A stretch of 64,000 nucleotides of DNA from a virus. Lineage: Duplodnaviria; Heunggongvirae; Uroviricota; Caudoviricetes. A program made the translations under genes and the position numbers. Positions 1 to 64,000 of the stretch are shown here, piece by piece. Under the pieces are notes generated by a model. The model was not told the origin of the DNA. It did not search any database and worked only from the letters and a program-made list of their open reading frames with translations. The stretch lies in the IMG/VR virus record IMGVR_UViG_3300047445_000122; one strand, 5' to 3'. Each line of letters opens with the position of its first letter. Within the stretch, counting starts at the first letter, position 1.

Positions 1-69
1 TGGTTGGTGTCTCTCCAGATGGGATGCCTTCAGCATCTTCATGGAGTTTCGCCCGGTATTCCTTGAAAC

Positions 70-402
70 TCATGGGTTGATTTCCTTGATCAGACGTTTG
101 TAGAGTTCGACATCATGATCTGGTAGTTGAGCTGCGCCTATGGCATTCAAGACAGAGCGGGCTTTAGAGCCATTCTCAGTCTCTGCCAGTAGGAGGTACA
201 GTTCAGTAGCCGCAGAGGGCAGGAAGGTGTTGAAGAACGTCACAGCACTGTTGATTGCTGCCCTGACGTTTCCTTCCTCCAGACTCTGTCCCAGCTGAGT
301 TGGCAACAGCAAGACTGAGGCCAGGTCATTGACCATGATCGGCCTCCGCTTGAGGTTGTCAATAGCAAAGGGCAGATAATTGTCCTTGCTAAGGGCTTCC
401 AT
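70..402 (-). CDS. hypothetical protein (110 aa)
   Basis: Complete ORF sharing 1 nt stop/start overlap with the upstream ORF 402..731 in the same orientation. No recognisable motif. Confidence 0.45.
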   Translation of the reverse strand: MEALSKDNYLPFAIDNLKRRPIMVNDLASVLLLPTQLGQSLEEGNVRAAINSAVTFFNTFLPSAATELYLLLAETENGSKARSVLNAIGAAQLPDHDVELYKRLIKEINP

Positions 403-731
403 TACTCAGCAGATTCAGTCTTCACTTCTTCAACTGGCTTTGGTTTTGGACCTGGTTTCGGGCCTGGCTTCTTCGGGGCAACAGGAGCCGGGGCGGCTTC
501 CTTCTCTGGCTCAGCAACAGCCACTTCTGGAGCCTTGCGGGCTTCTTCAGTGTACAGGGCGAAGGCTTCAGGGAACAGTTGGTCAATGGCTGGATAGCTG
601 ACAAGCAGCTCCTCGAAGCCGTTGGCCAGGCGTTGAGCAACGCCTTGGGGCACCAGATAGGCTTTCTCATCAACCAGATGAGAGGCCACTACGGTTGGGA
701 AATGTTCAAATGGGTTCTTGGTAGCAGACAT
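402..731 (-). CDS. hypothetical protein with a Pro/Lys-rich C-terminal tail (109 aa)
   Basis: Complete ORF. The conserved promoter motif lies about 40 nt upstream (around 770..830 on the minus strand). Low-complexity PKPGPKPKP tail. Confidence 0.45.
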   Translation of the reverse strand: MSATKNPFEHFPTVVASHLVDEKAYLVPQGVAQRLANGFEELLVSYPAIDQLFPEAFALYTEEARKAPEVAVAEPEKEAAPAPVAPKKPGPKPGPKPKPVEEVKTESAE

Positions 732-783
732 GTTAGTTCCTTGTGGAATGGTTGTTCGATGAAGTATTTAGGCGGTTGTGAGC

Positions 784-831
784 AAAATATTTCTCGGAAC
801 CACTTTACTTCCTCAAGAAATGGTCTATAAT
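784..831 (+). promoter_or_regulatory. conserved phage promoter (AAATATTT upstream element, CACTTTACTT at about -35, GGTCTATAAT at -10)
   Basis: Motif 29 nt upstream of ATG 860. The same roughly 50-bp architecture recurs at least 9 times in the window. Confidence 0.6.
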
Positions 832-859
832 CCTGAATATCAACTCAACGGAGCCTAAC

Positions 860-1135
860 ATGACCAAGCTGAATGAACACCAGAAGCGCACTCTCATCCG
901 CCTGACCAACCGCATCCACACTTTCTATGGTTGCGGCGACAGAGGTTTCCGCAACGGTGTCGCCTTCCACGTTGAGCACCATCCAAGCGGCAGCATCATG
1001 TTGGTATTCAACAACTCTGACGGTCTGCCTTGGTACGAGACCTTTTACATGGGTTGTATCAACATCGGCGTCCGGGGAGGTATCCACCACTACAATGGCG
1101 AAGGCGTCAAGTGGAAATACATCATCGGGAATTGA
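860..1135 (+). CDS. hypothetical protein (91 aa)
   Basis: Plus-strand ORF immediately downstream of the conserved promoter (AAATATTT / CACTTTACTT / GGTCTATAAT at 784..831). ATG with upstream GGAG. Confidence 0.5.
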   Translation: MTKLNEHQKRTLIRLTNRIHTFYGCGDRGFRNGVAFHVEHHPSGSIMLVFNNSDGLPWYETFYMGCINIGVRGGIHHYNGEGVKWKYIIGN

Positions 1136-1138
1136 ACC

Positions 1139-1188
1139 AAAAATATTTCTCGAAACAGCTTTACTTTCTCAATATCCAGGCGTATGAT
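1139..1188 (+). promoter_or_regulatory. conserved phage promoter (variant with a TATGAT -10)
   Basis: AAATATTTCTCG...GCTTTACTTT...GCGTATGAT upstream of ATG 1231. Confidence 0.55.
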
Positions 1189-1230
1189 TCTCTTCATTGG
1201 TAGCGAAACTCAACTGAAAGGAACTACACC

Positions 1231-1545
1231 ATGACCAACATCGCCAAAATCGTCCCAGGCACCTTCAAGACCGAACAGGACATGACCAACCTCAACTATC
1301 GTGAAGAAGTTGAGGGCGTCGTGACGGTTGAGTTCGAGGGCAAGACCTTCGAGACCAAAGCAACCTTCACTGCCGGCGTCGATATCATCATCGCCCACGG
1401 TTTCGTTGGACAAGCCAAGACCGGCAAGGTTGTGTGGGAGGCGCGTGTATCCTACCGTGTGAAGAGCGATGAACACGACTGCCGACTGGGCGGTGCAATC
1501 GCCCTGGACAAGATGTGGTACGATCCTGAAGCAAAAATCGGCTGA
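1231..1545 (+). CDS. hypothetical protein (104 aa)
   Basis: Plus-strand ORF downstream of a second copy of the promoter motif (1139..1188), followed by a bidirectional terminator at 1560..1595. SD-like AAAGGAAC upstream. Confidence 0.55.
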   Translation: MTNIAKIVPGTFKTEQDMTNLNYREEVEGVVTVEFEGKTFETKATFTAGVDIIIAHGFVGQAKTGKVVWEARVSYRVKSDEHDCRLGGAIALDKMWYDPEAKIG

Positions 1546-1559
1546 TCAAGGACAGACAA

Positions 1560-1595
1560 AGAAAAAGCCCCTGGTCTCCCAGGGGCTTTTGTTTT
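1560..1595. terminator. bidirectional rho-independent terminator
   Basis: AAAAAGCCCCTGG-tctc-CCAGGGGCTTTTGTTTT, located between convergent genes. Confidence 0.7.
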
Positions 1596-1800
1596 AGGCC
1601 ATATTCAAGACGGTCAGACCACGAGAAACCATTGCCTGGCCCAGCTTGATCAACTCGCCCGGAGGCATGTTGATGACACTGGCAATTTGGTCACCTTGAG
1701 TACGAACAGACAGGATGGTGGAACCATTGTCCTGACCACTCAAGTTCACGTATTCAGGATACGAGGCAAATGGGGCTGTGTAGGCGTAGATGTTGTCCAT
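1594..1800 (-). CDS. hypothetical protein (about 68 aa; ATG at 1800 preferred over the TTG at 1824)
   Basis: The internal ATG at 1800 is preceded by AAGGAA. The track start at 1824 would be a TTG. Confidence 0.4.
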   Translation of the reverse strand: MDNIYAYTAPFASYPEYVNLSGQDNGSTILSVRTQGDQIASVINMPPGELIKLGQAMVSRGLTVLNMA

Positions 1801-1820
1801 GTGTTCCTTGTGTAAGTTGA

Positions 1821-2603
1821 TCAACCAAGCAGAGCAGCGACTGGCTTGGACTTGTTATCCTTCTCGGAGTACAGAGCTGTCAGGAACTTCTTCACGAAGT
1901 CGGAACGCACGATATCATCAAGACCGAACTTCACAACCGGGATGCCAATGTCATTGCGGCGTGCGAACTTCTCCAACCAGCTGATGCCAGGCTCACCCTG
2001 GAGGTCATGCTGGAACGGATCGCCCATCAGAACAGTCCGGCCTGACTCGAAGCGGGTGCACACGGCGACCACATCATCAGGCTTCAGGTTTTGGGCTTCA
2101 TCAACGATCACGAAGGTGTCTTTGAAGCTCAAGCCCCGGACGTACTCAAAGGGCAACATCTCAATTTTCTTCTTGCGCAGACAGTACTCATATACAGCAT
2201 CCCCCAGCTGACGCCGCAGGACGTTGAGAATTGGGAGGAGCAGTGGGGTCATCTTCTCCTCCAGGGTACCAGGAAGCATACCAATGGACTTGCCTACAGT
2301 CTCATTGGCGCGAGTCAGAATGATCTTGTCAATCTGGTGATCGCAAATCATTTGGGCAGCGAGTGAGGCGACAGTGTATGTCTTACCAACTCCTGCTGGA
2401 CCGATGGCCACGGTCACTTCGTTCGAGCGTACAGAGGTTGCCAACGTCTTCTGATTGTCCGTCTTTGGATGGAATTCGATCCGCTTGTGGAACTTTACAT
2501 TCTCCATGCGGTATTCATCAGCAGCTTGTTGGTTACGCTGTTCAGCTTGAGCTTCAGCAACAGCGGAATGTCGTTTTTGACGCTTGGTCAATTGTTTGGC
2601 CAT
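1821..2603 (-). CDS. phoH: PhoH-like phosphate-starvation-inducible ATPase
   Basis: Walker A motif GPAGVGKTY, a DEAQN-type Walker B motif, and overall PhoH-family length and order. A strong SD (AGGAG) precedes the ATG at 2603. Confidence 0.85.
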   Translation of the reverse strand: MAKQLTKRQKRHSAVAEAQAEQRNQQAADEYRMENVKFHKRIEFHPKTDNQKTLATSVRSNEVTVAIGPAGVGKTYTVASLAAQMICDHQIDKIILTRANETVGKSIGMLPGTLEEKMTPLLLPILNVLRRQLGDAVYEYCLRKKKIEMLPFEYVRGLSFKDTFVIVDEAQNLKPDDVVAVCTRFESGRTVLMGDPFQHDLQGEPGISWLEKFARRNDIGIPVVKFGLDDIVRSDFVKKFLTALYSEKDNKSKPVAALLG

Positions 2604-2760
2604 GAACTACTCCTGGTGGATTGGGGCAATTAAGGGCTTGCTGCACCCTTCTGAGTAGTTAGCGCTTAGAATCTGCCCTTCACGTTGATGTTGATGGTGA
2701 TCGTCTTGAGCTGCTTCAACAGCCGCCCGATCAAGTCACCAAGCTTGTCCCAGAACTTCT

Positions 2761-3306
2761 TCATTGGTTGAACTCCAACTTGGTTTCATGTTCCAGGCAA
2801 TCATGGATGTTGGTCTCAGTGCACTTGGGCATGAGCTTGCTTTGTTCCAGCCTGAAGAAGCGCTCCAGGCGGCGGTCATAGCGGTAGACCTTCACACCAT
2901 GATCAAGCAGGTACTTGATGCCATCCCGGTCGCGGTAGTCATTCTCATACACGAAGCCAACCACGCCAGACAGTACCATGTCGGTTGCACATGGATAGCA
3001 AGCTGCGTGGGTACAGAACATGACGGAGCCTTCGGAAGACTCTGAGGACTTGCGCAGCTTGTTCAGGGCGTTGATCTCAGCATGGCGAACATCAGAGCGG
3101 GTCTTCAACCCACCATGACCATCGCACTCTTCGCAGACATTCGGTTCGCCGGGGAGGCGTCCATTCCAACCTTGGGCAACCGGAATGTCTCCGGTCTCGC
3201 CCTTGACGAGCAAAGCGCCCACACGCAGACGTTGAGCATGGGAGTTGGCAGCGTAGCAGGCCGCAGCGTTCAGGTGGGCAATTGCGTGGCGGGTCTTGAT
3301 GTTCAT
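2761..3306 (-). CDS. dCMP deaminase (cytidine/deoxycytidylate deaminase zinc-binding family)
   Basis: HAEINAL followed by CTHAACYPCA (HxE ... PCxxC zinc motif). Start reassigned to ATG 3306 (MNIKTRH), which has a perfect AAGGAAA SD; this creates an ATGA overlap with ORF 3303..3608. Confidence 0.8.
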   Translation of the reverse strand: MNIKTRHAIAHLNAAACYAANSHAQRLRVGALLVKGETGDIPVAQGWNGRLPGEPNVCEECDGHGGLKTRSDVRHAEINALNKLRKSSESSEGSVMFCTHAACYPCATDMVLSGVVGFVYENDYRDRDGIKYLLDHGVKVYRYDRRLERFFRLEQSKLMPKCTETNIHDCLEHETKLEFNQ

Positions 3307-3608
3307 GCGTTTCCTTTGTTGTCGTACCAGAAGGCATCGCCCTTCTTCAGTGGGTTGGGCGTGAGGAACCTGTCTTGGTGCCACTTCTGTCCATCATAGG
3401 TCCAGAAGATAGCAATCAGGGTACGGATACCGGGGATGACGATGTTGTATTGACCAGGTTCAGCAGGAGGGTCTTCAGCGCAGTCGCGTGGGCCGTTGCT
3501 TGGTGGGGCGGGTTCTTTCTTGCCAAAGATGGCATCCCAACCCTTTTGGTACATGGGAGTTGATGTGCGGGTGGCGATGCGGTCGCCAGTGATGTCGTTG
3601 TGACTCAT
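3303..3608 (-). CDS. hypothetical protein (101 aa)
   Basis: Complete ORF translationally coupled to the dCMP deaminase gene. A -10-like TATAAT (minus strand, 3641..3646) lies upstream. Confidence 0.45.
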   Translation of the reverse strand: MSHNDITGDRIATRTSTPMYQKGWDAIFGKKEPAPPSNGPRDCAEDPPAEPGQYNIVIPGIRTLIAIFWTYDGQKWHQDRFLTPNPLKKGDAFWYDNKGNA

Positions 3609-3654
3609 GATTCCTTTCGAGAGGGGTTGCTATGGTCAGGATTATACCGTCAAC

Positions 3655-3775
3655 CCATGGCCGTTGACCCCTGGTGTGGGGACTGGAATATTCCAGTTCT
3701 AAGTGGTTGATATTACAAGCTTGAAATCTTGACTTCAGGCGTTTTGCTGTTGTGAATTCGGAGTCGCCCGTACAT
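3655..3775. repeat. intergenic repeat element, copy A (degenerate)
   Basis: Shares TGACCCCTGGTGTG, TAAGTGGTTGAT, TTGACTT and TGCTGTTGTGAATTC with copies B-D. Confidence 0.5.
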
Positions 3776-4144
3776 TGCCTCAAACTTCCACAACAAGCCA
3801 TAGGCAACGGCCTCCGCTTCCTCCTCATAATGGTCAGTGTGCTTGACGTGATGAGAGTGATCGACGGCGTGGGAGAGTTGTTGTACATGAGCCAGTTCGT
3901 GGAACAGCGTATGGACAATTTCACGAAGGTCAGAGCAGGAGCCAGCATAGACGATGACTGACAGGTTCGTGGGGGTAGAGTTGGTGAGACCGCGATGCGT
4001 TGAACTGCGGCTCGATACGACACGCAGGTTCAGGTTTTTAGACAGGGTCTGTTCGCTGATGGACAGCTCTTGGAGACCGAAGGCAACGGCAGCACTCACC
4101 AGCCTCTCCTCCGGGACAGAGGGATAGACTTTGGTGGTGATCAT
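3713..4144 (-). CDS. putative Zn-metallopeptidase-like protein (HExxH motif; SprT-like?)
   Basis: HELAHV motif followed by additional His residues. Family assignment from memory only. Confidence 0.35.
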   Translation of the reverse strand: MITTKVYPSVPEERLVSAAVAFGLQELSISEQTLSKNLNLRVVSSRSSTHRGLTNSTPTNLSVIVYAGSCSDLREIVHTLFHELAHVQQLSHAVDHSHHVKHTDHYEEEAEAVAYGLLWKFEAMYGRLRIHNSKTPEVKISSL

Positions 4145-4248
4145 TAGGTGGGGATTGAGAAGTACAGACGAAAAAAGACCCGCCAGGGGAGGGGCGGGTC
4201 AAAGCCTTTGGAGAGGCTGGTTGATCTGATAGGATCGGAGACTGGGGA

Positions 4249-4890
4249 TTACTTGAAGACGATGTTGATGTTGTCCGGCTTACTCAGCTTGTACACGCGA
4301 TCCTTACCGGCCTTTGCTTCAGACAGAAGCTCGCAGCCGTATTGTTTCGGGTAGTAGTACAGGTACGAGGTCACGCCGGTCTCGGACACATCCATCGCCT
4401 TCATCAGCTTCGGCACGGTGGAGCCGTCCTTCAGCATCAGTTGGCTCATGAGCTTGCCGATCTTGCTTGCTTTCTTGATCGTGACCGTGGTGATGCCGTT
4501 TTCGGTCACTGGAGAACCAGCAGTTGGAACACCAGACGCTGCCTGAGCTGCGTCTTGCTTCGCTGCGGGCTTCACAGCCGGTGCCGCGCCGCCTTTAGCT
4601 TGATTCGCCGCCTTCGTTGCCGGAGCCTTAGCGGCTGGGGCAGCACCGACAGCACCCAGGTTCTGGAGGGTCATCGCTGCCATTACGCCGGGGTGGATAC
4701 CTGCGGCGGTCAGCTTCGAGACATCCATGAACGGAATCACCGGTTTCGGCAGCACTTCAACTTCCATCATGATCTGTACGCTCTTTACCGTACCGAACTG
4801 ACCGGTGGAGGCGTCCAGGATGCTTAGGGCTTCAGCGCCTTCAACGGAGCCGGTGGACAGTTTCAGGTTGATGGTTTTGGTGTTCGACAT
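4249..4890 (-). CDS. hypothetical protein with an Ala/Lys-rich low-complexity centre (213 aa)
   Basis: Start reassigned to ATG 4890 (MSNTKT) with GGAG 8 nt upstream. AAKAPATKAANQAKGGAAPAVKPAAK repeat-like segment. Confidence 0.45.
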   Translation of the reverse strand: MSNTKTINLKLSTGSVEGAEALSILDASTGQFGTVKSVQIMMEVEVLPKPVIPFMDVSKLTAAGIHPGVMAAMTLQNLGAVGAAPAAKAPATKAANQAKGGAAPAVKPAAKQDAAQAASGVPTAGSPVTENGITTVTIKKASKIGKLMSQLMLKDGSTVPKLMKAMDVSETGVTSYLYYYPKQYGCELLSEAKAGKDRVYKLSKPDNINIVFK

Positions 4891-5034
4891 TTTGATTCTC
4901 CATTTCAAAGTAAGTTTGTATTTGTTGATGAGACTTGTTTCACTTCAAGGCCACTTGGGTCTTTTCGCTACTCCGGTTTTTCTCAACCGATGAATAGAAT
5001 CATAGTCTTGGTCTTTTGAAAAGTAAAGAGATTT

Positions 5035-5511
5035 TTAGAAAATTTTCTCGACCTCAATATTTTCCCGGCTACGTTGTTGAATGCCGTACAACTCCAAGAC
5101 ACCTTGAGTTCCACCGTATGCCTCGATTTCCCAGGGCAGAGCAATGAATTGCTCAGCATTCTCAGGCGGGCGGTAAAGAGTCCCATCCCAGAGGAAACCC
5201 CACTTAATACCGGCGTCAGTGCGCATCAAGGTATATTGCAAACGACCCTCGGAGAGCTGACGAGCGTGAATCGATTCGTGGGCCAACACCTCACGGATTT
5301 TGTCCAAGCTGTCGTTATCATTGCGGTTGTAGTACACCAGCAAGTTGCCCTTTTCCTCTTGAACGAACGCCTTACACAGCCCGGAGTCATCAAACTGCTG
5401 GAAGCGGATGATGACGTCATTGTATCGGGTTTGTGAGAACGCGAACAGACCGAAGTGTTCAATGTCCTTCACGGCGGATTGCGTCAAACCTACAGATTCT
5501 ACATATAGCAT
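5035..5511 (-). CDS. hypothetical protein with an HExxH motif (possible metallopeptidase)
   Basis: AHESIHARQ motif. A promoter -10 (TATAAT on the minus strand at 5585..5590) and a terminator at 5645..5680 lie upstream. Confidence 0.35.
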   Translation of the reverse strand: MLYVESVGLTQSAVKDIEHFGLFAFSQTRYNDVIIRFQQFDDSGLCKAFVQEEKGNLLVYYNRNDNDSLDKIREVLAHESIHARQLSEGRLQYTLMRTDAGIKWGFLWDGTLYRPPENAEQFIALPWEIEAYGGTQGVLELYGIQQRSRENIEVEKIF

Positions 5512-5644
5512 ACAGCTTAATCCCCTTTCTCCGAGGTACGCGGTTATTCATGTCTTGTTGTGTCTATGCTGCTTGACCGGGGGAATTATAGGCGCGTTAA
5601 TCGTTATTCTCCTAGAGAAATATTTCTATTGAGCGGCTTGACAA

Positions 5645-5680
5645 GAAAAATGCCGGGCCAAGAATCACCCGGCATTTCAT
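5645..5680 (-). terminator. rho-independent terminator
   Basis: GCCGGG..CCCGGC hairpin flanked by A and T runs. Confidence 0.5.
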
Positions 5681-5699
5681 AGAGCGAGAGGAAGGAAAA

Positions 5700-6710
5700 T
5701 CAACCGCGCAGCATCATCGTTTCTGCGGTGTCCAACCACTCATCGCCGTCCGTCTTCATATAGCTCGCCAGCTTCAGCACGGAGCGGATCGACAACTCAC
5801 GCATACGCTCGGCATGAGTAGACAGCCATTCGATCAGCATCTCACCCTCTTCTTCATTCAGGCCTTGCTCCGAGATCAGGTCAGAGGTGGCGATGACTTG
5901 CTTGATGCGGATCAAGATTTCACGGTTGGTGTGAACTTTCAAGTCCAGGTAGTTCGAGCGGGAGATCAGCGCCTTGAAGTGCTCCGACATCGTGCCGCCC
6001 TTCTCGATCACGCGGTCAAAGTCCTTGTTGGTGATGAAGGCGATGGTGCCTTCAAAATCAAACTCTTGAGGGATGCCGTTTTCCTCGAACCAGGAGGAGG
6101 CGGAAGGGTAGGACAGGTTGCGAGAGCCGGTGTCCAGCGCTGCCTTCAGGAAGTTCAGGCAATCCTCGTCAGCGAACACGGAGTCAATATCATCGAACAC
6201 CAGAACTTGACCCGGATTCGAGTGTTGGAACAGTTGGGTGTACAGGCCCAGTGGGGTGATCTTGCCGCGCAGGTGGGTGAACTTCTCAATCTCACGACCG
6301 CGCAGGGCTTTGTGAAGGCGCTTCTCCAGGGTGTAGGTCTTACCCACGCCTGGGGCTGCGGAAATGATCAGGGCTTTCACGGAGCCGGTCACCAGGCCTT
6401 CCACCATACGATCCATCACGCGGAAGCGCTTGGCGATGATCTCACCCAGTTCTTCGTCAGTCAACTCAATCGAAGCAGCGTGAGGCTGGACCATCGGGCT
6501 GTTAGCGCCGGTCATCTCAGCAGGTACGCCGTCAATCGTCATGTCCTTACGCCAAGCCTGAACGCCGATCTTCTTGCCGTCGCGGATGATGTACACGTAC
6601 ACATCGCGCTTGTTCTCCTTGTCGCCGCTGATGATTTCCACCAGAGGGAAGGTGCCGGTCAGTTCACGGCCATAGTAGGTTGCGGAGGTCAGGGTGATGG
6701 TTTTGAACAT
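5700..6710 (-). CDS. AAA+ family ATPase
   Basis: Walker A motif AAPGVGKTYT and Walker B motif VLVFDDIDS. Start reassigned to ATG 6710 (AAGGAAA SD), because the conserved promoter -10 at 6751..6756 lies inside the longer track ORF. Confidence 0.6.
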   Translation of the reverse strand: MFKTITLTSATYYGRELTGTFPLVEIISGDKENKRDVYVYIIRDGKKIGVQAWRKDMTIDGVPAEMTGANSPMVQPHAASIELTDEELGEIIAKRFRVMDRMVEGLVTGSVKALIISAAPGVGKTYTLEKRLHKALRGREIEKFTHLRGKITPLGLYTQLFQHSNPGQVLVFDDIDSVFADEDCLNFLKAALDTGSRNLSYPSASSWFEENGIPQEFDFEGTIAFITNKDFDRVIEKGGTMSEHFKALISRSNYLDLKVHTNREILIRIKQVIATSDLISEQGLNEEEGEMLIEWLSTHAERMRELSIRSVLKLASYMKTDGDEWLDTAETMMLRG

Positions 6711-6750
6711 GATGTAGTTTCCTTCAGTTGATATTGTTTCGATGAGGTCT

Positions 6751-6798
6751 ATTATACGCCAATTATTGAGCAAGTAAAGTGGTTTCGTAAAAATATTT
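6751..6798 (-). promoter_or_regulatory. conserved phage promoter for the AAA+ ATPase gene
   Basis: Minus strand reads AAATATTTT..CCACTTTACTT..GGCGTATAAT. -10 lies 35 nt upstream of ATG 6710. Confidence 0.55.
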
Positions 6799-6838
6799 TC
6801 GACCCACCGAAGCAGCGCCCCGGAGGGCGCTTTTCATC

Positions 6839-7306
6839 TTACATCAACCAGAGGAGAGGTTGAGCCTTGCCCATCAACTTCTCGTTGAAATCCTCATCCC
6901 AAGGGAACTTGCCCTTGTCGTCAGTCAGAACCATTTGAAGGTAGACAGGAGCCGATTCACCCTTGTTGTAGTAGTATTCCAGACCCTGAACAGCCCAGTC
7001 ATCGACTTGCTTGGTGGTCAGCTTCTTGAACACCACCGGGAACCTTCCAACGTTCAGGGAGGAGGAACCGTCAGTGAACTTGCGACCGGACTTGATCTCA
7101 TCCACAGCTTTGTGAATCAGGTAGTGACCGATTTCCTGACGGACACCCATGACGATGATTTCTGGGTGGTCAAGGGTATCTTTCAGACCGACAGTGTAGC
7201 AGAACGGTGGAGTCATGGCGTCAGGATCAGCGAAGACGCCCATCACAGCAAAGCCATAGTCTGGGTTCTTGATGTCACTCTTGATCTTTTGTTGGATGAT
7301 GTCCAT
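6839..7306 (-). CDS. DUF4262-like protein (155 aa)
   Basis: Size and the CYTVGL / HPEIIV pattern are reminiscent of the DUF4262 family. Start reassigned to ATG 7306 (AAAGGA SD). Low certainty. Confidence 0.3.
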   Translation of the reverse strand: MDIIQQKIKSDIKNPDYGFAVMGVFADPDAMTPPFCYTVGLKDTLDHPEIIVMGVRQEIGHYLIHKAVDEIKSGRKFTDGSSSLNVGRFPVVFKKLTTKQVDDWAVQGLEYYYNKGESAPVYLQMVLTDDKGKFPWDEDFNEKLMGKAQPLLWLM

Positions 7307-7375
7307 TCTGTAGTTCCTTTCAGTTTGATCTCGCGGTATTGCTCGACCTGAAAAGATTATACTTGGTAACTTGAT

Positions 7376-7424
7376 AAAAGAAAAGCCCCTGAGACGAATC
7401 TCAGGGGCTTTTTCGTTACTTCGT
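7376..7424. terminator. bidirectional rho-independent terminator
   Basis: AAAAGCCCCTGAGA-cgaa-TCTCAGGGGCTTTTT. Confidence 0.7.
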
Positions 7425-7712
7425 GGCTCTGTTGTACGTATCCCACGATTCCTTGTGGCGTTCATACTCACGCACTACGTCCCGGAACCAGGCGGTCATC
7501 TCATTCACAGGGAAGCGACTGGCTTGACCCTCGTTGTACTGGATCCCCGTTCCCGGCGATTCCCAGACCCGCTTGTGGTACTTGAACTTGAAGCCAAAAA
7601 TCTTGACTTCCTTCTGAACATACAAGCGGACAACAGCCTTGGAGTATTCAGCAACCGTCCAGCGACATTGATAGTCACCCAGACGGCCTTTGATCAACAT
7701 GGAGTTGCGCAT
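7416..7712 (-). CDS. hypothetical protein (98 aa)
   Basis: Complete ORF, coupled to the upstream ACP-fusion gene, followed by the terminator at 7376..7424. Confidence 0.4.
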   Translation of the reverse strand: MRNSMLIKGRLGDYQCRWTVAEYSKAVVRLYVQKEVKIFGFKFKYHKRVWESPGTGIQYNEGQASRFPVNEMTAWFRDVVREYERHKESWDTYNRATK

Positions 7713-9070
7713 TACTTGGTGTTGTACAGTTCGCGGCCATAGGCCTGGCTGACATCACCCAGCACGATGTACTTACAGCAACGGCACTTGTCGAAGTTGT
7801 AGTCAGTCGGTACGGACACGATGTCGCGTGGATCGACCTTGACTTCAACCAGGCGGTCGCCGCCGCTGGAGCTGGAGAAGTGACGGACATAGCCCGGAGC
7901 ACAGATGTGCAGACCGTGGGAGCAAGTCACGTTGTCGCGGTCATCGACCTTGGAACGTGGCATCTCGACAGTCAGGCCTGGGTTGTTCTTCATCGTACCA
8001 GTGTACTTGTCCAGGTAGTTGTTGCGTACAACCTTCAGGGCGATGATGTCGCCGTCGCCGTCGATGCGGAGGCCAGTCTTGGTCACGAAGTTGAACAGGT
8101 TCTTGTTGACGCGGAAGGAATGGGATTCTTCCAGCTTCTCGAAGAAGCGGCTGAACTTCTCCAGACCCTTTTCATCGGAGTCTTCCAGGCAGCGCATCAT
8201 CACGCCAGCCAGTTCGGAGTCGATGCGCTTGCCATCGAACGTCACACCCTGGGCGGTCACGACCATCTTGCCACTGGACCAGCGCGACAGAGCACCAACC
8301 ATGTCGATCAGATCGTACAGCAGTTGCAGGTCTTTCTTGTAAATCTGGTTGTTCTGGACGTTGGCCACAATCGCGCTGATCTTGTCATAGTTCTTGTGGG
8401 TCTTGTCAATCTGCAGTGGAGTGCTGTCGCGCACCACAGTCAGAACTTGAGGCAGGACGATGGCCTGGAACGGCACCAGAACATCAGGCTCGGTGTCATC
8501 CGCAGCCAGGGAGTTGGTAGGCAGTTCATCGACCGCCTTCATGATGAACAGAACAGCATCCTTGACGGTCTTGATCTTCTCAACATCTTCATCTGGAATC
8601 TCGATGTCGAACTCATCTTCCAGAGCCATAGCCAGCTCAACGGTGTCCAGGGAATCAGCGCCCAGGTCATCGATGAAGTGGGATTCTGGGGATACATCAC
8701 CGGCATCAACGCCCAGTTGATCAATGATGACTTCGATGGTCTTGTTCAGGATGGTGGTGTTCAGCTCAGGCTCCGGGGCCGGAACGATCTTGGCTTCAGC
8801 CGGGATCGCCTTGGACTTGCGTGGCTTGGCTTCCTTCTTCGCCTTCGGTTTGCGCACACGCTTCGGCGCGGCTGCTTTCTTGGCCTTCTTGGTGGTCTTG
8901 GCCTCAACCTGTTCTTCGGTTGGCTTCGGTGCGTTCTCTGCTACAGCCCAGCGAGCCAGGGTGGAGCGGGAGATACCAACCTTGTCAGCCGCTTCCGACT
9001 TGCTCAGACCATTGGCCTGGTAGTTCTGGAAGCTGATAACTGCTTGGATTTGTTGACTCGTCAGAATCAT
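7712..9070 (-). CDS. multidomain protein: N-terminal HTH, Lys-rich linker, acyl-carrier-protein (ACP) domain, and a C-terminal 250-aa domain of unknown function
   Basis: Residues about 115..185 ([59 protein letters not shown]) match bacterial AcpP almost motif-for-motif, including the DSL phosphopantetheine-attachment serine. N-terminal [20 protein letters not shown] helix-turn-helix. Strong SD before ATG 9070. Confidence 0.7.
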
Positions 9071-9145
9071 GTAGTTATTCCTTTCAGTGGATAATACAGG
9101 GAATTATAGCGTCAAGTGGGTTCAACCAAGAACCCACTTACTTGA

Positions 9146-12058
9146 TCAAGGCATCAAGATTGACTTGGCTTTCTCAAGCGCCGCTTCAAACTCCAGGGTG
9201 TCCCGGTCAAAGAAGCTGCCAAACAACACGGCCTTGTACTGTTCCTTGATGTATTGCTCACGGAACTTCTTGAAGTTGCCCTTGGCATGCTCATACAACT
9301 CATTGTGGTAGAAGCGGCCTGGTTTGGATGGCTCGAAGCCGGGAGCGAAGGTGGTGCGCTTCGCAAAGTCCATCGCCAGACGACTTGCCTCAACCAGAGA
9401 CAGCTTCACGCCGTAGTGTTGGGCGTATCGATAGCCGAAGGCGATCACAGGCGGAATGTCATATTGATCGTGATGATACAGAGCACCGCCATTCTTCAGC
9501 GAGTACAATGCCATCTTCAAGTGCTTGTTGATCCGGGACGGCGGGAGGTTCGTGGACTCCTGGAAATTCAGGAACTTGGACGACCACACTTTCGTGTAAT
9601 AATCCTTCTTCCGCAGGGCGATGTCTGTACCTGGGCTGTCCTTGTAGGCATTGGCCAAAGTGAACGCCTTGTAACGGCGCTGGAATTGACGGGAGCCCAC
9701 TTGGTTGTAACCAACGCTGTCAAGGAAGTCGGACAGAGGTGTGATATTCAACTCATCCTTGTACTTGTCAACGTTCTTGAAGTTCATCGGAGTGATGCGG
9801 TACAGGTTGAAGTTCTCTTCAGCCAGGGAGGCCACTGTGACCAACAATCCCATGTTCAGGCTCATTGGGAACTCGCGTGTCAACTCCATGTCCAGGTAGG
9901 ACTTCTCAGACTTGCCGTCATTGTACAACAAGAAGCCTGGTTCAACCTTGTCTGTCGAAGCCGGGATGGCTGAGAAGGAACTGCGCTGGTTGTTATTGAG
10001 ATTGGCCGGGGATTGCATACCATACTTCATGGAGCGTTTCTCAATCTCCAGGATGCGCATACCGCGCACAGAGACCTTCAGAGGATCGCGCTCAGCCTTC
10101 GGTACAGTCACAGTGCTCAGGCGGATGATCTTGGGTTTGTACTCCAGGCTCTGGCTCCAAGCCTCATAGAAGGCAAAGCCGTCTTCAGTGTCGGAACGCA
10201 CCAAAACCACACGGCAACGCAGCTCCCATGGATTGAGGGTCAAGCGGTCTTGAACATCAGCAATACCGCGTTGCTCACCCAGGGTGTTGCGCATGATCCA
10301 AGTGATGCGCCTTGACATCTCATTGTCGGTATCAACATACACAACAATGTCGTTGTGGCGGAAGTGTTGGTCATTCACCGGAACTTGAGACAGGTCGGTG
10401 TAGCTACCGTAACTTGGGCTGACAGTGCCATGGCTTGGAACCACAGAGTGGGTCGCCCGGAGGACAGGCAGGTATTGCTTGACATTGCGCTTGAAGAGAA
10501 CGCGCTGGGCAGTCATGTAGCCGCCCTGTTCCCAGTCACGAACTTGTTCAGGTTCCCCAGACAAGGCAGCGAAGTCAGGTTCCCAACCAGCAGCCACCAT
10601 AGCACCAATTTGGTCATTGCCACGAGCAGTGTACTCGATAGAGCGGTTGGTGGTGACGACTTGAGTGATGCCGTTGACAACCACATCCATGGTATCGGTC
10701 TCAACTGAAACATCAACAGCCACGTGTTTGGTTTCCTCAACCTCACGCTCCATGTGAGGGAATGTGATCTTGACGTCCTGGGTGAGGCGGCGCGGCTGGG
10801 ATGCGTTCAACTGCAGCTTGCCGTTGACTGGCAAGCCCTTGGAGTTGATCACAGGCGGGAGGTTGCAACCCATGTCCATTTCCCACTCGACCTCCTTCAT
10901 GGCAAAGATCATCTCACTGTTCACGCCATGGTTGGTCCAATCGCAGTAGTTCAACACACGTAACAGACTGGCGGACAGAGTCTGGATGCTGGTGTCGTCA
11001 GTGACCGCTCGAACGTGGTTCTGTAAGGTTGGGATGAACTCCTCAACCAACTTCTCCAGGCGCAGGAGGATGTTGTAACAAGTCTGAGCGTCATACTCCA
11101 GCGCTTCCCGGCTCGGCGGAATCTCAAGGTCACCGATCCCGAAGAACAGAGCAAACACTGAGTCCTTGGCGGATGGGGAGAACTTCTCAACTTGGCGGAT
11201 GACCTCACCAATGCGACCGGACAGACCTTCCACATACACGCCGCTTTCCTTCAGGGTGTTGATGTAGTCATCTTCCAAGTCGATGTTGATCAACTGGTTC
11301 ATGTCCAGAGGGTAGGACACGCCGCCCATGTTGGCCAGGAATTGACCATAATAGCGAGACAGACCCTGGGAGTGTACATACTTCCAGTCGGTGCCTTCAA
11401 ACTTGATGTCGCCGTAGTTCTCCCAGATGTCAGCGGAGTTTTGACCCACAACGATTGGGCGCGGCTCGAAGAAGAACAGCTGCGCCGCGACAGAGCGCGC
11501 ATAGGTCTCGTAACGCCCAACGCTGGACGGAACCTTGTACGTGATGCCGTTTGGCTCCTCCGTTGGCTTAGAGCCAATGTGAACCAGCTTCGGGATGCTA
11601 CCCTTGGCACGGAAGAATGAGAAGCTGTGTAGCTGGCCCTCGAACCGGCTCTCAATGATGTAGGAGTCAGTGACGGCGAACGGCGACTTGGAACCCAGAC
11701 CATAGGCACCAATGGACATGTTCTCGTTCTCTTTCGTGGACTCAAACAGGTTGCCCAGATAGCGCTTGACGTTCTCGATGGACAGGCCGGTGCCGTTGTC
11801 GCTGATGATCAGCTCGTGAGTCATGTGGCTCGGCAGATGGATGTGCCATTGACCAGGGGCCGTACCAGTGAGGCGTGCGAGGTCATGCATTGCGTCGCGG
11901 GCATTCGCGCCTAGCTCACGCACCACCGCATCTTCCTTCTTGGTATACAGTTTGTCAATCATCAGGGAGAACGACTTGCCGTTCATCTTGGCGCCCATGT
12001 CACTGACGCCCCCGATGTTGCTAACTGTTACGACTGATTCTTGTTCATGTGTGATCAT
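9146..12058 (-). CDS. large GHKL/Bergerat-fold ATPase-domain protein (970 aa), function unknown
   Basis: N-terminal N-box ELGANARDAMHD, G1 box ISDNGTGL and G2 box GAYGLGSKSPFAV (Hsp90/GyrB/MutL-like). No toprim or topoisomerase active-site motifs were found in the remaining 800 aa. Confidence 0.5.
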   Translation of the reverse strand: MITHEQESVVTVSNIGGVSDMGAKMNGKSFSLMIDKLYTKKEDAVVRELGANARDAMHDLARLTGTAPGQWHIHLPSHMTHELIISDNGTGLSIENVKRYLGNLFESTKENENMSIGAYGLGSKSPFAVTDSYIIESRFEGQLHSFSFFRAKGSIPKLVHIGSKPTEEPNGITYKVPSSVGRYETYARSVAAQLFFFEPRPIVVGQNSADIWENYGDIKFEGTDWKYVHSQGLSRYYGQFLANMGGVSYPLDMNQLINIDLEDDYINTLKESGVYVEGLSGRIGEVIRQVEKFSPSAKDSVFALFFGIGDLEIPPSREALEYDAQTCYNILLRLEKLVEEFIPTLQNHVRAVTDDTSIQTLSASLLRVLNYCDWTNHGVNSEMIFAMKEVEWEMDMGCNLPPVINSKGLPVNGKLQLNASQPRRLTQDVKITFPHMEREVEETKHVAVDVSVETDTMDVVVNGITQVVTTNRSIEYTARGNDQIGAMVAAGWEPDFAALSGEPEQVRDWEQGGYMTAQRVLFKRNVKQYLPVLRATHSVVPSHGTVSPSYGSYTDLSQVPVNDQHFRHNDIVVYVDTDNEMSRRITWIMRNTLGEQRGIADVQDRLTLNPWELRCRVVLVRSDTEDGFAFYEAWSQSLEYKPKIIRLSTVTVPKAERDPLKVSVRGMRILEIEKRSMKYGMQSPANLNNNQRSSFSAIPASTDKVEPGFLLYNDGKSEKSYLDMELTREFPMSLNMGLLVTVASLAEENFNLYRITPMNFKNVDKYKDELNITPLSDFLDSVGYNQVGSRQFQRRYKAFTLANAYKDSPGTDIALRKKDYYTKVWSSKFLNFQESTNLPPSRINKHLKMALYSLKNGGALYHHDQYDIPPVIAFGYRYAQHYGVKLSLVEASRLAMDFAKRTTFAPGFEPSKPGRFYHNELYEHAKGNFKKFREQYIKEQYKAVLFGSFFDRDTLEFEAALEKAKSILMP

Positions 12059-12074
12059 TCTTGATTATTGTTCC

Positions 12075-12353
12075 TTATTGGTTAATGACCAGGATCGCCA
12101 GATTGACGCAGCCCGGATACTTCAACTCAGATTGTTTGGTGGGATGGTAGATCCAATTATCCACCCGCCCTTCAGTTTTCTCTACCTGGGACAGCTCGAA
12201 GGTCACACAAGCCCCGGTAAGCTGCGAGGTGAGGCTAATTTTGGTGTCCTGCGGGTCTTCCTTCGTGAAGTCGGTCATCTCAGACGCCTCAACAACATAA
12301 CGGCCAGTGGTCTTGCTAAAGTGAAACAGTTCGGAGGCAAAGATGAGATTCAT
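12075..12353 (-). CDS. hypothetical protein (92 aa)
   Basis: Complete ORF. Minus-strand -10 TATAAT at 12394..12399 upstream. Confidence 0.4.
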   Translation of the reverse strand: MNLIFASELFHFSKTTGRYVVEASEMTDFTKEDPQDTKISLTSQLTGACVTFELSQVEKTEGRVDNWIYHPTKQSELKYPGCVNLAILVINQ

Positions 12354-12429
12354 GAGACCAGTATTCCCTAAGTGGTGCGGTTACGATAGGGAAATTATAC
12401 CGGCCAGAGGAGGCGTTGAGTTAGCCATT

Positions 12430-12580
12430 GATATTGGGTCGCCACACAGTGGGTCAACCCAATCAATATTCCAACCGTAAGTGCTTGATTCTACAGGTTG
12501 AGAAAATTGACTTTATTGGAATTGCTGTTGTGAATTCCGAGACAAGAAAAAGCCCCTGGTGGGAACCAGGGGCATGTTGT
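12430..12580. repeat. intergenic repeat element, copy B
   Basis: CCGTAAGTGCTTGATTCTACAGG ... TTGACTT ... GGAATT-GCTGTTGTG-AATTCC hairpin ... AAAAAGCCCCTGG..CCAGGGGC terminator ... ATGTTGTTA. Confidence 0.65.
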
Positions 12581-12858
12581 TACTTGAGAATCGCCAGACA
12601 GCTTTCTCGGTCTTTGTTCAGAGAGTCAGTCCACTGAACCACTGCCATGTCGCGGATCGAAGTGACCAGGGCTTCGACATCCCAATTGGTCAGATCGGCT
12701 TCGATGAACATGACCTTGCCATCATCCAGACGCCAGTTACACACCAGGTCAACCTTCAGTGTCTTCGGGCCGTTGTCTACATCGACACGCATCCAAGACA
12801 CGAACCAACCGGCGTTGATGGTGGCCAGGAGCTCATCAACAGTATACAGACGGCGCAT
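12580..12858 (-). CDS. hypothetical protein (92 aa)
   Basis: Complete ORF with an ATGA overlap to the TAXI gene. Followed by repeat-element copy B with its terminator. Confidence 0.4.
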   Translation of the reverse strand: MRRLYTVDELLATINAGWFVSWMRVDVDNGPKTLKVDLVCNWRLDDGKVMFIEADLTNWDVEALVTSIRDMAVVQWTDSLNKDRESCLAILK

Positions 12859-13841
12859 TACTTCTTGGCCTTAGCTGCTGGGCCGTTGAAGCGCGGCAGA
12901 TCGGATACCGTGGCGTCAACGTTCTTGATCTCATTCCAGCCCGGTTCATAGCGGCCTTCCTTCAGTTCCTCCAGGTTGGAGGCGATGAGTTGCTTCAGGC
13001 GGGCAACTTCTTGAGCCTTCTGGCCAGTGAACGGGCGGGTTACCAGGACGTTTTGGATGGCCAGGGCTGGGATGTTGTAGGCGCCAATGTTCTTGTAGTT
13101 GAACGGCTTGACGTTGTATGGACTACCAATCGGAGCATCGAACGGGATCAGGGTCAGACCGCTGTTCGCATCCAGAGCCTTGATCGAGGCAACCGGCCAA
13201 CCGGCGACAGTGAAGGCAGCTGCGACTTTGCCGGTGCGCACCAGTTCAAATGCAGCTTCATCAGTCTTCACCGAAGTGAAGCGCATGCCGTAGCCCAGTT
13301 GCTTGTTCAGAACAGCGCCCAGGAGCTCAGCACTGCCCACGGCGGCGACGTTCTGGCCGCGCAGGGAGCTGAAGGAGGTCATGCGGACGTTCTTCAGGTC
13401 GCCGTCCATGAAGCCATACTTCTTCTCGCCACGAACGTTGTAGCCGTTGGCCAGGGCCACAATGTGCAGGTAGTTGTTGTTCAGCGGCATGACCACTTGC
13501 AGGGAGGCGATGTTGTCGTCACCTTGACCCATGGTCTTCAGGGTATCGACTTGAGCCAGGCCCAGATCAGCTTGCTTCTCGCTCAGATCAGTCAGGTTGT
13601 CAAGACCGCCCTTGGTGGTCTTTTCGCAGATCGCCATGTTGTTGCCGACAACCTTCTTGATGTCGCGGTACATGGCTGCGTAGCCTTTGTTGGAAGCGCC
13701 GGTGGCGATGGTCAGACCGTCGCAATCAGCTGCTGGAGCGCCGTCCATCTTGGCTGCGTGAGCCGGGAGGGACATAGTTACAGCAGCCAAGATGCCGAGA
13801 GCGCTGATGCTGGACAGGGCGATGAGTTTGGACAGTTTCAC
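12858..13841 (-). CDS. TAXI-family TRAP-transporter periplasmic solute-binding protein (secreted)
   Basis: Signal peptide MKLSKLIALSSISALGILAAVTMSLPAHA. Segments GLTIATGASNKGYAAMY, KGGLDNLTDLSEKQADLGLAQVD, YLHIVALANGY and GKVAAAFTVAGWP align to the TAXI consensus remembered from bacterial proteins. Likely GTG start with AAGGAG SD. Confidence 0.7.
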   Translation of the reverse strand: MKLSKLIALSSISALGILAAVTMSLPAHAAKMDGAPAADCDGLTIATGASNKGYAAMYRDIKKVVGNNMAICEKTTKGGLDNLTDLSEKQADLGLAQVDTLKTMGQGDDNIASLQVVMPLNNNYLHIVALANGYNVRGEKKYGFMDGDLKNVRMTSFSSLRGQNVAAVGSAELLGAVLNKQLGYGMRFTSVKTDEAAFELVRTGKVAAAFTVAGWPVASIKALDANSGLTLIPFDAPIGSPYNVKPFNYKNIGAYNIPALAIQNVLVTRPFTGQKAQEVARLKQLIASNLEELKEGRYEPGWNEIKNVDATVSDLPRFNGPAAKAKK

Positions 13842-13853
13842 GGTATAGCTCCT

Positions 13854-14002
13854 TACAGGTTGAAGTTGGTTGCAGGCGGATGATCCTGCGGAGTTGTTAC
13901 AACAGGGGTCTCGCCTTCCGGCGTTGCTGGCTTGGAGGTGAACACATAGAGCGCACCCAGGACAGCCAGCATCAACACGATACCAATGACGGTGAGTTTC
14001 AT
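13854..14002 (-). CDS. small single-pass membrane protein (49 aa), not in the ORF track
   Basis: ATG 14002 with AAGGA 7 nt upstream. Sequence MKLTVIGIVLMLAVLGALYVFTSK followed by a Pro/Thr-rich tail. Sits 12 nt upstream of the TAXI gene. Confidence 0.35.
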
Positions 14003-14011
14003 GATGATTCC

Positions 14012-14782
14012 TTATGCGACAGAGAGGGCCGGAGCCTTCAGCTTGTTGATGTCCAGGATGCTACCCAGGACAGGGGCGCCAGCAGCGTCATATTGGACTT
14101 GACGGGTCTGCTCGGTCTGGGTGATGTTCTTCTTCACGAAGTCATCATCCACCAGTGCCATACGCAGGTTGGCCAGGGCTGTGGAGTTGGCCTTGTCGAT
14201 AGCATCGAAGGCTGTTTTCTCACGGTAGATCGCCATGAAGTCCTTGCCCTTGTTGAACGACTTGCCCAGTTCAGCATCAGCCACAGCCATCTCATAGATC
14301 GCTTCTGCCTTCTCCACGACGGCCATGAAGTTCTGGGTTTCCGCCTTGGCTTGCTTGAACATGTCGGTACGATACACAAACAACTGTTCATAACCAGCCA
14401 GCTGTTCGTTGATCTCAGCGCTGTCTTCAGGGTAGCGCTTGTTGAAGTTCATGGCCTTGCGCTTGAACTCTGCCAGAGCTGCAGCTTGCTGGTGCAGGAT
14501 ATCGCGCTGCTCAGCCAGATCGTCTGAACGCTCCTTCGCACGTTGGTGAAGGGTCTCGACCGGGGCGCGGCTGATCACAACCTTCATGGCCTGGAACTTC
14601 AGCTGCGCCATCTTCTCGGTGAAGGCTGGCGTCAGTGCCATCACCAGACCGCCAATCACAGCCGCCGCAACCAGACCCACGAGACCGGTGATGGCCAGGA
14701 AGATGATTGGCGCTACGAACAGACCCGCAGCTAGCATCACGCCAACGCCCAGGTACTTCTTGAACTTCTCACGTTTGTCCAC
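14012..14782 (-). CDS. membrane-anchored coiled-coil protein (2 N-terminal TM helices; PspA/TelA-like?)
   Basis: Hydrophobic stretch at residues 10..55, then a long predicted coiled coil. The conserved promoter lies upstream (14822..14873). Confidence 0.45.
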   Translation of the reverse strand: MDKREKFKKYLGVGVMLAAGLFVAPIIFLAITGLVGLVAAAVIGGLVMALTPAFTEKMAQLKFQAMKVVISRAPVETLHQRAKERSDDLAEQRDILHQQAAALAEFKRKAMNFNKRYPEDSAEINEQLAGYEQLFVYRTDMFKQAKAETQNFMAVVEKAEAIYEMAVADAELGKSFNKGKDFMAIYREKTAFDAIDKANSTALANLRMALVDDDFVKKNITQTEQTRQVQYDAAGAPVLGSILDINKLKAPALSVA

Positions 14783-14821
14783 TTACCGCTCCTTTGTTTG
14801 ATTGGATGTAACTGGAGAGCT

Positions 14822-14873
14822 ATTATAGACCAGTTGATTTCGCAAAGTAAAGTGATATTGAGAAAATAAAAAT
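14822..14873 (-). promoter_or_regulatory. conserved phage promoter
   Basis: Minus strand reads TTTTTATTTTC..TCACTTTACTTT..CTGGTCTATAAT, 40 nt upstream of ATG 14782. Confidence 0.5.
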
Positions 14874-14899
14874 GCCCCGGATTTCTCCGGGGCTTTTCT
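14870..14899. terminator. rho-independent terminator
   Basis: AAAAATGCCCCGGA-tttc-TCCGGGGCTTTTCTT. Confidence 0.65.
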
Positions 14900-15072
14900 T
14901 AGCTGACTTTGATGCGGTAGTCGTTATCTGGCCATCCAGCCTGGTACCACTTCAAGCCGCGCTCCGCATCGGCCATTGTTGGGAATGACCACTCTGACTT
15001 GTCCCCGTTGAAGCGGGATGGATTCCGACAGATGACCTCTCCACCTTCCCTATTCAGGACGATCTGGATCAT
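14900..15072 (-). CDS. small hypothetical protein (57 aa), not in the ORF track
   Basis: ATG..TAA ORF located just before the terminator at 14874..14899. Weak. Confidence 0.25.
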
Positions 15073-15126
15073 GCGAACATCATGTGTTTGAAGGCTTGGC
15101 TTACGATGCGTGTTGCTGAGTCTGGC

Positions 15127-15321
15127 TCAGGTTCGCATAGTGCCCACTGCGCGAAGTCGGCAGGACATGTTGGGATTCAACAGACCCAATGCCTTGTCTG
15201 TGTACTGGCCACGCATCGACATACGCAGACACACCAGCTTCAGGAACTGGGGATTCACCAGCCGCTCCTCGGAGGTCATCGCCTTCAGATGGTCCTCCAA
15301 CATTACCAGAGGCGTCTTCAT
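15127..15321 (-). CDS. small hypothetical protein (64 aa)
   Basis: ATGA overlap with the upstream ORF 15321..15707 suggests a genuine coupled gene. Confidence 0.3.
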   Translation of the reverse strand: MKTPLVMLEDHLKAMTSEERLVNPQFLKLVCLRMSMRGQYTDKALGLLNPNMSCRLRAVGTMRT

Positions 15322-15707
15322 TAGGCTTGACCAGTGGCTTCATTGATCGCTGCCTGGATGACATCTTCTGGAGCATCCAGGACGACAGTGGCGCCGCCCA
15401 GAGCAACAGCCTTGTTGACGTTGGGGTTGTTGATCGCCACGTACAGGGCTTCCAGGTTCTCAACCTCATCGGTCAGCTTCTGGACGCCGCCCTCGTTGAT
15501 CACATTAGCCAGCTTGCGCAGGGTGTTGTTCGGCAGCTTGGTGGCTTCCGCCAGTTCCTTGAAGATCGCAGTCTGGAGGTCGCGCTCAGCGGCGGCGCGC
15601 ACTTTCGATTCCTCCACCTTGTTCAGGTCGGTACGGATGCGAGCCAACAGCAGTGGGTCTTTTGGGATGTCGAATGCTTGGGTTTCTTCTGCGGTTACGA
15701 TGGTCAT
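15321..15707 (-). CDS. hypothetical protein (128 aa)
   Basis: Complete ORF directly downstream of the helicase gene. Confidence 0.45.
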   Translation of the reverse strand: MTIVTAEETQAFDIPKDPLLLARIRTDLNKVEESKVRAAAERDLQTAIFKELAEATKLPNNTLRKLANVINEGGVQKLTDEVENLEALYVAINNPNVNKAVALGGATVVLDAPEDVIQAAINEATGQA

Positions 15708-15722
15708 GTGGTTTCCTTTCTG

Positions 15723-17111
15723 TTAGGTCGATGCGAATGTCCAATCTGCGGCCTTCTTCGAGACCGGAGTTGGTGTTTGTACGGAGGCGTGGGCTGCGTA
15801 TTCGGAGTCATCCATCACAGCCCGTTGATCGTCATCGCTGACGTCATAATACTTTTGCTTGTCATTGTTAAGTCCTATCATGAACTTACCAATGGTCTGC
15901 TTGTTAGCAAACCTGTTCTTGAGAACCTTGCCGAGCGCCTTACCCAGCTTTGCGATATCATCAGGAGCCATGAAGGCCACCATGAAGTCTGCTACAGCCG
16001 CGATACCAATGGCCGCACCGATGTCGGACATGGACACGTTATCACTGTCTTGACCAGTCCTGTTGAACTGAGCAGCAGTCCATCCGATCACATCAAACTC
16101 GATCATCAGGCCGCGCAATTCTTCAGCGACAGAGGTGAAGTAGGTGTTGGTGTTGGATTTAGCGGAGGAAGGCAGGAGGGAGGACAACATCAGGGTCAGG
16201 TAATCGACAATGATGACGTCGATCTTGATGTTTTCCTTGGTCTTGATCTCATTCAGCGCATGGCGGAAGTGACCAACGTGAACGGAGGAGGAGGGGAACT
16301 CACGGATGATGAACTCACCCTTGGTCTTGTCGCGCAGCTTCTTGACTCGGTTGAGGTATGGAACCTTCTCCATCGCCCGGAGCTCATCAAACGTCAAATC
16401 ATTGAAGCAGACGTCAGAGCGCTCACGGATCACTTCCTCAGCCACCTCTAGCGTGAAATACGCCACGTTCAGGCCTTGTTCCAGGTAGTTCTCTGCCATG
16501 TTGATGAGCCATGTGGTTTTACCCACGTTAATACCGGCTTGAACGATGGACAGCGTCTTCCTGGTGCAACCGCCCTTTGTCACTCGATTCATGATGTCCA
16601 GGTTGAAGGGCACCTTGTTGAGTACGTTGTGGTAGTATTCCCACTGCAGTTCCGCGTCACGGAAGTAGTTGTGACCAACCCGGCTATCGAAGCAGACTCC
16701 CAGGGCGTCCTGGAGAATCTTTGGGATGGCGTGTTTATCATGCTTCTTGTCGTTCCCTTCGAGGATCGAAATGGATTGCATGATGCTGTTGTAAATTGCT
16801 CTTTCTTGACACCACTTCTCGGTCGTGTCCAACAACCATTGATCATCAGAAGGCTCATGAATAGCGAACTGGATGATCTGGGAGGCTTCCTTGTGGATGC
16901 CATCGCCCATTTGCTTCTCGTTCAGTTCGATCAACAGGGCTTCTTTGGGGGGGATGGTGTTGTACTTGCCGACGAATGCTTTGACCAGCTTGAAGACTTC
17001 TTGGTATGCACCAGATGAGAAATACTCATTGGTGATGAATGGGAGGACTTTTCGGGTGTAACGCTCGTTGTGGATCAAGTTGTTAATGACTGTTTGTTCG
17101 AGGTCGGCCAT
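15723..17111 (-). CDS. replicative DNA helicase (DnaB family; T4 gp41-like)
   Basis: Walker A motif GINVGKTTWLINMA, plus the RecA-like core and an arginine finger region. AAGGAG SD before ATG 17111. Gene order helicase then UvsX matches T4. Confidence 0.8.
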   Translation of the reverse strand: MADLEQTVINNLIHNERYTRKVLPFITNEYFSSGAYQEVFKLVKAFVGKYNTIPPKEALLIELNEKQMGDGIHKEASQIIQFAIHEPSDDQWLLDTTEKWCQERAIYNSIMQSISILEGNDKKHDKHAIPKILQDALGVCFDSRVGHNYFRDAELQWEYYHNVLNKVPFNLDIMNRVTKGGCTRKTLSIVQAGINVGKTTWLINMAENYLEQGLNVAYFTLEVAEEVIRERSDVCFNDLTFDELRAMEKVPYLNRVKKLRDKTKGEFIIREFPSSSVHVGHFRHALNEIKTKENIKIDVIIVDYLTLMLSSLLPSSAKSNTNTYFTSVAEELRGLMIEFDVIGWTAAQFNRTGQDSDNVSMSDIGAAIGIAAVADFMVAFMAPDDIAKLGKALGKVLKNRFANKQTIGKFMIGLNNDKQKYYDVSDDDQRAVMDDSEYAAHASVQTPTPVSKKAADWTFAST

Positions 17112-17150
17112 GTAACTCCTTGTTGTTGCTAGGCGGTTATTATACCCTGT

Positions 17151-17438
17151 TTAGGTACCAGAAGGGGACAGGCAGAATGTATTGACAAGGAGTTCATCAA
17201 GGATCGTATTGATCAGCTCCTTGAAGTTGCGGTCGTTGTCCAGGTCCAGGTTGTTCGGGTTCTTCAACACCTCAAACATGTAACGCACAACTGGTTCCCC
17301 ACGGACAGTCTCGAATTTGAGATTGCCATAGGCGTACACAACGCCTTCATACGGGGTCTTCATCAGCTCAACATGAGACTGGTTGGTAGGACCAGTGTCG
17401 ATCAACTTGTAGTGCTCGGTCAACTTCTCTTGGGTCAT
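17151..17438 (-). CDS. hypothetical protein (about 95 aa)
   Basis: Start reassigned to ATG 17438 (MTQEKL), which has an AAGGAG SD. Confidence 0.4.
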   Translation of the reverse strand: MTQEKLTEHYKLIDTGPTNQSHVELMKTPYEGVVYAYGNLKFETVRGEPVVRYMFEVLKNPNNLDLDNDRNFKELINTILDELLVNTFCLSPSGT

Positions 17439-17501
17439 GGGTTTCTCCTTGGTAATCTGAATCAAGCCACCTCCGGGGAGGAGGCTTTGTTCAAACAACT
17501 G

Positions 17502-17759
17502 TTAGGTTGTCTTGACTTGGTGTTGCAGTACGCCCATCGGGATAGCCTCACGACGCAGTTGCGCCTGGCTGTCGAAGAAGATGGTGTGTACGCTATCACC
17601 CACAACGTGATCGACGGTCATCAGAGGCCAGCAGTTGCCCTTCAGATGGACTACATCGCCAGTCTTGTACTCCGGGGTTGGGATGATCCGGCGTTCCCCG
17701 ATAGGGCCGTAGCCCGTATCAACTTGTTTGTCCCATGCTTTATCAGCAGAGCTACCCAT
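17502..17759 (-). CDS. small protein, DUF2158-like (85 aa)
   Basis: KTGDVVHLKGNCWPLMTV resembles the DUF2158 KxGDxVxLKSGGPxMTV motif. Confidence 0.35.
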   Translation of the reverse strand: MGSSADKAWDKQVDTGYGPIGERRIIPTPEYKTGDVVHLKGNCWPLMTVDHVVGDSVHTIFFDSQAQLRREAIPMGVLQHQVKTT

Positions 17760-18844
17760 TACTTCACCTCGCCGGTGTCAGGATCAACAGTCTCATCACC
17801 CTGGACGCCCAGCTTCTGGGAGGTCAGAGCATACTCATCGCGCACAAAGTCGCGGAACCCTTGGTTGACGATGATCGGCTCCCAGAAGGCATCATCAGCC
17901 ATCAGTTCCTTCAGGCGATACTTCTTGTCGTCCTTGACGCCGCACAGAGGCGTGCGCTGGTAGTAGCCAGAGGTTGGCATGATGATGTAGCCTGCCTTCT
18001 TGGCCAGCTCGAACATGGAGCTGCGCTTGTCGATACCGCCGTCATACGTGACGTGGATCGTGAACTTGGCTTTCTCCTTGACAAAGCGCGACTTCATGAT
18101 GCTGTAGTTGAAGTTCCAGCCCAGCAGTTCCTTGGTGGTGTCGTCCTTGTCTTGGGAACGAGTCACGAACCAGATAGCATCAGAGCTCAGGAAGTTCTGC
18201 TTGCCACCCTTAATGATCGGCTCGGCGTATGGGCTGGACGTGTCATCGTAGTAGGAGTTGATGAAAAAGAAGGGTTGGCCCTTCAGATTCAGTTGTGGAG
18301 TGATGATGCGGAAGAAGGAGTTGATGGACTTCGCACGAGTCATGTCAGTTACAGACTTTTGATCCTCAGCGTCTTCCGCTTCCTTCTTGGAGGCCACCTG
18401 ACTGATGGAGTCCACGAACCACAGGACTTTCTCACCAATCTTCGCCTCACCCAGCATACCCACGACTTGGAAGGTCAGTTCCTCAACGTTGGTGAACGGT
18501 ACGTGGATGATGCGGGTCATATCACAGCCGCGAGTTTCAAACGCAGCCATACCGCCGAATTCACAGTCACCGAAGATGACGATGGCCTCAGGATCGTGTT
18601 GGAGCCATGCGTAGATGATTTCCACACAGAGGTTGGTCTTGAAGGTACGGGAATCACCAACAATCTGGGTGATACCGGCAGTGATACCGCCGTCCATGTG
18701 ACCGGAGCACATGACGTTCAGGATATCAACCATTGTTTTACAGATCACGCGTTTGTCGCCAAACGCGGAGGCATCCAGGGTAGTTGCCAGGGTTTTCGGG
18801 CCTGCTGCCTTGATGAGGCGCGAGGCCAGACTTGAAATTGCCAT
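17759..18844 (-). CDS. uvsX: UvsX recombinase (RecA-like)
   Basis: Close collinear similarity to T4 UvsX as remembered: SRLIKA at the N-terminus; DSISQVASKKEAEDAEDQKSVTDMTRAKSINSFFRIITP versus T4 DSLGNLASKKETEDALNEKVVSDMTRAKTMKSLFRIVTP. Start reassigned to ATG 18844 with AAGGAA SD. Confidence 0.9.
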   Translation of the reverse strand: MAISSLASRLIKAAGPKTLATTLDASAFGDKRVICKTMVDILNVMCSGHMDGGITAGITQIVGDSRTFKTNLCVEIIYAWLQHDPEAIVIFGDCEFGGMAAFETRGCDMTRIIHVPFTNVEELTFQVVGMLGEAKIGEKVLWFVDSISQVASKKEAEDAEDQKSVTDMTRAKSINSFFRIITPQLNLKGQPFFFINSYYDDTSSPYAEPIIKGGKQNFLSSDAIWFVTRSQDKDDTTKELLGWNFNYSIMKSRFVKEKAKFTIHVTYDGGIDKRSSMFELAKKAGYIIMPTSGYYQRTPLCGVKDDKKYRLKELMADDAFWEPIIVNQGFRDFVRDEYALTSQKLGVQGDETVDPDTGEVK

Positions 18845-18854
18845 GCGGGATTCC

Positions 18855-19460
18855 TTATTGGATTGTGACGAACGATTGTTCAATGAAGTCATCGTCCTCC
18901 ATGCCCAACTTATCTGCCATGCGACGCAGGAGATTCATGAGGCTGTTGGTATGGACGATTTGTGAGTTGTAAACCTTGAGACCTGCCAGCTGCTCTTGGA
19001 ATTTAGCAACTTGGTTCTTCAGACTCACGACCTCGGAGAGAGCCGAAATTATAGTGGATTTGGTCTCGAAAGTAAAGGAGCTGAGCTTGTTGAACAAGGC
19101 CTGTTCCTCAACTGTGATCGTGCCATAGATGTGGGCTCCCACAAAGCAAACCTCATCATACTCAAACCCCAGTTCCTCCAGCTTGCTGCTGTTCATGCTC
19201 ATCAGCTCGAAAGCCGCGTCCATGGTCAGCGGCCACAGAGTCCGGTCCAGGACGTTCACTTGGGCAACAACGATGTGTGTCCCGATGACGTCTTTCTGGT
19301 CGTTAGGCAAGATTCCGGCGGCTGGTGACCCGAATTGGTTGAGGTGGTGAGAAAGCTCAACGTACAAGCGTTTAGCCACCTCCTCGGTCAAGCACACGAA
19401 GCGCATGCTCAGAGTCTTCGCGGTCGGGTTCTCCTTGAAGTTCTTCACGTCGTCAAGCAC
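18855..19460 (-). CDS. hypothetical protein (201 aa)
   Basis: Complete ORF between the MazG-like gene and uvsX. Confidence 0.4.
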   Translation of the reverse strand: MLDDVKNFKENPTAKTLSMRFVCLTEEVAKRLYVELSHHLNQFGSPAAGILPNDQKDVIGTHIVVAQVNVLDRTLWPLTMDAAFELMSMNSSKLEELGFEYDEVCFVGAHIYGTITVEEQALFNKLSSFTFETKSTIISALSEVVSLKNQVAKFQEQLAGLKVYNSQIVHTNSLMNLLRRMADKLGMEDDDFIEQSFVTIQ

Positions 19461-20065
19461 AGAGCCTCCTCATTGGCTTTCACATCGACTCCCTTCATCA
19501 CGCCCTTCGCCACGCGCTCATGGTTGCGCTTGTTCTTGAGCATGTAGGCTTCATACAACTCATCGTTGTTGTAGCCCAGGAAGGCGATGCCATGTTGGAT
19601 GAAGTCGATCAAGTACGACATCGTGAACTTGGCTTGGGACATTGCCAACTTGTATGTGTTGGAGCGTGCCGGGCTGATGTCATTCCAGAAATGACGGTAG
19701 GCATCAGACAACTTCGAGTAGAAGTTGGGCTGGTCTGGGGTGACCACATAGCCGGTCGGGAGCGCTTCAATGTCGTCAATCTCGATCATTGGGTAGTGCT
19801 TGACGTATCCGGCGAGCATGAAGTGGATCACATCTACCAGCTCGAACAGGGCTGCTTCACGGTTGAAGACAGGCTTGCGTTCATACCACTTCCACTTCTC
19901 CGTGACTTCCTCCAGGAATTCAGCCAGTTCAGTGTCTGCGGCGGCGTTGAAACGCCAAGCGAATGTTGGGTCAGTTCTCCAGCCGTCGCCATTGTAAGCC
20001 GTGTTGAGGGCTTCTTGAGAACGGCACATGGAACGAATTTGATGGAGGGTCACGATATGGGACAT
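19445..20065 (-). CDS. MazG-like NTP pyrophosphatase (T4 gp56 dCTPase/dUTPase-like)
   Basis: KWKWYERK...ALFELVDVIHFMLAGYV parallels T4 gp56 KWKARYIEAQEK...EIKFELVDIFHFVLNMFVG. Confidence 0.65.
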   Translation of the reverse strand: MSHIVTLHQIRSMCRSQEALNTAYNGDGWRTDPTFAWRFNAAADTELAEFLEEVTEKWKWYERKPVFNREAALFELVDVIHFMLAGYVKHYPMIEIDDIEALPTGYVVTPDQPNFYSKLSDAYRHFWNDISPARSNTYKLAMSQAKFTMSYLIDFIQHGIAFLGYNNDELYEAYMLKNKRNHERVAKGVMKGVDVKANEEALCLTT

Positions 20066-20646
20066 TAGTAGGTCACGCCTTTCTGTTCAGCGAAGTGTTT
20101 GAAGAAGTCAAGGAACGGACCAGTGCCATCCAGACAGTTGTTGAAGGTCGCATGGAAGTCGTTGAAACCACGGATGTACTCCTCGAAGGGGTGTGGAGCG
20201 AGACCTGATTTGCGTTCAACCTTGATGATGGGAACGTCCAGAGGCTTCAACAGCTCCTCATACTCATCCTCAGTGCGGAAGTCAGTGATCACGTACAGGC
20301 GTTCTGGATTTGCGATCACAGCCGGCATCTGATTCTTGATGAAGGCACGGACGAAATACTTGGAGTCCACTTCACGTACCTTGCCGGCCACCAGGATGAT
20401 GTCCCGGCCTGTCGCGCCTGTGGTATTGTTCGGGTGTTCATACACCTTGTCTTTCTGTTCATCGGGCATGTATGCGTTGAACCAAGGGAACATAACCTGT
20501 GCCAGGTTCCGTACTTCATCACTGAAGGACAGACGGACAGCATTATGTTCCTTGACGAGGATGGAGGCAAGGTAATCCTTGCCCACCCTACGTTCACCAC
20601 ACAAACACACCAGATTCTTTCGAGCTGGGCGTGCGATGGTATTCAT
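20065..20646 (-). CDS. deoxynucleoside monophosphate kinase (T4 gp1-like)
   Basis: P-loop CGERRVGKD (T4 gp1 has GVKRSGKD) and the YVITDFRTEDE region (T4 has YIVPDTRQDHE). Translationally coupled to the neighbouring genes. Confidence 0.65.
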   Translation of the reverse strand: MNTIARPARKNLVCLCGERRVGKDYLASILVKEHNAVRLSFSDEVRNLAQVMFPWFNAYMPDEQKDKVYEHPNNTTGATGRDIILVAGKVREVDSKYFVRAFIKNQMPAVIANPERLYVITDFRTEDEYEELLKPLDVPIIKVERKSGLAPHPFEEYIRGFNDFHATFNNCLDGTGPFLDFFKHFAEQKGVTY

Positions 20647-20647
20647 G

Positions 20648-21724
20648 TTACTCCATAATGTTGAATTTGCGGAACGGCGACCAGGTCACGGCGCTCAGGA
20701 GGTCGCCTTGGAGGCGGCGCGTTACGCGGTGTTGGTAGATCACACCCTTCTTCGACAGGATATATCCATACACCAGAGCAGCGTATTCATACATCAGGTC
20801 GCCGTAACCGACAGCATAGCGATCAAAGATGTCTTCGATCTGGTTCCAGTGTTTGCCCCTCTCAGCTTCCAGGATTTCAGTGGTCTGGGTGATCATGGAA
20901 CCGTATTGAGCAATCAGCTCGCTGAAGAAGTGTTCCCACACCAGGTGACCGCCAACTGGACCAACCAGAGCAACATCATTCTCATGGAAGTTCTGTTTCT
21001 CCTCCAGGACAGCATCGAACTGGTCAATGAAGTCGCTGTAGACGTGGGCATTGGTGACGTGCCAGCGGTAGGAACCCAGCTTCACAGTCGGGTGGATCTT
21101 CTTCACCTCATTGTACATCAGCTCGTGGATGAAACTGAACTCGAATGGGTTGATCGAGCCAGTACCAAACAACAGGTCGCCAGAGCGTTGGATACACTTG
21201 GTGTGGAACTCACCATTCTCCACATAGAAGTGGAGCTCACGATTGCATGGGATGTCTTTTGGTACATGACCTTCACCATACACAGCTTCGATGGCTTCCA
21301 GGTTGTCGATGGTTGGGTCAGCAATCGTGACGAAGGAGCGGCGGGTGTTGATACCGTCATTGCGGAATTGATCAACAGCAGTCTGGAACTGGCTGTAACG
21401 ATGGAGGCGAGGGCCGTATGCGCCGTGCCAGGTAACTCCATCATCGCTGTAGTTCTTTGCGCGGGGCAGGAAGAAGTCCAGGTATGGGGTCACTGCGTTG
21501 GCTCCAGCCATGACCCAGAAGGTCTCAGCGATCAGCTGGAAGATGTTGGATTTGCGTCCGTGGAGGTGTAGGTGGCGGGAGCGGGGATTTTTGAACTCCA
21601 GCGTCGTGTCGTACATCGCCAGAGCGTACCCATTGCGGGTGTCTTGTTTGATACCTTCCTTTTGAAGGGCTTGGAAGGCTCGGTGGATTGTGTGTGAGAC
21701 GGTGTTGCCTCGGATAGTTCTCAT
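20648..21724 (-). CDS. ThyA-superfamily enzyme (thymidylate synthase or dUMP/dCMP hydroxymethylase) with about 90-aa C-terminal extension
   Basis: ThyA landmarks in order: RNGYA, ETFWVM, YGP, NTRRSFVT, catalytic PCN, QRSGDLLFG...N, AHVYS. The sequence continues a further 90 aa beyond the canonical fold. Confidence 0.75.
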   Translation of the reverse strand: MRTIRGNTVSHTIHRAFQALQKEGIKQDTRNGYALAMYDTTLEFKNPRSRHLHLHGRKSNIFQLIAETFWVMAGANAVTPYLDFFLPRAKNYSDDGVTWHGAYGPRLHRYSQFQTAVDQFRNDGINTRRSFVTIADPTIDNLEAIEAVYGEGHVPKDIPCNRELHFYVENGEFHTKCIQRSGDLLFGTGSINPFEFSFIHELMYNEVKKIHPTVKLGSYRWHVTNAHVYSDFIDQFDAVLEEKQNFHENDVALVGPVGGHLVWEHFFSELIAQYGSMITQTTEILEAERGKHWNQIEDIFDRYAVGYGDLMYEYAALVYGYILSKKGVIYQHRVTRRLQGDLLSAVTWSPFRKFNIME

Positions 21725-21802
21725 GAAACTCCTTCTTGTTGCTAGAGGTCGTATTATACCTCAGGCTGTTGGTAGTTGGAAACCCAGGGGTCAAGACCAA
21801 GA

Positions 21803-22003
21803 TCAATCGAATAGCGCTGTATATTGATGGCGCTTGTTGTCGTATTGAGGATGCTCTCTGTAGTTACACCCTTGGCGCATTGCCCACACTGTGAAATCGT
21901 TCTTCAGAGCCAGCAACCCACAGCCCGAACAAATGGGCCATGGCAGTCGCTTGGTCTGGACGAATGAGTGTGGATCAGGCTTATACGCTGGCTGTTTTGC
22001 CAT
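21803..22003 (-). CDS. small Cys-containing hypothetical protein (66 aa)
   Basis: Complete ORF in the same orientation as its neighbours. Confidence 0.3.
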   Translation of the reverse strand: MAKQPAYKPDPHSFVQTKRLPWPICSGCGLLALKNDFTVWAMRQGCNYREHPQYDNKRHQYTALFD

Positions 22004-22093
22004 TGGTTGCGGGAGCCGGGGGAGGAGGGGGAGGCGGGAACCAGAGACTGAAGATCATCATCCCCAGAATCTGGCTGACCGCTGATGCGCTGA

Positions 22094-23275
22094 TCATTTC
22101 TGTTTCTTCTCTTTGGCGAGCAGGTAGCTGTTGGAGATAACCTTGAAGGTGAACTCCGGGCGGGTCGTGGACTTGTACACATGGCCCTCACGCTTGACGT
22201 CCTTGTTCATGCCTGGGCCTTCAGCCAGTTCCAACAGCTTTGGAACAATCAAGTCGCCCTCGTTCATCAGTTCACTCAGTGGACCAATGAAGTCGATTGG
22301 GGTGTGCTTGACCTCGAATTCATCGGCCATCGCTTGGCGCTCGGCGGCAGTCCAGTACTTCTGCTTGTCAATGTCATACACATCAAACAGGCGGAACTCC
22401 AGGCCTTTGACCTTCTCGTGGTTGTCCTGGATGTTAGGTGCCAGGAGCTCACCTTGGAGGGCATGGGAGCCGTCCAGGCATTCCAGAACTTGGATCAGTT
22501 GTTGGTTATTCACAGCGGCCCAGAAGTTCGAGCCGTCATCGTCGCGCAGTTGCAGGTTGCGCGAGCAAACAGCAGTCACAGGCTCCTTGTACAGACCGAA
22601 CTTGAGCTTGAAGCCGTGTATCAGCTTCCGAATCAAGCCTGGATTCGAGGCTTTGAACTTGAGGTTGATCGCTTCATTGAAGTGTTTCGAGTCCGGGCGA
22701 ACCAGATACGCAGTCAGGGAGGAGCCATCCAGCTTGATCGTGCGCTCAAACACCTCACCCTTGTGGGTGGCAGAGCTCACGGTTTGAACCATGTTCTGGA
22801 CACGCGGTTGATCGGTCTTCGACACGAAGGAAGGAAACACGCGGATTGCGCCGCCGCCATTCGATGCGCCGCCGTTGTTGGTCTTGGCTTCCTCAACAGG
22901 CTCCCACTTCACAATCTTCAGATCGCTGGTGACGTCATCGCCTTCTTTCCAGTTGATCAGCTTCAGTTCCTTGAACTCCTGGATTGGCATCAACAGACCC
23001 TGGGACAGAGTACCACGCAGCTTGATGGTCTTGACACGCATACCGCGACGGCCATCCCAGTTGCTAAAGCGCTCCTCAAAGGAAGCATAGCGTGGATCAG
23101 AGGCATCAAGCCAGCTGTCCACTTCCATGTACACGGCCAGATCGCCTTCCATGTACAGTCCTTTCTGGACCACACATTGCCAGCCGTCGATCAGGGCCAG
23201 TTGAATCTTGTCAGCGCCTTCGATAGGCAGCAGTTGTGAGATGCGGCGAATTGTCGCCAGCTTACGTTCAGTCAT
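22094..23275 (-). CDS. ATP-dependent RNA/DNA ligase-family nucleotidyltransferase with a 180-aa N-terminal domain (Rnl5/DraRnl-like architecture)
   Basis: Motif I KLDGSS about 180 aa from the N-terminus. Start reassigned to ATG 23275 (MTERK) with GGAG SD. Confidence 0.45.
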   Translation of the reverse strand: MTERKLATIRRISQLLPIEGADKIQLALIDGWQCVVQKGLYMEGDLAVYMEVDSWLDASDPRYASFEERFSNWDGRRGMRVKTIKLRGTLSQGLLMPIQEFKELKLINWKEGDDVTSDLKIVKWEPVEEAKTNNGGASNGGGAIRVFPSFVSKTDQPRVQNMVQTVSSATHKGEVFERTIKLDGSSLTAYLVRPDSKHFNEAINLKFKASNPGLIRKLIHGFKLKFGLYKEPVTAVCSRNLQLRDDDGSNFWAAVNNQQLIQVLECLDGSHALQGELLAPNIQDNHEKVKGLEFRLFDVYDIDKQKYWTAAERQAMADEFEVKHTPIDFIGPLSELMNEGDLIVPKLLELAEGPGMNKDVKREGHVYKSTTRPEFTFKVISNSYLLAKEKKQK

Positions 23276-23399
23276 TGATACTCCGGGAATAGGATATGAA
23301 GATGCGTCCTGGACACGCGAGAGCATGGCTAGGAGCAGTGAGGAGGGGATGACCCAAGGATAGGGTCACAAAGCGGGAGGAGACAGCCCGGAACGGGCC

Positions 23400-23432
23400 T
23401 TAAAACGGAAAGCGCCCCGGAGGGCGCTTGAT
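23400..23432 (-). terminator. rho-independent terminator (minus strand)
   Basis: GCGCCCCGG-a-GGGCGC with a T-run on the minus strand. Confidence 0.55.
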
Positions 23433-23436
23433 GGAA

Positions 23437-23721
23437 CTACTGACGTATGATGCGGTGCGCGTAGACTTCAACCGCGACTTTGATCATTGAGGGTTGCCCA
23501 TCCACCACTTGGGCGATGTAGAGTAGACCTTGCGGCAATTGGAACTTGTCCAATTGCGACTTGATGCCCTCTTCTGTACTGTATAAAGCCGGATCAAGCT
23601 TCATACGAACTCCCATGAAGGTCGCGTGATCGCACTTGTCAATCAACTTTCGATCTTCTGCTGAGTACGTCAAAAGTTCAAGGATGGTCTTGGTGTGACC
23701 AACACTCTTGATTCGGTCCAT
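23437..23721 (-). CDS. hypothetical protein (94 aa)
   Basis: Complete ORF followed by a terminator. Confidence 0.4.
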   Translation of the reverse strand: MDRIKSVGHTKTILELLTYSAEDRKLIDKCDHATFMGVRMKLDPALYSTEEGIKSQLDKFQLPQGLLYIAQVVDGQPSMIKVAVEVYAHRIIRQ

Positions 23722-23722
23722 G

Positions 23723-23905
23723 TCAGGCGAAGAACCAGCTGAAGGTCTGCTTGATGACAGACAGGGTCAGTTTGTGAGTGATCAGCCAGTACGGCAGTGA
23801 GATCCACCAGAAGATCCAGTTCAGGATCGCGTAACCGATGCTGTGGTGGAGAGTCCATCCCACCATCGCGCTGAAGCAAGCCACCAGAACGTAGAGCACT
23901 TTCAT
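23723..23905 (-). CDS. small membrane protein (60 aa)
   Basis: Two hydrophobic helices; coupled to its neighbours. Confidence 0.3.
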   Translation of the reverse strand: MKVLYVLVACFSAMVGWTLHHSIGYAILNWIFWWISLPYWLITHKLTLSVIKQTFSWFFA

Positions 23906-24333
23906 TCGCAGCCTTTCAAGTGGTTGTCAACAACTTGAGCAGCCAGCTTGCCATCGTACATGCCGTTGAAGTTGTCCTTGAGGTACTTCATCAGCGCACC
24001 TTTGTTCATAGGCAGGGTCACGGCGCGGAGAGCAGCGGTCAGATCGGCCACGCCCATTTGTTTCGGCAGGTACGCTTCCAGGATCGAGCGCTCAGCCAAC
24101 AGTTCATTGACGCGGGTCTCGGCCTTCGTGAAGCTGTGCTCCTCGTCAACCGTCTTGATGGATTTGCGAACTGCGTCAACGGCGTCAGCGTCAGTCGCTT
24201 CGCGGTTGCCGTCTTTCTTGGCCACAGCTGCGATTGCGCCGATGAGGTTGGCCAGTTTCCCGGCCTTGAACTTGTCGCCAGCCTTCAGGGCGTCTTCACG
24301 GTCTTGCTTGATACGGTCAATCAGAGTCGTCAT
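23902..24333 (-). CDS. GatB/YqeY-domain protein
   Basis: Length and sequence pattern typical of the YqeY family. Confidence 0.45.
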   Translation of the reverse strand: MTTLIDRIKQDREDALKAGDKFKAGKLANLIGAIAAVAKKDGNREATDADAVDAVRKSIKTVDEEHSFTKAETRVNELLAERSILEAYLPKQMGVADLTAALRAVTLPMNKGALMKYLKDNFNGMYDGKLAAQVVDNHLKGCE

Positions 24334-24518
24334 CTGTTTCCTTTCATGATATTGTCGATCAGCGCCTCAGCCGACTGGATTTGTACCAGGGCCAGGCGCA
24401 GGGTTTCGTTGCCTTGGAGGGTCACCGGGCAGTCATACTGCAAGGCTTCCTTGATGCCACGCTTGTCCTTCCAGTACTCCCACATGTGGCGTTCGGTTGG
24501 TTCAACGAATTTGTTCAT
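24330..24518 (-). CDS. small hypothetical protein (62 aa)
   Basis: ATGA-coupled ORF. Confidence 0.3.
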   Translation of the reverse strand: MNKFVEPTERHMWEYWKDKRGIKEALQYDCPVTLQGNETLRLALVQIQSAEALIDNIMKGNR

Positions 24519-24753
24519 CTTTCTTCCTCCAAGGCCAGTAGGTTTCCAGGCAGTGAGCCAGGATGAGTGTGTTGAGGATCGGAACCAGGATGGCGATCAG
24601 AAGGAGGGTCAGAGCGGCCAGCTTGTCTTCCATAACGCGGGTTGGGCGTGTAGTCTTATTGACCATATCGTACCAACCGCTCAACATCCAGATGATCTGG
24701 ACGCCGACGCCGATTGCTGAGACCAGGTAGACGATGACCAGGAATTTGATCAT
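24502..24753 (-). CDS. small membrane protein (83 aa)
   Basis: Hydrophobic helices. Confidence 0.3.
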   Translation of the reverse strand: MIKFLVIVYLVSAIGVGVQIIWMLSGWYDMVNKTTRPTRVMEDKLAALTLLLIAILVPILNTLILAHCLETYWPWRKKDEQIR

Positions 24754-25028
24754 TTGTCTTCCTTCATGAACTTCTCCACGAACAGAGCCTCAGCTTTCGC
24801 CACGGTCTCGGATTCAACCCACTTCATCTGCGTCCACAGACGGCCATTGCCGTTCAGGAAGTCCGCAGCCACAGCGAAGGTCTTGTGCTCTTCCTTCGTG
24901 AGGGCGGTCTTGATTTTCATCGCGCCGATGATGTTGAAGGCTTGGGCCTTCTTGCCGGCATTGAAGCACTCAATCGCCTTGGCGATGTTGTTCATTGGAG
25001 GCAGGGATGGTTTGGTGGAGTTGTTCAT
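24750..25028 (-). CDS. hypothetical protein (about 92 aa)
   Basis: Start reassigned to ATG 25028, preceded by AAGGAAC and located 29 nt downstream of the promoter -10 at 25057..25062. Confidence 0.4.
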   Translation of the reverse strand: MNNSTKPSLPPMNNIAKAIECFNAGKKAQAFNIIGAMKIKTALTKEEHKTFAVAADFLNGNGRLWTQMKWVESETVAKAEALFVEKFMKEDK

Positions 25029-25056
25029 AATGTAGGTTCCTTTCACAGATGAGTCT

Positions 25057-25104
25057 ATTATACGGACAACATCTGTGAAAGTAAAGTGGTCTGAAGAAAT
25101 ATTT
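25057..25104 (-). promoter_or_regulatory. conserved phage promoter
   Basis: Minus strand reads AAATATTT..CCACTTTACTTT..GTCCGTATAAT. Lies upstream of ATG 25028. Confidence 0.55.
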
Positions 25105-25123
25105 TATTGACCTGCGCGCTTGA

Positions 25124-25324
25124 CTACCTTTTGAATGTGATCCAGTTGGTGAACATGAAGACTGCCAGGAGGGCAACTAACATCACCCAGAGAGCCCATT
25201 GGGTCTTGGAGGTTGGTTGGTCATTGATTGGCCAGAGACACCAGAGCGCCAGGAAGCCGGAACCGCCGAAGAAGAACATGGCCTTCATACAGCCTTCGAG
25301 GAATTTGAGGATTGAGATTTCCAT
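25124..25324 (-). CDS. small membrane protein (66 aa)
   Basis: Two TM helices. Terminator at 25336..25358 upstream. Confidence 0.3.
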   Translation of the reverse strand: MEISILKFLEGCMKAMFFFGGSGFLALWCLWPINDQPTSKTQWALWVMLVALLAVFMFTNWITFKR

Positions 25325-25329
25325 GATGT

Positions 25330-25358
25330 AAAGAAAAAGCGCCCCGGAGGGCGCTGGG
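25330..25358 (-). terminator. rho-independent terminator (minus strand)
   Basis: AAAGAAAAAGCGCCCCGGAGGGCGC. Confidence 0.55.
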
Positions 25359-25362
25359 TTAA

Positions 25363-25773
25363 TCAGAACAGCTTTTCAAAGCCGAAGGATTTGATCATCC
25401 AGAATTCATCACCCATCTGGATGATGTTGCCCACGCTCATGGAGGTGTGGCTGAGACCCTTGCTGATGATCAACTCGCGCGCTTGACCGTCTGGAGACCA
25501 GAAGTCACCCTGGAGAACGCCATAGATGTGTTCCAGATGCTCAAACACGGTCTCGCCTTCGTTGATGGCTGGACCGACAAAGCTGCCCAGCTCCACATAC
25601 TTCTCGGTCAGGGTTTCGCGGGTCGGCAGCAAGCCCTCTTCCTTCATGAAGTTGTAGCCCATCAGGGAGTCGCGCACGAAGGTGGAGTTGGCGTACCAGG
25701 CCTTGTACTTGTCGCCAACAGCGAGGATCGGTTGGTGTTGGGCTGCGTCGTTGAGGGTCTTGAACATTTCCAT
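25363..25773 (-). CDS. hypothetical protein (136 aa)
   Basis: Complete ORF; terminator downstream. Confidence 0.45.
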   Translation of the reverse strand: MEMFKTLNDAAQHQPILAVGDKYKAWYANSTFVRDSLMGYNFMKEEGLLPTRETLTEKYVELGSFVGPAINEGETVFEHLEHIYGVLQGDFWSPDGQARELIISKGLSHTSMSVGNIIQMGDEFWMIKSFGFEKLF

Positions 25774-25841
25774 GATGTAGTTTCCTGTAGTTGAGGTTGA
25801 CCGGATTGATCAACTTGAGAAGGATTATAAACCCATTCCAG

Positions 25842-25875
25842 GAAAAAGAAAAGCCCCTTTCGGGGCTTATTTTAA
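25842..25875. terminator. bidirectional rho-independent terminator
   Basis: AAAAGAAAAGCCCC-tttc-GGGGCTTATTTT. Confidence 0.6.
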
Positions 25876-26474
25876 ACTTGCTGAGACCACTCTTGGAGGG
25901 CTGTCTGGAACAAGTCATACATCTTGTCGCGCTTGTCGTTGTCGCTGAAGGGCATGGAGCCGCTGCGGGTGTCATCAGAACAACCCAGAAGCCAGATGCG
26001 GTCTGTTTGGATGTCCATCCGGCTGCGAGTGATGACCTCCACACCGTTGCTGGCCTTGAACACGATAGGCGTGTCGTCAGTCCCGCGATTGCGTGTGTAC
26101 TCATCCTGGTAGATGATGTCGAACGTGAGGCGGCGCTCGGTCTTGATAAGGCTGTAGCGCAGCAACACACGGTCGCGCTTGTCCAACAGGTCGTGGTACG
26201 AGGGGACAGGCGGGTTGTACATGTTGGTGATACGCCTGTGTTGTTCCTTCTGCCACTTCAGGAATTCATCCATCATGCCCATAGCCATACCGGCTTCGGA
26301 GTCCTCGTCATCAGGGTCGCCGCTGTAGAAGGAGCGGATGAACTCACGCGCCTTCATCTTGTCGGGCATGGGCACTTGTCCCAGTTGATGTTCAACACCG
26401 TCCTTGATGCCGATGCCTTCACACATCTCAGGCAGGTTGGTGCTCATGTCTTGTGGTTTGTACTTGGTTTCCAT
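25872..26474 (-). CDS. hypothetical protein (about 200 aa)
   Basis: The ATG at 26474 (METKYK) is preferred over the TTG at 26492. Confidence 0.45.
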   Translation of the reverse strand: METKYKPQDMSTNLPEMCEGIGIKDGVEHQLGQVPMPDKMKAREFIRSFYSGDPDDEDSEAGMAMGMMDEFLKWQKEQHRRITNMYNPPVPSYHDLLDKRDRVLLRYSLIKTERRLTFDIIYQDEYTRNRGTDDTPIVFKASNGVEVITRSRMDIQTDRIWLLGCSDDTRSGSMPFSDNDKRDKMYDLFQTALQEWSQQV

Positions 26475-26481
26475 TGTTCCC

Positions 26482-26844
26482 TCAGTGTACAACGATTGCG
26501 TTCATATAGCCTTCCCAGAACAGGTCTTGCTGCTCGCGGGTTGGTTCCGGTTCGGCACCAAACAGAATGTCCTGGGCCTTCTCAACTTCCATCTTCATCA
26601 CCTTGCAGTTGCGTCCCCAGAGGTAGAAGTCTGGGTTGAGAGTGTCGATGGACACGACTGGGGTGAGCTCAACAGCCGGCTGTTGGGTCTGCTCTTCCAG
26701 GTGGATCAAGCTCAAGGTCGGGGTGAAGCGCTCGGTCTCCTTGTCCTTCCAGAACATGTGTTGGGCCTTCTCGAACACACGGTGGCCGATGCGTACTTGA
26801 GTGCCCAAGAGATAGGCGTGCAGCTTGGTCTGTTGTGGTGCCAT
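26482..26844 (-). CDS. hypothetical protein (120 aa)
   Basis: Complete ORF. Confidence 0.4.
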   Translation of the reverse strand: MAPQQTKLHAYLLGTQVRIGHRVFEKAQHMFWKDKETERFTPTLSLIHLEEQTQQPAVELTPVVSIDTLNPDFYLWGRNCKVMKMEVEKAQDILFGAEPEPTREQQDLFWEGYMNAIVVH

Positions 26845-26859
26845 GATATAGTCCCTTCG

Positions 26860-27246
26860 TTAGCTGAGGAGGTCGGTCAGGTGTTCATCCATCTGATCAA
26901 AGAATCCATCTGGCGGCCAGCAGATGGTTCCATACTTGCTGATTGGGACTTCCACCGCGCCGCCTGGACGGTGGAACATGAACACCACTTCGTCCAGGAT
27001 ATGGCTGCGCTCGCCCCTGTCCATATCCTGGAACTTCTGGCGGATCGCAACGCGGAGGCCGTTGAAGACCACGTCAATGTTGCTGAAAACAACTTGTTCG
27101 ATGTGCTCTGCATCAGCCAGCAGTTGTTTACCAATGTCCGACATATGCTTGCCAGTCTGCCAGACTTGACTGATGACGCGGAGGCTGGCTTGCGTCTTCG
27201 GGTCGATTTGACTCCAGTCACCACAATGGAATGTGAGTTTCTTCAT
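26860..27246 (-). CDS. hypothetical protein (128 aa)
   Basis: GGAG SD. The conserved promoter lies 33 nt upstream of the ATG. Confidence 0.45.
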   Translation of the reverse strand: MKKLTFHCGDWSQIDPKTQASLRVISQVWQTGKHMSDIGKQLLADAEHIEQVVFSNIDVVFNGLRVAIRQKFQDMDRGERSHILDEVVFMFHRPGGAVEVPISKYGTICWPPDGFFDQMDEHLTDLLS

Positions 27247-27278
27247 GTTTTCTCCAGTTTGCTACCAACATTGAAGCG

Positions 27279-27326
27279 ATTATAGACCACTTTATTGAGA
27301 AAGTAAAGTGGTCTCAGGAAATATTT
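27279..27326 (-). promoter_or_regulatory. conserved phage promoter
   Basis: Minus strand reads AAATATTTCC..CCACTTTACTT..GTGGTCTATAAT, 33 nt upstream of ATG 27246. Confidence 0.6.
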
Positions 27327-28030
27327 TCTGACACGCCTCGTGGACCAAAGTTGTCCAACTTGAAGTCCAACATGTCTGTGATCTTGATAGGACGCACCCC
27401 AGTCAGCTTCAGGTCAGCAGGGATGATATAGGGGCGCTCCTTCAGGATTTTCACTGTAGCGCGTCCATCAACAATTGGACCAACTTCAATAATCGGCGCT
27501 TCCTGGTCAATCTGTCTCTCGACATACTTGGCGTTTTCGATTGGGACGCAATGCTCCATCCCATCCTCGAAGTTGAGAGCCGAAGTGACGTTGACAGACT
27601 TGTAGTTGGCGTGATGGCTATACTCGATCACGCCAACGCACTCAGGGCGCTTGATATCCGCCATCCCCTTGCACCATTCCTCATGACGCTTGAAATGGAT
27701 CTCAATGTCCTTGACGATGTTGCGTACAGTATCGCCGGAAGCCACGAAGTCATCCAGGATCAGGTAGCGGGTCACATCAACGTTCCGCGTGCCTTCAATC
27801 TTCTCTCCGTGGCTCGATTCACCATCCTTGCGAACAACAATCAACGGGAAGTCGATCAACATCAGGGTGGCGAAGGCGAACGACAGACCGCTTTTGCCGG
27901 TCACTGCAATCGCCTGGGCGTCATACTTCTTCAGGAGGAATGGGATGACCTTGGACAGCCTCTGGGCGTGATGACGCAGAGAGACTGGATCGAACTGGAT
28001 GTCTGAGTAACCGCTGGGGCGAAATTCCAT
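27314..28030 (-). CDS. phosphoribosyltransferase (type I PRTase) domain protein with a C-terminal extension
   Basis: Canonical PRPP-binding motif RYLILDDFVASGDTV. Confidence 0.55.
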   Translation of the reverse strand: MEFRPSGYSDIQFDPVSLRHHAQRLSKVIPFLLKKYDAQAIAVTGKSGLSFAFATLMLIDFPLIVVRKDGESSHGEKIEGTRNVDVTRYLILDDFVASGDTVRNIVKDIEIHFKRHEEWCKGMADIKRPECVGVIEYSHHANYKSVNVTSALNFEDGMEHCVPIENAKYVERQIDQEAPIIEVGPIVDGRATVKILKERPYIIPADLKLTGVRPIKITDMLDFKLDNFGPRGVSENIS

Positions 28031-28109
28031 GAGTGGCTCAATGAGTGGTTGAAGTTACCGGAAGTATAATGTCAACCACTTCTCCCGGTCTAGAACTTTT
28101 TTACCAATA

Positions 28110-28262
28110 TCAACCACGCTCTGACCCCTGGTGTGTCCTGTGGGATTTACCACTCGTAAGTGCTTGATTTTAAAGAGCGTAAAACTTGACTTCTCCCGAA
28201 ATGCTGTTGTGAATTTCGGGCAATAAAAAGCCCCTGGAGGCCGAAGTCCAGGGGCAGATGTT
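28110..28262. repeat. intergenic repeat element, copy C
   Basis: TGACCCCTGGTGTG ... TCGTAAGTGCTTGATT ... GCGTAAAACTTGACTT ... CCCGAAAT-GCTGTTGTG-AATTTCGGG hairpin ... AAAAAGCCCCTGG..CCAGGGGC ... GATGTTGTTA. Confidence 0.65.
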
Positions 28263-28271
28263 GTTATCTTG

Positions 28272-28502
28272 TTAGCGTCTTAGTTGCTCTACAGCTTTGT
28301 TGAAGTCTTGAACCGGAATCTTGACCCCTTTCTTCCAGAGGTCACCGTGCATTTCTTCCCAACACTCAACTGACAGAGTCCAAGATAACGTCGTCTGGGG
28401 CAGGGTCAACTGAACAAACAGGACTTCTGGCACTCCTAACTTCCGTTTCAATACCCTCAAGTTAGCACTGTAGTCTTTGAACACAAATTCCAGACTCTCC
28501 AT
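28272..28502 (-). CDS. small hypothetical protein (about 76 aa)
   Basis: Start reassigned to ATG 28502 (AAAGGGGG SD) to remove the 108-nt overlap with ORF 28565..29611. Confidence 0.3.
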   Translation of the reverse strand: MESLEFVFKDYSANLRVLKRKLGVPEVLFVQLTLPQTTLSWTLSVECWEEMHGDLWKKGVKIPVQDFNKAVEQLRR

Positions 28503-28564
28503 AGCGCCCCCTTTGTTGAGGAAGGCATAGTATAACGTTAACGATTCACAACCGTAAAGGAAAA

Positions 28565-29611
28565 TTAAATCAGGCTGTGCGTTGTCGCTTTCGGCTGGGG
28601 AGCGCCTGCGCCGTTGTACTTCGAGCGTACTTGACCACCTTCCTTCAGCCGCAGATACTTGTCTGTTTCGCACAACAGGTTACTGCCGATGTTGTGGGCA
28701 TCTTCGAGGTGGAATTGTACAAGGGCTTCAACTTCAGCGCTGTAGCCATGCTGAATAGCAACTTGTGGCAATGCGACCTTCACCGCCTCCGACAGTTGAG
28801 CAAGCTCAAGGTAGTGTTGAGCTACCGGGATGGACTTGGTCAGTGGGCGACCATGAAGGCGATTCAAGAAGCGAACCGGGCCAGGGCCGATTGGCGCCCA
28901 GGTCTTCCAATCCGGGGCATCGCGCATGGTCATGTACTTCAAGTCTGCGATTTGCTGACCTGCCATGAAGTCACCGTTGGACTTGGCCTTGGTGAGGCGG
29001 CTGTGATAGCTCTGAAGGGTCTCCCCGGCTTCTGGCGGGCCAATTTCATAGATCGCCTTGAAGACGACATGAGCCAGGAAGTAGCGCTTGTCCTTGCACT
29101 TCTCGTACAACTCCAGGTCACCATCGACTTCAGCCGGGTTCCCGCAACCACGGATCATGTAGGCACCGGTGAACAGCTTGTCTTCCCTGCCGACAGCGCA
29201 GAAGCGGGTATACAGGTCATCAGCGTCATAGCCGTTCGTCAAGTCAGTCCAACCCAGCTTCAGGACGGTCGGAGACCAGTTGATCCAGCGCGCTACAGCG
29301 ACGTTGAACCACATGTCCTTGGAGTGATGATGTGGAGTGTAGAACTCCTTGAACAAAATCTCAGTCTCCTTGTCGTGCATGCGGTTGACGTTACAAAAAC
29401 GATGGTCGCGGATGAAGGTGTCTTCGGTCCACGGCTTGGGTTGACCTTCAGCTTTCTTGATGCGGACGGTCTCCCGCTCCAGTGCCCACTCACAGGCAGC
29501 GATCACATGGTTATGATAGTTGGCGGCGAACTCACCGTTGGCCTTGATCTGGTCTTCCAGGGTCTGGGACAGTTCAACAGCCTTGTCAAGTTTTTCAATC
29601 AGTGTGTTCAT
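28565..29611 (-). CDS. hypothetical protein (348 aa); candidate DNA-modification enzyme
   Basis: Conserved-looking globular protein with no motif I can name. Coupled by an ATGA overlap to the downstream P-loop kinase gene. Confidence 0.45.
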   Translation of the reverse strand: MNTLIEKLDKAVELSQTLEDQIKANGEFAANYHNHVIAACEWALERETVRIKKAEGQPKPWTEDTFIRDHRFCNVNRMHDKETEILFKEFYTPHHHSKDMWFNVAVARWINWSPTVLKLGWTDLTNGYDADDLYTRFCAVGREDKLFTGAYMIRGCGNPAEVDGDLELYEKCKDKRYFLAHVVFKAIYEIGPPEAGETLQSYHSRLTKAKSNGDFMAGQQIADLKYMTMRDAPDWKTWAPIGPGPVRFLNRLHGRPLTKSIPVAQHYLELAQLSEAVKVALPQVAIQHGYSAEVEALVQFHLEDAHNIGSNLLCETDKYLRLKEGGQVRSKYNGAGAPQPKATTHSLI

Positions 29612-30396
29612 ACAAAGAACCCTCCCAGGGCATTGGATGTTGGTTTCGGCTCCTCCTTCGGAGCAGGAGCATATTGGGCGATCATTTCTGGGGTCGGCGC
29701 CACTTGACCCATATCAGTCCAGCGCTTGAGCTCAGCGTTGCGCTTGTTGATGTCGAACTTGCGAATGAGGCGATAATCCACATCAGACAAACCGTCAGTA
29801 GCAAGCAAATTCAACATCTGTAAGACATCATTCCGGTCGCCATAGTGCGTCCAGATACCATAGTCAACCGCCTTGTTATGGGAGGTCATGACTGGGCGAT
29901 ACTTGGCACAGACCTTGTCAGTATCCAGAGGATCAATGTTGCCCTTCGAGACCCGGCGCTTCAGGATCGAGTTGAACACCACTTCAGGGTCAATATCAAT
30001 GGTGAACCAGAAGTATGGCACGTTGGCTGTCTTGAGGTCATCATAGATCACTTGAGAACCCTTGAAGGTTGTAGACGACAGCACACCCTCTGCCAGAGTG
30101 GTCTTGATCTTGGCCAGGTGCATGATAGCACGCTGTCCGGCCTCAAACGACTTCATGCCTTGGTCAGTCTTCTTGTCGTGGGTGCCCTTTACAGCGTCCA
30201 GACCACCACAGTCAGTCTCATACTTGCCAACGATGTGATGGGTACCACAGTCATAGTAGTGACAGCCGAACTCCGGGAGGTGTTTCAGCTCAGCATTGGG
30301 CGGCAGGAAGTTGCGGATGATGGTGCTCTTGCCAGTACCATTGGTGCCACGGATATTGATGTATCCAGGATCACCCCATTTCCAGTTTGGGTTCAT
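29608..30396 (-). CDS. P-loop kinase-family protein (polynucleotide / nucleotide kinase-like)
   Basis: Walker A GTNGTGKST within the first 30 residues. No HAD phosphatase DxDGT motif. Confidence 0.5.
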   Translation of the reverse strand: MNPNWKWGDPGYINIRGTNGTGKSTIIRNFLPPNAELKHLPEFGCHYYDCGTHHIVGKYETDCGGLDAVKGTHDKKTDQGMKSFEAGQRAIMHLAKIKTTLAEGVLSSTTFKGSQVIYDDLKTANVPYFWFTIDIDPEVVFNSILKRRVSKGNIDPLDTDKVCAKYRPVMTSHNKAVDYGIWTHYGDRNDVLQMLNLLATDGLSDVDYRLIRKFDINKRNAELKRWTDMGQVAPTPEMIAQYAPAPKEEPKPTSNALGGFFV

Positions 30397-30477
30397 GTTG
30401 CTCCTTTCATTGTTTGGGGGATTATACTACCAATCGAGAAAAATAAATAGCCCCCAGATTTCTCTGGAGGCCATTGT

Positions 30478-30663
30478 TCATTGAAGCAGAGAGGCGCGCA
30501 CGAAGCAGTCTTTGGCCTCCAGCAGCTTGCGCATACCAGCTTCCTTCTCAGGACTGGTTGGCAGCTCATCCATCTTCAGCATGAGCTCGAAGATCGGCTC
30601 ACTGACATCTTGAAGATGTGGAGGTAGGTGGGCGAAAGCGAAGAAGCGGCGATCAACTCTCAC
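30478..30663 (-). CDS. small hypothetical protein (61 aa)
   Basis: Complete ORF preceded by the terminator at 30445..30470. Confidence 0.3.
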   Translation of the reverse strand: MRVDRRFFAFAHLPPHLQDVSEPIFELMLKMDELPTSPEKEAGMRKLLEAKDCFVRASLLQ

Positions 30664-31010
30664 TTGCAGTCCTTGTTCTTCTGCTTGTCGCAGGTCGGTT
30701 GCGAGGCCACAGGAGTTACCGGGCGGGCCGGGAACATGAATGGCGTAGCAGCCGATTGACGAGCCGCCGTCACATGAGCAGGTTCAGTAACCACAGGAGC
30801 AGGACGCGGGGCCGGGGCCGGGGTTGCTGGACGGGCAGTCACCGTCGCAGGGCGAGCATACATCGTTGGATGGGATGCCACGCTCACGTGAGGCGAGACA
30901 TGAGCCACGCTAATGGCCCAGGCGCTGGAGGCGAACACGGAACCAACCAGAGCGGCGATCAGGGCCAGGTTACGCACTTGCCTTCTCCTTCTTCTGGGTC
31001 TTGATACCAC
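30660..31010 (-). CDS. secreted Pro/Ala-rich small protein
   Basis: An RRRRR stretch followed by a hydrophobic segment ending in AWA (signal-peptide-like), then PAPAPRPAP repeats and a C-terminal Cys pair. Confidence 0.35.
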   Translation of the reverse strand: MVSRPRRRRRQVRNLALIAALVGSVFASSAWAISVAHVSPHVSVASHPTMYARPATVTARPATPAPAPRPAPVVTEPAHVTAARQSAATPFMFPARPVTPVASQPTCDKQKNKDCK

Positions 31011-31179
31011 GAGCCTTCTTGCCGGCCTCAGTCAGACCGTCCTTGTCGTAGTACACACGGTCAGGCGATTTGCCGTGCTTGGCGGTAGTGGTTGCTGGAC
31101 CACGAGCGCCGTTCAGATGCATCTTGGTGATGGACTTTGCCAGTTCTTTGGTCTTGGCTGCTTTGGATTGGCGGGACAT
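30970..31179 (-). CDS. small basic protein (69 aa)
   Basis: Lys-rich; possible nucleic-acid binder. Weak. Confidence 0.3.
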   Translation of the reverse strand: MSRQSKAAKTKELAKSITKMHLNGARGPATTTAKHGKSPDRVYYDKDGLTEAGKKARGIKTQKKEKASA

Positions 31180-31210
31180 AGTGTTTCCTTTCAGTTGTTA
31201 CGTGTGTTGT

Positions 31211-31324
31211 TTATTTTGCTACCAGATAGCCGATGCCGATCCCTACAGCGAGGAGACCTACACCGACTACCAGAATGATCTTCACTACAAAGCCTGCAGC
31301 GGCGTCAGCGAGTTCAGTCAGCAT
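31211..31324 (-). CDS. tiny hydrophobic peptide (37 aa), not in the ORF track
   Basis: ATG..TAA. Sequence MLTELADAAAGFVVKIILVVGVGLLAVGIGIGYLVAK. Confidence 0.25.
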   Translation of the reverse strand: MLTELADAAAGFVVKIILVVGVGLLAVGIGIGYLVAK

Positions 31325-31326
31325 GG

Positions 31327-31449
31327 TTAGTGAGTCAGGAATTGTACCAGGGAGTATACACCCCAGATTGTTAGGCCCAGCATCGACAGGGCGCTGAAAA
31401 TGATGGCCGCGAAGGCCAACTTGAAGAAACCAGCAAAGCCATCAGCCAT
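31327..31449 (-). CDS. tiny hydrophobic peptide (40 aa), not in the ORF track
   Basis: ATG..TAA. Sequence MADGFAGFFKLAFAAIIFSALSMLGLTIWGVYSLVQFLTH. Confidence 0.25.
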   Translation of the reverse strand: MADGFAGFFKLAFAAIIFSALSMLGLTIWGVYSLVQFLTH

Positions 31450-31469
31450 GATTTTAACTCCGTCAGTGA

Positions 31470-32327
31470 TCATTGCGCCGACTTGAACATGGTAGGCATG
31501 GTACCCAGATACTGGATCTTGGTATCGCGCAGTGCTTCAGCCTGCATGCGAGCAATTTCCATCTGCATGACTTGCGGGTTGTTACGATAGGCTTGACCAC
31601 GCAGTTCGATGGCCTTGGCTTCAGCTTGAGCGACTTCCACTTGGGCTTGAGCGGTCACAACAACCTTCTCTTGCTCGGCCTTGGTGCGGCGCACTTCGTT
31701 CTCCACCTTCATGGCGTCCTGAGTCGCTTGAATCTTGGCATTGATCGAGGCCACAACGTTATCCGGGAAGTGCAGCTTGCCCAGGTAGCTGATGGATTCA
31801 ACCGTGATACCGATGGTGGCGGCGCGTTTGATTACAGCGTCATTGACTTCCTTCAGCAGCTTGGCCTTGCCGTCGCCTTGCAGGGACTCAACATCATACT
31901 TGGTGCCGGCTTCGTTGAACTCGTCACGAACGAACGTGCGCAGGAAACTGTCGCTGATGACGTCGATGGGCTGGCGGTACTTCTGGAACACCTTGATGGC
32001 GTTCGCCTTCTCCACATGGTAGGAGATTTGGATGTCCGTGGACACGCCGATACCACCGGCCACCTGGAACTGGATCGACTGATCCGGCTTCTTGCTCTCT
32101 TCACTGCGGGCTGTCCACATGTCGGCTTGGGTGAAGGTCGGCAGCAGTTCCACGCTGGTGTTCCAGCCAGCCATGTAGCGACCTGGATCCAGAACCTTGG
32201 AGTCAACGCCACGGTCATCACCGAACTTGTTGAACTGGACGCCAACAAAGCCGTTCGGGACGTTGTTACAGGCCGACAGGCCCAGAGCCAGGGCGGCGAT
32301 AGCTACGAAACGCATCAGACGGTTCAT
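31470..32327 (-). CDS. SPFH/band-7 (stomatin/HflC-like) domain lipoprotein
   Basis: SPFH core with a coiled-coil tail (EVRRTKAEQEK...). Start reassigned to ATG 32327, giving the lipobox MNRLMRFVAIAALALGLSAC. The stop of the upstream small membrane ORF overlaps this ATG. Confidence 0.65.
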   Translation of the reverse strand: MNRLMRFVAIAALALGLSACNNVPNGFVGVQFNKFGDDRGVDSKVLDPGRYMAGWNTSVELLPTFTQADMWTARSEESKKPDQSIQFQVAGGIGVSTDIQISYHVEKANAIKVFQKYRQPIDVISDSFLRTFVRDEFNEAGTKYDVESLQGDGKAKLLKEVNDAVIKRAATIGITVESISYLGKLHFPDNVVASINAKIQATQDAMKVENEVRRTKAEQEKVVVTAQAQVEVAQAEAKAIELRGQAYRNNPQVMQMEIARMQAEALRDTKIQYLGTMPTMFKSAQ

Positions 32328-32536
32328 TGACATACCACCTTGTTCTGGTTGTACAGATGGGTCAGGTACTTGATAGTGAAGTACGCCGCCAGGGCGGTTC
32401 CGACCAGAGCCAGGACCAGCAGAATGGAGGATGCGATTTTCAGGATCGCAGGCAGGACGAAGCCGGTGAAGACCAGCCACAGTACGATGACCAGCAGCAG
32501 TCGCACCACCAGGCCAAATTCTTTGGAATTAAACAT
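32324..32536 (-). CDS. small 2-TM membrane protein (NfeD-like partner of the SPFH protein?)
   Basis: Hydrophobic 70-aa ORF, translationally coupled (ATGA) to the SPFH gene. Confidence 0.4.
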   Translation of the reverse strand: MFNSKEFGLVVRLLLVIVLWLVFTGFVLPAILKIASSILLVLALVGTALAAYFTIKYLTHLYNQNKVVCQ

Positions 32537-32617
32537 GTTTCTCCTTGTTTGTTATCGGGGATTCGATAGGGAGAATTATATGGAACCCTCCCATGATCGT
32601 AAATCTTGATTGGTTGA

Positions 32618-33199
32618 TCAAGCCCACCAACGATCAAGCTCAATGTTGGAGTCGTACACTGTGGTCTCCAGCTTGACCTCAAGGACTTCGATCTGTGGGT
32701 TGTTGATCTTCAGCAGCTGCGCATAGGCGTTGCACCAGGTATCCACTCCATGAACCTTCCCATAGCGATACCGGGCGTTCAGGAAGACGGTCTTGTGGCT
32801 GTCAGTGACCTCCATAGGGTTCCTGGACTCCACAAAGTCCTTCAGTGGGTTATCCAAGACAAGATCAACAGGCATCCTGATCTTGATATGGCACTCCCTG
32901 TAGTTGTTGTCCGAAGGAGTCAGGGTTGGAAGGTTTTCATGCTCCAGCTTCTGGCGCGTCACCCTCCTGCGGTTCATGGTCAACGACAACCCAGCCCTGC
33001 GGATTTCAGCCATGATGTCGTTGATGTTATTGTAGCCGCCCTTGCCAAGGACAAAGTGGCGAGTGATCATGACATCAGTTTGCTCGCGCTCCTCGCCCTT
33101 CAAGAGGATGATGGTGGGCTTCCAACCGGGGATATGGTACTGATCCCCGGTGTAGGTGACGTGGGCATGGAAATGCCCCTTCAGCTCGGAGACCTTCAT
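32618..33199 (-). CDS. hypothetical protein (193 aa)
   Basis: Complete ORF coupled to the helicase gene. Confidence 0.45.
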   Translation of the reverse strand: MKVSELKGHFHAHVTYTGDQYHIPGWKPTIILLKGEEREQTDVMITRHFVLGKGGYNNINDIMAEIRRAGLSLTMNRRRVTRQKLEHENLPTLTPSDNNYRECHIKIRMPVDLVLDNPLKDFVESRNPMEVTDSHKTVFLNARYRYGKVHGVDTWCNAYAQLLKINNPQIEVLEVKLETTVYDSNIELDRWWA

Positions 33200-34833
33200 T
33201 CTGGGATCACCAGAGACTCAAGGTACCAGTCAGGGAACATGTCCATGTTCTCCCGCAGCAGGCGCGTGAAGTTCGAGTCAAGGATGTATGTCTTCGCGTG
33301 GTCATTCACACCCCGGATGGAACGACCGGAGGCCTGGACAATGCGGAGGATGGCTTTGCGTGCGTACCAGCGCGGTCGGCGCTCTACGTTGAGTTTCACC
33401 AGAGGGTCACCCAGGTACAGGAACGGCACCTTGGCGATGATCTGGAACCTTGACATGTCGTCCTTGAAGTCATATCCCTTCTCGATGGAAGCCGACAGGA
33501 TCACACGCCCGGAGTTGTGTTGCTTCAACTCGTTCATGATCTCATGGCGCTCCTTGGAGACCAGCATCTGCTTGCGCTTCGTGGAGTTGAGGTAGATTTG
33601 GTTGGCCAAGGCATAGGACACAGTGTGAATGATACCGTTCGCCGGGGCATGCAGTTGGATCAGCTTGTCGACGTGGTTCGCCAACTTCTTGATGTCGAAG
33701 GCTCCGCTGATCCTTTGTTGGCCCAAGACATACACCTTGCGGTTCGCAACCGGGATTGGGTTGGGAATGTCAAAGAACTCATACTCACCCTCAACGATAC
33801 CCAGGGAGCCAGCATACTCCTCAACCCCACAGATGGTGGCTGACAGATGTAGGAAATGTTGGGCCTTGCGGAACAGAGCATAGTTGGATACTTGCCATGC
33901 GTACACTGGCTTGATGCTGACATAGCCGGTATCATACTCATCAATCATCCACTCGCCACCGTTCACAGAGTCGAAAATCTCTGTCTTGTCCCCGATTTGT
34001 TGGAGCTGTTCCAGAGCTTCGCCCACCTGGTCGTGATCGCGGCGGTTGGTATCCTTCATCATGTCCTCGAAGGTGTCGATCAGTTCCTCAACCTTGTCGT
34101 GCATGATGGCCATGCCTTCCATCATCTCACGAGTCACAGAGAACGGCTCACCAATCCGCACGCTCTTGAAGCTATTGATGTAATTCTCCATGTCCTTCAC
34201 GAATCCGCCATAGCCGAACTTGGTCAGCATCTGATACTCGTTGGCGCGGAGGCGGATGGTGGTGTGATCCACGATAGCATCATCCAACTCATGGCACTCA
34301 TCCGCGATGATGAGGGTTGCCTTGTTCTCATCCTTCATACACAGAGAGGTACATGCCTCAATCTGGAAGGAGTTGTTGGTCATGCGCAGATCGGCCTTGT
34401 TGCACCATTGAATCCGGCGCTGGACGTATGGACACTCATACTTCGGGGAGCAAGCCTTGCGACCCACATGAGCACGACAAGCACCAGAGTTGTACGGGCC
34501 TTTGTCGTGTGGGCAGCTGTAGTTGGTCTTGCCCTTCAAGTCAAACACATCCTTGAACTCGTTGAGGATTTGATCCTGGAGACCCTTGGACGCAGTGATG
34601 ATAGTCGTGCGATGCTTGTCGAACAACTCCTTCATCATCTTGTGAACAGTGTAAGAAATGGCCGATTTGCCGATTCCTGTTGGGGCTTGGGCGATGACAT
34701 GTTTCCGCCCCAAGCGGAACATTCGGACAGCTTCTACACACACTTCCAGCTGTCCTGGGTTCGGGGTGGGATAAGGAAACCATTTGCGAGCCAGCGCCAG
34801 GAGCATTTCACGTTCTTGATCAATAGTTGTCAT
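33196..34833 (-). CDS. DinG/Rad3 (XPD)-family Fe-S DNA helicase
   Basis: Motif I AQAPTGIGKS, DEAH box IADECHELDD, and a 4-Cys cluster between them (YSCPHD...ACRAH...CSPKYECPY). Start reassigned to ATG 34833 with AAGGAAAG SD. Confidence 0.7.
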   Translation of the reverse strand: MTTIDQEREMLLALARKWFPYPTPNPGQLEVCVEAVRMFRLGRKHVIAQAPTGIGKSAISYTVHKMMKELFDKHRTTIITASKGLQDQILNEFKDVFDLKGKTNYSCPHDKGPYNSGACRAHVGRKACSPKYECPYVQRRIQWCNKADLRMTNNSFQIEACTSLCMKDENKATLIIADECHELDDAIVDHTTIRLRANEYQMLTKFGYGGFVKDMENYINSFKSVRIGEPFSVTREMMEGMAIMHDKVEELIDTFEDMMKDTNRRDHDQVGEALEQLQQIGDKTEIFDSVNGGEWMIDEYDTGYVSIKPVYAWQVSNYALFRKAQHFLHLSATICGVEEYAGSLGIVEGEYEFFDIPNPIPVANRKVYVLGQQRISGAFDIKKLANHVDKLIQLHAPANGIIHTVSYALANQIYLNSTKRKQMLVSKERHEIMNELKQHNSGRVILSASIEKGYDFKDDMSRFQIIAKVPFLYLGDPLVKLNVERRPRWYARKAILRIVQASGRSIRGVNDHAKTYILDSNFTRLLRENMDMFPDWYLESLVIPE

Positions 34834-34854
34834 TGACTTTCCTTTGTTCGTAAA

Positions 34855-34892
34855 GAAAAAGCCCCTGGACGGACCAGGGGCTTTTTGTATTT
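34855..34892 (-). terminator. terminator at the end of the tRNA array
   Basis: AAAGAAAAAGCCCCTGGAC-g-GACCAGGGGCTTTTTG, immediately 3' of the last tRNA (minus sense). Confidence 0.7.
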
Positions 34893-34970
34893 TGGTGCCC
34901 GTTGCACGGATTTGAACCTGCGACCCCACCCTTACAGGGGGCGTGCTCTACCAGACTGAGCTAAACGGGC
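34893..34970 (-). tRNA. tRNA, probably Thr (anticodon TGT)
   Basis: Perfect acceptor stem GCCCGTT/AACGGGC plus encoded CCA, and a D-arm TAGCTCAGTCTGGTAGAGC. Anticodon loop reads CCTGTAA. T-stem is imperfect by eye. Confidence 0.5.
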
Positions 34971-34971
34971 T

Positions 34972-35046
34972 TGGCATACCGGGATGGGATCGAACCACCG
35001 ACACCAGGTTTTGGAGACCTGTGTTCTACCACTGAACTACCGATAC
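34972..35046 (-). tRNA. tRNA-Trp (CCA)
   Basis: Manual cloverleaf: anticodon loop CTCCAAA, T-loop TTCGATC, encoded CCA end. Confidence 0.7.
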
Positions 35047-35228
35047 ATTGTGTTGTTACTTATACTGCTTGGCCAGAGCCATCAGACCCTTCGCAGCTTC
35101 ATCGCCATAGGTCTTGAAGAATGCTTCAGTGGTCTTGTCATAGATGCTCTTGGCCAGAGCTGGATTCTTGTCGTCCAGAGCCTTAGCCAGCTGACTACCT
35201 TTGGCGGCGTGCGTATCCTTGTAGCGGA

Positions 35229-35516
35229 TCACTTGATCACAACCAGGATGTCTTCGTTGGACAGGATCAGATATTCCACGCCGTCAACCTTCACACCCTG
35301 ACCGGCGCCACGCTTGTGGACGATCTTGTCGCCCTTGTGGAAGGGTTCTGATTCACGCAGAGCGCCGGTGCTGACGTGGGAGACTTCAACCACAATGCCT
35401 TCAGAGACAGAAGCAGCAGGAGCCGGGGCGACGATGATACCGCCAGCTGAGGTTTCAGGGGCGGATTCACGCGTGATCACGCAGTAGCCTGGAGTTGGCT
35501 TGATTTGTTTGGACAT
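35229..35516 (-). CDS. GroES-like co-chaperonin (Hsp10; T4 gp31 analogue)
   Basis: IVHKRGAGQGVKVDGVEYLILSNEDILVVI matches the GroES C-terminus. Start set to ATG 35516 (MSKQIKPT) with AAGGAAA SD, because the longer track ORF would run into tRNA genes. Confidence 0.7.
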   Translation of the reverse strand: MSKQIKPTPGYCVITRESAPETSAGGIIVAPAPAASVSEGIVVEVSHVSTGALRESEPFHKGDKIVHKRGAGQGVKVDGVEYLILSNEDILVVIK

Positions 35517-35534
35517 GGTTTCCTTTTGATTGAA

Positions 35535-35608
35535 TGGAGGCGTGTGGGTGAATCGAACACCCGTCTTAGGCTTTGCAGGCCCAGACCTAACCACTCAGAC
35601 AACACGCC
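35535..35608 (-). tRNA. tRNA-Cys (GCA)
   Basis: Perfect acceptor stem, anticodon loop CTGCAAA, T-arm GGGTG TTCGATT CACCC. D-arm is unusual. Confidence 0.6.
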
Positions 35609-35614
35609 ATTGAT

Positions 35615-35697
35615 TGGTGGGGATACAGGGACTCGAACCCAGACGCCGAAGCCGGAGCGTTTGAAACTCCTGTGTCTACCAATTTCACCATATCCCC
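35615..35697 (-). tRNA. tRNA-Leu (CAA), class II
   Basis: Anticodon stem GGAGT/GCTCC with loop TTCAAAC, and a long variable arm. Confidence 0.6.
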
Positions 35698-35818
35698 AAA
35701 TTTCAACACCATCCTTACGCCCTCGCCCATCTATCGTGACAAGTTAGCAGAACTTCGGTGCACCTCACTTCAAGCAGTGCTGGCTACGCTGCACGGACTG
35801 CCGAATGATGTTGAAATT

Positions 35819-35894
35819 TGGAGCGGGTGACAGGTCTCGAACCTGCGCATGCCGGCTTGGAAGGCCAGTGCTTTACCAACTTAGCTACACCCGC
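35819..35894 (-). tRNA. tRNA-Gly (TCC)
   Basis: Perfect acceptor stem GCGGGTG/CACCCGC, anticodon loop CTTCCAA, encoded CCA. Confidence 0.8.
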
Positions 35895-35896
35895 AA

Positions 35897-35972
35897 TGGC
35901 GCCCAGGGCCGGAATCGAACCAGCGACACGTGGATTTTCAGTCCACTGCTCTACCAACTGAGCTACCTGGGC
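35897..35972 (-). tRNA. tRNA-Phe (GAA)
   Basis: Acceptor stem GCCCAGG/CCTGGGC, anticodon loop CTGAAAA, T-loop TTCGATT. Confidence 0.8.
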
Positions 35973-36107
35973 ATTGAAGCGTTTTGCATGGAAGTAGACT
36001 TCAATGCTATTCATGGACAATATACGCTGACTAGAACTGTAGAGACAGGGATGAGAACGTACAATGCTGCTTCACCACATATCAGGGAGCGACCCAGAAC
36101 ATTCAAT

Positions 36108-36193
36108 TTGGTGCGAACGGAGGGACTCGAACCCATCACGCCTAGTGGCACATCCCCCTCAAGGATGCGTGTCTGCCAATTTCACCACGTTCG
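36108..36193 (-). tRNA. tRNA-Leu (GAG), class II
   Basis: Anticodon stem CATCC/GGATG with loop TTGAGGG, and a long variable arm. Confidence 0.65.
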
Positions 36194-36269
36194 CATTGCC
36201 CCGGAGCCTGAAGAAACCATCCGGGCAGACCTGCTTCAGATCAAGTCTGGGGAGCAACCCCGCTAGAAC

Positions 36270-36524
36270 TCAATTCAACAAGCGACTCAACAACCGCTGG
36301 CTCTTGTTTCCATGTTTGGGTGAGTTGATGGTGACGTCCGGGAAGTCTGACTTGTTGAGCTGACGCCCAATCCGAGTCTCAAGACAACCCACGCACAACA
36401 TACCAACTATCGACCCAACAACCTTCATCCACAAATCAGTGTTGATGAAGTAGTGCTCGTTGGCCTTGCCGGTGTCTACACAGCAATCCAAACACAGCCA
36501 CTTTCGTCTTGATTTACACGCCAT
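36270..36524 (-). CDS. small Cys-rich protein (84 aa) embedded in the tRNA array
   Basis: The CLDCC...CVGC pattern suggests a zinc-ribbon-like fold. No tRNA overlaps it. Confidence 0.35.
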   Translation of the reverse strand: MACKSRRKWLCLDCCVDTGKANEHYFINTDLWMKVVGSIVGMLCVGCLETRIGRQLNKSDFPDVTINSPKHGNKSQRLLSRLLN

Positions 36525-36541
36525 GTGACTCCCATATCAAT

Positions 36542-36618
36542 TGGCGCGCCGAAGTGGACTTGAACCACTGACCCTGGGATTAGAAGGCCCATGCTCTATC
36601 CAGCTGAGCTACCGGCGC
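36542..36618 (-). tRNA. tRNA-Arg (TCT)
   Basis: Acceptor stem GCGCCGG/TCGGCGC, anticodon loop CTTCTAA (one mismatched closing pair), T-loop TTCAAGT. Confidence 0.55.
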
Positions 36619-36629
36619 GGCGCTGTTCG

Positions 36630-37151
36630 TTATGGAAGAATTATAAGTGAGGAGGTCAGAGGAGCAGAAACTTGTACTTGCTTCTCAACCACAACGTAGA
36701 AGCGGGAGAATGCCGCTGCCTTCTTGGACACTGGATACGGTCGCCTCATCAACTGACACTTAACCTTAGTCCAGAATCCCACCTTGATATCCACCAATTC
36801 AGTGATGTCAGCGGCGAAGCGGAACAGACCTCCAGTGGTATCAGCATCCAACATCTTACGCAGTTGTTCGCCGCCAGGAGTGTTGAAGACTGAGATCAGC
36901 ATGGTCTTGTCATGATCCATCTTGGTGACCAGGAAGTCGGCATATTCACTCGACTTGTCCAGACTGCCATAGATCACATCCACGAGGCCGTATTGAGCCT
37001 TGGTAGGGCGCTTACCCTCTCCCAGCCATTCCACGTTTTGAGCTTCCTGGGCTTTGTTCAGGGCATCGATGGCGTCAGTGTAGTCCAAGTCTGCCAGTGC
37101 GCCACGAGGCTCGAACTGGACTTGGTACTCACCAATGATTTCTTGTAGCAT
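36630..37151 (-). CDS. hypothetical protein (173 aa) within the tRNA array
   Basis: Complete ORF flanked by tRNA genes. Confidence 0.45.
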   Translation of the reverse strand: MLQEIIGEYQVQFEPRGALADLDYTDAIDALNKAQEAQNVEWLGEGKRPTKAQYGLVDVIYGSLDKSSEYADFLVTKMDHDKTMLISVFNTPGGEQLRKMLDADTTGGLFRFAADITELVDIKVGFWTKVKCQLMRRPYPVSKKAAAFSRFYVVVEKQVQVSAPLTSSLIILP

Positions 37152-37231
37152 ACACGCCCTCTTGATGTTCGGAGCAGCCTTCCACTGAAGGAGGTCAAGG
37201 AAAGGAGGAAAACTTGACGGCTGCGGTTGAT

Positions 37232-37309
37232 TGGTCTCCGCGACAGGATTTGAACCTGCGACCCCTCGCTCCCAAAGCGAGTGCTCTACACGGGCTGAGC
37301 TACACAGAG
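37232..37309 (-). tRNA. tRNA-Pro (TGG)
   Basis: C1-G72 acceptor stem (typical of tRNA-Pro), anticodon stem CTCGC/GCGAG with loop TTTGGGA. Confidence 0.7.
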
Positions 37310-37506
37310 AATGTTAGGTGTCAATGCTGGATTGTTGTGGAAGGATTTCAAGTGTTATGCCCTTGTTCTCCAACATTGACGGGGATGGTCGGCAGACTAC
37401 CCTTATGTAGTGTGACATTCCTCCAACCGGACATATTCTAACGCATGTTGGCGTCTAGTCTATCCGGCGGAATGCCGTTTTGGTTTTAAACTACTGCCGT
37501 TTGATC

Positions 37507-37582
37507 TTGGTGGTAGGGGCAGGGATCGAACCTGCGACCTGTGGATTATCGGTCCACTGCTCTGCCAACTGAGCTACCCCAC
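37507..37582 (-). tRNA. tRNA-Ile (GAT)
   Basis: Perfect anticodon stem GTGGA/TCCAC with loop CCGATAA. Note C at position 33. Confidence 0.6.
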
Positions 37583-37597
37583 CGGGTTGGTACTTAG

Positions 37598-37685
37598 ACC
37601 ATACATAACAACACTCGCGCCTTCTCTGAACATGTAGGCACTGTAGTGGGTTTCTGTTCCTCAGGAGGAGTGTTGTTATGTATGG
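37598..37685. repeat. 18-bp perfect inverted repeat (CCATACATAACAACACTC / GAGTGTTGTTATGTATGG) with a 52-nt loop
   Basis: Seen directly in the sequence. The right arm overlaps the 3' end of tRNA-Ser(TGA) by 3 nt. Confidence 0.6.
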
Positions 37686-37775
37686 CGGAAATGGTGAGAC
37701 TCGAACTCACACAGCGGTTGCCCGCCCTTCAGTTTTCAAGACTGCTGCCGCTAGGCCAACTCGGCTAACATTTCC
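37683..37775 (-). tRNA. tRNA-Ser (TGA), class II
   Basis: Acceptor stem GGAAATG/CATTTCC, anticodon loop CTTGAAA, long variable arm. Confidence 0.65.
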
Positions 37776-37776
37776 G

Positions 37777-37868
37777 TGGCGGAGACTGTTGGATTTGAAC
37801 CAACGGAGCCACTTGCGTGACTCGGTGCCTTAGCAGGGCACTGCAATAGACCGCTCTGCCAAGTCTCC
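37777..37868 (-). tRNA. tRNA-Ser (GCT), class II
   Basis: Acceptor stem GGAGACT/AGTCTCC, anticodon stem GTGCC/GGCAC with loop CTGCTAA, long variable arm. Confidence 0.7.
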
Positions 37869-38221
37869 AGTGTTTGGTGTGATCTCCTTGATACCGCCTC
37901 AGACCCTGTCTATGCATTCGGGCGTCACACTCTTCAGGTTTCAATCCCGGTTACAGCGTCCGGGGAACTAACGCCAGGCCCACTAGACGGAGGCTGGTGC
38001 TCTGTTGTACTGACTCTCTCAAATTGCACTTGAGGGCGTGTGCGCGGGAGTCTGCTTTTGCCCTGAATTCTGTCCACCCGAAAATCAAGTACATCCACTG
38101 TCCGCTGACTGGAAGCGGGGTTCGTATCAATCTTGATGTTGGGAAAGGGTGTCTCCATCTGATTCCAACGTTGCCTCCAACCCCTCTCGACCAGTCAGCC
38201 CGATACTCATTGGATATTCTG

Positions 38222-38296
38222 TGGCCGGAAGGACAGGAATCGAACCTGTGTACCAAGGCTATCCCGCCCCTGCTCTACCAACTGAGCTACCTCCCG
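38222..38296 (-). tRNA. tRNA-like gene with unresolved anticodon (possibly degenerate)
   Basis: Good acceptor, D and T arms (ACAGG TTCGATT CCTGT) and an encoded CCA. The anticodon arm does not fold canonically by eye. Confidence 0.4.
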
Positions 38297-38369
38297 GAAG
38301 CACAACCCATATTCCTGCAATCAGCATGCGTTCCCAATGGATTGTGGCCGTTCTATCACGACTGTCAAC

Positions 38370-38447
38370 TGGTTGCGACGGGCTGGATTTGAACCAGCGA
38401 CCTGAGGATTATGAGTCCTCTGCTCTACCTGACTGAGCTACCTCGCC
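38370..38447 (-). tRNA. tRNA-Met-like (CAT) with an imperfect acceptor stem
   Basis: Anticodon stem GAGGA/TCCTC with loop CTCATAA. The 3' end GCAACCA resembles an initiator tRNA. Two acceptor-stem mismatches including 1-72. Confidence 0.5.
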
Positions 38448-38454
38448 TTTGATC

Positions 38455-38530
38455 TGGCGCCGTGAGCTGGATTTGAACCAACGTGACACCCGCAACATGG
38501 GTGCATCCTAAGCCTCTAGATGATCACGGC
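38455..38530 (-). tRNA. tRNA with a GTT anticodon (Asn-like) and an atypical anticodon loop
   Basis: Perfect acceptor stem GCCGTGA/TCACGGC. Anticodon stem CACCC/GGGTG with loop ATGTTGC. Confidence 0.4.
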
Positions 38531-38618
38531 AAAACTACTGAAGTGAGAATCCTCTACATCGCGGCGGCAAGGACGCATCAGGCGTCCAATGTAGTTGACT
38601 CTCGCTTCAGGAGTCTGA

Positions 38619-38694
38619 TGGCGTCTCCAACGAGATTTGAACTCGTGTACCCACCTTGAAAGGGTGGTGTCCTAGACCGCTAGACGATGGAGAC
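38619..38694 (-). tRNA. tRNA-Glu (TTC)
   Basis: Near-identical architecture to E. coli tRNA-Glu: TCGTCTAGCGGTCTAGGACACC..CTTTCAA. Confidence 0.8.
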
Positions 38695-38696
38695 AG

Positions 38697-38778
38697 TGGA
38701 AGGGGCGACAGGATTTGAACCTGTGACGTATGCTGGGATCAAAACCCAGTGCCTTGAACCGAACTTGGCGACACCCCT
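38697..38778 (-). tRNA. tRNA-Gln (TTG)
   Basis: Anticodon stem CTGGG/CCCAG with loop TTTTGAT. A1-U72 acceptor stem. Long D-loop. Confidence 0.55.
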
Positions 38779-38786
38779 ATTGTTTT

Positions 38787-38863
38787 TGGCTCCCCAGGCT
38801 GGACTCGAACCAGCGACCAACACATTAACAGTGTGCTGCTCTACCAAACTGAGCTACTGAGGA
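38787..38863 (-). tRNA. tRNA-Asn (GTT)
   Basis: Anticodon loop CTGTTAA, D-arm TAGCTCAGTTTGGTAGAGC, T-loop TTCGAGT. Confidence 0.75.
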
Positions 38864-38920
38864 TTTGTTACTACAGCAGGGTATCAGTTCGCCGGAGCGG
38901 AATTGCTCGACGTGAAGAGA

Positions 38921-38953
38921 ATTATAGACCACTTCTGCTAAGAAGTAAAGCTC
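38921..38953 (-). promoter_or_regulatory. promoter of the tRNA array
   Basis: Minus strand reads GCTTTACTT..GTGGTCTATAAT, about 55 nt upstream of the first (highest-coordinate) tRNA. The 24-nt leader is identical to the one at 43684..43711. Confidence 0.55.
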
Positions 38954-38972
38954 AACTTACTTGACAACCGAA

Positions 38973-39890
38973 TTACATGTTGTTGTCGTACATCCACTGC
39001 ATCTGCGCCTTCACGTTTGCGAGGGAACCCACGATCACGTAGTTGACGAAGATGTAAACGCCGTCTGGGACGATGTTAGGGATGCGGAACACAGCATTCC
39101 ACTTCACAACCGGGTTGATGCCAGTCGCCTGATAGTTCCAGCGACCGAAACCCGCACCAGGGTAAGTCGATTGTGGCAGGGAACGGTTGTAGATACCCAT
39201 TGCATGAGTACCATTGCTGTTAGCGAAGATCAGCGGAAGACCTTGTTCAGGGCTGCAAGTCGCATAGGGCGGCGTGCAGTAGCTGATCGAGGCCAGTTGA
39301 CGACTGCCCTTCACATCCAGGGTGTAGAAGTTGTTGAACTCAACAGGCATGTAGCCGGTCAGGGTCTCGAACTTACCACGCACCCAGGATGGTTCGCCGG
39401 TGCTCTTGGGTGCTGCGTATTGAACTTCATAGCGCATGTAGGTCGCATAGGAACCTTCATACAGCTGGATGTTCTTGGTCAGCAACCAGTTGGACCGGGC
39501 CACACCGTTCACAGGGCGCCAGTACGACATCATGTTCACGCCCTTGACGGTCGGAGGAGTCGCCAGGGTGCTGTAGTTCACAGCGATACTCGTGGAGGCA
39601 GAAGGATTGACGCCGTTGTAGGGCACTTCCGCCCCGGCTTCGTTGGGGTTGTAGTTCTCTTCCAGGTCGCCAGACGCATTGCTGACAGTCATGGAGGATT
39701 GGAGTTGACGGCCATGGTCATAGTCGTCAATGAACTCCTTGCCGCTCCACTTCACGGAGCAAACTGCTTCAGCATCCCAGGAGCAGGTCTTAACAGTCAC
39801 ACCACGCGACGGCGAGGTGATAGTGTAGTCTGCCCAAGCCGGGGAGGAGATACCAACGATCATTGCCATTGCTGCGATAATACGCTTCAT
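38973..39890 (-). CDS. secreted protein of unknown function (306 aa)
   Basis: Start reassigned to ATG 39890 (AAGGAAA SD), giving the signal peptide MKRIIAAMAMIVGISSPAWA. Several Cys pairs. Confidence 0.5.
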   Translation of the reverse strand: MKRIIAAMAMIVGISSPAWADYTITSPSRGVTVKTCSWDAEAVCSVKWSGKEFIDDYDHGRQLQSSMTVSNASGDLEENYNPNEAGAEVPYNGVNPSASTSIAVNYSTLATPPTVKGVNMMSYWRPVNGVARSNWLLTKNIQLYEGSYATYMRYEVQYAAPKSTGEPSWVRGKFETLTGYMPVEFNNFYTLDVKGSRQLASISYCTPPYATCSPEQGLPLIFANSNGTHAMGIYNRSLPQSTYPGAGFGRWNYQATGINPVVKWNAVFRIPNIVPDGVYIFVNYVIVGSLANVKAQMQWMYDNNM

Positions 39891-39989
39891 GCCATTTCCT
39901 TTATGGTTGTTTTCTTTCGCGCCGCCCCGAATGAGGCGACGGAAAGAATTATAAACCACAATATCAACGGCGTAAAGATCAATATTTTA

Positions 39990-40511
39990 TCAACCCATCT
40001 TCTTCCCCGCTTGGATCAGGCGTTTCCGCTTGATCTTGAAGCTGTCGGATGAAGTCCCGCCGAACATCTCAGCATTCGCATACAGTTCGGCCCAGGCAGT
40101 GAGGTACAACATGTGAGAGAGTGGATGTTTCCACAACTCCACTACGTCATCCCCGCGCCGGGTGTGGAACTCCATGTCCATCCTCATGAGTTCAGCAACG
40201 GTATTGTCCTCAGGATAGAGGGCCAGCCATTGAGCAGCGCTCGCTTGGGCATGATCCGGGAACCTACCAGACCCGTCAGCAACAAGTGGCTTCCCGCAGT
40301 CGTGATAGATTTGATAGGTCTCCAGGATCAAGTCATCGTGGACATCGATCTTGCTTTTCAAGAAGGAGTAGTGAGGGCAGGTATCATCAGTCAGCTTCAG
40401 ATACGCCTCCCGCACCCTATAACCATGCTCTAAGACATTCAAGCTGGTTGTTTGGGACGTTTCCTGCATCAGCTGCTCTAAAGCGCCTATAGTGGCCGCT
40501 AGATGTCTCAT
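39990..40511 (-). CDS. HD-domain phosphohydrolase
   Basis: H...HD motif (HYSF...IYHDCGK). Start ATG 40511 overlaps the stop of the PTH2-like gene (ATGA). Confidence 0.5.
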   Translation of the reverse strand: MRHLAATIGALEQLMQETSQTTSLNVLEHGYRVREAYLKLTDDTCPHYSFLKSKIDVHDDLILETYQIYHDCGKPLVADGSGRFPDHAQASAAQWLALYPEDNTVAELMRMDMEFHTRRGDDVVELWKHPLSHMLYLTAWAELYANAEMFGGTSSDSFKIKRKRLIQAGKKMG

Positions 40512-40813
40512 TTCGTACCTCCCTTGAACAGGCGGTACTTCTTGAAGGCAGGGCGCTGATGTTGATACACAGGCTCCGACGCGAATGAGGTGAACCCATA
40601 GTCCCAATCGGGCTCATGGAACCTCACGAACTTTATCCCGCTGTCTTGAAGTTTGGCATACGCCTTCTCCAGTTCATCCTTGTTCTTGACTTGGATGACA
40701 ATCAGCGAGTTGGGTTCAGCTGTCGGATTCGGGAAGGCCAGGCCGCTCTCTTGGGCAGCGTGGCAAGACTGAACCAGTATTTGCTCAATAGGCAAGTCCA
40801 TGCGAATGAACAC
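40508..40813 (-). CDS. peptidyl-tRNA hydrolase, PTH2 family-like
   Basis: VQSCHAAQ (PTH2 motif is QCxHAA) and LIVIQVKNKDELEKAYAKL...GIKF parallel the PTRH2 family core. Probable GTG start. Confidence 0.5.
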   Translation of the reverse strand: MFIRMDLPIEQILVQSCHAAQESGLAFPNPTAEPNSLIVIQVKNKDELEKAYAKLQDSGIKFVRFHEPDWDYGFTSFASEPVYQHQRPAFKKYRLFKGGTK

Positions 40814-40874
40814 ATAGATCCATGCCTTGTCAGTGCACCTACTGGTTGATGATTGTTTCTTGGGATTTCATGGA

Positions 40875-41222
40875 TTACTCCTGAGGTTTGGTTGAGAAAA
40901 TACTGCGATATGTGTAGCTCTGATGGCGTCCACTTCCGTGGGTCTTGCGAATCATGAGGTTCCACTTGTTGAAAGCGAAGCACTCATCATTGACCGTCTT
41001 GCCCCACACAAACATACTGATCAGGAAGCCAACCAGATTCTGGGCAATCACCAGAGGCGAGAGGAACGCTGCGACAGTGAGGTGGACGATCATGACGCCG
41101 ATAGTTTGGGCGACATTGTGAGTCTTGGCCTCCATAGTGAACGGAGTCCAGGTTGCCATCGTCTCAGAGAACACTGTCAGAACGACGCCGACGCAATAAG
41201 CCAAGAAAATCAAGCTAGACAT
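40875..41222 (-). CDS. small 3-TM membrane protein (115 aa)
   Basis: Start reassigned to ATG 41222 (MSSLIFL) with GGAG SD. Three hydrophobic helices. Confidence 0.4.
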   Translation of the reverse strand: MSSLIFLAYCVGVVLTVFSETMATWTPFTMEAKTHNVAQTIGVMIVHLTVAAFLSPLVIAQNLVGFLISMFVWGKTVNDECFAFNKWNLMIRKTHGSGRHQSYTYRSIFSTKPQE

Positions 41223-41350
41223 AAAATCTCCATTTGTTGACCACATTGGAACACCCTCAACTCCCATCAACCGCGCACTTGCGGTCTATGAAGATCGACC
41301 TCTGTCAAGGCCATTTCTGAGTGACAGCTCATCTCAAGGACGTTCTAATG

Positions 41351-41428
41351 TGGTGCGTCGTACAGGAATCGAACCCGTGACCTGTCTGGTTAGGCGCCAG
41401 ACTGCTCTGCCAACTGAGCTAACAACGC
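41351..41428 (-). tRNA. tRNA-Arg (CCT)
   Basis: Acceptor stem GCGTTGT/ACGACGC, anticodon stem TCTGG/CCAGA with loop CGCCTAA, T-loop TTCGATT. Confidence 0.5.
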
Positions 41429-41432
41429 ATTA

Positions 41433-41519
41433 TGGTGGGCGTGGTTGGATTTGAACCAACGAAGTACAGAGACACCGGATTTACAGTCCAGCGCAGATTA
41501 CCGCATCTGCAACACACCC
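41433..41519 (-). tRNA. tRNA-Tyr (GTA), class II
   Basis: Anticodon loop CTGTAAA, long variable arm, acceptor stem GGGTGTG/CACGCCC. Confidence 0.65.
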
Positions 41520-41557
41520 ATTACTGCTGGCTACAGTGTATATAGCCAGCAGGTTTC

Positions 41558-41761
41558 TTACATTTCCGACAACGCCGATTCGATCTGGCGCTTGCTATGC
41601 TTGTCCCGCTTTGGGACTACATGAGCCCCGCCCTTGCGAAGGATATTGCTATCCTCACTTGGCTTGTGACGGGGCTTCATAGCCTGTTGACGCTGTTCAC
41701 GGCTGCTCTTCGTCATGACCGCGTCTTGCACGAAGCCATTGCGATACTGGTTGGTACGCAT
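41558..41761 (-). CDS. small basic protein (67 aa)
   Basis: Lys/Arg-rich and probably disordered; coupled to the upstream gene. Confidence 0.3.
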   Translation of the reverse strand: MRTNQYRNGFVQDAVMTKSSREQRQQAMKPRHKPSEDSNILRKGGAHVVPKRDKHSKRQIESALSEM

Positions 41762-42186
41762 TACTGAGCCTTCACCAGTTCGTAAGTGGCAACCACATCG
41801 CGGTCTTTCCAGTTGAACTCTGGGTACAACCGGTTGATGTCAGCCATGCGACCGGAACTGATATCCAGAATCACCAGACCAGGATGCAAGCTCTTGCTCT
41901 GGTCATAGATGTCCTTGGCTTCCTTCAGACCACTGTTGGTGATCGTGCGGATCATCTTGATCGTTGGCACTGCCCACTCATTGTTAGTGGTGTAGGCAGG
42001 GTAGTTGATCGTGACGCGATAGCGCTCACCGAAGGCTTCTGGCTTTTCCAGTCGCTTTTGGAGCGAGTTCAAGTCCACGGTGTTAACGTACATGGGTTCA
42101 TCATCGCCAGCACGATGACGGTGGCGATTCACCTCAGGGAGGATCATCGCAGCCAGTACCTTGGCTTCATTATCAGTCAGGTTCAC
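41761..42186 (-). CDS. protein with a ribosomal L7/L12 C-terminal-domain-like segment
   Basis: TIKMIRTITNSGLKEAKDIYDQSK versus E. coli L7/L12 [25 protein letters not shown]. Confidence 0.45.
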   Translation of the reverse strand: MNLTDNEAKVLAAMILPEVNRHRHRAGDDEPMYVNTVDLNSLQKRLEKPEAFGERYRVTINYPAYTTNNEWAVPTIKMIRTITNSGLKEAKDIYDQSKSLHPGLVILDISSGRMADINRLYPEFNWKDRDVVATYELVKAQ

Positions 42187-42236
42187 AGTTCTCTTTCAAG
42201 AAAGAGGCTCCAGGCCTTCCCGGAGCCGGTAGTTGA

Positions 42237-42896
42237 TTACAGAGCCAGCTTGATGTGGGTAGTGGCGTTCACAGCCGACAGGGCGTAGTCGATTTCATCG
42301 GTCACGGCTGCGATCTCATCTTCCAGAGTCTTGATCAGGGTCTTGACGTCCAGTGGGTCGATCATGTTCAGCTCGTGCATGTCCATGATCGCATCCTTGG
42401 TGGAAGTGATCAGAGCCTGGTTCTGCTCGACTGCGGACTTGTTCTTCACATCAGTGCCCAGCAGGCGGTCGATGGAGCCTTGAACATTGGTCTCGATCTC
42501 CAGGCGGGAGCGTTCCATGTTGTTGGCGGCTTGTGCCAGCTGCAGCTTCAGAACGGCGACCAGGGATTGCTTGTAGGCAACAACATTCTTCATGTCGATT
42601 GCTTCCACGATGGACATTTCCTTGCCATTGATGGTGACCTTGGTTTTGACGTTCGCTTCAGCGATGGCGAACTTGATCGCACTGCGGCGCTTGATCAGAT
42701 CGTCCAGGGACTGATGATTGGACTTGATCGCGGCGGCGACTTCGGCGGCGTCCTTGAACTGGGCCAGAATCGGCTTCGGTTCCTTGCGACCCTTGGTCAG
42801 GGACACGAACAGGGTGGTTGGCTTGGTAGCCGCCAGGATACGTGCATCCAGGGTCTTCAGCTCGACCAGAGCGCGGTTCAGCAGAATTTCAGACAT
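42237..42896 (-). CDS. coiled-coil hypothetical protein (219 aa)
   Basis: Complete ORF downstream of a roughly 800-nt untranslated leader. Confidence 0.45.
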   Translation of the reverse strand: MSEILLNRALVELKTLDARILAATKPTTLFVSLTKGRKEPKPILAQFKDAAEVAAAIKSNHQSLDDLIKRRSAIKFAIAEANVKTKVTINGKEMSIVEAIDMKNVVAYKQSLVAVLKLQLAQAANNMERSRLEIETNVQGSIDRLLGTDVKNKSAVEQNQALITSTKDAIMDMHELNMIDPLDVKTLIKTLEDEIAAVTDEIDYALSAVNATTHIKLAL

Positions 42897-42911
42897 TATG
42901 TAGCTCCTTTA

Positions 42912-43105
42912 GGGTTGATCTTTACGTGTATCCATTGAGATGTTCACCACATTACAGCCTGGCGTACACTCATGGGCCTATTATTGGTCACCACTCAAAC
43001 GATAGCCCAGGATTTCATGAACTGTCAGCTTTGTCGTTTGCGAGAAGCATCTTTACCAATAGTCATCTTTGCGGGTTGATCTTTGCCCATTAATCTTTGA
43101 CCTTT
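42912..43105. repeat. cluster of short direct repeats (T/C)ATCTTT(A/G)C(C/G), at least 5 copies (iteron-like)
   Basis: TTGATCTTTACG 42915, GCATCTTTACC 43047, GTCATCTTTGCG 43063, TTGATCTTTGCCC 43076, TAATCTTTGACC 43091. Confidence 0.45.
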
Positions 43106-43325
43106 GACTGGTCGTCCCATAGAATAGGACAAGAAATGGTTGACATTTAGTTCATCGCTCTACCACTGAGCTACCTATCGGGCAGGAGTCGAACCTGCGA
43201 CATATGAATTGGATTAGTCGTTATCACGCCGGATAATTTTTGGTTGCCACTTTTTATACGGGGTGGCTTACCCCGCCAATAAGTTCTGAGTGTTCGTAAC
43301 TGATGAACATCTCAATGGATACATC
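42927..43325. repeat. 20-bp perfect inverted repeat pair (TGTATCCATTGAGATGTTCA at 42927..42946; reverse complement at 43306..43325) flanking about 360 bp
   Basis: Seen directly in the sequence. The enclosed segment contains ATCTTT(G/A)C direct repeats and tRNA-half-like fragments. Confidence 0.6.
43155..43200 (-). other. tRNA-derived fragments in a permuted order: T-arm plus 3' acceptor-like segment immediately followed by a D-arm-like segment
   Basis: Minus-strand RNA reads ..GCAGG TTCGACT CCTGC CCGATAG | G TAGCTCAGTGGTAGAGC G... No anticodon arm is present, so it cannot fold into a cloverleaf. Confidence 0.4.
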
Positions 43326-43706
43326 ATTAAAGACCCTCATGGGAAGGTATTTAATGATGCGGTCTGACGACTACAGTGGTTGGTCACCGTAGCGGTTCCG
43401 ACAGACCTGATGAAGTTGGGATGGCCGTCCCATTCACGCGTCTGGTCAGCTGAAAGCACGACCTCGGCGGGAACTTCACTTAACATCACCTGGGAGCCCA
43501 AAGCTCTTCGCAGTATCTCCCAGTATCGGGTGGTTGAGCACTAAGCCACCCTAGGTCATTCTCTCCGACAGGCTATGCGGAGTCAGCCTCACCGTGGGAC
43601 TACGGCGACTTGTTTGAGGCTGTACCAGATTCCACGACCCTTGCTCAAGGGTGTCGTTTAGTCCCTCTTGTTATTCGGTAACTTCATTTGCTCGACGTGA
43701 AGAGAA

Positions 43707-43740
43707 TTATACTGTATCCATCCAACCACGTAAAGGGGAC
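43707..43740 (-). promoter_or_regulatory. promoter driving the roughly 800-nt untranslated leader upstream of gene 42237..42896
   Basis: Minus strand reads CCCCTTTACGTG..ACAGTATAAT, followed by the same 24-nt leader (TCTCTTCACGTCGAGCAA) as the tRNA-array promoter. Confidence 0.45.
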
Positions 43741-43765
43741 CAAACTTGACAAGTGGTTGGTATTG

Positions 43766-44092
43766 TCAACCGAAGAACACAGTTTGCATCCTGAGCATGC
43801 GCGGATATACATCTTCCATGTAGGTCTGGAATGTTGGGTCGATGGCATAGCCGGTGAAAGCCTTATATTCCTTCACTTCAGGAGCAGCATCTGGTTGGCG
43901 CTTCAGGGAGATACTTAGCCCGCCTTTATCCCATATGGCTACAGAGCCGTTGTTGTCGAAGTAGTCGATGAAGCCCCGCAGGTTTTGATCGATGTGTAGA
44001 CCGAAGTGGCGGGAGGTAGAGACCTCCACGATAACACCGGGGATCGGCAGTTGGCGTTTTTGGACTTTGATTTCCATTTGTTGGTTGTTCAT
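43766..44092 (-). CDS. hypothetical protein (about 108 aa)
   Basis: Start reassigned to ATG 44092 (AAAGGA SD). Confidence 0.4.
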   Translation of the reverse strand: MNNQQMEIKVQKRQLPIPGVIVEVSTSRHFGLHIDQNLRGFIDYFDNNGSVAIWDKGGLSISLKRQPDAAPEVKEYKAFTGYAIDPTFQTYMEDVYPRMLRMQTVFFG

Positions 44093-44529
44093 GTCATTCC
44101 TTTCACAATATAACACATTAGGGCGAAGCCCGTTTAATTCAGGGTAGGTGAGGAGAAAGGCAAAACAGTCCCACAGAATCTCCCCAGTTAGGTTCTGATT
44201 CTGTCGGAGTTCTGCCTGTTTCAGTGCCGGAGCCGGATCAGGAAGCGCCATTCAATATCGTCTGGGCGCTCTAGTTCCCACATTGACTCGCGAACGTGTG
44301 AGCCGTAACACCCCTGGGAACGTCCAGACCAGATAGCCTGGGAACAGTGGGGCGGAGATTCGTTACACCCTGGTATCTCCGAGAACAACAAGTCATAGCC
44401 ACGTACAACAAAGAACCGCCTATGACGAACGCAGGATTATATAGACAAGTGGACTACCAAGTAAAGACACACTGGTTGACAACCCAATCCTGCCTAAGTA
44501 AAGGGATTCATACACTATAAGGTGACGAT

Positions 44530-46326
44530 ATGTCTAATACCAGATTCACCACCAGTTTCGACTACGCCGACATCATCAATGCTCTGCAGACATTCATGCG
44601 AGCCTCAGATGACTTCCGCGATGTGAACTGGGACGGCAGCATGGCCAAGACTCTGTTGAGAGTGCTGTCCTACAATACCCAGCTTCAACAAGTAGCCAAC
44701 GGCTTCCTGTTCAATGAGCTCAGCATCGACAGCGCGACGATCCAGAACAACGTCAACTCCATCGCTTCCGGCGCTCTGGGCTACATGCCACAGGGTATCC
44801 GCGCTGCTGTGTACTACGCCGATGTGACTGTGTCCGTCCCGGTAGGCACCAACAACCCTCCTCCATACATCAACATCGACCGCAGCTCCAAGTTCTTCGC
44901 AGCCAAGGACGGTGTGGCCCTGAACTTCGTGGCAGATACCAGCTACACAGCCCCTCTGTCAGAAGACGGACTGACCTATCAATTCAAGGGCGTGAAGCTG
45001 ATCCAAGGCAATTGGGTCTCCAATTCCTTCGTTTGTCAGGTATCCAACAACGTTGAATCATACGTCCTGCCGAATAAGGACATCGACGTTGACTATTTGA
45101 GCGTGGCTGTGACCGTACCCACAGCACTCCAATCTCTGGCTGCGTATAAGCGCGTTAGAGGTGTCTTTGATCTGGGTGCAACCAACAAGTCCTACTTCCT
45201 GAGTTTGAACAAGGCCGGGAACTACGCACTTGAGTTTGGTGATGACAAGCTCGCACGCCGCATCCAGTATGGCGAGGTGGTGTTGGTTGACAGTCTCCAG
45301 ACCCTGGGTTCACTTGGCAATAACGCATCGAACGTGTCTGCTGTCGGTTCCATCGGCGGCTTCTTCGACATCAAGGTTGTAGGCAACCAAGAGTTCTCCT
45401 ATGGCGGTGACGAAGCAGAGGACATCGAGACCACACGTAAAATCGCCCCTATGGCGTTTTCAGCACAGGGGTCAGCCGTATCCAGTGGCGACTATGTTGC
45501 GCTGACGAAAGAGCTGTTCTCAGAGGCCGATAGTGTGTCTTCATGGGGTGGTGAGTATGATGAGCCTCCGAAGTTCGGCTATCAGATCGTTGCGGTCAAG
45601 CCAAAGAACAGCAAGACCCTGAACGACAGCCAGAAACAAGTTCTTGCTGGGATTCTCCAAGAGCGTTGCGTGGGCTCCATCAGTCCTATCATCAAAGACC
45701 CGGACTACACCTACATCAACCTTGAATCCAACGTTGTGTATGCCAAGAACTCAACCCTGCTGAGTGAACAATCCCTGCGGGTGAAGATTGATCAATCCCT
45801 GAAGACCTATTCCAAGAATGTGTTGGAGTTCTTCGGCGGCGACTATCTGCACTCCAACCTCACGACCTTCATCACTGCGGTCGATCCATCCTTCACTGGC
45901 AACGTGACGACTGTGAAGTTCACGAAGAAGTTTCTGCCTGTCCTCAAGGCCACCGGCACATACACCTTCAACTTCGGCGTCCCAATCCGCCCGAACAGCG
46001 TTGATGTTGTCAACTTCAAGATTCTGGATGCGACGTACAGCACCTGGGACTTCCACTTGATTGATGACGGCAACGGGAGTGTCTTCTGCCAGCGCGTGAA
46101 CCCTGTACTGTCCTCGGACACTTACACGTACCCAACGGCTGTAGGAACAGTGGATTACGCTGGCGGGATCGTGGTGCTCAACAAGTTCGCGCCTATCTCT
46201 GTGTTGGGGATTGAAGGAATGGTGGCCTTGACCATCACCCCGGATGCCCAAGACCCATCGTTGCTGTCCACTCGCTCCTCGATCAACGTGATCGACAAGA
46301 CTGTGATCAGCTTCACTGCCCGTTGA
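44530..46326 (+). CDS. baseplate wedge protein (T4 gp6 / P2 gpJ family)
   Basis: The N-terminal region (DYADIINALQTF...AKTLLRVLSYNTQL) parallels T4 gp6 (LNVLCDLLAYNTLY). Size 598 aa. First gene of the plus-strand virion module. Confidence 0.5.
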   Translation: MSNTRFTTSFDYADIINALQTFMRASDDFRDVNWDGSMAKTLLRVLSYNTQLQQVANGFLFNELSIDSATIQNNVNSIASGALGYMPQGIRAAVYYADVTVSVPVGTNNPPPYINIDRSSKFFAAKDGVALNFVADTSYTAPLSEDGLTYQFKGVKLIQGNWVSNSFVCQVSNNVESYVLPNKDIDVDYLSVAVTVPTALQSLAAYKRVRGVFDLGATNKSYFLSLNKAGNYALEFGDDKLARRIQYGEVVLVDSLQTLGSLGNNASNVSAVGSIGGFFDIKVVGNQEFSYGGDEAEDIETTRKIAPMAFSAQGSAVSSGDYVALTKELFSEADSVSSWGGEYDEPPKFGYQIVAVKPKNSKTLNDSQKQVLAGILQERCVGSISPIIKDPDYTYINLESNVVYAKNSTLLSEQSLRVKIDQSLKTYSKNVLEFFGGDYLHSNLTTFITAVDPSFTGNVTTVKFTKKFLPVLKATGTYTFNFGVPIRPNSVDVVNFKILDATYSTWDFHLIDDGNGSVFCQRVNPVLSSDTYTYPTAVGTVDYAGGIVVLNKFAPISVLGIEGMVALTITPDAQDPSLLSTRSSINVIDKTVISFTAR

Positions 46327-46334
46327 GGTGACCA

Positions 46335-47129
46335 ATGAAGTATGAACTCGGACAATTCGTCCAGACCCAATTGCCGCGACACTTCTTGGATGAGAATCCA
46401 AGGTTTGTCCGGCTCATGGAGTTGTACTACCAGTGGTTGTATCGCAAGGATGGACCCGCTGAGGATGAGATTGACTTCGTGCGGGCTGACATCAGCAAGT
46501 GGTCCAAGGTAGACATCGACCGCTTTGTTCAAACCAACTCTCCGCGCTTCAACTCCTTCCGGGGTTCAGATGAAGCTGTGGTTGCTGAGGTCTTGAGTTG
46601 GCGCGCTCCGGGCGCTATCTCTGAGCGCTTCCAAGCCCAATACTTCCTGGAGCGTGAGTTTGACAGCTTCGTGACGGCTGATGGTGACTACTTTCTTGAT
46701 GGATCAGGTGTCCCGCTTGAGACCTCATTCGTGATTGAGGATGTGATTCAGAACTGGGCCAACAAGTTCAACATGGAACGCCTTGTGGACTCCGTGAGCT
46801 TGAACCCGCACGATGAGATTCTGCTCTTGAAGAGCATGAAGATGATGTACGCGGCGAAGGGCACTCAGAAGTGTATTGAGTTGTTCTTCAAGGTGTACTT
46901 CAACGAGGACATCACTGTCTACATTCCAAAGCATGATATCCTGGCGATTGATGGTGCGCCCTCGATTGACATGCCGATATTCGTGAGGGACGACTGGCGC
47001 TTCCAAGAATTCTGCTACGTGATCCAGACCACCAATGATCCAGCTCCATACCGCGATGTGTTTGAACGCATCTACCTCAAACAATTCCATCCAGGTGGCT
47101 TCAATGTCATCATGGAACAGAAACCATAA
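46335..47129 (+). CDS. baseplate protein (P2 gpI / Mu gp48-like?)
   Basis: Assignment by position (directly after the gpJ/gp6-like gene) and size only. Confidence 0.3.
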   Translation: MKYELGQFVQTQLPRHFLDENPRFVRLMELYYQWLYRKDGPAEDEIDFVRADISKWSKVDIDRFVQTNSPRFNSFRGSDEAVVAEVLSWRAPGAISERFQAQYFLEREFDSFVTADGDYFLDGSGVPLETSFVIEDVIQNWANKFNMERLVDSVSLNPHDEILLLKSMKMMYAAKGTQKCIELFFKVYFNEDITVYIPKHDILAIDGAPSIDMPIFVRDDWRFQEFCYVIQTTNDPAPYRDVFERIYLKQFHPGGFNVIMEQKP

Positions 47130-47137
47130 GGGACATC

Positions 47138-48010
47138 ATGTCAGATAACAGCCAAACAACTCAATTCCCACAAGGGATCAACACCCCTTCGTTGAGTGGT
47201 GTATCAACTATCTCATTCAATGATGGGTTGGTGATCAACTCCACTCCGACTCCTGTGTCTCTGGCCTTGGGTGGCGCGAATGTAGGAACGTTCACCCATG
47301 CCATCGTCACAGGTAACGCCATCAACGGCACATATCAAATCAAGGCGTCTATGGGCGGCGCTCTGAGTCTGGTGAACTTGGAGATTGCTGTCCAATCCTT
47401 CGTGGGTGCAACCTCTGTGACCAACCAAGTGACGGTCACCAGTGTATCCGACAGCGACAAGAGTGTGTTGTGTTTCAAATACGCTTCAGTCCAAAAGAAC
47501 ACCATCAACAATGAGATGGCCGTCCTGTTGTCCTACACATGTAACTCTCCGGGATCAACGAACATGAGTGTGAATGTGGACTCGATTGGCAACCCGGCGA
47601 CGATGAACGTCACCACGACCATCGCTCCATGGAACACTTCGGTCAGCTACCGCTATGTGGATTCCCGCGACATGATGCTGGCCCTGTCGCAACGCGTGAA
47701 TGGTTCCGTGATCTCTCTGAACTCCATCACGGTTCCAAGTACAGTGTCTTGCAACCCTGCTGACGTACCTTCCCGCCCAACCGGCTCGAACGGCTATGGC
47801 TCTTGTATCACGATCAGCGGCGGCGACACCAAGTTGCAACTGTCTCAGATTTTCCATGACACCCAAACCGGACGTATGTGGTCACGCTTCATGACTGGTG
47901 ATGGAGTTACCTGGAGTGCATGGAACAACATGATCACCCAGGCCGATATCTCAGACACTCTGGCGAAGTCAGCCCAAGCAACAATCATGGATTCCATTAT
48001 CTTCGGGTAA
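47138..48010 (+). CDS. tail fibre / baseplate structural protein (290 aa)
   Basis: Ser/Thr/Asn-rich beta-type sequence within the structural module. Confidence 0.35.
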   Translation: MSDNSQTTQFPQGINTPSLSGVSTISFNDGLVINSTPTPVSLALGGANVGTFTHAIVTGNAINGTYQIKASMGGALSLVNLEIAVQSFVGATSVTNQVTVTSVSDSDKSVLCFKYASVQKNTINNEMAVLLSYTCNSPGSTNMSVNVDSIGNPATMNVTTTIAPWNTSVSYRYVDSRDMMLALSQRVNGSVISLNSITVPSTVSCNPADVPSRPTGSNGYGSCITISGGDTKLQLSQIFHDTQTGRMWSRFMTGDGVTWSAWNNMITQADISDTLAKSAQATIMDSIIFG

Positions 48011-48090
48011 TGGCTCAATAAGTACACAATGTGGCCAGGAGGGTGTTCCTCCTGGCCTTTATTACCATATAATCCACAAGGATCAAGAGA

Positions 48091-48423
48091 ATGAGCACTT
48101 TGAATTCCTACGCCAGCGCCGATCTTGGAACGTCCCAGATTGCTGTCTATACTTGTCCCGGTAGTAAGGTGGCTGTGATTGTCGGCTCCAACATCGCCAA
48201 CAAGCTGGACGTGTCCATCACTGTCGACATCAAGATTCGCAAGGGCGGCACCGACTACTGGTTGCTGCGCCAAGTCCTGATTCCACCATTTACTGCCTAT
48301 GTGTCTTCTGGCGACGAACAGAAGACTGTTCTGAACGCAGGCGACAGCATCCAAATGAAATCCAGCGCTGTTGCATCCGCTGATATTCTGATGTCTGTTT
48401 CTGAATTCGCTGACACTGTTTAA
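48091..48423 (+). CDS. hypothetical structural-module protein (110 aa)
   Basis: Complete ORF with its own SD (AAGGA..GAGA). Confidence 0.3.
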   Translation: MSTLNSYASADLGTSQIAVYTCPGSKVAVIVGSNIANKLDVSITVDIKIRKGGTDYWLLRQVLIPPFTAYVSSGDEQKTVLNAGDSIQMKSSAVASADILMSVSEFADTV

Positions 48424-48436
48424 TTGGAGGTGACAT

Positions 48437-50545
48437 ATGTCTCTCGCAGGTTTTCCATCTGGCGGTCAGCCGCCACTGTTTGCGTATCCTGATGGGTACA
48501 ATGCCACATCGACCACCTCTTTGGCGGTTGGTACTGGCTCGAAGACTTTGACTGTCCAGCCCAATAAGGCATACGCCATTGGCAACAACATCAAGGTCTT
48601 GAAGGACGTCAACAACTGGATGTTTGGTGACGTCACTGCCTACAACTCCTTGACAGGGGTTTTGACGTTCAACTGTGTAACCATTGCTGGATCTGGGACT
48701 TACACGAGCTGGAACATCACCATGTCGGGTCCACAAGGTATCCAAGGCAATCCTGGTGTGAACGCCCCAGGTCTTGGAGGCACCACCACGACCGGCGACA
48801 TTGTGATCAGCGCGTCTGTCTCTGCGATCTTCGCAACACCACCAAACCCAGGTTATTTCGCCACTCTGCCTGACGCCACAACCCTCTCCGGTAAGGGTAC
48901 AGCCGCCATCAGCATCTACAATGATGGTGACTTTGACTATGGTATCCGCGACTCGACCGGGAAGAAGTTGGGTTGGGTTCGTGCCCACACTGGTGCGGTT
49001 CTGGGTTGTGCAGACAATTCGACTGCCGGCGGCATCTGGACGATGTATGGTGTTGAGAAGACCGGTCTGACCGCCTCTCTGTATCACTCCACGTTCAACA
49101 ACAACAGCTCTGTCCGATTCCAGCGACTCACGTATGATGCGACCCGTGATGTGATCTTGTATGCGAATCCGTCTGGTGGCGATTTGTATGGTATGGTATA
49201 TGACAAGACCACTAAGTTGATCGGCAATCCCACGTTGATTATTGCGGCAACCAACTGTTGGGCGGCTTGTAAGACATCTGTGGCTGGTCAGTTGGCATTG
49301 TTCGCAGCCACCAACCCAACAGCTTGTTATGCTCGCATCCTTACAATCTCCTCTGGCGTCGTTGCCTCAATTGGTGCCGCCTCCTGGACGGCTACGACAA
49401 CCCAATCCAACGCAGTTGCTATCAGCAACTCATCTGGTGGCAGCGGTAATGCCACAGCATCCGGGACGATATCAGTAGCAGCTATCACCCAAGTTGGGAC
49501 GAGCAATCAATTTGTGGTGGCGTTCAGCGACACATCGCCACAAACATTCACATACGCATTCACCACTTCCAATGGCGGCACCACTCTAACTGTGGGGAGT
49601 GAGAAGTTCATCAATAACTCAAGTTCCAGTTACTATAAAAGGTTGTATTCCATTGACAACACGACAGTTGTCCTTGCTTACATGTATTCCGGTTCGGCGT
49701 TTTTCGTTCCAATTCGATTGGCCGGTAACGTTCAAACTCTTGGGGGCACAATTGCTAACATGAACGTAGGTGGATCGTATGAGAGTTATTGCAAGTTTTA
49801 CGACATTCTTTCTGACGGTCGCATTCCTTGTCACTCATACCAAGGCGCCAGCGGCAATTTCTTCGCCTTGATCAATGTCAACTCAGGCGCATTGACGACT
49901 ACTACATATCAATCTTCCTCAACGACTATGGCCGATGTCGGGTCCCTCCCAACTGTCAGCGATTACATTGCTATGAGCGGTACGTCAACTTTCGCAACGT
50001 TCTCAGCATCAACTTCCAATAGCGGAGGAGGGTCTGTTGCAATTTGTACAACCAGCGGAACGACTTTGACCACCAACTCAGTGTTGGTATTGCCCACGTT
50101 CGTACCTCAATGGCAAACTAGCGCAGGAGCGATTCTGTCCTATTCAGCAACCACTAACAAGCTGAGGGTGGTGTTCAGAGGCGCGTTGTACGTGATCGAC
50201 ACGACTAACATCAACGCGCCATTCATTGTTGATGTCACTATGCCGGCAGTCACTAGCACATCAGGTTATACGACGATTCTTAGCCCAAGCGGTATGTCGC
50301 CATATGGTGAGCGTGATTTCCGCTTCCTCTGGGCTCCTGACAACAAGAACGTGATCGGCATCAACGCAGGTAACACTGGTGCTGGTTATCCTTGGACCGC
50401 GTGGTATGGCACCAACCGCATCAAATTGATCACTCCGATTGGCAACATGTTGGATCAATACAGCGGTGTGACCGGCGATCCTGGGGCTGGTGAATCGTGG
50501 GCCATGAGCAAATATGTCCTCCAAAAATTCGAGAGTGCAGCATGA
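48437..50545 (+). CDS. tail fibre protein (702 aa)
   Basis: Gly/Ser/Thr/Asn-rich and repetitive; directly followed by a chaperone-like ORF with an ATGA overlap. Confidence 0.45.
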   Translation: MSLAGFPSGGQPPLFAYPDGYNATSTTSLAVGTGSKTLTVQPNKAYAIGNNIKVLKDVNNWMFGDVTAYNSLTGVLTFNCVTIAGSGTYTSWNITMSGPQGIQGNPGVNAPGLGGTTTTGDIVISASVSAIFATPPNPGYFATLPDATTLSGKGTAAISIYNDGDFDYGIRDSTGKKLGWVRAHTGAVLGCADNSTAGGIWTMYGVEKTGLTASLYHSTFNNNSSVRFQRLTYDATRDVILYANPSGGDLYGMVYDKTTKLIGNPTLIIAATNCWAACKTSVAGQLALFAATNPTACYARILTISSGVVASIGAASWTATTTQSNAVAISNSSGGSGNATASGTISVAAITQVGTSNQFVVAFSDTSPQTFTYAFTTSNGGTTLTVGSEKFINNSSSSYYKRLYSIDNTTVVLAYMYSGSAFFVPIRLAGNVQTLGGTIANMNVGGSYESYCKFYDILSDGRIPCHSYQGASGNFFALINVNSGALTTTTYQSSSTTMADVGSLPTVSDYIAMSGTSTFATFSASTSNSGGGSVAICTTSGTTLTTNSVLVLPTFVPQWQTSAGAILSYSATTNKLRVVFRGALYVIDTTNINAPFIVDVTMPAVTSTSGYTTILSPSGMSPYGERDFRFLWAPDNKNVIGINAGNTGAGYPWTAWYGTNRIKLITPIGNMLDQYSGVTGDPGAGESWAMSKYVLQKFESAA

Positions 50546-51132
50546 TTAAACTTTTGGTATCTGATAAATCCATCCTCTATGTCGGGGCTTCCTACACACT
50601 GGAAGGCAAGAACTATGTGTGTAAGAACCCAGACATGGTCATCAACATTGAGTCGTTCCCCAACATCTATGAAGCATCCGCTGAGTCTCTCCCGGCTGAC
50701 TTCAATGTTGGTAAGTATGGCTTCGACAACAACGCCTTCTTCTTGAAGTCTGTACCACCGGAGTTGTTGAAGACTATGCGTGCCCAGAAGATGCTTGACA
50801 TCTACAACTGGCGCGACCGCATGAACACCTCCACCTTCCCACACATTGGTCATCGCATCAAGTGCGACCGCTTGGCGCGCTCTGACATTGAGGCAACTGA
50901 AGGCTACATTGCTCTGTATGATGAATACCATCCTATGTTTCCGAGGGCTTGGGAAACTGCGGATGGAGTCATCATCCCGATGCCTGATCCGGCTGACTTC
51001 AAGGCCATGTACGGCTCTATGGTAACACAAGGGTTGATCTTGTACGGCATGTCCCGTCAATTCGAGGCTCTGGCTGCTATTGCACAGAACCAAGCTGAGC
51101 TGGATGCCATCATCCTCCCTGATCAGGTGTAA
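50542..51132 (+). CDS. putative tail-fibre assembly protein (196 aa)
   Basis: Start reassigned to ATG 50542 (MIKLLV), which overlaps the stop of the fibre gene. Size and position typical of Tfa proteins. Confidence 0.3.
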   Translation: MIKLLVSDKSILYVGASYTLEGKNYVCKNPDMVINIESFPNIYEASAESLPADFNVGKYGFDNNAFFLKSVPPELLKTMRAQKMLDIYNWRDRMNTSTFPHIGHRIKCDRLARSDIEATEGYIALYDEYHPMFPRAWETADGVIIPMPDPADFKAMYGSMVTQGLILYGMSRQFEALAAIAQNQAELDAIILPDQV

Positions 51133-51134
51133 CC

Positions 51135-51383
51135 ATGTCGGTAGCGAAAGTGGAACGCTACTTTTGGAACATCTTCCTGTGGTTGGACCAGGGTCTCAAT
51201 ACTCTCTTGGGCGGTGACCCAAGAGAGACCCTGTCCAGTCGCATGGGTAAGTATCTGAGAGACAAACGAAAATGTGTCCTATGTAAGGTCTTGTGTACCC
51301 TCTTGAACGTGATTGACAAAAATCACTGTGCTGAGAACATCGAAGACTCACTGGGATCAAAATCACTTACAGGGAGATACTGA
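51135..51383 (+). CDS. small hypothetical protein (82 aa)
   Basis: Complete ORF. Confidence 0.3.
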   Translation: MSVAKVERYFWNIFLWLDQGLNTLLGGDPRETLSSRMGKYLRDKRKCVLCKVLCTLLNVIDKNHCAENIEDSLGSKSLTGRY

Positions 51384-51967
51384 TGACATACGCTGGATGG
51401 GATCCAGCGTTTCGCACTTTCCAAACGTCACAATTCGTGGCGGTTGGCGGTGAAACTACGATCCCGAACAAGGGAGTGCCTGAATCGGTACTCTTCAAGA
51501 ATGGCGCCCTGTTGGACCCCAGAACTGACTACTCTCTCGACTACAACACAGGCGTCATCACGCTGACTGTAGCGGCGACGGCTGGTCAGAGGTTCCAACT
51601 GGTCAATTTTTCAACCTATCACATTTCTGATACCTACACCAAGGCACAGATCGACGCGATCACACTTTTTAGCACGTTTGTGACCGCAACCAATGCTTCC
51701 CCTGTCGCGTTGACGACAGCTGCTACGGTAGTGGATATGGACTGTTCTGCGGGCAACGCTTATGCGACTCTGCCGGCAGTTCCGAAGTCTGGTGTTGTGT
51801 ACCGCTTCCGCGATAAGTTGGCTACTGTATCTACAGTCAATCGCTTCACAGTGAAGCGCAATGGCGGAACTGGTACCATTATGGGCATTGCTGAAGACAT
51901 GGAAGTGACTCAACCGCGAGCCAGCTTTGGTATGATGTGGAATGGTTCCGATTGGAGGGTTTTCTAA
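51383..51967 (+). CDS. structural protein (194 aa)
   Basis: Thr/Ala/Val-rich; in the structural module. Confidence 0.35.
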   Translation: MTYAGWDPAFRTFQTSQFVAVGGETTIPNKGVPESVLFKNGALLDPRTDYSLDYNTGVITLTVAATAGQRFQLVNFSTYHISDTYTKAQIDAITLFSTFVTATNASPVALTTAATVVDMDCSAGNAYATLPAVPKSGVVYRFRDKLATVSTVNRFTVKRNGGTGTIMGIAEDMEVTQPRASFGMMWNGSDWRVF

Positions 51968-53838
51968 TGAGTAATCTTGCCCAATTTCTGGGTCAATATA
52001 GCAACGCAGGTGGATTTGAACTGTTGAATAACGGTTCGATTGAGATGGCCGGTTCAAGTATCAATCGTGCTGTCGTTATCAACCCAGTGACTCTGGCGTC
52101 TTTGAACACCACACCCGCCACCATCGGTGCGTATCTGAACATTGAAGGGTTCGCGCCTGTTCGGTTCAGCACTGCGTTCCCGCCTAGTGCAACGTCTGGT
52201 GTACAAATGACCGTCCCCAATTCTGTTCCGCAACAGCTGATTGACAACACCGTCCCGCAGGGTATTTGGCAACCACTTGTCGCCACTCCATCTACCGCCC
52301 CGGATACTCAACGCATCACTTATGGTCGTGCAACTCAGTTGTCCGGCAAGTCCTACAAGGCGTCAGTTGTAGTCAACGCGAATTGTACTTTGATTGTGAC
52401 GGCTGACGCCCTGAACTTCTATGTGTACGCCTACAATCCAACCACAAGGGTGCTCAGCGCCCCGTTTACGTACAGCGCTTTGAGTTTGCACACCAACTGG
52501 GGTTCCGGTAATGGCGTCCACTTGATGGGTTGTGTGGTTAGGTTGTTCCCAATCGACTCATCAAACGTGATGATGACTGTGAACACCAGCAACCAGTACT
52601 TCTATCAAGGCACTCCGGCAGGCTGGGGAGCAGTTGTTTTGTCAGTCAACGGATCGAACGTTGTTAGTGCTGGAGCGACCACGCAACAATCGAAGGTTCC
52701 TGTGGCGCCTTCATACAGCTATGCGCATTATGTTGAATTCGTCCAATTGACTTCTACAACGTTCGCCTATGTCCTTCAAGCAGCAACGACCAATGTTGAT
52801 GTCGGGGTCATCACAACCAGCGGCACGACAACCACTTTCAACACAGCTTTGAACTGGAACGTTGGGAACAGCAGCGACATTTGCGATTTGATTGTTGTTT
52901 CGCCCACGCTGCTTCTGCTCAGCGGCCACAAAGGCTCCTATATATCATTCGTGACCACATTTAGCATTTCCGGCACCACGGTCACTCTAGGAAACACAGT
53001 AAGTCCGTTTATTACGGGCGATTCCTCAGGATCATTCGCAACAATTTCGTTGTTCAAGATTGATGCAAGCAACTACGTCCAAGTGGCACAGGACAATGTC
53101 GGTGCCTATACATTCCGCTCACGTCCTTTCAGTTTGACTGGGTCCACTATCAACCCAGGCACTGCACAAACTTGGGCTGTTACTGGTATCAATGGTGCGA
53201 ATCAAAACCCATCACGCGACTACATCGTGACGAGGACTGATGCTTATAAAATCAGACACATCATCGGCATCGGCGGTGGCGGCGGGAATCCAATATTTAC
53301 AAACGGCACTTTGGTTATTCCTCGTGTTGTTTATGGACCGCTTGTGTTCTCTGTCAGCGGTACTGGCGTGCTCACTAGTGCCAATGGATCGAATCTCACT
53401 GAATACACAGGAATGACTTGGGGTGGCAACGCAACGCGCCAATGGTGGACGACTGATGGTAAGTTGTATCTCAGTCCCTATGACGGCTCGGCCATTAAAC
53501 TAGCCACCATCGGGAGCGGCACCATCACTCTGGGTGCTGACTACTTTGTGCCTCCGAGCACCATTGGAGCTGGGTCTGATTTTCCGCGATCTTCCGAAGG
53601 GTTCATTGTCACAGACACTTTTGGATTCGGTACACTCAAGACTTCATCTGGTAATAGAACCTATCCGTTGACTGTCTCGAATAGATTCAACGTCAACGTT
53701 ACCTTGACAGTACCTGCATACAGCGCCGAAGCTGCTCTGACAGCCAACGGTTCTGCTTTGGTTGTTTCTGATCAAACCAGATGTTGGGCTGGCGGTATCG
53801 CTAACAACTCAGTCTATCTGCTGGATGGTTGTGTATAA
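51937..53838 (+). CDS. tail fibre-like protein (633 aa)
   Basis: Ser/Thr/Gly/Asn-rich. Followed by a plus-strand terminator at 53851..53882. Confidence 0.4.
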   Translation: MEWFRLEGFLMSNLAQFLGQYSNAGGFELLNNGSIEMAGSSINRAVVINPVTLASLNTTPATIGAYLNIEGFAPVRFSTAFPPSATSGVQMTVPNSVPQQLIDNTVPQGIWQPLVATPSTAPDTQRITYGRATQLSGKSYKASVVVNANCTLIVTADALNFYVYAYNPTTRVLSAPFTYSALSLHTNWGSGNGVHLMGCVVRLFPIDSSNVMMTVNTSNQYFYQGTPAGWGAVVLSVNGSNVVSAGATTQQSKVPVAPSYSYAHYVEFVQLTSTTFAYVLQAATTNVDVGVITTSGTTTTFNTALNWNVGNSSDICDLIVVSPTLLLLSGHKGSYISFVTTFSISGTTVTLGNTVSPFITGDSSGSFATISLFKIDASNYVQVAQDNVGAYTFRSRPFSLTGSTINPGTAQTWAVTGINGANQNPSRDYIVTRTDAYKIRHIIGIGGGGGNPIFTNGTLVIPRVVYGPLVFSVSGTGVLTSANGSNLTEYTGMTWGGNATRQWWTTDGKLYLSPYDGSAIKLATIGSGTITLGADYFVPPSTIGAGSDFPRSSEGFIVTDTFGFGTLKTSSGNRTYPLTVSNRFNVNVTLTVPAYSAEAALTANGSALVVSDQTRCWAGGIANNSVYLLDGCV

Positions 53839-53850
53839 GGTATAATACCT

Positions 53851-53882
53851 GAGCCCCTGGATTCGTCCAGGGGCTTTTCTTT
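53851..53882 (+). terminator. rho-independent terminator (plus strand)
   Basis: GCCCCTGGA-ttcg-TCCAGGGGCTTTTCTTTT, after fibre gene 51937..53838. Confidence 0.7.
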
Positions 53883-53934
53883 TGTCTTCCACTAAATACA
53901 CTATAAATTCAACCATGTTCCGATAGGGGAATTC

Positions 53935-56900
53935 ATGTCACTTCAAAAAACCGACCTCAATGTCGCCCCGTTCTATGATGATTACGATGAGTCCAAAGGA
54001 TTCCATCGTGTGCTGTTCCGCCCAACCAAGTCCGTTCAGGCCCGTGAACTGACTCAGGCTCAAACCATCCTCCAAGAGCAAATCAACCGCTTCGGTCGTC
54101 ACTTCTTCCAAGAAGGCTCTGTTGTCGTTCCTGGTGGCATCAACGCCATCCCTGCCAAGGACACCATCGCAGTATCCCTGGGTGGCAACATTGATCCAAA
54201 CGTCCTGACCCTCAACAAAGACAAGCTGTACATTGTGTCCACCTCCTCTGGTGTGGAAGCCCACATGGTCAAGTTTGTTCCTGCTGCTAATGGCGACCCA
54301 ACTGCCTTCGCACTCGACTACCGCAAGACCGCAACTGACGGCGTGACTCGCACATTCCAAGCTGGAGAGACCTGCAACTTGGTGATCCGCGACGACAGCG
54401 GCGATACCATCGTCATCAACATGGTGGTGAACTCTGTCCAGAAGGGCACGTATGTTGCTGTTCTGCCTGGTGTGTACTTCGTGCGTGGCCATATGGTGCG
54501 TTGCGAGTCCCAAGACATCGTCGCCACACCATTCCGCAACGATCAGAACGTGCATGTGGGCTTCAAGATCAATGAGTCCATCATCAGCGAGACCCAAGAC
54601 GCCTCCCTGTTGTCGAACGCCCTGGGCGCTCCCAACTACAAGGCTCCGGGCGCTGCTCGCCTGAAGATCGAACTGACCCTGGCGTCCTACATTGGCGACT
54701 ACAACGACAACTCCTTCGTGGAGATTGTGACGTTTGCCAACGGTGAGCTGCAAAACAAGGTTGTCTCGACTGACTACAGCTACCTGATGAACAACATCGC
54801 GCAGCGTCAGTATGAGACCAACGGCAACTTCACTGTCGCGCCGATCCCGCTGAACATCTATGACCACATGCGGAATGAAGACTTCAAAGACGGTCTGTAC
54901 ACCCCTGCTCTGGGCGGCGACGCAACCAAGCTGGTGTATCGTCTGGGTCGTGGTATTGCCTACACCAACGGCTTCCGTTCTGAAATCCAGAACTACTACG
55001 ACATTGTAGCAGACAAGGCCATCGATACCAACACCCTGCGCAACGCAGTGTTGCCAACCTCCTTCGGCTCCTACTTCCTGTGTACGACTGCGACGGCTGT
55101 ATCTCTGCCACCACTCGACCTGAAGAAGCGTGTGAACCTGTTGGACGGCTCCAACGCTGTGATCGGTACTTGCCTGGTGCGTTCCGTGAAGTACAATGGC
55201 TATGACGCCATCATCGCCGGTAACACCATCCGCCTGTATGTGATGGACGTGCGGTTCAACACTGGCAAGAGCCTGGCTGACTTGGCTTCTGTGAAGTATC
55301 AAGACTCATCCAACAACTTCTCCGCTCCTGTGTATGGCAAGCGTGTGTACGACAGCACTGTGGACTCCATGCTCTTCAAGCTGCCGTATGATGCTGTGAA
55401 GTCTCTCTCGACCCAATCAGGCATCAACACCTCATACAGCGTCGTGCGTTCCTACGACATCACCCTGAACGGCTCTGGTGTTGGCTCTGTGTCTCTCCCA
55501 GCGAATGAGTATTTCGTGGCTCTGAACGGCTTCGATTATGCTGCTGCTCTGACCGGTTCCGGGACTCCAGGCACTGCGTTCGGTACAGACAAGCTCGCCC
55601 TCGGCGGTACGGGTGGGAATAAGACACTGACAGTGAATGTTGGTGCGTCGTACAGCGGTCAGGTCGTTCGCGTCATCGCGCCAGTCTATAAGGCCGTTAC
55701 GGGTCACAAGACGAAGACCCTCACCAGCCGTACCCAAACCATCGCCTTCGCAAACCAGAGCTCAGCAATCCTCGACCGTTGTGATGTGTACAAGCTCGAC
55801 AGCGTGATCTTGGTGAACCCTGATCTGACTGAAGTTGACGTGTCCAATCAATTCGGTATCAACTCAGGCAGCAAGCCGAACTGGTATGAGAACGGGAGCC
55901 TGTACAAGCTCGACAGCACGAAGGTGACTGGCAACTACCGTGTGACCTATGAGTATTTCAACCACTCCAGCGGCGACTACTTCACTGTGGACTCGTATGG
56001 TGGTATGCTGCGTGAAGACATCCCGCTGACGTCTGACACATTTGACAAGACCGTCGTGAGCTTGGCCGACTGTCTGGACTTCCGCCCTCTGCGCGATGCC
56101 TCGACAGCTACTGGCTCTGTGATTGGTGACTTCACCTCCGCTTCTTGGCTGGGTGACCTCATTGACCCGAACGACAGCGTCAACTATGACGTCACGTACT
56201 ACACCAACCGCATGGACTTGGTGTTTGCGGCTCCTGATGGCAGCTTCAGTGCTATGCGTGGTATCCCTGGCGACAACCCAAGCCCACCTCCTGTTCCGAA
56301 CGATTGTATGGCTTTGTACCAAGTGTACATTCCGGCCTACACTGTGGACGTGTCTAAGGTGCGTCTGTTCTCCTTCGACAACAAGCGCTACACGATGCGC
56401 GACATTGGCAAGCTGGAAGGTCGCATCGGCAACCTGGAATACTACACCTCTCTGAACCTCTTGGAGAACAAGGTGGAGCGTACCCAGGTGTTGGATCAGA
56501 ACGGTCTGAACCGTTTCAAGAACGGCTTCAGCGCCGACAACTTCCTGAGCACGACTCTGGGCGATGTGACTGATCCTCTGTGGGCTGCGTCCTATGACTT
56601 GAAGAACGGTCTGTTGCTGGGTTCCTACAAGGAAAGCCCTGCCGACATGATCTACAAGTCCGGTACCAATCACAAAATCGGCCGTTCTGCTGTGATGGAC
56701 TTCACGACCTCCGTTGCGATCAAACAGCCTCTGGCCACGCAAACTATCAACGTCAACCCATATGCTGTGTATACCTGGTCTGGCTCTGTGGAACTGTTCC
56801 CGGCGTCTGACTTCTGGAAAGACACTGTGTACTTGCCACCGATCACCCGCTCAGCTAATGGCCGTGTGACTTCCTCTGGCAATTCGTCTGGTCCAAGCGC

Positions 56901-59097
56901 TTCTGCGATCCAGGACTACAACGATCAGTATCTGTACCTCAAGGCGACTCCTGAGACTATGCAGAAAATCTGGGGCAGCGACTCCTCGATTCAAACCCCT
57001 GGCGCTCTGTTGACTTGGCAAACGCAATCTGGTACAGTGGTGACGATTCCTAACACCACCATCCCTGGTTCAAGTGTTGGCGGTCTCCCGGTTCCGACCT
57101 GGGCCATCACACCATACACCTTGGCAGACGTACCTGGCTTCACTCCCGGCACCACACTGGCTGGCTTCCCGCTGCCTCCTGCTGGTATCCCGATCTGGTC
57201 TCCATCCGCACCTACACAGGGCAACTCTGTACGTTGGGGCGTGACTGGTAGCCATGTGGAAACGACTGTCACCAATCAGTACTTCGATGACTTGATCGCA
57301 ACCGCAGTGATCCCATGGATGCGTAGTATCCAAATCACAGCCCGCCTCAAAGGCTTCCGCCCATTCACCAAGTTGTTTGCATTCTTCAACGGTATCAGTG
57401 TTGACGCTTACATCCAGCAGACGAAACCGGCGTTGGGAACCCTGGGTGCGAACATTGTGGTTGATGATACTGGTGCAGCTGAAGCAGTCTTCACGATCCC
57501 AAGCGATGTCAACATGCGCTTCCCTGTAGGCGATGCGACTCTGCGGTTCACTGATGACCCTGTGAACGGCGCGACCAACGCTCAATCCTTCACCTCTGGC
57601 GAGACTGTGTTCAAGTCCGGTGGTACTCTGGAAACCCGCCAGCAGACAACCGTGACCACTGTCACTCAAACCGTTGTGGAAGACTGGGGCTGGGTATCTC
57701 CTCCGCGAGACCCTGTTGCTCAAACCTTCTATGTGTCTGACTCTGGTGGTATCTGGGTTCCGAAGATTGACGTTGCATTCTCCACGAAGGCCAAGAAGCT
57801 GCCGATCACTCTGCAAGTGCGTTCTGTGACGGCTGGTCTCCCAACCAACGTTGTCGCTGCTGGCGGTCAAGTTATTCTGGACCCGTCCCAAGTGAATGTG
57901 TCTGCTGACGGCTCCGTGATGACCTCGTTCGTGTTTGATGACCCGATCTACCTGGCTGGCAAGACTGAATACGCCATCGTGCTCCTGGCCGACACCCAAG
58001 AGTACAACGTGTTCATCGCTACCATGGGTCAACGTGTGATTGGCAAGAACTTGAATGTGGCGGAGCAGCCTAACATCGGCGTGTTCCTGACCTCATCCAA
58101 CGCTTCAACCTGGTCTCCCGATCAACTGAGCGATCTGACCTTTGCTGTTCACAAGTGCGTGTTCGACACCAACACGACGACTCAAGTTGTCTGGGAGTGC
58201 TTCCGCCCTATGGCCCAGATCACAACTCTGCATCCGATCACTACCACTTCCGGTAGCAACATTGTGAAGTTGAATGTGCGTTCCCACTCTCTGAAGGCGG
58301 GTGACACGTTCCCGATCTACGTTGCTGAGGACGGTGCTGGTATCCCATCTACAGAGTTCATCGGCACGAAAACAGTTTTGTCCTCCGGTCTTGACTGGGT
58401 GACTTTCGCTGTAACAACCAATGCCAATGCATCAACTAACGTTGGTGGTGTGGTCAGCTTGACGGCGAACTATCCTGTGACTGAGTTCCGTCCTGATATC
58501 ATCCAGAACACTCTGCCAGGTACCACAGTTGCTTGGGAATATCAATATGTGTCTCAAGCCAGCCGCGCAACCTCTGCTTGGACGTTGTTCACGAACACAA
58601 ACGAAACCAATGGTCTTCCTTCTGAAGGCGTCATCCGCCAAGATGGTGACTTTAAGATTCGCGCCACGTTCAAGACGACTGATCCAAACCTGACCCCTCA
58701 GGTGAAGTTGAACGGTATGGGTGTCCAGCTGATTGGTCGCCGTCTCACAAACGACGCAACCAACCCAGCATTCAACTATGTGACGAAGGCTGTGAAGTTT
58801 GATAATGCCAACACCTCCATGCGCGCCTACATCGGTGTGAACCTCCCTGGTTCTACCAACATGAAAGCGTACTACAAGCTGTTGGCAACCGGCTCCGATG
58901 ATCTGAGCAAGGTAGCATGGACTGAGGTTCTTCCTCAGACCTCAATCATCAACCAACAGAAGGGCTTCGTTGAGTATGAGTACCGTGTGAACTCAACCAC
59001 CCCGTTCGTTGGCTACAAGATGATGATTTGCTTCTTTGGTCCAGACCCTGTCGATTGCCCAATCGTTCAGGACTTCCGCTCGATAGCGTTGGCATGA
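53935..59097 (+). CDS. very large virion structural protein (1720 aa)
   Basis: Uninterrupted 5.2-kb ORF in the tail/baseplate module immediately upstream of the gp13-like gene. Confidence 0.5.
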   Translation: MSLQKTDLNVAPFYDDYDESKGFHRVLFRPTKSVQARELTQAQTILQEQINRFGRHFFQEGSVVVPGGINAIPAKDTIAVSLGGNIDPNVLTLNKDKLYIVSTSSGVEAHMVKFVPAANGDPTAFALDYRKTATDGVTRTFQAGETCNLVIRDDSGDTIVINMVVNSVQKGTYVAVLPGVYFVRGHMVRCESQDIVATPFRNDQNVHVGFKINESIISETQDASLLSNALGAPNYKAPGAARLKIELTLASYIGDYNDNSFVEIVTFANGELQNKVVSTDYSYLMNNIAQRQYETNGNFTVAPIPLNIYDHMRNEDFKDGLYTPALGGDATKLVYRLGRGIAYTNGFRSEIQNYYDIVADKAIDTNTLRNAVLPTSFGSYFLCTTATAVSLPPLDLKKRVNLLDGSNAVIGTCLVRSVKYNGYDAIIAGNTIRLYVMDVRFNTGKSLADLASVKYQDSSNNFSAPVYGKRVYDSTVDSMLFKLPYDAVKSLSTQSGINTSYSVVRSYDITLNGSGVGSVSLPANEYFVALNGFDYAAALTGSGTPGTAFGTDKLALGGTGGNKTLTVNVGASYSGQVVRVIAPVYKAVTGHKTKTLTSRTQTIAFANQSSAILDRCDVYKLDSVILVNPDLTEVDVSNQFGINSGSKPNWYENGSLYKLDSTKVTGNYRVTYEYFNHSSGDYFTVDSYGGMLREDIPLTSDTFDKTVVSLADCLDFRPLRDASTATGSVIGDFTSASWLGDLIDPNDSVNYDVTYYTNRMDLVFAAPDGSFSAMRGIPGDNPSPPPVPNDCMALYQVYIPAYTVDVSKVRLFSFDNKRYTMRDIGKLEGRIGNLEYYTSLNLLENKVERTQVLDQNGLNRFKNGFSADNFLSTTLGDVTDPLWAASYDLKNGLLLGSYKESPADMIYKSGTNHKIGRSAVMDFTTSVAIKQPLATQTINVNPYAVYTWSGSVELFPASDFWKDTVYLPPITRSANGRVTSSGNSSGPSASAIQDYNDQYLYLKATPETMQKIWGSDSSIQTPGALLTWQTQSGTVVTIPNTTIPGSSVGGLPVPTWAITPYTLADVPGFTPGTTLAGFPLPPAGIPIWSPSAPTQGNSVRWGVTGSHVETTVTNQYFDDLIATAVIPWMRSIQITARLKGFRPFTKLFAFFNGISVDAYIQQTKPALGTLGANIVVDDTGAAEAVFTIPSDVNMRFPVGDATLRFTDDPVNGATNAQSFTSGETVFKSGGTLETRQQTTVTTVTQTVVEDWGWVSPPRDPVAQTFYVSDSGGIWVPKIDVAFSTKAKKLPITLQVRSVTAGLPTNVVAAGGQVILDPSQVNVSADGSVMTSFVFDDPIYLAGKTEYAIVLLADTQEYNVFIATMGQRVIGKNLNVAEQPNIGVFLTSSNASTWSPDQLSDLTFAVHKCVFDTNTTTQVVWECFRPMAQITTLHPITTTSGSNIVKLNVRSHSLKAGDTFPIYVAEDGAGIPSTEFIGTKTVLSSGLDWVTFAVTTNANASTNVGGVVSLTANYPVTEFRPDIIQNTLPGTTVAWEYQYVSQASRATSAWTLFTNTNETNGLPSEGVIRQDGDFKIRATFKTTDPNLTPQVKLNGMGVQLIGRRLTNDATNPAFNYVTKAVKFDNANTSMRAYIGVNLPGSTNMKAYYKLLATGSDDLSKVAWTEVLPQTSIINQQKGFVEYEYRVNSTTPFVGYKMMICFFGPDPVDCPIVQDFRSIALA

Positions 59098-59162
59098 CCT
59101 AAGCAGGTAACACAATGGAGGGGCTTCGGCTCCTCCATTGTTCTTGTACAGGAGTGACATGA

Positions 59163-59363
59163 ATGGACGAAATGAAAGTGAAAGACCATCCCCACCTGGT
59201 GCGCCGGAATGGGGTGATTGTAAACAAAGACCGGGAAGGCTTTGAGAGGTACGTGGCGACCCGCGAGGCACAAGAGACCAAGGATCAACAGATCAAGTCT
59301 CTGGGTGAGCGTGTGGATCAACTGACTGATCTAGTGAACCGGCTCCTGGAGGAACGAAAATGA
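59163..59363 (+). CDS. small coiled-coil protein (66 aa)
   Basis: ATGA-coupled to the gp13-like gene. Confidence 0.3.
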   Translation: MDEMKVKDHPHLVRRNGVIVNKDREGFERYVATREAQETKDQQIKSLGERVDQLTDLVNRLLEERK

Positions 59364-60118
59364 ATCGCAATAGCACACGTGCCGATCTCAAGAAGGAGAT
59401 TTTCACTGCCCTGGGTGCTCCTCTGATCAAGGTCAACTTGACTGACGAACAGATGGACTACATCATCAACTACTCAATCAAGAAGTACTGGCGTTGGCAC
59501 TATGAAGGCTCCTTTGAGACCTACTACTATGTGGATGTCACCCAAGCCGATGTCGATGCCGGGTATCTGACTGTCCCGCAACACTTCGACAGCGTGACCC
59601 AGATCATCCCCACGAACAGCCTCTCTTCCCAGCTTAATTGGGCCACTACGCAGTGGCAAATGACCGCCTCCAATATCCTCGCACAGAACCGCTTCATGCC
59701 CCTGAGTCTGGTTGACTATGTGGCAACCCAACAACTGGTGACTAACACTCGTGTGATCATGGGTGAGGACTACAAGCTGTTTGAGTTCGTGAAGCACCAG
59801 CGCCGGGTGAATCCTCACTTCCGCTGGGCGGCTGGCGATAGGCTGGTGTTGAAAGTGTTTGAGGTGATCGACCCTGACCGCACCGATCCGGCCGCAGTAA
59901 ACAGCTCCCTGCTGTTTGACGATGACGTTTTGCGCGACCTCTGCGTGGCCAAGGCGAAACAACAATGGGGTTCGATCCTTGAGCGCTTCTCCGGGGCGGT
60001 ACTTCCGGGCGGCGTCACCATCAGCGGCTCCCGCTTGATTGAGGAGGGCAAGGCTGAGGAAGAGGCTTGGCAACAACTCGTGCGTGACCAAACGGTTGAC
60101 TTTATGGTGGTGGGCTGA
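59360..60118 (+). CDS. neck protein (T4 gp13-like)
   Basis: IFTALGAPLIKVNLTDEQMDYIINYSIKKY versus T4 gp13 [30 protein letters not shown]. C-terminus AVLPGGVTISGSRLIEEGKAEEEAW versus T4 [25 protein letters not shown]. Confidence 0.8.
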   Translation: MNRNSTRADLKKEIFTALGAPLIKVNLTDEQMDYIINYSIKKYWRWHYEGSFETYYYVDVTQADVDAGYLTVPQHFDSVTQIIPTNSLSSQLNWATTQWQMTASNILAQNRFMPLSLVDYVATQQLVTNTRVIMGEDYKLFEFVKHQRRVNPHFRWAAGDRLVLKVFEVIDPDRTDPAAVNSSLLFDDDVLRDLCVAKAKQQWGSILERFSGAVLPGGVTISGSRLIEEGKAEEEAWQQLVRDQTVDFMVVG

Positions 60119-60250
60119 CCCCTGGTACAGCCCCATGGATTTATGGCCCGTAAGTGGTTGATTCTACAGGGCGTAAAATCCCACTTAACTGGATTTGTTG
60201 TTGTGAAATCCAGACAATAAAAATGCCCTGGGACTTCCTCCCAGGGCATT
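60110..60250. repeat. intergenic repeat element, copy D
   Basis: TGACCCCTGGTACAG ... CCGTAAGTGGTTGATTCTACAGGGCGTAAAAT ... CTGGATTT-GTTGTTGTG-AAATCCAG hairpin ... AAAAATGCCCTGGG..CCCAGGGCA ... CTTGTTATTA. Confidence 0.65.
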
Positions 60251-60257
60251 CTTGTTA

Positions 60258-60560
60258 TTACAACATCATGACACTGATGCCGTTCTTTCTCAGGGTCTCG
60301 ATCAGGCAGGGGAATGTGTAAGTTTCAATCGCATCGCTGATCGACTCAACCGGGATATGAGCCCGGTCTAGCGCCGTCCGTAAGTCTGACGCGTGATCCC
60401 AAAACGCCTCCTTCAGCTGACGCCTTGTGATCACGCCGTTCAGTGACTTCTCTCGACAGTCTTGGACAAATACGGCGGTCGCATAGTCCTCAACCTTGTC
60501 CATGATCATGCCGCTAACGCCACCTTGTCTATCCGGGTCACTACTGGGCGGGTGCCACAT
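60258..60560 (-). CDS. hypothetical protein (100 aa), minus-strand insert in the structural module
   Basis: Complete ORF convergent with gp13. Confidence 0.35.
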   Translation of the reverse strand: MWHPPSSDPDRQGGVSGMIMDKVEDYATAVFVQDCREKSLNGVITRRQLKEAFWDHASDLRTALDRAHIPVESISDAIETYTFPCLIETLRKNGISVMML

Positions 60561-60997
60561 GCGACCGTATTCACGAGAGACAGAAATTGCTCATTGCCGG
60601 TGGCCAGACTGATCCCCCGCGATTCCGCGAGATACTTGGCGGCGTTATTGGCCACCATGTGTCGAATCGTCGCCATTCGGCCCTCAGCCTCAATGTACTG
60701 GTTGACGAGGCCCATCAGATGAGTGTCGATTGCGCGCATATTGTTCCCTTCAGGTTGGTCAAACATACGATTATCAGGTATCACTCCATTAAAGGCATCT
60801 AAAGCAGCCAACACGGCATTGTACTTGTCTGAACCCGGAGCGAGGTCACAGGCCGGTACGATCTGGTACACCGATCTGGGGCTCATACCCATTGAGCGAA
60901 CAATGAAGGCTTCCCCAGTGTCGAAATTGATATATTGCTCACTGTCCCAAAGACCGGGAAGGCTTGAGGCAACTACGTGTAGTGCTTTCATATCCAT
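60506..60997 (-). CDS. hypothetical protein (about 160 aa), minus-strand insert in the structural module
   Basis: Start probably at ATG 60997/60991 (MDMKALHV). Promoter motif upstream at 61026..61057. Confidence 0.35.
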   Translation of the reverse strand: MDMKALHVVASSLPGLWDSEQYINFDTGEAFIVRSMGMSPRSVYQIVPACDLAPGSDKYNAVLAALDAFNGVIPDNRMFDQPEGNNMRAIDTHLMGLVNQYIEAEGRMATIRHMVANNAAKYLAESRGISLATGNEQFLSLVNTVACGTRPVVTRIDKVALAA

Positions 60998-61025
60998 CCT
61001 AGTTGAGAAGTGACAGGTTAATACA

Positions 61026-61057
61026 ATTATACCTGAATTTTCCGAAAAGTAAAGCTC
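61026..61057 (-). promoter_or_regulatory. promoter for the minus-strand insert genes in the structural module
   Basis: Minus strand reads GAGCTTTACTTTTCGG..TCAGGTATAAT, upstream of ATG 60997. Confidence 0.45.
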
Positions 61058-61110
61058 TAAAGGGGAGTGGGACACTAAGTACAGGATAGAACTCAATAAG
61101 GAATGCTGAA

Positions 61111-61779
61111 ATGACGACAATCAGCCTATTGAACAATCAAGATAACTGGCTCACTAATGAGATGGATGTGGTCCAGGACTTGATTGACGAAAACATTCAA
61201 GCGACAGGCTCTGACTTGCGCTACTTCCCGAAGGAACAACTGAACCTCAATGAGATGTTCGGTGAATCCACAGTGTCCAAGTTCAAGAGCGGCTTTGACA
61301 TTGAAATGTACCTCGCTCGCGTGACCCACCATAACGGCGAGGATGACATCTTCAGCAAGTTCGGCATGGTACGCAATGACGAAGCAACCTTGCTCGTGTC
61401 CGTGCGGCGCTTCTCTATCGTGGGGCAAGACCATGGGTTGAAGCAACCTCTCGAAGATGACGTGATCTACATGCCATTCTCCAATACCCTGTGGAAGATC
61501 AGGAAGGTGAAGCATGACGAAGAGTATTTCCAATTCGGACAGAACCGCGTGTGGCGTCTTGAAGTGGGCTTGTTCGATCCGTCCCACGAGACCTTTGAGA
61601 ATGACGACATCACACCTGAAGACCTCCAACAAGTGGCGCGCCAGGTTGATGATCTTGGGTTGACTTCCCTCTTGGGTATCTCGGAGGAGTTGAAGCAAGA
61701 TGAAGGTGAGGTCTTCAAGGAGGTGATTGAACAATCGCTCCCAACGACCTTTGACTCAGACAATCCATTCGGAGAGTAA
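61111..61779 (+). CDS. neck protein (T4 gp14-like, by position)
   Basis: Sits between the gp13-like and gp15-like genes. Acidic 222-aa protein. Confidence 0.45.
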   Translation: MTTISLLNNQDNWLTNEMDVVQDLIDENIQATGSDLRYFPKEQLNLNEMFGESTVSKFKSGFDIEMYLARVTHHNGEDDIFSKFGMVRNDEATLLVSVRRFSIVGQDHGLKQPLEDDVIYMPFSNTLWKIRKVKHDEEYFQFGQNRVWRLEVGLFDPSHETFENDDITPEDLQQVARQVDDLGLTSLLGISEELKQDEGEVFKEVIEQSLPTTFDSDNPFGE

Positions 61780-61781
61780 CC

Positions 61782-62543
61782 ATGGGACTGTTCGGTAAAG
61801 AGAAAGCATTCTATCAAGGACAAGTCAAGAAATACTCTGCCCTGTTCGGCAATCTGTTCTCCGACCTCTACATTGTGAGGAAGACAGACACGAAGACAGA
61901 GTATGTCCATGTACCAATCAAGTATGGACCAGGCAACCTCCGCAACAAGGCCAACACTGACTTTGGTTTGGTGCGTACTGGAATTCACCTCCCGGCGATG
62001 TCGTTTGAGTTGCGAGGGATCGAGAAAGACCCAGGACGGCTGATCAACCAGAATCTAGGCTATCGCCGGGGATCGCCTGAGGTGGGTACGTTGAACGAAT
62101 TGACGACACGTGTGCCCGTACCCCATGACATCAACTATCGTCTCACTATCGCCACTAAGACCATTGAGGAAATGCTCATGATCATCGAGCAGGTAGTGGA
62201 CGTGTTCAACCCCCAAGTCACAATCCGGCTTCTCGACAACAACCCAATCGGGATTGAGCGCGACATCACTGTGAAGATGACCAGTGATGGCTATGAGATT
62301 GACGATAACTATGAACGTTCACAGGAAGAGAACCGCCGCCTGGAAGTCTTCATTGACTTCACAGTGAAGGGCTATCTGTATCACAACAGCGTTGAAAAGC
62401 CTGTGACCCTGGAAATGGTGTTGGGTTCCGACGCATTCCAGTTCAACAGCGCAGCCTCATCCACTGAGGTCAAAGACTACATCCACTCAGCCACACCAAA
62501 CAATATCGGAGATAAGATGGCTGAGGTAACCAAAGGAATCTAA
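61782..62543 (+). CDS. tail sheath stabiliser / tail completion protein (T4 gp15-like)
   Basis: N-terminus MGLFGKEKAFYQGQVKKYSALFGNLFSDLYIVRK...HVPIKYG versus T4 gp15 MFGYFYNSSFRRYATLMGDLFSNIQIKRQ...RVPITYA. Confidence 0.75.
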   Translation: MGLFGKEKAFYQGQVKKYSALFGNLFSDLYIVRKTDTKTEYVHVPIKYGPGNLRNKANTDFGLVRTGIHLPAMSFELRGIEKDPGRLINQNLGYRRGSPEVGTLNELTTRVPVPHDINYRLTIATKTIEEMLMIIEQVVDVFNPQVTIRLLDNNPIGIERDITVKMTSDGYEIDDNYERSQEENRRLEVFIDFTVKGYLYHNSVEKPVTLEMVLGSDAFQFNSAASSTEVKDYIHSATPNNIGDKMAEVTKGI

Positions 62544-62545
62544 TC

Positions 62546-63154
62546 ATGAGTGGAACTCAAATGAGCGACGGCCTGGCGGCTCTGCTTGGAATAACTCCAT
62601 CTGGAGAGGACATTGTGGACCGCATGGACTCCTCCGGGGAGTTCGATGAGTTCAAGGATGAGCCACGGCCTGAAGTGAAGTTTGAGCTTCAGGTCAAGGA
62701 GACCTCTGTACCAGACCTGCAGTTGTCAGACGCGAAGGTGGACTATGCCTATGCGCGCTCCATGAACTACACGCTCTTGGAAATGACGACCCAGGCTCTG
62801 GCTCGTGCTCTGGCCGTGGCGAATGAAACTGAACACCCACGCGCATTTGAGTCGTTCAACTCACTGGCAACCACTGCCCGTGGACTCACCCAAGACTTGT
62901 TGGCCCTCCAGAAGGTGTTCAAGGAAGTCACGAAGGGACGTACAGAGCTGGATCCACCGCCTGTTGCCCAAACCAACATCCAAATCAACGGTGATGTCAA
63001 TACAGGCGGCGCCAAGGGCGGATCGTCAGTGGACATCATGAACTTGCTCCGCGACTCCATCGCCAGAGGCGAGATCAGCCCATTGGGCGTTGGTCACGTC
63101 AGCGATGTTGAGGACGTGGAAGTGAAGGAGGTCAAAGATGGCGAAGCAAGCTGA
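62546..63154 (+). CDS. terminase small subunit (T4 gp16-like)
   Basis: Central region VDYAYARSMNYTLLEMTTQALARALAVANETEHPRAFESFNSLATTARG parallels T4 gp16 [49 protein letters not shown]. Overlaps the TerL start. Confidence 0.65.
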   Translation: MSGTQMSDGLAALLGITPSGEDIVDRMDSSGEFDEFKDEPRPEVKFELQVKETSVPDLQLSDAKVDYAYARSMNYTLLEMTTQALARALAVANETEHPRAFESFNSLATTARGLTQDLLALQKVFKEVTKGRTELDPPPVAQTNIQINGDVNTGGAKGGSSVDIMNLLRDSIARGEISPLGVGHVSDVEDVEVKEVKDGEAS

Positions 63155-64000
63155 ATTTGCCCCAATCAAGGACGGTGGTGACTTCAAGTGGCCAGTTGCT
63201 GACGTCCAGATGCGCCTTGACCAGGTTCTGGTTGACAACAAGGCAGTGAAGCGTGCTGGGTCTACAGTCCGGTTCGAGACCCTGACGCCAGAACAACAGC
63301 TGGAGTACATGAAGTGTAAGCTGGATCCAATCTACTTCATTGAGACCTACTGCCGCATCATGTCTCTGGACCATGGTTTGATCCCGTTCAAGATGTACAA
63401 GTTCCAGAAGAAGATGGTGTTGGCTCTGGCGAACAACCGCTTCAACATCATTGCGACGGCCCGTCAGATGGGTAAGACCACGACTGTCGCCGCCTTCATC
63501 CTCTGGTATACCATCTTCAGCGACAAGCCGAAGCAATGCGCAGTTCTGGCCAACAAGGCTGACCAAGCCATGGAGATCATGGATCGTTGGCGTATGATGT
63601 ACGAGGAGCTGCCTTACTTCCTCCAACAGGGCGCTGACACCTTCAACCTGGGTGAGATTGAGCTTGAGAACAAGTCCAAAGTCTTCTCCGGTTCCTCCAA
63701 CCCCGACACTGTCCGTGGTAAGTCCATCAACTTTGTTATGTGGGATGAGGCAGCATTTACGGCGCGTGATGAAGAATTCTGGACATCCACGTTCCCTGTA
63801 CTGTCGTCCGGTAAAACCACCAAGATTGCTCTGGTGTCAACTCCCAAGGGCGCTCGTGGAGTGTTCCACAAGGTCTGGAAAGAGTCGCATTTGGATCAAG
63901 ACCATCCGATGTTCAATGGCTTCCATCACATCGAGATTCCATGGCACCACCACCCTGATCGCGATGAGAAGTGGAAGGCTGATACCATTTCCAAGACCAG
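63138..64000 (+). CDS. terminase large subunit (T4 gp17-like), 5' partial (runs off the window)
   Basis: AAGGAGG SD then ATG 63138. ETYCRIMS...ARQMGKTTTVAAFILWY (Walker A)...RGKSINFVMWDEAAF (Walker B) is collinear with T4 gp17. Confidence 0.9.
   Translation, partial: MAKQAEFAPIKDGGDFKWPVADVQMRLDQVLVDNKAVKRAGSTVRFETLTPEQQLEYMKCKLDPIYFIETYCRIMSLDHGLIPFKMYKFQKKMVLALANNRFNIIATARQMGKTTTVAAFILWYTIFSDKPKQCAVLANKADQAMEIMDRWRMMYEELPYFLQQGADTFNLGEIELENKSKVFSGSSNPDTVRGKSINFVMWDEAAFTARDEEFWTSTFPVLSSGKTTKIALVSTPKGARGVFHKVWKESHLDQDHPMFNGFHHIEIPWHHHPDRDEKWKADTISKT

What the first reader, a model, noticed from the sequence alone, without database searches (positions are those of the whole stretch)
39990..42186. 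Translation-apparatus-directed gene set next to the tRNAs: PTH2-like peptidyl-tRNA hydrolase, HD hydrolase and an L7/L12 C-terminal-domain mimic
- The PTH2-like ORF (QSCHAA motif) is ATGA-coupled to an HD-domain hydrolase.
- Just beyond two tRNA genes lies a protein whose C-terminal half matches the GL-KEAKD factor-binding face of ribosomal L7/L12.
- An RNA-ligase-family enzyme sits at 22094..23275.

This looks like a toolkit for keeping translation running: tRNA repair, rescue of stalled peptidyl-tRNA, and manipulation of GTPase-factor recruitment. It might act against host tRNA-targeting defences. The L12-CTD-like protein in particular is not a standard T4-like gene.
Basis: partly seen in the sequence, partly recalled or inferred. 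Interest (0 to 1): 0.65.

Follow-up and report, generated by a model that had tools for sequence, protein, structure and literature searches.

The report
Suppressor-tRNA cassette with PTH2/HD enzymes
This phage carries two coupled genes for tRNA-end enzymes (a PTH2-fold protein and an HD hydrolase) that, across dozens of large phages and one bacterial order, sit next to an amber-suppressor tRNA gene, a link I found in no paper; the nearby L12-like gene is a separate, sporadic accessory gene.

Summary
40508..40813(-) encodes a PTH2-fold protein. It is ATGA-coupled to an HD-fold protein at 39990..40511(-). Upstream of two tRNA genes, 41761..42186(-) encodes a protein carrying the L7/L12 C-terminal factor-binding helix pair. 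An RNA ligase lies at 22094..23326(-).

The "one toolkit" reading is only partly supported.
- The L12-like gene occurs only in this phage and one relative. It lacks an L12 N-terminal domain and belongs to the known class of phage bL12-domain proteins.
- The PTH2-like/HD-like pair is a widespread, essentially phage-restricted module. The two genes are adjacent in 52 of 54 IMG/VR clusters, in both orders, and are sometimes fused.
- The PTH2-like protein lacks the canonical Lys and Asp.

The module is tightly linked to an amber-suppressor tRNA(CUA).
- 34 of 54 clusters have one within 5 kb, always on the same strand.
- It is often the only tRNA nearby, and it is the nearest tRNA in 18 of 23 informative loci against 6 expected.
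- Nine MAG loci carry HD-like plus a lone tRNA(CUA).
- In this window the orthologous tRNA has a mutated anticodon arm.

The function is inferred, not shown.

The parts
39990..40511 (-). HD-like protein (173 aa). It is a tRNA-enzyme-type HD-fold protein with an intact H...HD...H...D...H ligand set.
   Evidence: It matches phrog_14850 at E 3e-47.
40508..40813 (-). PTH2-fold protein (101 aa from GTG 40813, or 97 aa from ATG 40801). Its stop codon overlaps the HD-like start (ATGA). The active site is non-canonical: Gln in place of Lys, and a shortened loop.
   Evidence: It matches phrog_34073 at E 4e-33.
40875..41270 (-). ORF of 131 aa (115 aa in the Logan gene call), a hydrophobic and probably membrane protein. 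No homologues were found, and it is absent at this position in relatives. Whether it belongs to the cassette is uncertain.
41351..41428 (-). tRNA gene orthologous to the amber-suppressor tRNA(CUA) of related phages, but with two extra bases in the anticodon arm. It folds with a 6-bp stem and the loop CGCCUAA. ARAGORN calls it Arg(CCU).
41433..41519 (-). tRNA-Tyr(GUA). It is syntenic with the tRNA-Tyr found upstream of the suppressor tRNA in L004 and L016.
41558..41761 (-). 67-aa basic ORF. Its ATG overlaps the L12-like stop codon (TAATG). L016 holds a homologue of 136 aa.
41761..42186 (-). L12-CTD-motif protein (141 aa). Residues about 66-100 are homologous to helices alpha4-alpha5 of the bL12 C-terminal domain. 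It is an accessory gene and not part of the conserved cassette.
42206..42227 (-). Terminator-like GC-rich hairpin followed by a T-rich tail, between the 219-aa phrog_1491 gene and the L12-like gene.
   Evidence: consensus scan only
22094..23326 (-). RNA ligase (PF09414 plus the PHA02142 OB domain). It lies 17 kb away, and no link to the cassette was shown.

Best explanation
The window holds two separate things.

(A) A conserved cassette of large phages
- It consists of an amber-suppressor-type tRNA gene, a divergent PTH2-fold protein and a tRNA-enzyme-type HD metal-dependent hydrolase. In this window the tRNA's anticodon arm is mutated. The two proteins are translationally coupled here and are fused in some phages.
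- Shown: the folds, the intact HD metal-ligand set, the coupling, the fusions, and the non-random linkage to tRNA(CUA).
- Inferred: the HD protein docks on the tRNA acceptor arm, as the body domain of class II tRNA nucleotidyltransferases and the HD domain of GlyRS-beta do, and hydrolyses a phosphoester at or near the tRNA 3' end.
- Inferred: the PTH2-fold partner binds, or cleaves by a non-canonical mechanism, the ester-linked aminoacyl or peptidyl group on the same end.
- Inferred: their preferred client is the suppressor tRNA encoded beside them, for its maturation, resetting or control, rather than bulk tRNA.

(B) An independent accessory gene
- Its product carries the bL12 C-terminal helix pair that contacts translational GTPases. 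It is a member of the known, repeatedly acquired class of phage bL12-domain proteins.
- With no stalk-anchoring N-terminal domain, it would act, if at all, as a free binder or decoy for EF-G, EF-Tu, IF2 or RF3 rather than as a stalk subunit. This is inferred.
For: Folds
- The top 13 Foldseek hits of the PTH2-like model are Pth2/Bit1.
- The same enzyme is the best sequence-profile hit, through HDxGKP...F.xH, and holds the top 15 Foldseek hits.
- Those domains bind the tRNA acceptor helix (PMC3925840; PMC8464048).
- H29, H70, D71, H87, D112 and H116 are invariant in 45 sequences.

Pairing of the two genes
- The genes overlap by ATGA, with an SD-like sequence upstream.
- They are adjacent in 29 GenBank phage records, in both gene orders.
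- They are adjacent in 52 of 54 dereplicated IMG/VR clusters.
- Fusions exist: P0121 and P0145, pT24 BPT24_235, Xoo-sp13_327 and XacN1 ORF364.

Link to tRNA(CUA)
- It lies directly upstream of the pair in L004, L006 and L008, in L016, L017 and L018 and in ME3.
- It lies close by in Arash and CBB and in pT24.
- 34 of 54 clusters have one within 5 kb, always on the same strand. 42 of 222 flanking tRNAs are CUA. It is the nearest tRNA in 29 of 43 loci that have any tRNA.
- A within-locus permutation gives 18 observed against 6.0 expected, P=1.4e-8.
- It is often the only tRNA present, for example in L035, L049, L062, L069, L076 and L084.
- Nine MAG loci (eight cyanobacterial-lineage, mostly Obscuribacterales, plus one gammaproteobacterial) have HD-like followed within about 200 nt by a lone tRNA(CUA). 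One of them is in a chromosomal-looking context.
- XacN1 and RsoM2USA, where the pair is not next to tRNAs, still encode CUA suppressors elsewhere, with no known target (PMC5852040, PMC8504454).
- The window's tRNA at 41351..41428 shares acceptor, D and T arms with the L004 suppressor.

L12-like protein
- V73, I76, K77, R80, G86, L87, K88, E89, A90, K91 and D92 align with E. coli V66, I69, K70, R73, G79, L80, K81, E82, A83, K84 and D85.
- Phage bL12-domain proteins are already described (PMC6375957).
Against: - No biochemical activity is shown for any of the proteins.
- The PTH2-like protein has Gln where Pth2 has the Lys reported as critical, and it lacks the DAGxT loop. It may not hydrolyse anything.
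- 20 of 54 clusters have no tRNA(CUA) within 5 kb.
- The nine HD-like + tRNA(CUA) MAG loci show no detectable PTH2-like gene, so the three parts are not obligatorily together.
- In this window the tRNA partner no longer has a canonical CUA loop, yet both proteins are intact.
- TAG is not avoided as a stop codon near CUA loci: 13.5% against 9.5%.
- The stop codons of the two genes are not enriched for TAG.
- No read-through targets were found in the window.
- The clusters are phylogenetically related, so the statistics overstate independence.
- For the L12-like protein, only about 30 residues are demonstrably homologous.
Confidence: 0.5

Rival explanations
1. Generic tRNA recycling and repair toolkit. 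The PTH2-like protein is an ordinary peptidyl-tRNA hydrolase. The HD protein is a general 2',3'-cyclic phosphodiesterase/phosphatase for damaged tRNA ends, like the E. coli CCA-enzyme HD domain. Together with the RNA ligase they counter host tRNA-targeting defences. On this view the suppressor tRNA is only a neighbour in the tRNA array.
For: - The pair lies inside or beside tRNA arrays in the window, Arash, CBB and L006-L018.
- PTH2 in jumbo phages has been interpreted as a ribosome-rescue or tRNA-recycling enzyme (PMC7824862).
- An RNA ligase is present in the window, and RtcB lies near the pair in L006.
Against: - The canonical Pth2 Lys and Asp loop are not conserved.
- CBB also encodes a separate canonical PTH2, CBB_392.
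- The link is to one anticodon, CUA, and holds where no tRNA array exists and CUA is the only tRNA.
- The permutation test gives P=1.4e-8.
- The RNA ligase is 17 kb away, and no conserved link to the pair was seen.
Confidence: 0.2
2. Control or antidote device. The pair restrains a potentially harmful suppressor tRNA by deacylating it or trimming or blocking its 3' end, so that read-through is limited in time or amount. The genes travel together as an addiction-like or self-regulating unit.
For: - The parts are on the same strand and adjacent, and are often duplicated, in very different genomes, including bacterial-chromosome-like contexts.
- TAG stop codons are used normally in these phages, so unrestrained suppression would hit about 10% of genes.
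Against: - There is no evidence of toxicity or regulation.
- The window keeps intact proteins even though its tRNA has lost the canonical CUA loop.
- The structural neighbours are tRNA-binding scaffolds rather than nucleases.
Confidence: 0.12
3. The HD protein is a small-molecule nucleotide hydrolase (alarmone, cyclic-nucleotide or dNTP type) used for anti-defence or metabolism. Its linkage to the PTH2-like gene and the tRNA would then be incidental hitch-hiking in a mobile cassette.
Against: - The best structural and sequence neighbours are tRNA enzymes.
- The protein is fused with a tRNA-end-binding fold in both domain orders.
- It is linked to a tRNA gene in unrelated genomes.
Confidence: 0.08
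4. The L12-like protein is a genuine replacement stalk subunit that is incorporated into host ribosomes.
For: - The factor-binding residues are conserved.
- A phage bL12-domain protein was detected in ribosome fractions (PMC6375957).
Against: - There is no match to the L12 N-terminal domain or hinge.
- Only residues 66-100 are demonstrably homologous.
- In the cited study a tagged phage bL12 could not be used to purify ribosomes.
- The same motif occurs as repeats in many non-ribosomal proteins, some with hydrophobic, membrane-anchor-like N-termini.
Confidence: 0.05

Closest known systems
Archaeal/eukaryotic peptidyl-tRNA hydrolase Pth2 (PF01981; e.g. M. jannaschii 2zv3, S. solfataricus 1xty, human Bit1 1q7s), including the PTH2 genes already noted in jumbo phages (PMC7824862)
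   Same: - It has the same alpha/beta fold, TM 0.62-0.72.
- The Q..H motif on helix 1 is conserved: Q15 and H18 align with Sso Q22 and H25.
- Its size is about 100 aa.
- Some fused relatives, such as P0121, are canonical, with E 1e-9 to 2zv3.
   Different: - The window subfamily has PIEQ where Pth2 has GKGK, so the Lys18 column is Gln.
- It has EPDWDYG in place of the EDAGKTQLEPG loop that carries Asp86 and Thr90. The roles of these residues are from my memory of Fromant et al. 2005 and were not verified here.
- It is always paired or fused with an HD-like protein.
- It scores below the Pfam threshold.
Body/HD-type domain of class II tRNA nucleotidyltransferases (A. aeolicus enzyme, PDB 3WFO-3WFS) and the HD domain of bacterial GlyRS beta-subunit (8IE2)
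   Same: - The HDxGKP...F.xH motif is shared, with the same spacing.
- These domains contact the tRNA acceptor helix.
   Different: - It is a stand-alone 173-aa protein with no nucleotidyltransferase head or neck and no synthetase subunit.
- Unlike GlyRS-beta, it keeps the His-Asp doublet and further His/Asp ligands.
- It is encoded next to a specific tRNA gene.
HD domain of E. coli CCA-adding enzyme (2',3'-cyclic phosphodiesterase, 2'-nucleotidase and phosphatase; Yakunin et al. 2004, from memory)
   Same: It is an HD phosphohydrolase associated with the tRNA 3' end. This is the functional analogy behind the proposed mechanism.
   Different: It was not compared directly here, because no structure or sequence of it was retrieved. 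The activity of the window protein is unknown.
Phage-encoded bL12-domain proteins (Mizuno et al. 2019, PMC6375957) and non-ribosomal proteins with tandem L12-CTD-like repeats (P0152-P0178)
   Same: - The L12 C-terminal-domain motif sits in a non-ribosomal protein.
- Its distribution is patchy, consistent with repeated acquisition.
- The residues that contact translational GTPases are conserved.
   Different: - The window protein has a single copy in 141 aa, with an unrelated N-terminal half of about 60 aa that is shared only with the L004 orthologue.
- It was previously an orphan in a 5.8e9-protein search.
Suppressor tRNAs of stop-codon-recoded phages (Borges et al. 2022, from memory; PMC13037316)
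   Same: These are phage-encoded tRNA(CUA) genes with a canonical YU-CUA-AA loop.
   Different: - The isolates carrying this cassette (CBB, GAP32, ME3, Arash, XacN1, RsoM2USA) are annotated in the standard code.
- No TAG recoding signal was seen.
- Recoded phages are reported with RF2 or aaRS partners, not with an HD/PTH2 pair.

Membership tests
Pth2 (PF01981) peptidyl-tRNA hydrolase | Sequence-profile match at or above the curated threshold | tested here: inconclusive
   - The window protein scores 18.9 bits against a cutoff of 23, and TIGR00283 gives 15.4 against 82.
- 20 of 30 close homologues hit PF01981 at E<0.01, best 4.5e-6.
- The family profile against PDB gives Pth2 only at E 0.26-0.74.
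Pth2 (PF01981) peptidyl-tRNA hydrolase | Pth2 alpha/beta fold | tested here: met
   The AF2 model has pLDDT 80. The top 13 Foldseek hits are Pth2/Bit1, with probability 0.97-1.00 and TMq 0.62-0.72 for twelve of them; the rank-12 chain scored 0.82 and 0.48.
Pth2 (PF01981) peptidyl-tRNA hydrolase | Active-site Lys and Asp (S. solfataricus K18 and D86; roles recalled from the literature) | tested here: not met
   In alignment A8 the K18 column is Q11 (nearly invariant PIEQ), the D86 column is P68, and the DAGxT loop is deleted. The fused relative P0121 keeps both residues.
Pth2 (PF01981) peptidyl-tRNA hydrolase | Hydrolysis of peptidyl-tRNA | not testable with these tools
   This needs an enzyme assay.
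HD superfamily metal-dependent phosphohydrolase (PF01966) | H...HD...D metal-ligand motif | tested here: met
   H29, H70, D71, H87, D112 and H116 are invariant in 45 sequences.
HD superfamily metal-dependent phosphohydrolase (PF01966) | Profile match at or above the curated threshold | tested here: not met
   The window protein scores 13.3 bits against a cutoff of 22. Only 7 of 45 homologues hit at E<0.1, best 9e-4.
HD superfamily metal-dependent phosphohydrolase (PF01966) | All-alpha HD fold | tested here: met
   [not shown]
Class II tRNA nucleotidyltransferase (CCA/CC/A-adding enzyme) | Pol-beta-type head domain with catalytic carboxylates, plus the neck domain | tested here: not met
   The protein is 173 aa and aligns only with chain residues about 297-356 and onward, the body region. 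No head-domain gene was found in the window by tblastn with ME3_203.
Ribosomal protein bL12 (L7/L12) | C-terminal-domain helices alpha4-alpha5 with the factor-binding residues | tested here: met
   V73, I76, K77, R80, G86, L87, K88, E89, A90, K91 and D92 match E. coli V66, I69, K70, R73, G79-D85. K65 is replaced by A72.
Ribosomal protein bL12 (L7/L12) | Complete C-terminal alpha/beta domain | tested here: inconclusive
   - Significant alignment covers only residues 66-100 or 72-99.
- MAFFT places beta1, beta2 and beta3 plausibly.
- The L004 orthologue aligns from beta1.
Ribosomal protein bL12 (L7/L12) | N-terminal dimerisation/uL10-binding domain and flexible hinge | tested here: not met
   There is no Ribosomal_L12_N hit. 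hhalign against full-length E. coli L12 aligns residues 66-97 only.
Amber-suppressor tRNA (for the window's tRNA at 41351..41428) | CUA anticodon at positions 34-36 of a 7-nt loop with U33 | tested here: not met
   The loop is CGCCUAA on a 6-bp stem, and ARAGORN calls the anticodon CCU. The acceptor, D and T arms match the L004 tRNA(CUA), and CUAA is retained.
Known anti-phage defence systems (PADLOC) | Any model match | tested here: not met
   None of the six proteins in the region gives a hit.

The most novel reading that the evidence does not exclude
The HD-like protein, usually with its PTH2-fold partner, is a dedicated protein factor for amber-suppressor tRNAs. It would be a previously unrecognised accessory machinery that matures, resets or gates a stop-codon-reading tRNA in large phages, and in the cyanobacterial-lineage (mostly Obscuribacterales) MAGs that carry the pair. 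Standard-code phages would then use regulated UAG read-through, or rescue of ribosomes stalled at UAG, as part of infection. The window phage would be a natural variant in which the tRNA's anticodon arm has been remodelled, possibly to CCU or to a 4-base CCUA reader.
Probability: 0.3. Interest if true: 0.8.

Novelty: new variant of a known kind. Interest (0 to 1): 0.62.

Why it matters
- Suppressor tRNAs in standard-code phages such as XacN1 and RsoM2USA have no known purpose. A conserved protein partner gives a concrete handle for finding out what they do.
- If the HD/PTH2 pair acts on the suppressor tRNA, it would be a new kind of tRNA-specific accessory enzyme. It could also be a tool or control element for engineered amber suppression.
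- The result gives a testable role to two PHROG families of unknown function, phrog_14850 and phrog_34073.
- It corrects 'peptidyl-tRNA hydrolase' annotations that rest on fold alone.
- The L12-like gene adds one more member to the known set of phage bL12-domain proteins and is of modest interest by itself.

Tried and rejected
- megablast of the region and tblastn of the L12-like protein against 50,697 phage records gave no match.
- The word-based homologue search for the L12-like protein found only itself.
- BLASTP of the L12-like protein against its syntenic L004 orthologue gave no alignment. MAFFT and profile methods were needed instead.
- Structure prediction of the L12-like protein was not possible.
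- The afdb50 fold library was unavailable.
- L12 N-terminal-domain homology was rejected.
- The split-CCA-enzyme idea was rejected as a general explanation. A head-only nucleotidyltransferase lies near the pair only in ME3 and L083, and none is in the window.
- Auto-regulatory read-through was rejected. HD-like stop codons are TAG in 8 of 110 cases and PTH2-like stop codons in 1 of 96.
- TAG recoding or avoidance was rejected. There are no read-through candidates on coding strands in the window, and TAG makes up 13.5% of stops in CUA loci against 9.5% elsewhere, by crude ORF calls.
- The amino-acid identity of the CUA tRNAs could not be assigned by nearest-neighbour comparison, because the best matches are scattered over 18 tRNA types (anticodons).
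- PADLOC gave no hits.
- Literature searches for suppressor tRNA + Pth2 + phage found 0 papers, and for suppressor tRNA + HD domain + phage found 1 irrelevant paper.
- I could not verify the Pth2 catalytic residues (K18, D86) in the searchable library. They are cited from memory.


Full report
**1. What is in the region**

All genes in 38.9-44.3 kb lie on the - strand. In the direction of transcription they run as follows.
- A 219-aa phrog_1491 protein at 42237..42896.
- A terminator-like hairpin at 42227..42206.
- The L12-like ORF at 41761..42186.
- A 67-aa ORF whose ATG overlaps the L12-like stop codon, TAATG.
- tRNA-Tyr at 41433..41519 and a tRNA that ARAGORN calls Arg(cct) at 41351..41428.
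- A hydrophobic ORF at 40875..41270.
- The PTH2-like ORF at 40508..40813.
- The HD-like ORF at 39990..40511.

The last two genes overlap as ...AAGGGAGGTACGAAATGAGAC. The TGA stop lies inside the ATGA, and a Shine-Dalgarno-like AAGGGAGG sits upstream.

An 18-tRNA array follows at 34893..38863.

The phage is a distant T4-like virus:
- its rIIA is 38% identical to that of Ralstonia phage RSP15;
- it has DnaB, UvsX and baseplate genes;
- the region has no nucleotide-level relative in GenBank phages.

**2. The PTH2-like protein**

- Pfam PTH2 is sub-threshold, 18.9 bits against a cutoff of 23.
- The protein belongs to a family of at least 30 proteins. Twenty of them hit PF01981, best E 4.5e-6.
- An AF2 model built on the family alignment has pLDDT 80. 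Its 13 best PDB matches are all Pth2/Bit1, TM 0.62-0.72.
- The fold assignment is therefore sound.

The active site is a different matter. I aligned the family with three solved Pth2 sequences and two fused relatives (A8).
- The helix-1 Gln and His (Q15, H18) are invariant.
- The column of the Lys that I recall as critical (S. solfataricus K18) is Gln, within a nearly invariant PIEQ.
- The DAGxT loop that carries Asp86 and Thr90 is replaced by a shorter EPDWDYG.
- One fused relative, P0121, keeps the canonical residues and matches 2zv3 at E 1e-9.

So this is a divergent PTH2-fold subfamily. Its esterase activity should not be assumed.

**3. The HD-like protein**

- Pfam HD is weak, E 0.1.
- The protein has 288 homologues. 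H29, H70-D71, H87, D112 and H116 are invariant in a 45-sequence alignment.
- The family profile's best PDB hit is an Aquifex aeolicus class II tRNA nucleotidyltransferase, through the motif YHDCGKP...F.xH against FHDIGKP...F.EH.
- The AF2 model is very confident, pLDDT 96.7.
- The top 15 Foldseek hits are chains of that same enzyme.
- The GlyRS-beta HD domain is proposed to bind the acceptor arm, although it has lost the His-Asp doublet (PMC8464048).

The window protein keeps the doublet. I therefore read it as a tRNA-docking HD domain that is probably still a metal-dependent hydrolase. The substrate is not known.

**4. The two proteins form a module**

- They are adjacent in 29 GenBank phage records. 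These include CBB, GAP32, BF, XbC2, fHe-Yen9-04, Arash, ME3, RsoM2USA, pT24, XacN1, Xoo-sp13 and CM1. Both gene orders occur.
- They are fused as PTH2-HD in P0121, P0145 and pT24 BPT24_235, and as HD-PTH2 in XacN1 ORF364 and Xoo-sp13_327.
- In 80 IMG/VR loci found with the HD-like profile (54 clusters at 80% identity), 52 clusters have a PTH2-like gene within 1.3 kb on the same strand.
- About nine lineages carry a third, Cys-rich gene between the two, with the motif GDCTCxPCSCxKCHAE. It is not in the window.
- The family is nearly absent from 185,579 reference genomes. Only 11 loci were found, all in MAGs.

**5. The link to an amber-suppressor tRNA**

ARAGORN finds a tRNA with anticodon CUA next to the pair in many genomes.
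- It lies directly upstream in L004, L006 and L008, in L016, L017 and L018 and in ME3.
- It lies 0.5 kb downstream in Arash, and 2.6-3 kb away in pT24 and CBB.
- The GenBank annotations of ME3, pT24 and CBB carry the same tRNAs.

In the dereplicated IMG/VR set:
- 34 of 54 clusters have at least one tRNA(CUA) within 5 kb, always on the module's strand;
- 42 of 222 flanking tRNAs are CUA;
- in loci with three or fewer tRNAs, about half of all tRNAs are CUA, and in many loci it is the only tRNA;
- several loci have two copies, often one with A73 and one with G73.

A permutation test that ignores how common CUA tRNAs are asks only whether the CUA tRNA is the one nearest the module. It gives 18 of 23 informative loci against 6.0 expected, P=1.4e-8.

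Nine MAG loci have the HD-like gene followed within about 200 nt by a lone tRNA(CUA), with no detectable PTH2-like gene. Eight are cyanobacterial-lineage MAGs (six Obscuribacterales, one Melainabacteria, one labelled Cyanobacteria) and one is gammaproteobacterial. One of these loci sits among ordinary-looking bacterial genes.

XacN1 and RsoM2USA have the pair away from tRNAs. They nevertheless encode CUA suppressors whose purpose their authors could not find.

All 58 distinct CUA tRNAs have a canonical loop, and 55 of them read YU-CUA-AA.

I found no paper that connects these elements.

Caveats:
- the clusters are related, so the P-values overstate independence;
- 20 of 54 clusters show no CUA tRNA within 5 kb.

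**6. The window's own tRNA**

- The 'tRNA-Arg(cct)' at 41351..41428 has acceptor, D and T arms nearly identical to the L004 suppressor, in the same synteny: tRNA-Tyr, then this tRNA, then the pair.
- Its anticodon arm carries two extra bases, GUCUGG-CGCCUAA-CCAGAC.
- CUAA is retained, but it is shifted within the loop.
- The tRNA may read AGG with an unusual G33, may be a 4-base CCUA reader, or may be decaying. I could not decide between these.

**7. The L12-like protein**

The homology is real.
- It is supported by Pfam, NCBIfam and PHROG hits on residues 72-97.
- All ten PDB sequence hits are L7/L12.
- There are 28 hits among 1.8e9 representative proteins, all to proteins with one to eight L12-CTD-like repeats.
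- hhalign gives 97% probability.
- The residues that I recall as the factor-binding face of E. coli L12 (V66, I69, K70, R73, L80, E82, K84) are conserved. K65 is not.

The homology is also limited.
- Significant alignment covers only about 30 residues.
- There is no N-terminal stalk-binding domain.
- The gene exists only in this phage and in L004/L005, at 30% identity.

Phage proteins with bL12 domains, in varied contexts and repeatedly acquired, are already described (PMC6375957). This is a new member of that kind. It is not part of the conserved cassette.

**8. Mechanism**

Shown:
- the two folds;
- the intact HD ligand set;
- the coupling and the fusions;
- the linkage to tRNA(CUA).

Inferred:
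- the HD protein binds the acceptor arm and hydrolyses a phosphoester at the tRNA 3' end;
- the PTH2-fold partner recognises or cleaves the esterified group there;
- the client is the neighbouring suppressor tRNA, whether for maturation, resetting or gating.

Rival readings are a generic tRNA repair kit, a restraint on a harmful suppressor, and a small-molecule hydrolase. Each is listed with its refuting experiment.

Tests that could have sharpened the picture came out negative: TAG-terminated module genes, TAG avoidance, and read-through targets.

**9. Verdict**

- The interesting part is not the L12 mimic. It is the apparently undescribed three-part association of a suppressor tRNA, a PTH2-fold protein and an HD protein.
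- The components are of known kinds. The combination and its tRNA specificity appear new. The function remains to be shown.

Noticed in passing
window 41351..41428 (-): The tRNA that ARAGORN calls Arg(CCU) is the orthologue of the L004 amber suppressor. Its anticodon arm is remodelled: a 6-bp stem, the loop CGCCUAA and G33. It could be a 4-base (CCUA) reader or a decaying gene.
   Followed up: partly
window 43123..43221 (-): There is a sub-threshold but full-length match to the Y RNA-like family YrlA (RF02553): 41.6 bits against a gathering score of 69, E 1e-7. Its tRNA-like T-arm and D-arm parts are aligned. It lies in an 870-nt ORF-free gap, downstream of a TTTACG-N17-TATAAT promoter-like site at 43734..43706. 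I did not search the window for a Ro/Rsr gene.
   Followed up: partly
L101-L109 (MAG contigs labelled Obscuribacterales, Melainabacteria, Cyanobacteria or Gammaproteobacteria), about 5000-5800 in each locus: The HD-like gene is followed within about 200 nt by a lone tRNA(CUA), with no detectable PTH2-like gene. In L104 the neighbours look chromosomal: an NRPS-like reductase, Uma2, a methyltransferase and a NadR-like gene.
   Followed up: partly
L011 10336..10896 (RsoM2USA_92); L025, L032, L033, L035, L044, L066, L093, L094 between the PTH2-like and HD-like genes: An optional third gene of about 190-240 aa carries the conserved Cys-rich motif GDCTCxPCSCxKCHAE. It is inserted between the two module genes in about nine lineages and is absent from the window.
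   Followed up: partly
L025, L027, L028, L032, L033, L057, L068, L070, L095: These loci carry two tRNA(CUA) genes beside the module. In L025, L027, L032 and L095 one copy has discriminator A73 and the other G73, which suggests two suppressor species that insert different amino acids.
   Followed up: no
window 28565..29611 (-): A 5-hmdU DNA kinase helical domain is present (PF18723, E 6e-33), near a thymidylate-synthase-like gene at 20648..21724. The phage probably hypermodifies thymidine in its DNA.
   Followed up: no
window 43734..43706, 39976..39948, 38949..38921 (-): The promoter-like motif TTTACG/T-N17-TATAAT recurs. No such site lies between 42999 and 39976 on the - strand, so the L12-like gene, the two tRNAs and the PTH2/HD pair may be one transcription unit. 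This rests on a consensus scan only.
   Followed up: no
L010 7079..7741 (ME3_203); L083 2463..2981: A short (about 220 aa) head-and-neck-only tRNA nucleotidyltransferase gene lies about 2 kb from the module in two phages. This hints at a split CCA-type enzyme in those lineages only.
   Followed up: partly
L016 9480..9556 and 10692..10767; L008 16158..16237: ARAGORN reports tRNAs with 4-base anticodons (catt, atga, aaaa) in the tRNA arrays of related phages.
   Followed up: no
L006 993..3229: In a relative, RtcB and an HD_4 (small alarmone hydrolase-like) gene lie about 5 kb from the module. The window instead has an Rnl-type RNA ligase 17 kb away.
   Followed up: no

What the first reader, a model, noticed from the sequence alone, without database searches (positions are those of the whole stretch)
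42900..43740. 800-nt untranslated leader with duplicated promoter-leader, 20-bp inverted repeats, iteron-like direct repeats and back-to-back tRNA-half fragments
- A promoter at 43707..43740 carries the same 24-nt downstream leader as the tRNA-array promoter.
- It faces a long ORF-free stretch before gene 42237..42896.
- Inside, a 20-bp perfect inverted repeat (42927..42946 and 43306..43325) brackets at least 5 ATCTTT(G/A)C direct repeats.
- A T-arm plus acceptor fragment abuts a D-arm fragment (43155..43200) in permuted order.

Candidates:
- a replication origin with iterons;
- a processed stable RNA (a tRNA-like or tmRNA-like remnant);
- a decayed mobile element that captured tRNA pieces;
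- a riboregulatory leader.
Basis: seen in the sequence. Interest (0 to 1): 0.75.

Follow-up and report, generated by a model that had tools for sequence, protein, structure and literature searches.

The report
Phage structured RNA with tRNA mimic
The "untranslated leader" is a folded non-coding RNA carrying a tRNA look-alike; it belongs to a large, essentially undescribed family of phage RNAs that sits beside one conserved protein gene, often inside tRNA gene clusters, and its function is unknown.

Summary
Window 42897-43740 is ORF-free. It lies behind a sigma-70-like minus-strand promoter whose -10 box and first 18 nt duplicate the tRNA-array promoter.

The interpretation needs changing. Every "odd" feature is part of one minus-strand structured RNA, 43323-42927:
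- The 20-23-bp inverted repeat is its closing stem.
- The "iterons" are a single-stranded array of (A/U)AAG motifs.
- The "permuted tRNA halves" are a YrlA-like tRNA-elbow module (Rfam YrlA 41.6 bits, E 2e-7, below the gathering score).

Three related metagenomic phages of the PhiW-14 group keep the same architecture with different sequence. 31 of 59 base pairs show compensatory changes, and 95.6% of cells are paired against 35-47% in slid controls.

The core recurs in T5-like, Vibrio, Bacillus, Clostridioides, Pseudomonas and Ralstonia phages and Erwinia jumbo phages. It is always next to the homolog of gene 42237-42896 (PHROG 1491). In 80 IMG/VR loci the motif lies downstream of that gene in 66, with no opposite-strand hit. 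tRNA genes lie within 1.5 kb in 41.

Rfam holds at most a partial model (RAGATH-27). No Ro60 gene is in the window. The origin, mobile-element and tmRNA readings are rejected. The function is inferred: a stable RNA, probably a ribonucleoprotein with the adjacent protein.

The parts
43706..43734 (-). Sigma-70-like promoter TTTACG-17-TATAAT. Together with 43688-43711 it forms a 24-nt exact duplicate of the tRNA-array promoter and initial transcribed sequence at 38903-38926.
   Evidence: (D11). Relatives have TTGACG-17-TACAAT (L007) and TTGACT-17-TAAAAT (L024) at the same place.
43360..43698 (-). 5' domain of the non-coding transcript. It is specific to this clade. Conserved blocks: GAGGGA, GUCCCAC-GGUG, GGUGAUGUUAAGUG and UCAUCAGG. 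Structure is unresolved.
   Evidence: It is retained in L024, which lacks the 3' domain and the gene. A weak, non-significant Rfam Methylosinus-1 hit lies here.
43322..43359 (-). Hairpin H0, CAUCAUUAAA...UUUAAUGAUG (17-bp stem). Its sequence is conserved in all five clade members. It is the boundary between the 5' and 3' domains and a possible processing site.
   Evidence: I2; helix 1: 8 invariant pairs, 3 covarying pairs.
43277..43323 (-). 5' strands of the nested long-range helices P1-P4 of the 3' domain. These are the 23-nt arm 43323-43301, GUUACG with the conserved CGAA junction at about 43297-43291, CGAACACUCA at 43296-43287, and ACUUAUUGG at 43285-43277.
   Evidence: I1, I8; helices 3-5: 19 of 29 pairs covary, 96-100% of cells paired.
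43259..43277 (-). GC hairpin GGCGGGG-UAAGCC-ACCCCG. It is present in all clade members and corresponds to the hairpin of the Rfam RAGATH-27 motif.
43151..43208 (-). tRNA-like (YrlA-like) module. In order: closing stem UUCAU/AUGAA, UGUC, T-arm GCAGG-UUCGACU-CCUGC, a vestigial acceptor CCGAUAGG, UA, and D-arm GCUC-AGUGGUA-GAGC.
   Evidence: - Window: Rfam YrlA 41.6 bits, E 2e-7.
- L026 has the same module with T stem GUGGG/CCCAC and closing stem ACAGC/GCUGU.
- Erwinia phage Deimos-Minion has it with a full acceptor-like hairpin.
- IMG/VR locus L078 has it.
43029..43105 (-). It is predicted to be single-stranded.
   Evidence: The motifs are invariant and equally spaced in 4 clade members. [AU]AAG occurs 6 times per 160 nt before the Px helix in 58 IMG/VR RNAs, against 2 in the coding sequence.
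43007..43015 (-). AAAU-CCUGG, the 5' strand of helix Px. It pairs with 42958-42962.
   Evidence: helix 9; at least 15 compensatory variants among 66 IMG/VR loci.
42927..42987 (-). 3' strands of the long-range helices. These are CCAAUAAU (42987-42980), UGAGUGUACG (42972-42963), Px CCAGG (42962-42958), the invariant CUG, UGUAAU, and the 23-nt closing arm (42949-42927).
   Evidence: The closing duplex begins at the U of CUG in 57 of 58 IMG/VR family members.
42237..42896 (-). The gene linked to the RNA: a 219-aa helical protein of unknown function (PHROG 1491, annotated 'tail fiber protein' in many records). It is apparently co-transcribed with the RNA.

Best explanation
The region is not a leader in the usual sense. 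It is a non-coding RNA transcribed leftwards from the promoter at 43734-43706, together with gene 42896-42237.

Its 3' 400 nt (43323-42927) fold into a closed, multi-helix RNA. A long stem made by its two ends (P1-P4) encloses, in order:
- a GC hairpin;
- a variable insert, which here is a tRNA-elbow mimic (T-arm and D-arm in circularly permuted order, as in bacterial Y RNA YrlA);
- a single-stranded array of (A/U)AAG motifs;
- a short helix, AAAUCCNNG/CNNGGCUG.

This RNA is a member of a widespread phage RNA family that is physically linked to the PHROG-1491 gene and often embedded in tRNA gene arrays.

Shown here:
- the structure, by covariation;
- the family;
- the gene linkage;
- the association with tRNA genes.

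Inferred, not shown:
- The RNA is excised from the polycistronic transcript at the long closing duplex and hairpin H0, in the way RNase III releases rRNA.
- It accumulates as a stable RNA.
- It forms a ribonucleoprotein with the co-transcribed 219-aa protein, with the repeated (A/U)AAG motifs as the likely multivalent binding platform.
- In this phage the tRNA-like elbow additionally recruits or decoys a factor that recognises tRNA shape. This would be a Ro-independent analogue of a Y RNA acting on tRNA or translation biology during infection.
For: Structure:
- On 4 diverged phages, RNAalifold gives 56 pairs, 30 of them with compensatory changes.
- With the Px helix added, 95.6% of cells pair, against 35-47% when partners are slid. 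31 of 59 pairs change on both sides, against 3-7 when slid. 0 of 500 shuffles reach the observed values.
- G-U pairs are invariant at 70/434 and 62/443, which is specific to the RNA strand.
- The MFE z-score is -5.1.

Family and linkage:
- nhmmer with the clade profile hits next to the gene homolog in IMG/VR L001, RsoM2USA, Bitten and KIL2.
- The same CGAA junction, AAAG array, Px helix and closing stem are seen in T5-like DaisyDussoix, Vibrio Gary, Bacillus Deep Blue, Erwinia Deimos-Minion, Bacillus phage G, Pectobacterium My1 and C. difficile phiCDIF1296T.
- 66 of 80 IMG/VR loci carry the motif downstream of the gene on the same strand. There are 0 hits on opposite strands and at least 15 compensatory Px variants.
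- The closing duplex starts at the U of CUG in 57 of 58 RNAs, with a median of 13 bp. The 5' junction lies about 40 nt after the stop codon, and most of the commonest junction 9-mers contain CGAA.
- A stricter composite motif (Px plus a closing stem of at least 9 of 10 pairs) hit only beside the gene homolog in 336 kb of other held sequence. It recovered 8 of the loci that carry the RNA and missed the window itself.

tRNA context:
- 20 tRNAs lie in the window.
- 41 of the IMG/VR loci have tRNAs within 1.5 kb. All 126 tRNAs are co-oriented with the gene.

tRNA mimic:
- YrlA hits in the window (41.6 bits), L026 (34.6) and Deimos-Minion (44.5). T stems and closing stems covary.

Co-transcription:
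- No terminator lies between the RNA and the gene in the window clade.
- In the other lineages the order is gene, then RNA, then a U-run.
Against: - There are no expression, end-mapping or binding data. RNA stability, processing and protein binding are all inferences.
- The 219-aa protein has no recognisable RNA-binding fold and no Pfam match.
- The tRNA-like insert is rare in the family: window, L026, Deimos-Minion, and 1 of 58 IMG/VR RNAs. tRNA mimicry therefore cannot be the core function.
- The 5' domain has conserved blocks but no supported consensus structure.
- 14 of 80 homolog loci lacked the motif under my pattern.
Confidence: 0.6

Rival explanations
1. It is a cis-acting 5' leader or UTR element that controls translation or stability of the adjacent 219-aa gene, for example by autoregulatory binding of the protein to its own mRNA. 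On this reading there is no independent trans function.
For: - In the window clade the RNA ends 20-30 nt before the Shine-Dalgarno sequence of the gene, with no terminator between them.
- RNA and gene are always adjacent and co-oriented.
Against: - In most lineages the RNA is downstream of the stop codon and ends in a terminator. It cannot be a 5' leader there.
- A 300-450-nt ornate fold with optional tRNA-like inserts is excessive for a protein-binding operator.
- L024 keeps the 5' domain without the gene.
Confidence: 0.15
2. It is a genuine Ro60-dependent Y RNA of the YrlA family. It would work with an Rsr protein encoded elsewhere in the phage genome or by the host, tethering Ro60 to an exonuclease.
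For: - Sub-threshold but significant YrlA hits in three lineages.
- The terminal stem has a CGAA-containing motif on its 5' strand, at the place of YrlA's GNCGAAN0-1G (PMC4201824). The match is exact in DaisyDussoix and Deimos-Minion (GACGAAAG). phiCDIF1296T matches only the GNCGAA core (GGCGAAUAAC, no following G).
- The order T-arm, acceptor-like stem, D-arm is the same permuted order as in YrlA.
Against: - All hits are below Rfam's gathering score of 69.
- No TROVE/Ro60 match was found among the long minus-strand ORFs of the window that were scanned. YrlA genes lie within 4 kb of rsr on the same strand (PMC4201824).
- Most family members lack the tRNA-like domain.
- The partner gene that is always adjacent is PHROG 1491, not rsr.
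- From my own knowledge, not tested here: E. coli K-12, a host of T5-like members, has no rsr.
Confidence: 0.1
3. It is a GOLLD- or ROOL-like large phage RNA that acts without protein, by self-assembling into an RNA-only particle, with tRNA-like cargo displayed in a variable linker.
For: - GOLLD and ROOL are encoded in phages, often near tRNA islands. [quoted passage not shown]
- The same layout is seen here. The transcript is about 800 nt, the 3' domain is conserved and the 5' domain is variable.
- Real tRNAs are inserted in the 5' part in L026 and L024.
Against: - There is no Rfam GOLLD or ROOL match, even at E<=10 with permissive filters, in any of the five lineages scanned that way (window, L007, L026, L024, L035).
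- The core family RNA is only 300-450 nt.
- Strict linkage to a protein gene suggests a protein partner.
Confidence: 0.1
4. It is a replication origin. The AAAG/CTTT repeats would be iterons bound by the adjacent 219-aa protein as initiator, and the inverted repeats would be DNA structural elements.
For: - The element has repeated short motifs and is adjacent to a conserved gene in either orientation, as with Rep genes and their iterons.
- It lies near a divergent transcription switch at about 44.3-44.5 kb.
Against: - The long-range helices are 350 nt apart and are kept by compensatory and G-U changes, which only matter in one RNA strand.
- The repeat spacing of 7, 14, 14, 16 and 22 nt is not in helical phase.
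- GC content is 0.48-0.50 with no AT-rich block and no skew inflection at the element.
- In other phages the element ends in an intrinsic terminator, and it is always on the gene's strand: 66 same-strand hits against 0 opposite.
- The protein has no DNA-binding or initiator fold match.
Confidence: 0.04
5. It is a decayed mobile element (MITE-like, with terminal inverted repeats) or a pair of tRNA pseudogenes, with no function.
For: - A 23-bp inverted repeat flanks about 350 nt, and tRNA-like fragments lie inside it.
Against: - There is only a single copy in the window and no target-site duplication.
- The position is syntenic in relatives. The arms have entirely different sequences there yet remain complementary.
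- The tRNA-like module has its own covarying closing stem, and only 4-8 nt separate the T and D arms. That is too short for two abutting tRNAs.
Confidence: 0.01

Closest known systems
YrlA (Y RNA-like, Rfam RF02553), the bacterial and mycobacteriophage partner RNA of Ro60/Rsr
   Same: - A stem is formed by the two RNA ends, with a CGAA-containing motif on its 5' strand.
- The tRNA-like domain is in the permuted order T-arm, acceptor-like stem, D-arm, with the tRNA T-loop and D-loop sequences (UUCGA and GG) retained.
- The hits are significant: E 2e-7 to 1e-8.
   Different: - All hits are below the gathering score.
- The RNA is 3-4 times larger, with an (A/U)AAG array and extra helices.
- The acceptor-like stem is vestigial here (CCGAUAGG).
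- No Ro60 gene is nearby. The constant neighbour is the PHROG-1491 gene.
- The tRNA-like domain is optional in the family.
RAGATH-27 RNA motif (Rfam RF03100; candidate sRNA of unknown function)
   Same: - Its consensus (UUCAuUGuUUAcCGAAAACUUuAAAC followed by a hairpin) matches the 5' third of family member L001 at 39.8 bits, E 7e-4.
- It resembles the window's UUCAUCAGUUACGAACACUCAGAACUUAUUGG followed by the GC hairpin.
   Different: - The model covers 86 nt and treats the first 46 nt as unpaired. Here that stretch is the 5' strand of long-range helices closing a 300-450-nt RNA.
- The window gives no RAGATH-27 hit at E<=10.
- I found no text on this motif in the paper library.
GOLLD and ROOL, large ornate phage RNAs
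   Same: - They are phage-encoded and often lie near tRNA islands.
- GOLLD has a conserved 3' part, a variable 5' part, and occasional tRNAs in a linker (PMC12286853).
- Their function is unknown.
   Different: - No sequence or structure match was found in Rfam.
- The core here is smaller.
- This RNA is obligately linked to a protein gene.
Processing stems of rRNA operons and phage polycistronic transcripts (RNase III substrates). This comparison rests on established knowledge and was not tested here.
   Same: A long, near-perfect duplex formed by sequences flanking a stable RNA within a polycistronic transcript. Here it is 23 bp.
   Different: No cleavage data exist. In many family members the closing stem is shorter (median 13 bp) and is followed by a U-run, so it may serve as a terminator instead.

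Membership tests
YrlA / bacterial Y RNA | Score at or above Rfam's gathering threshold (69 bits) for RF02553 | tested here: not met
   Window 41.6 bits, L026 34.6, Deimos-Minion 44.5.
YrlA / bacterial Y RNA | tRNA-like domain with the T-arm followed by the D-arm (permuted order), closed by a stem | tested here: met
   T stem and closing stem covary between the window, L026 and L035.
YrlA / bacterial Y RNA | [quoted passage not shown] | tested here: inconclusive
   The window has only CCGAUAGG (at most 2 bp) and L026 has CAAUG. Deimos-Minion has CGGGG-UGAA-ACCCG and L078 has a 7-bp stem.
YrlA / bacterial Y RNA | GNCGAAN0-1G motif near the 5' end (PMC4201824) | tested here: inconclusive
   The window has UUACGAAC (CGAA core only). 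The match is exact in L032 and L035 (GACGAAAG); L038 has the GNCGAA core only. CGAA recurs at the 5' junction across the family. The motif is too short to be decisive.
YrlA / bacterial Y RNA | Encoded within 4 kb of a Ro60/Rsr (TROVE) gene on the same strand | tested here: not met
   Pfam scans of the neighbours and of the long minus-strand ORFs of the window found no TROVE domain. The other roughly 100 kb of the phage genome was not available.
YrlA / bacterial Y RNA | Bound by Rsr in vivo | not testable with these tools
   Needs immunoprecipitation.
RAGATH-27 (RF03100) | Score at or above the gathering threshold (76.1 bits) | tested here: not met
   No hit in the window at E<=10. Family member L001 scores 39.8 bits.
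GOLLD / ROOL | Match to the Rfam covariance models | tested here: not met
   No hit at E<=10 in the window, L007, L026, L024 or L035.
GOLLD / ROOL | Homo-oligomeric RNA-only cage | not testable with these tools
   Needs biochemistry or cryo-EM.
tmRNA / permuted tRNA gene | Detected by ARAGORN or Rfam, with an acceptor stem, a tag reading frame or an anticodon arm | tested here: not met
   ARAGORN finds 20 tRNAs but nothing at 42900-43740. The only Rfam tmRNA hit, in relative L026, is noise at 8.7 bits.
Iteron-type replication origin | Helically phased iterons, an AT-rich unwinding element, and function independent of strand | tested here: not met
   - Spacing is 7, 14, 14, 16 and 22 nt.
- GC is 0.48-0.50 with no skew switch.
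- Occurrence is strand-specific and G-U pairs are conserved.
PHROG-1491-linked phage RNA (family defined here) | Closing stem whose 3' strand begins at the U of an invariant GGCUG, and whose 5' strand ends in NCG followed by AA | tested here: met
   Window: GUUACG|AA with CUGUAAU. The same holds in 57 of 58 IMG/VR RNAs.
PHROG-1491-linked phage RNA (family defined here) | Helix AAAUCC-NN-G / C-NN-GG-CUG spanning about 50-65 nt, preceded by an (A/U)AAG array | tested here: met
   Window: CCUGG/CCAGG, span 53, six AAAG motifs. Family.
PHROG-1491-linked phage RNA (family defined here) | Adjacent to and co-oriented with a PHROG-1491 homolog | tested here: met
   Window gene 42237-42896 scores 1.9e-47 against phrog_1491. 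The RNA lies immediately upstream here, whereas it is downstream in most other lineages.

The most novel reading that the evidence does not exclude
The RNA and the PHROG-1491 protein together form a previously unrecognised, very widespread phage ribonucleoprotein. It is present in T5-like phages, Bastille-like Bacillus phages, jumbo phages and PhiW-14-like phages. It would act as a Ro-independent counterpart of Y RNPs. It is encoded within or near tRNA arrays and would act on tRNA or translation biology, for example as a scaffold or decoy for factors or defence nucleases that recognise tRNA shape. The variable insert, a tRNA elbow in this phage, would be an exchangeable "payload".
Probability: 0.3. 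Interest if true: 0.85.

Novelty: new variant of a known kind. Interest (0 to 1): 0.72.

Why it matters
A conserved 300-450-nt structured RNA is unannotated in every phage record inspected here, including relatives of the model phage T5. It is covered in Rfam at most by a partial 86-nt motif of unknown function.

Three things make it directly testable in T5-like phages by deletion, Northern blot or RNA-seq, and pull-down:
- its strict pairing with one protein gene of unknown function, which is mis-annotated as "tail fiber" in many records;
- its frequent placement inside tRNA arrays;
- its Y-RNA-like features (terminal stem with a CGAA motif, optional tRNA mimic).

It may explain part of what phage tRNA islands do beyond supplying tRNAs. 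It would also broaden the Y-RNA concept to a partner other than Ro60.

Tried and rejected
- DNA similarity to known phages found nothing (blastn, distant mode). The tRNA-like piece alone hit only tRNA genes. L026's RNA gave nothing useful.
- Exact-motif scans returned only chance matches in coding regions. These were IMG/VR with the module sequence and with TCAGACCGCATCATTAA, and JGI metagenome contigs with the H0 hairpin pattern.
- PhiW-14 itself and the 43-54% relatives (L027, L030, L031) lack the tRNA array and gene arrangement at the baseplate-proximal site. L029 is too short to tell.
- Rfam gave no gathering-level match for any lineage. Weak hits were treated as noise: Methylosinus-1, snoRNAs, miRNAs, and RAGATH-27 on the wrong strand of L026.
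- The 219-aa protein could not be identified. Pfam found nothing. The AlphaFold model (pLDDT 85) matched only a structure of unknown function (3kdq, E 5e-3) and uncharacterised phage proteins.
- The consensus structure of the 5' domain is unsupported, at 8 pairs and -2 kcal/mol.
- Literature searches for a prior description (T5 stable RNAs, phage tRNA-like ncRNA, RAGATH-27) found nothing relevant in the held library.
- The origin reading was checked by composition profile and rejected.
Full report
**Observation.** Window 42897-43740 has no convincing ORF; the longest is 54 aa.
- A sigma-70-like promoter, TTTACG-17-TATAAT, lies on the minus strand at 43734-43706.
- Its -10 box and the next 18 nt (43688-43711) are identical to 38903-38926, just upstream of the 20-tRNA array.
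- A perfect 20-mer inverted repeat lies at 42927-42946 and 43304-43323. It extends to 23 nt and is unique in the window.
- The 8-mer "iteron" is statistically weak. The shorter CTTT (AAAG in RNA sense) occurs six times at 43029-43105.
- On the minus strand a T-arm, an 8-nt linker and a D-arm follow each other at 43198-43157.

**First clue.** A permissive Rfam scan gave one significant hit: YrlA (Y RNA-like) on the minus strand at 43221-43123, with 41.6 bits and E 2e-7, below the gathering score of 69. YrlA RNAs contain a tRNA-like domain in exactly this permuted order: T-arm, acceptor-like stem-loop, D-arm (PMC4201824). ARAGORN sees no tRNA or tmRNA here.

**The phage and its relatives.**
- The window is a novel myovirus-like phage. 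It has no DNA match in INPHARED. It carries a 5-hmdU DNA kinase, an RNA ligase and a gp6-like baseplate gene.
- It comes from a 165-kb JGI contig.
- Its closest isolate is Delftia phage PhiW-14, at 45% identity in gp6.
- Through the flanking proteins I recovered three distinct metagenomic relatives that keep an ORF-free stretch of 800-970 nt upstream of the homolog of gene 42237-42896. These are L007, L025 and L026.
- A fourth relative, L024, keeps only the 5' half and lacks both the 3' half and the gene.

**Structure of the 3' domain.** The four sequences align from a sequence-conserved hairpin (CAUCAUUNA...UNAAUGAUG; window 43359-43322) to about 20-30 nt before the gene's Shine-Dalgarno sequence.
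- The "inverted repeat" has a completely different sequence in each phage but stays complementary.
- RNAalifold predicts nested long-range helices P1-P4, a GC hairpin and a closing stem for the variable insert: 56 pairs, 30 with compensatory changes.
- I added the helix AAAUCCUGG/CCAGGCUG (Px) and counted pairs. 95.6% of cells pair, against 35-47% with slid partners. 31 of 59 pairs change on both sides, against 3-7 when slid. 0 of 500 shuffles reach the observed values.
- Invariant G-U pairs show that selection acts on this RNA strand, not on duplex DNA.
- The AAAG motifs are invariant and equally spaced in all four phages, and they are unpaired in the consensus.

**The tRNA-like module.** L026 has the same module with T stem GUGGG/CCCAC and closing stem ACAGC/GCUGU. 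The window has GCAGG/CCUGC and UUCAU/AUGAA. L026's module again hits YrlA, at 34.6 bits. L025 has a degenerate version, and L007 has an unrelated hairpin at the same site. The acceptor-like stem is vestigial, so what is conserved is the T-loop/D-loop elbow. The module is not a substrate-like acceptor end.

**A much larger family.** nhmmer with the clade profile unexpectedly hit directly downstream of the homolog of the 219-aa gene in distant phages: IMG/VR L001, Ralstonia RsoM2USA, and Pseudomonas Bitten and KIL2. Reading these, and further lineages chosen from a spread of tblastn hits, showed that each has an unannotated 365-640-nt gap after the gene. The further lineages were:
- T5-like DaisyDussoix
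- Vibrio Gary
- Bacillus Deep Blue
- Erwinia jumbo phage Deimos-Minion
- Bacillus phage G
- Pectobacterium My1
- C. difficile phiCDIF1296T

In nearly all of them the gap contains, in order: a 5' strand ending in NCG|AA, usually a GC hairpin, a variable region, an (A/U)AAG array, AAAUCC-NN-G, C-NN-GGCUG, and a 3' strand that pairs back to the 5' end. It is usually followed by a U-run. Px covaries across these phages: CCUGG/CCAGG, CCUAG/CUAGG, CCUUG/CAAGG, CCCUG/CAGGG, CCACU/AGUGG, CCAAG/CUUGG, CUCAG/CUGAG and CUCGG/CCGAG. Deimos-Minion carries a complete T/acceptor-like/D module in the variable region (YrlA 44.5 bits, E 1e-8).

**Unbiased test of the linkage.** I fetched the 80 best of 166 IMG/VR loci that encode a homolog of the protein.
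- 66 have the Px-CUG motif downstream on the gene's strand, 2 have it upstream and 1 has it inside the gene. None has it on the opposite strand.
- Among 58 distinct RNAs the closing duplex starts at the U of CUG in 57, with a median of 13 bp.
- The 5' junction lies about 40 nt after the stop codon, and most of the commonest junction 9-mers contain CGAA.
- [AU]AAG occurs 6 times per 160 nt, against 2 in the coding sequence. 40 of 58 have a U-run after the stem.
- Only one has a tRNA-like insert.
- 41 of the loci have tRNA genes within 1.5 kb. All 126 tRNAs are co-oriented with the gene.
- A stricter composite motif hit only beside the gene homolog in 336 kb of other held sequence. It recovered 8 of the loci that carry the RNA and missed the window itself.

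**The partner protein.** It belongs to PHROG 1491, labelled "tail fiber protein", and has no Pfam match. The AlphaFold model (pLDDT 85) is a helical bundle with a small sheet. Its best PDB match is a protein of unknown function (3kdq, E 5e-3). All viral matches are uncharacterised. The "tail fiber" label is therefore unsupported. A gene with a weak ribosomal L7/L12 C-terminal-domain match follows it in the window clade.

**What it is not.**
- It is not an origin. GC content is 0.48-0.50, there is no skew switch, and the repeats are not in helical phase. Conservation is strand-specific.
- It is not a mobile element. It is single-copy, has no target duplication, and is syntenic with selected pairing.
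- It is not a tmRNA or a tRNA pseudogene pair. Only 4-8 nt separate the T and D arms, and the module has its own covarying closing stem.
- It is not a recognisable GOLLD or ROOL RNA. There was no Rfam hit at E<=10 in any of the five lineages scanned with permissive filters.
- The general layout does parallel what is described for GOLLD: a phage RNA, often near tRNA islands, with a conserved 3' part, a variable 5' part, and real tRNAs inserted in the 5' part of L026 and L024 (PMC12286853).

**Relation to known families.**
- YrlA. The shared features are the terminal stem with a CGAA-type motif and the permuted tRNA-like domain. Three membership features fail: the gathering score, an adjacent Ro60 gene, and constancy of the tRNA-like domain. 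"Works like a Y RNA" remains open. "Is a YrlA" is not supported.
- RAGATH-27 (RF03100). This motif matches the 5' third of family member L001 (39.8 bits) and resembles the window's 5' strand plus GC hairpin. It is probably a partial model of this family, with its "unpaired" 46 nt being the 5' strand of the long-range helices. I found no published description in the held library.

**Mechanism.**
- Shown: a structured RNA, a family, linkage to the gene, and tRNA-array context.
- Inferred: co-transcription with the gene and, where they are adjacent, with tRNAs.
- Inferred: excision at the long closing duplex, or termination there.
- Inferred: a stable RNP with the PHROG-1491 protein, using the (A/U)AAG array as a multivalent platform.
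- Inferred: in this phage, the elbow mimic engages a factor that recognises tRNA shape.

I put about 0.9 on [quoted passage not shown]. I put about 0.4 on the RNP step. Any specific biological role is much less certain.

**The 5' domain (43698-43360).** Its conserved blocks are shared only within the clade, and it has no supported consensus fold. Its survival in L024 without the 3' domain or the gene suggests that it is a separate unit. It remains unexplained.

Noticed in passing
window 43360-43698 (minus strand); L024 5290-5925; L007 9075-9590; L025 4560-5000: The 5' half of the non-coding transcript has conserved sequence blocks: GAGAGGGAA, UUGAGAAAG, GUCCCAC-GGUG, GGUGAUGUUAAGUG and AAUCAUCAGG. 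MAFFT plus RNAalifold support no fold for it. It persists in L024, where the 3' RNA domain and the 219-aa gene are absent, and real tRNAs are inserted in it in L024 and L026. It may be a second, separate RNA.
   Followed up: partly
window 41761-42186 (minus strand); L007 10657-11073: The gene immediately downstream of the 219-aa gene has a weak match to the C-terminal domain of ribosomal protein L7/L12 (PF00542, E 1.7e-4, below the cut-off). The same faint hit appears in the L007 ortholog. An L12-like protein next to a tRNA array and a tRNA-mimicking RNA may be relevant to translation.
   Followed up: no
window 40508-40813 (minus strand): A small protein has a weak match to peptidyl-tRNA hydrolase PTH2 (PF01981, E 1.9e-3, below the cut-off). 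It lies between tRNA genes.
   Followed up: no
L007 11637-11712; L024 4127-4202, 1129-1204, 2340-2416, 5823-5899: Relatives encode a tRNA with a CUA (amber-suppressor type) anticodon, which ARAGORN calls 'tRNA-Pyl'. L024 also has two tRNAs with apparent 4-base anticodons and a tRNA with anticodon AAA. These may be suppressor or recoding tRNAs in this phage group.
   Followed up: no
window 28565-29611, 20648-21724, 7712-9070, 12858-13841: The phage carries a 5-hmdU DNA kinase and a thymidylate-synthase-like gene. This is consistent with hypermodified thymidine, as known for its relative PhiW-14 (from my own knowledge, not tested here). It also has an unusual 452-aa protein that combines an HTH domain with a phosphopantetheine-attachment (carrier protein) domain, and an NMT1-like protein.
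   Followed up: no
window 43097-43125 (+ strand): A sigma-70-like match, TTGACC-17-TAGAAT (10 of 12), lies antisense to the RNA, overlapping the AAAG array. It could be chance: 5 sites were found against 3.3 expected in the region.
   Followed up: no
PHROG 1491 homologs in public phage records (for example NC_031056 Blue_209, NC_055913 gp178, NC_041972 gp207): This protein is widely annotated as 'tail fiber protein'. It sits among early genes and tRNA genes and has a helical-bundle model with no tail-fibre fold match. The annotation looks wrong and is propagating.
   Followed up: partly
L001 4630-4712: The Rfam RAGATH-27 motif (function unknown) matches the 5' end of the family RNA. The Rfam model appears to capture only about a quarter of a larger RNA.
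   Followed up: partly
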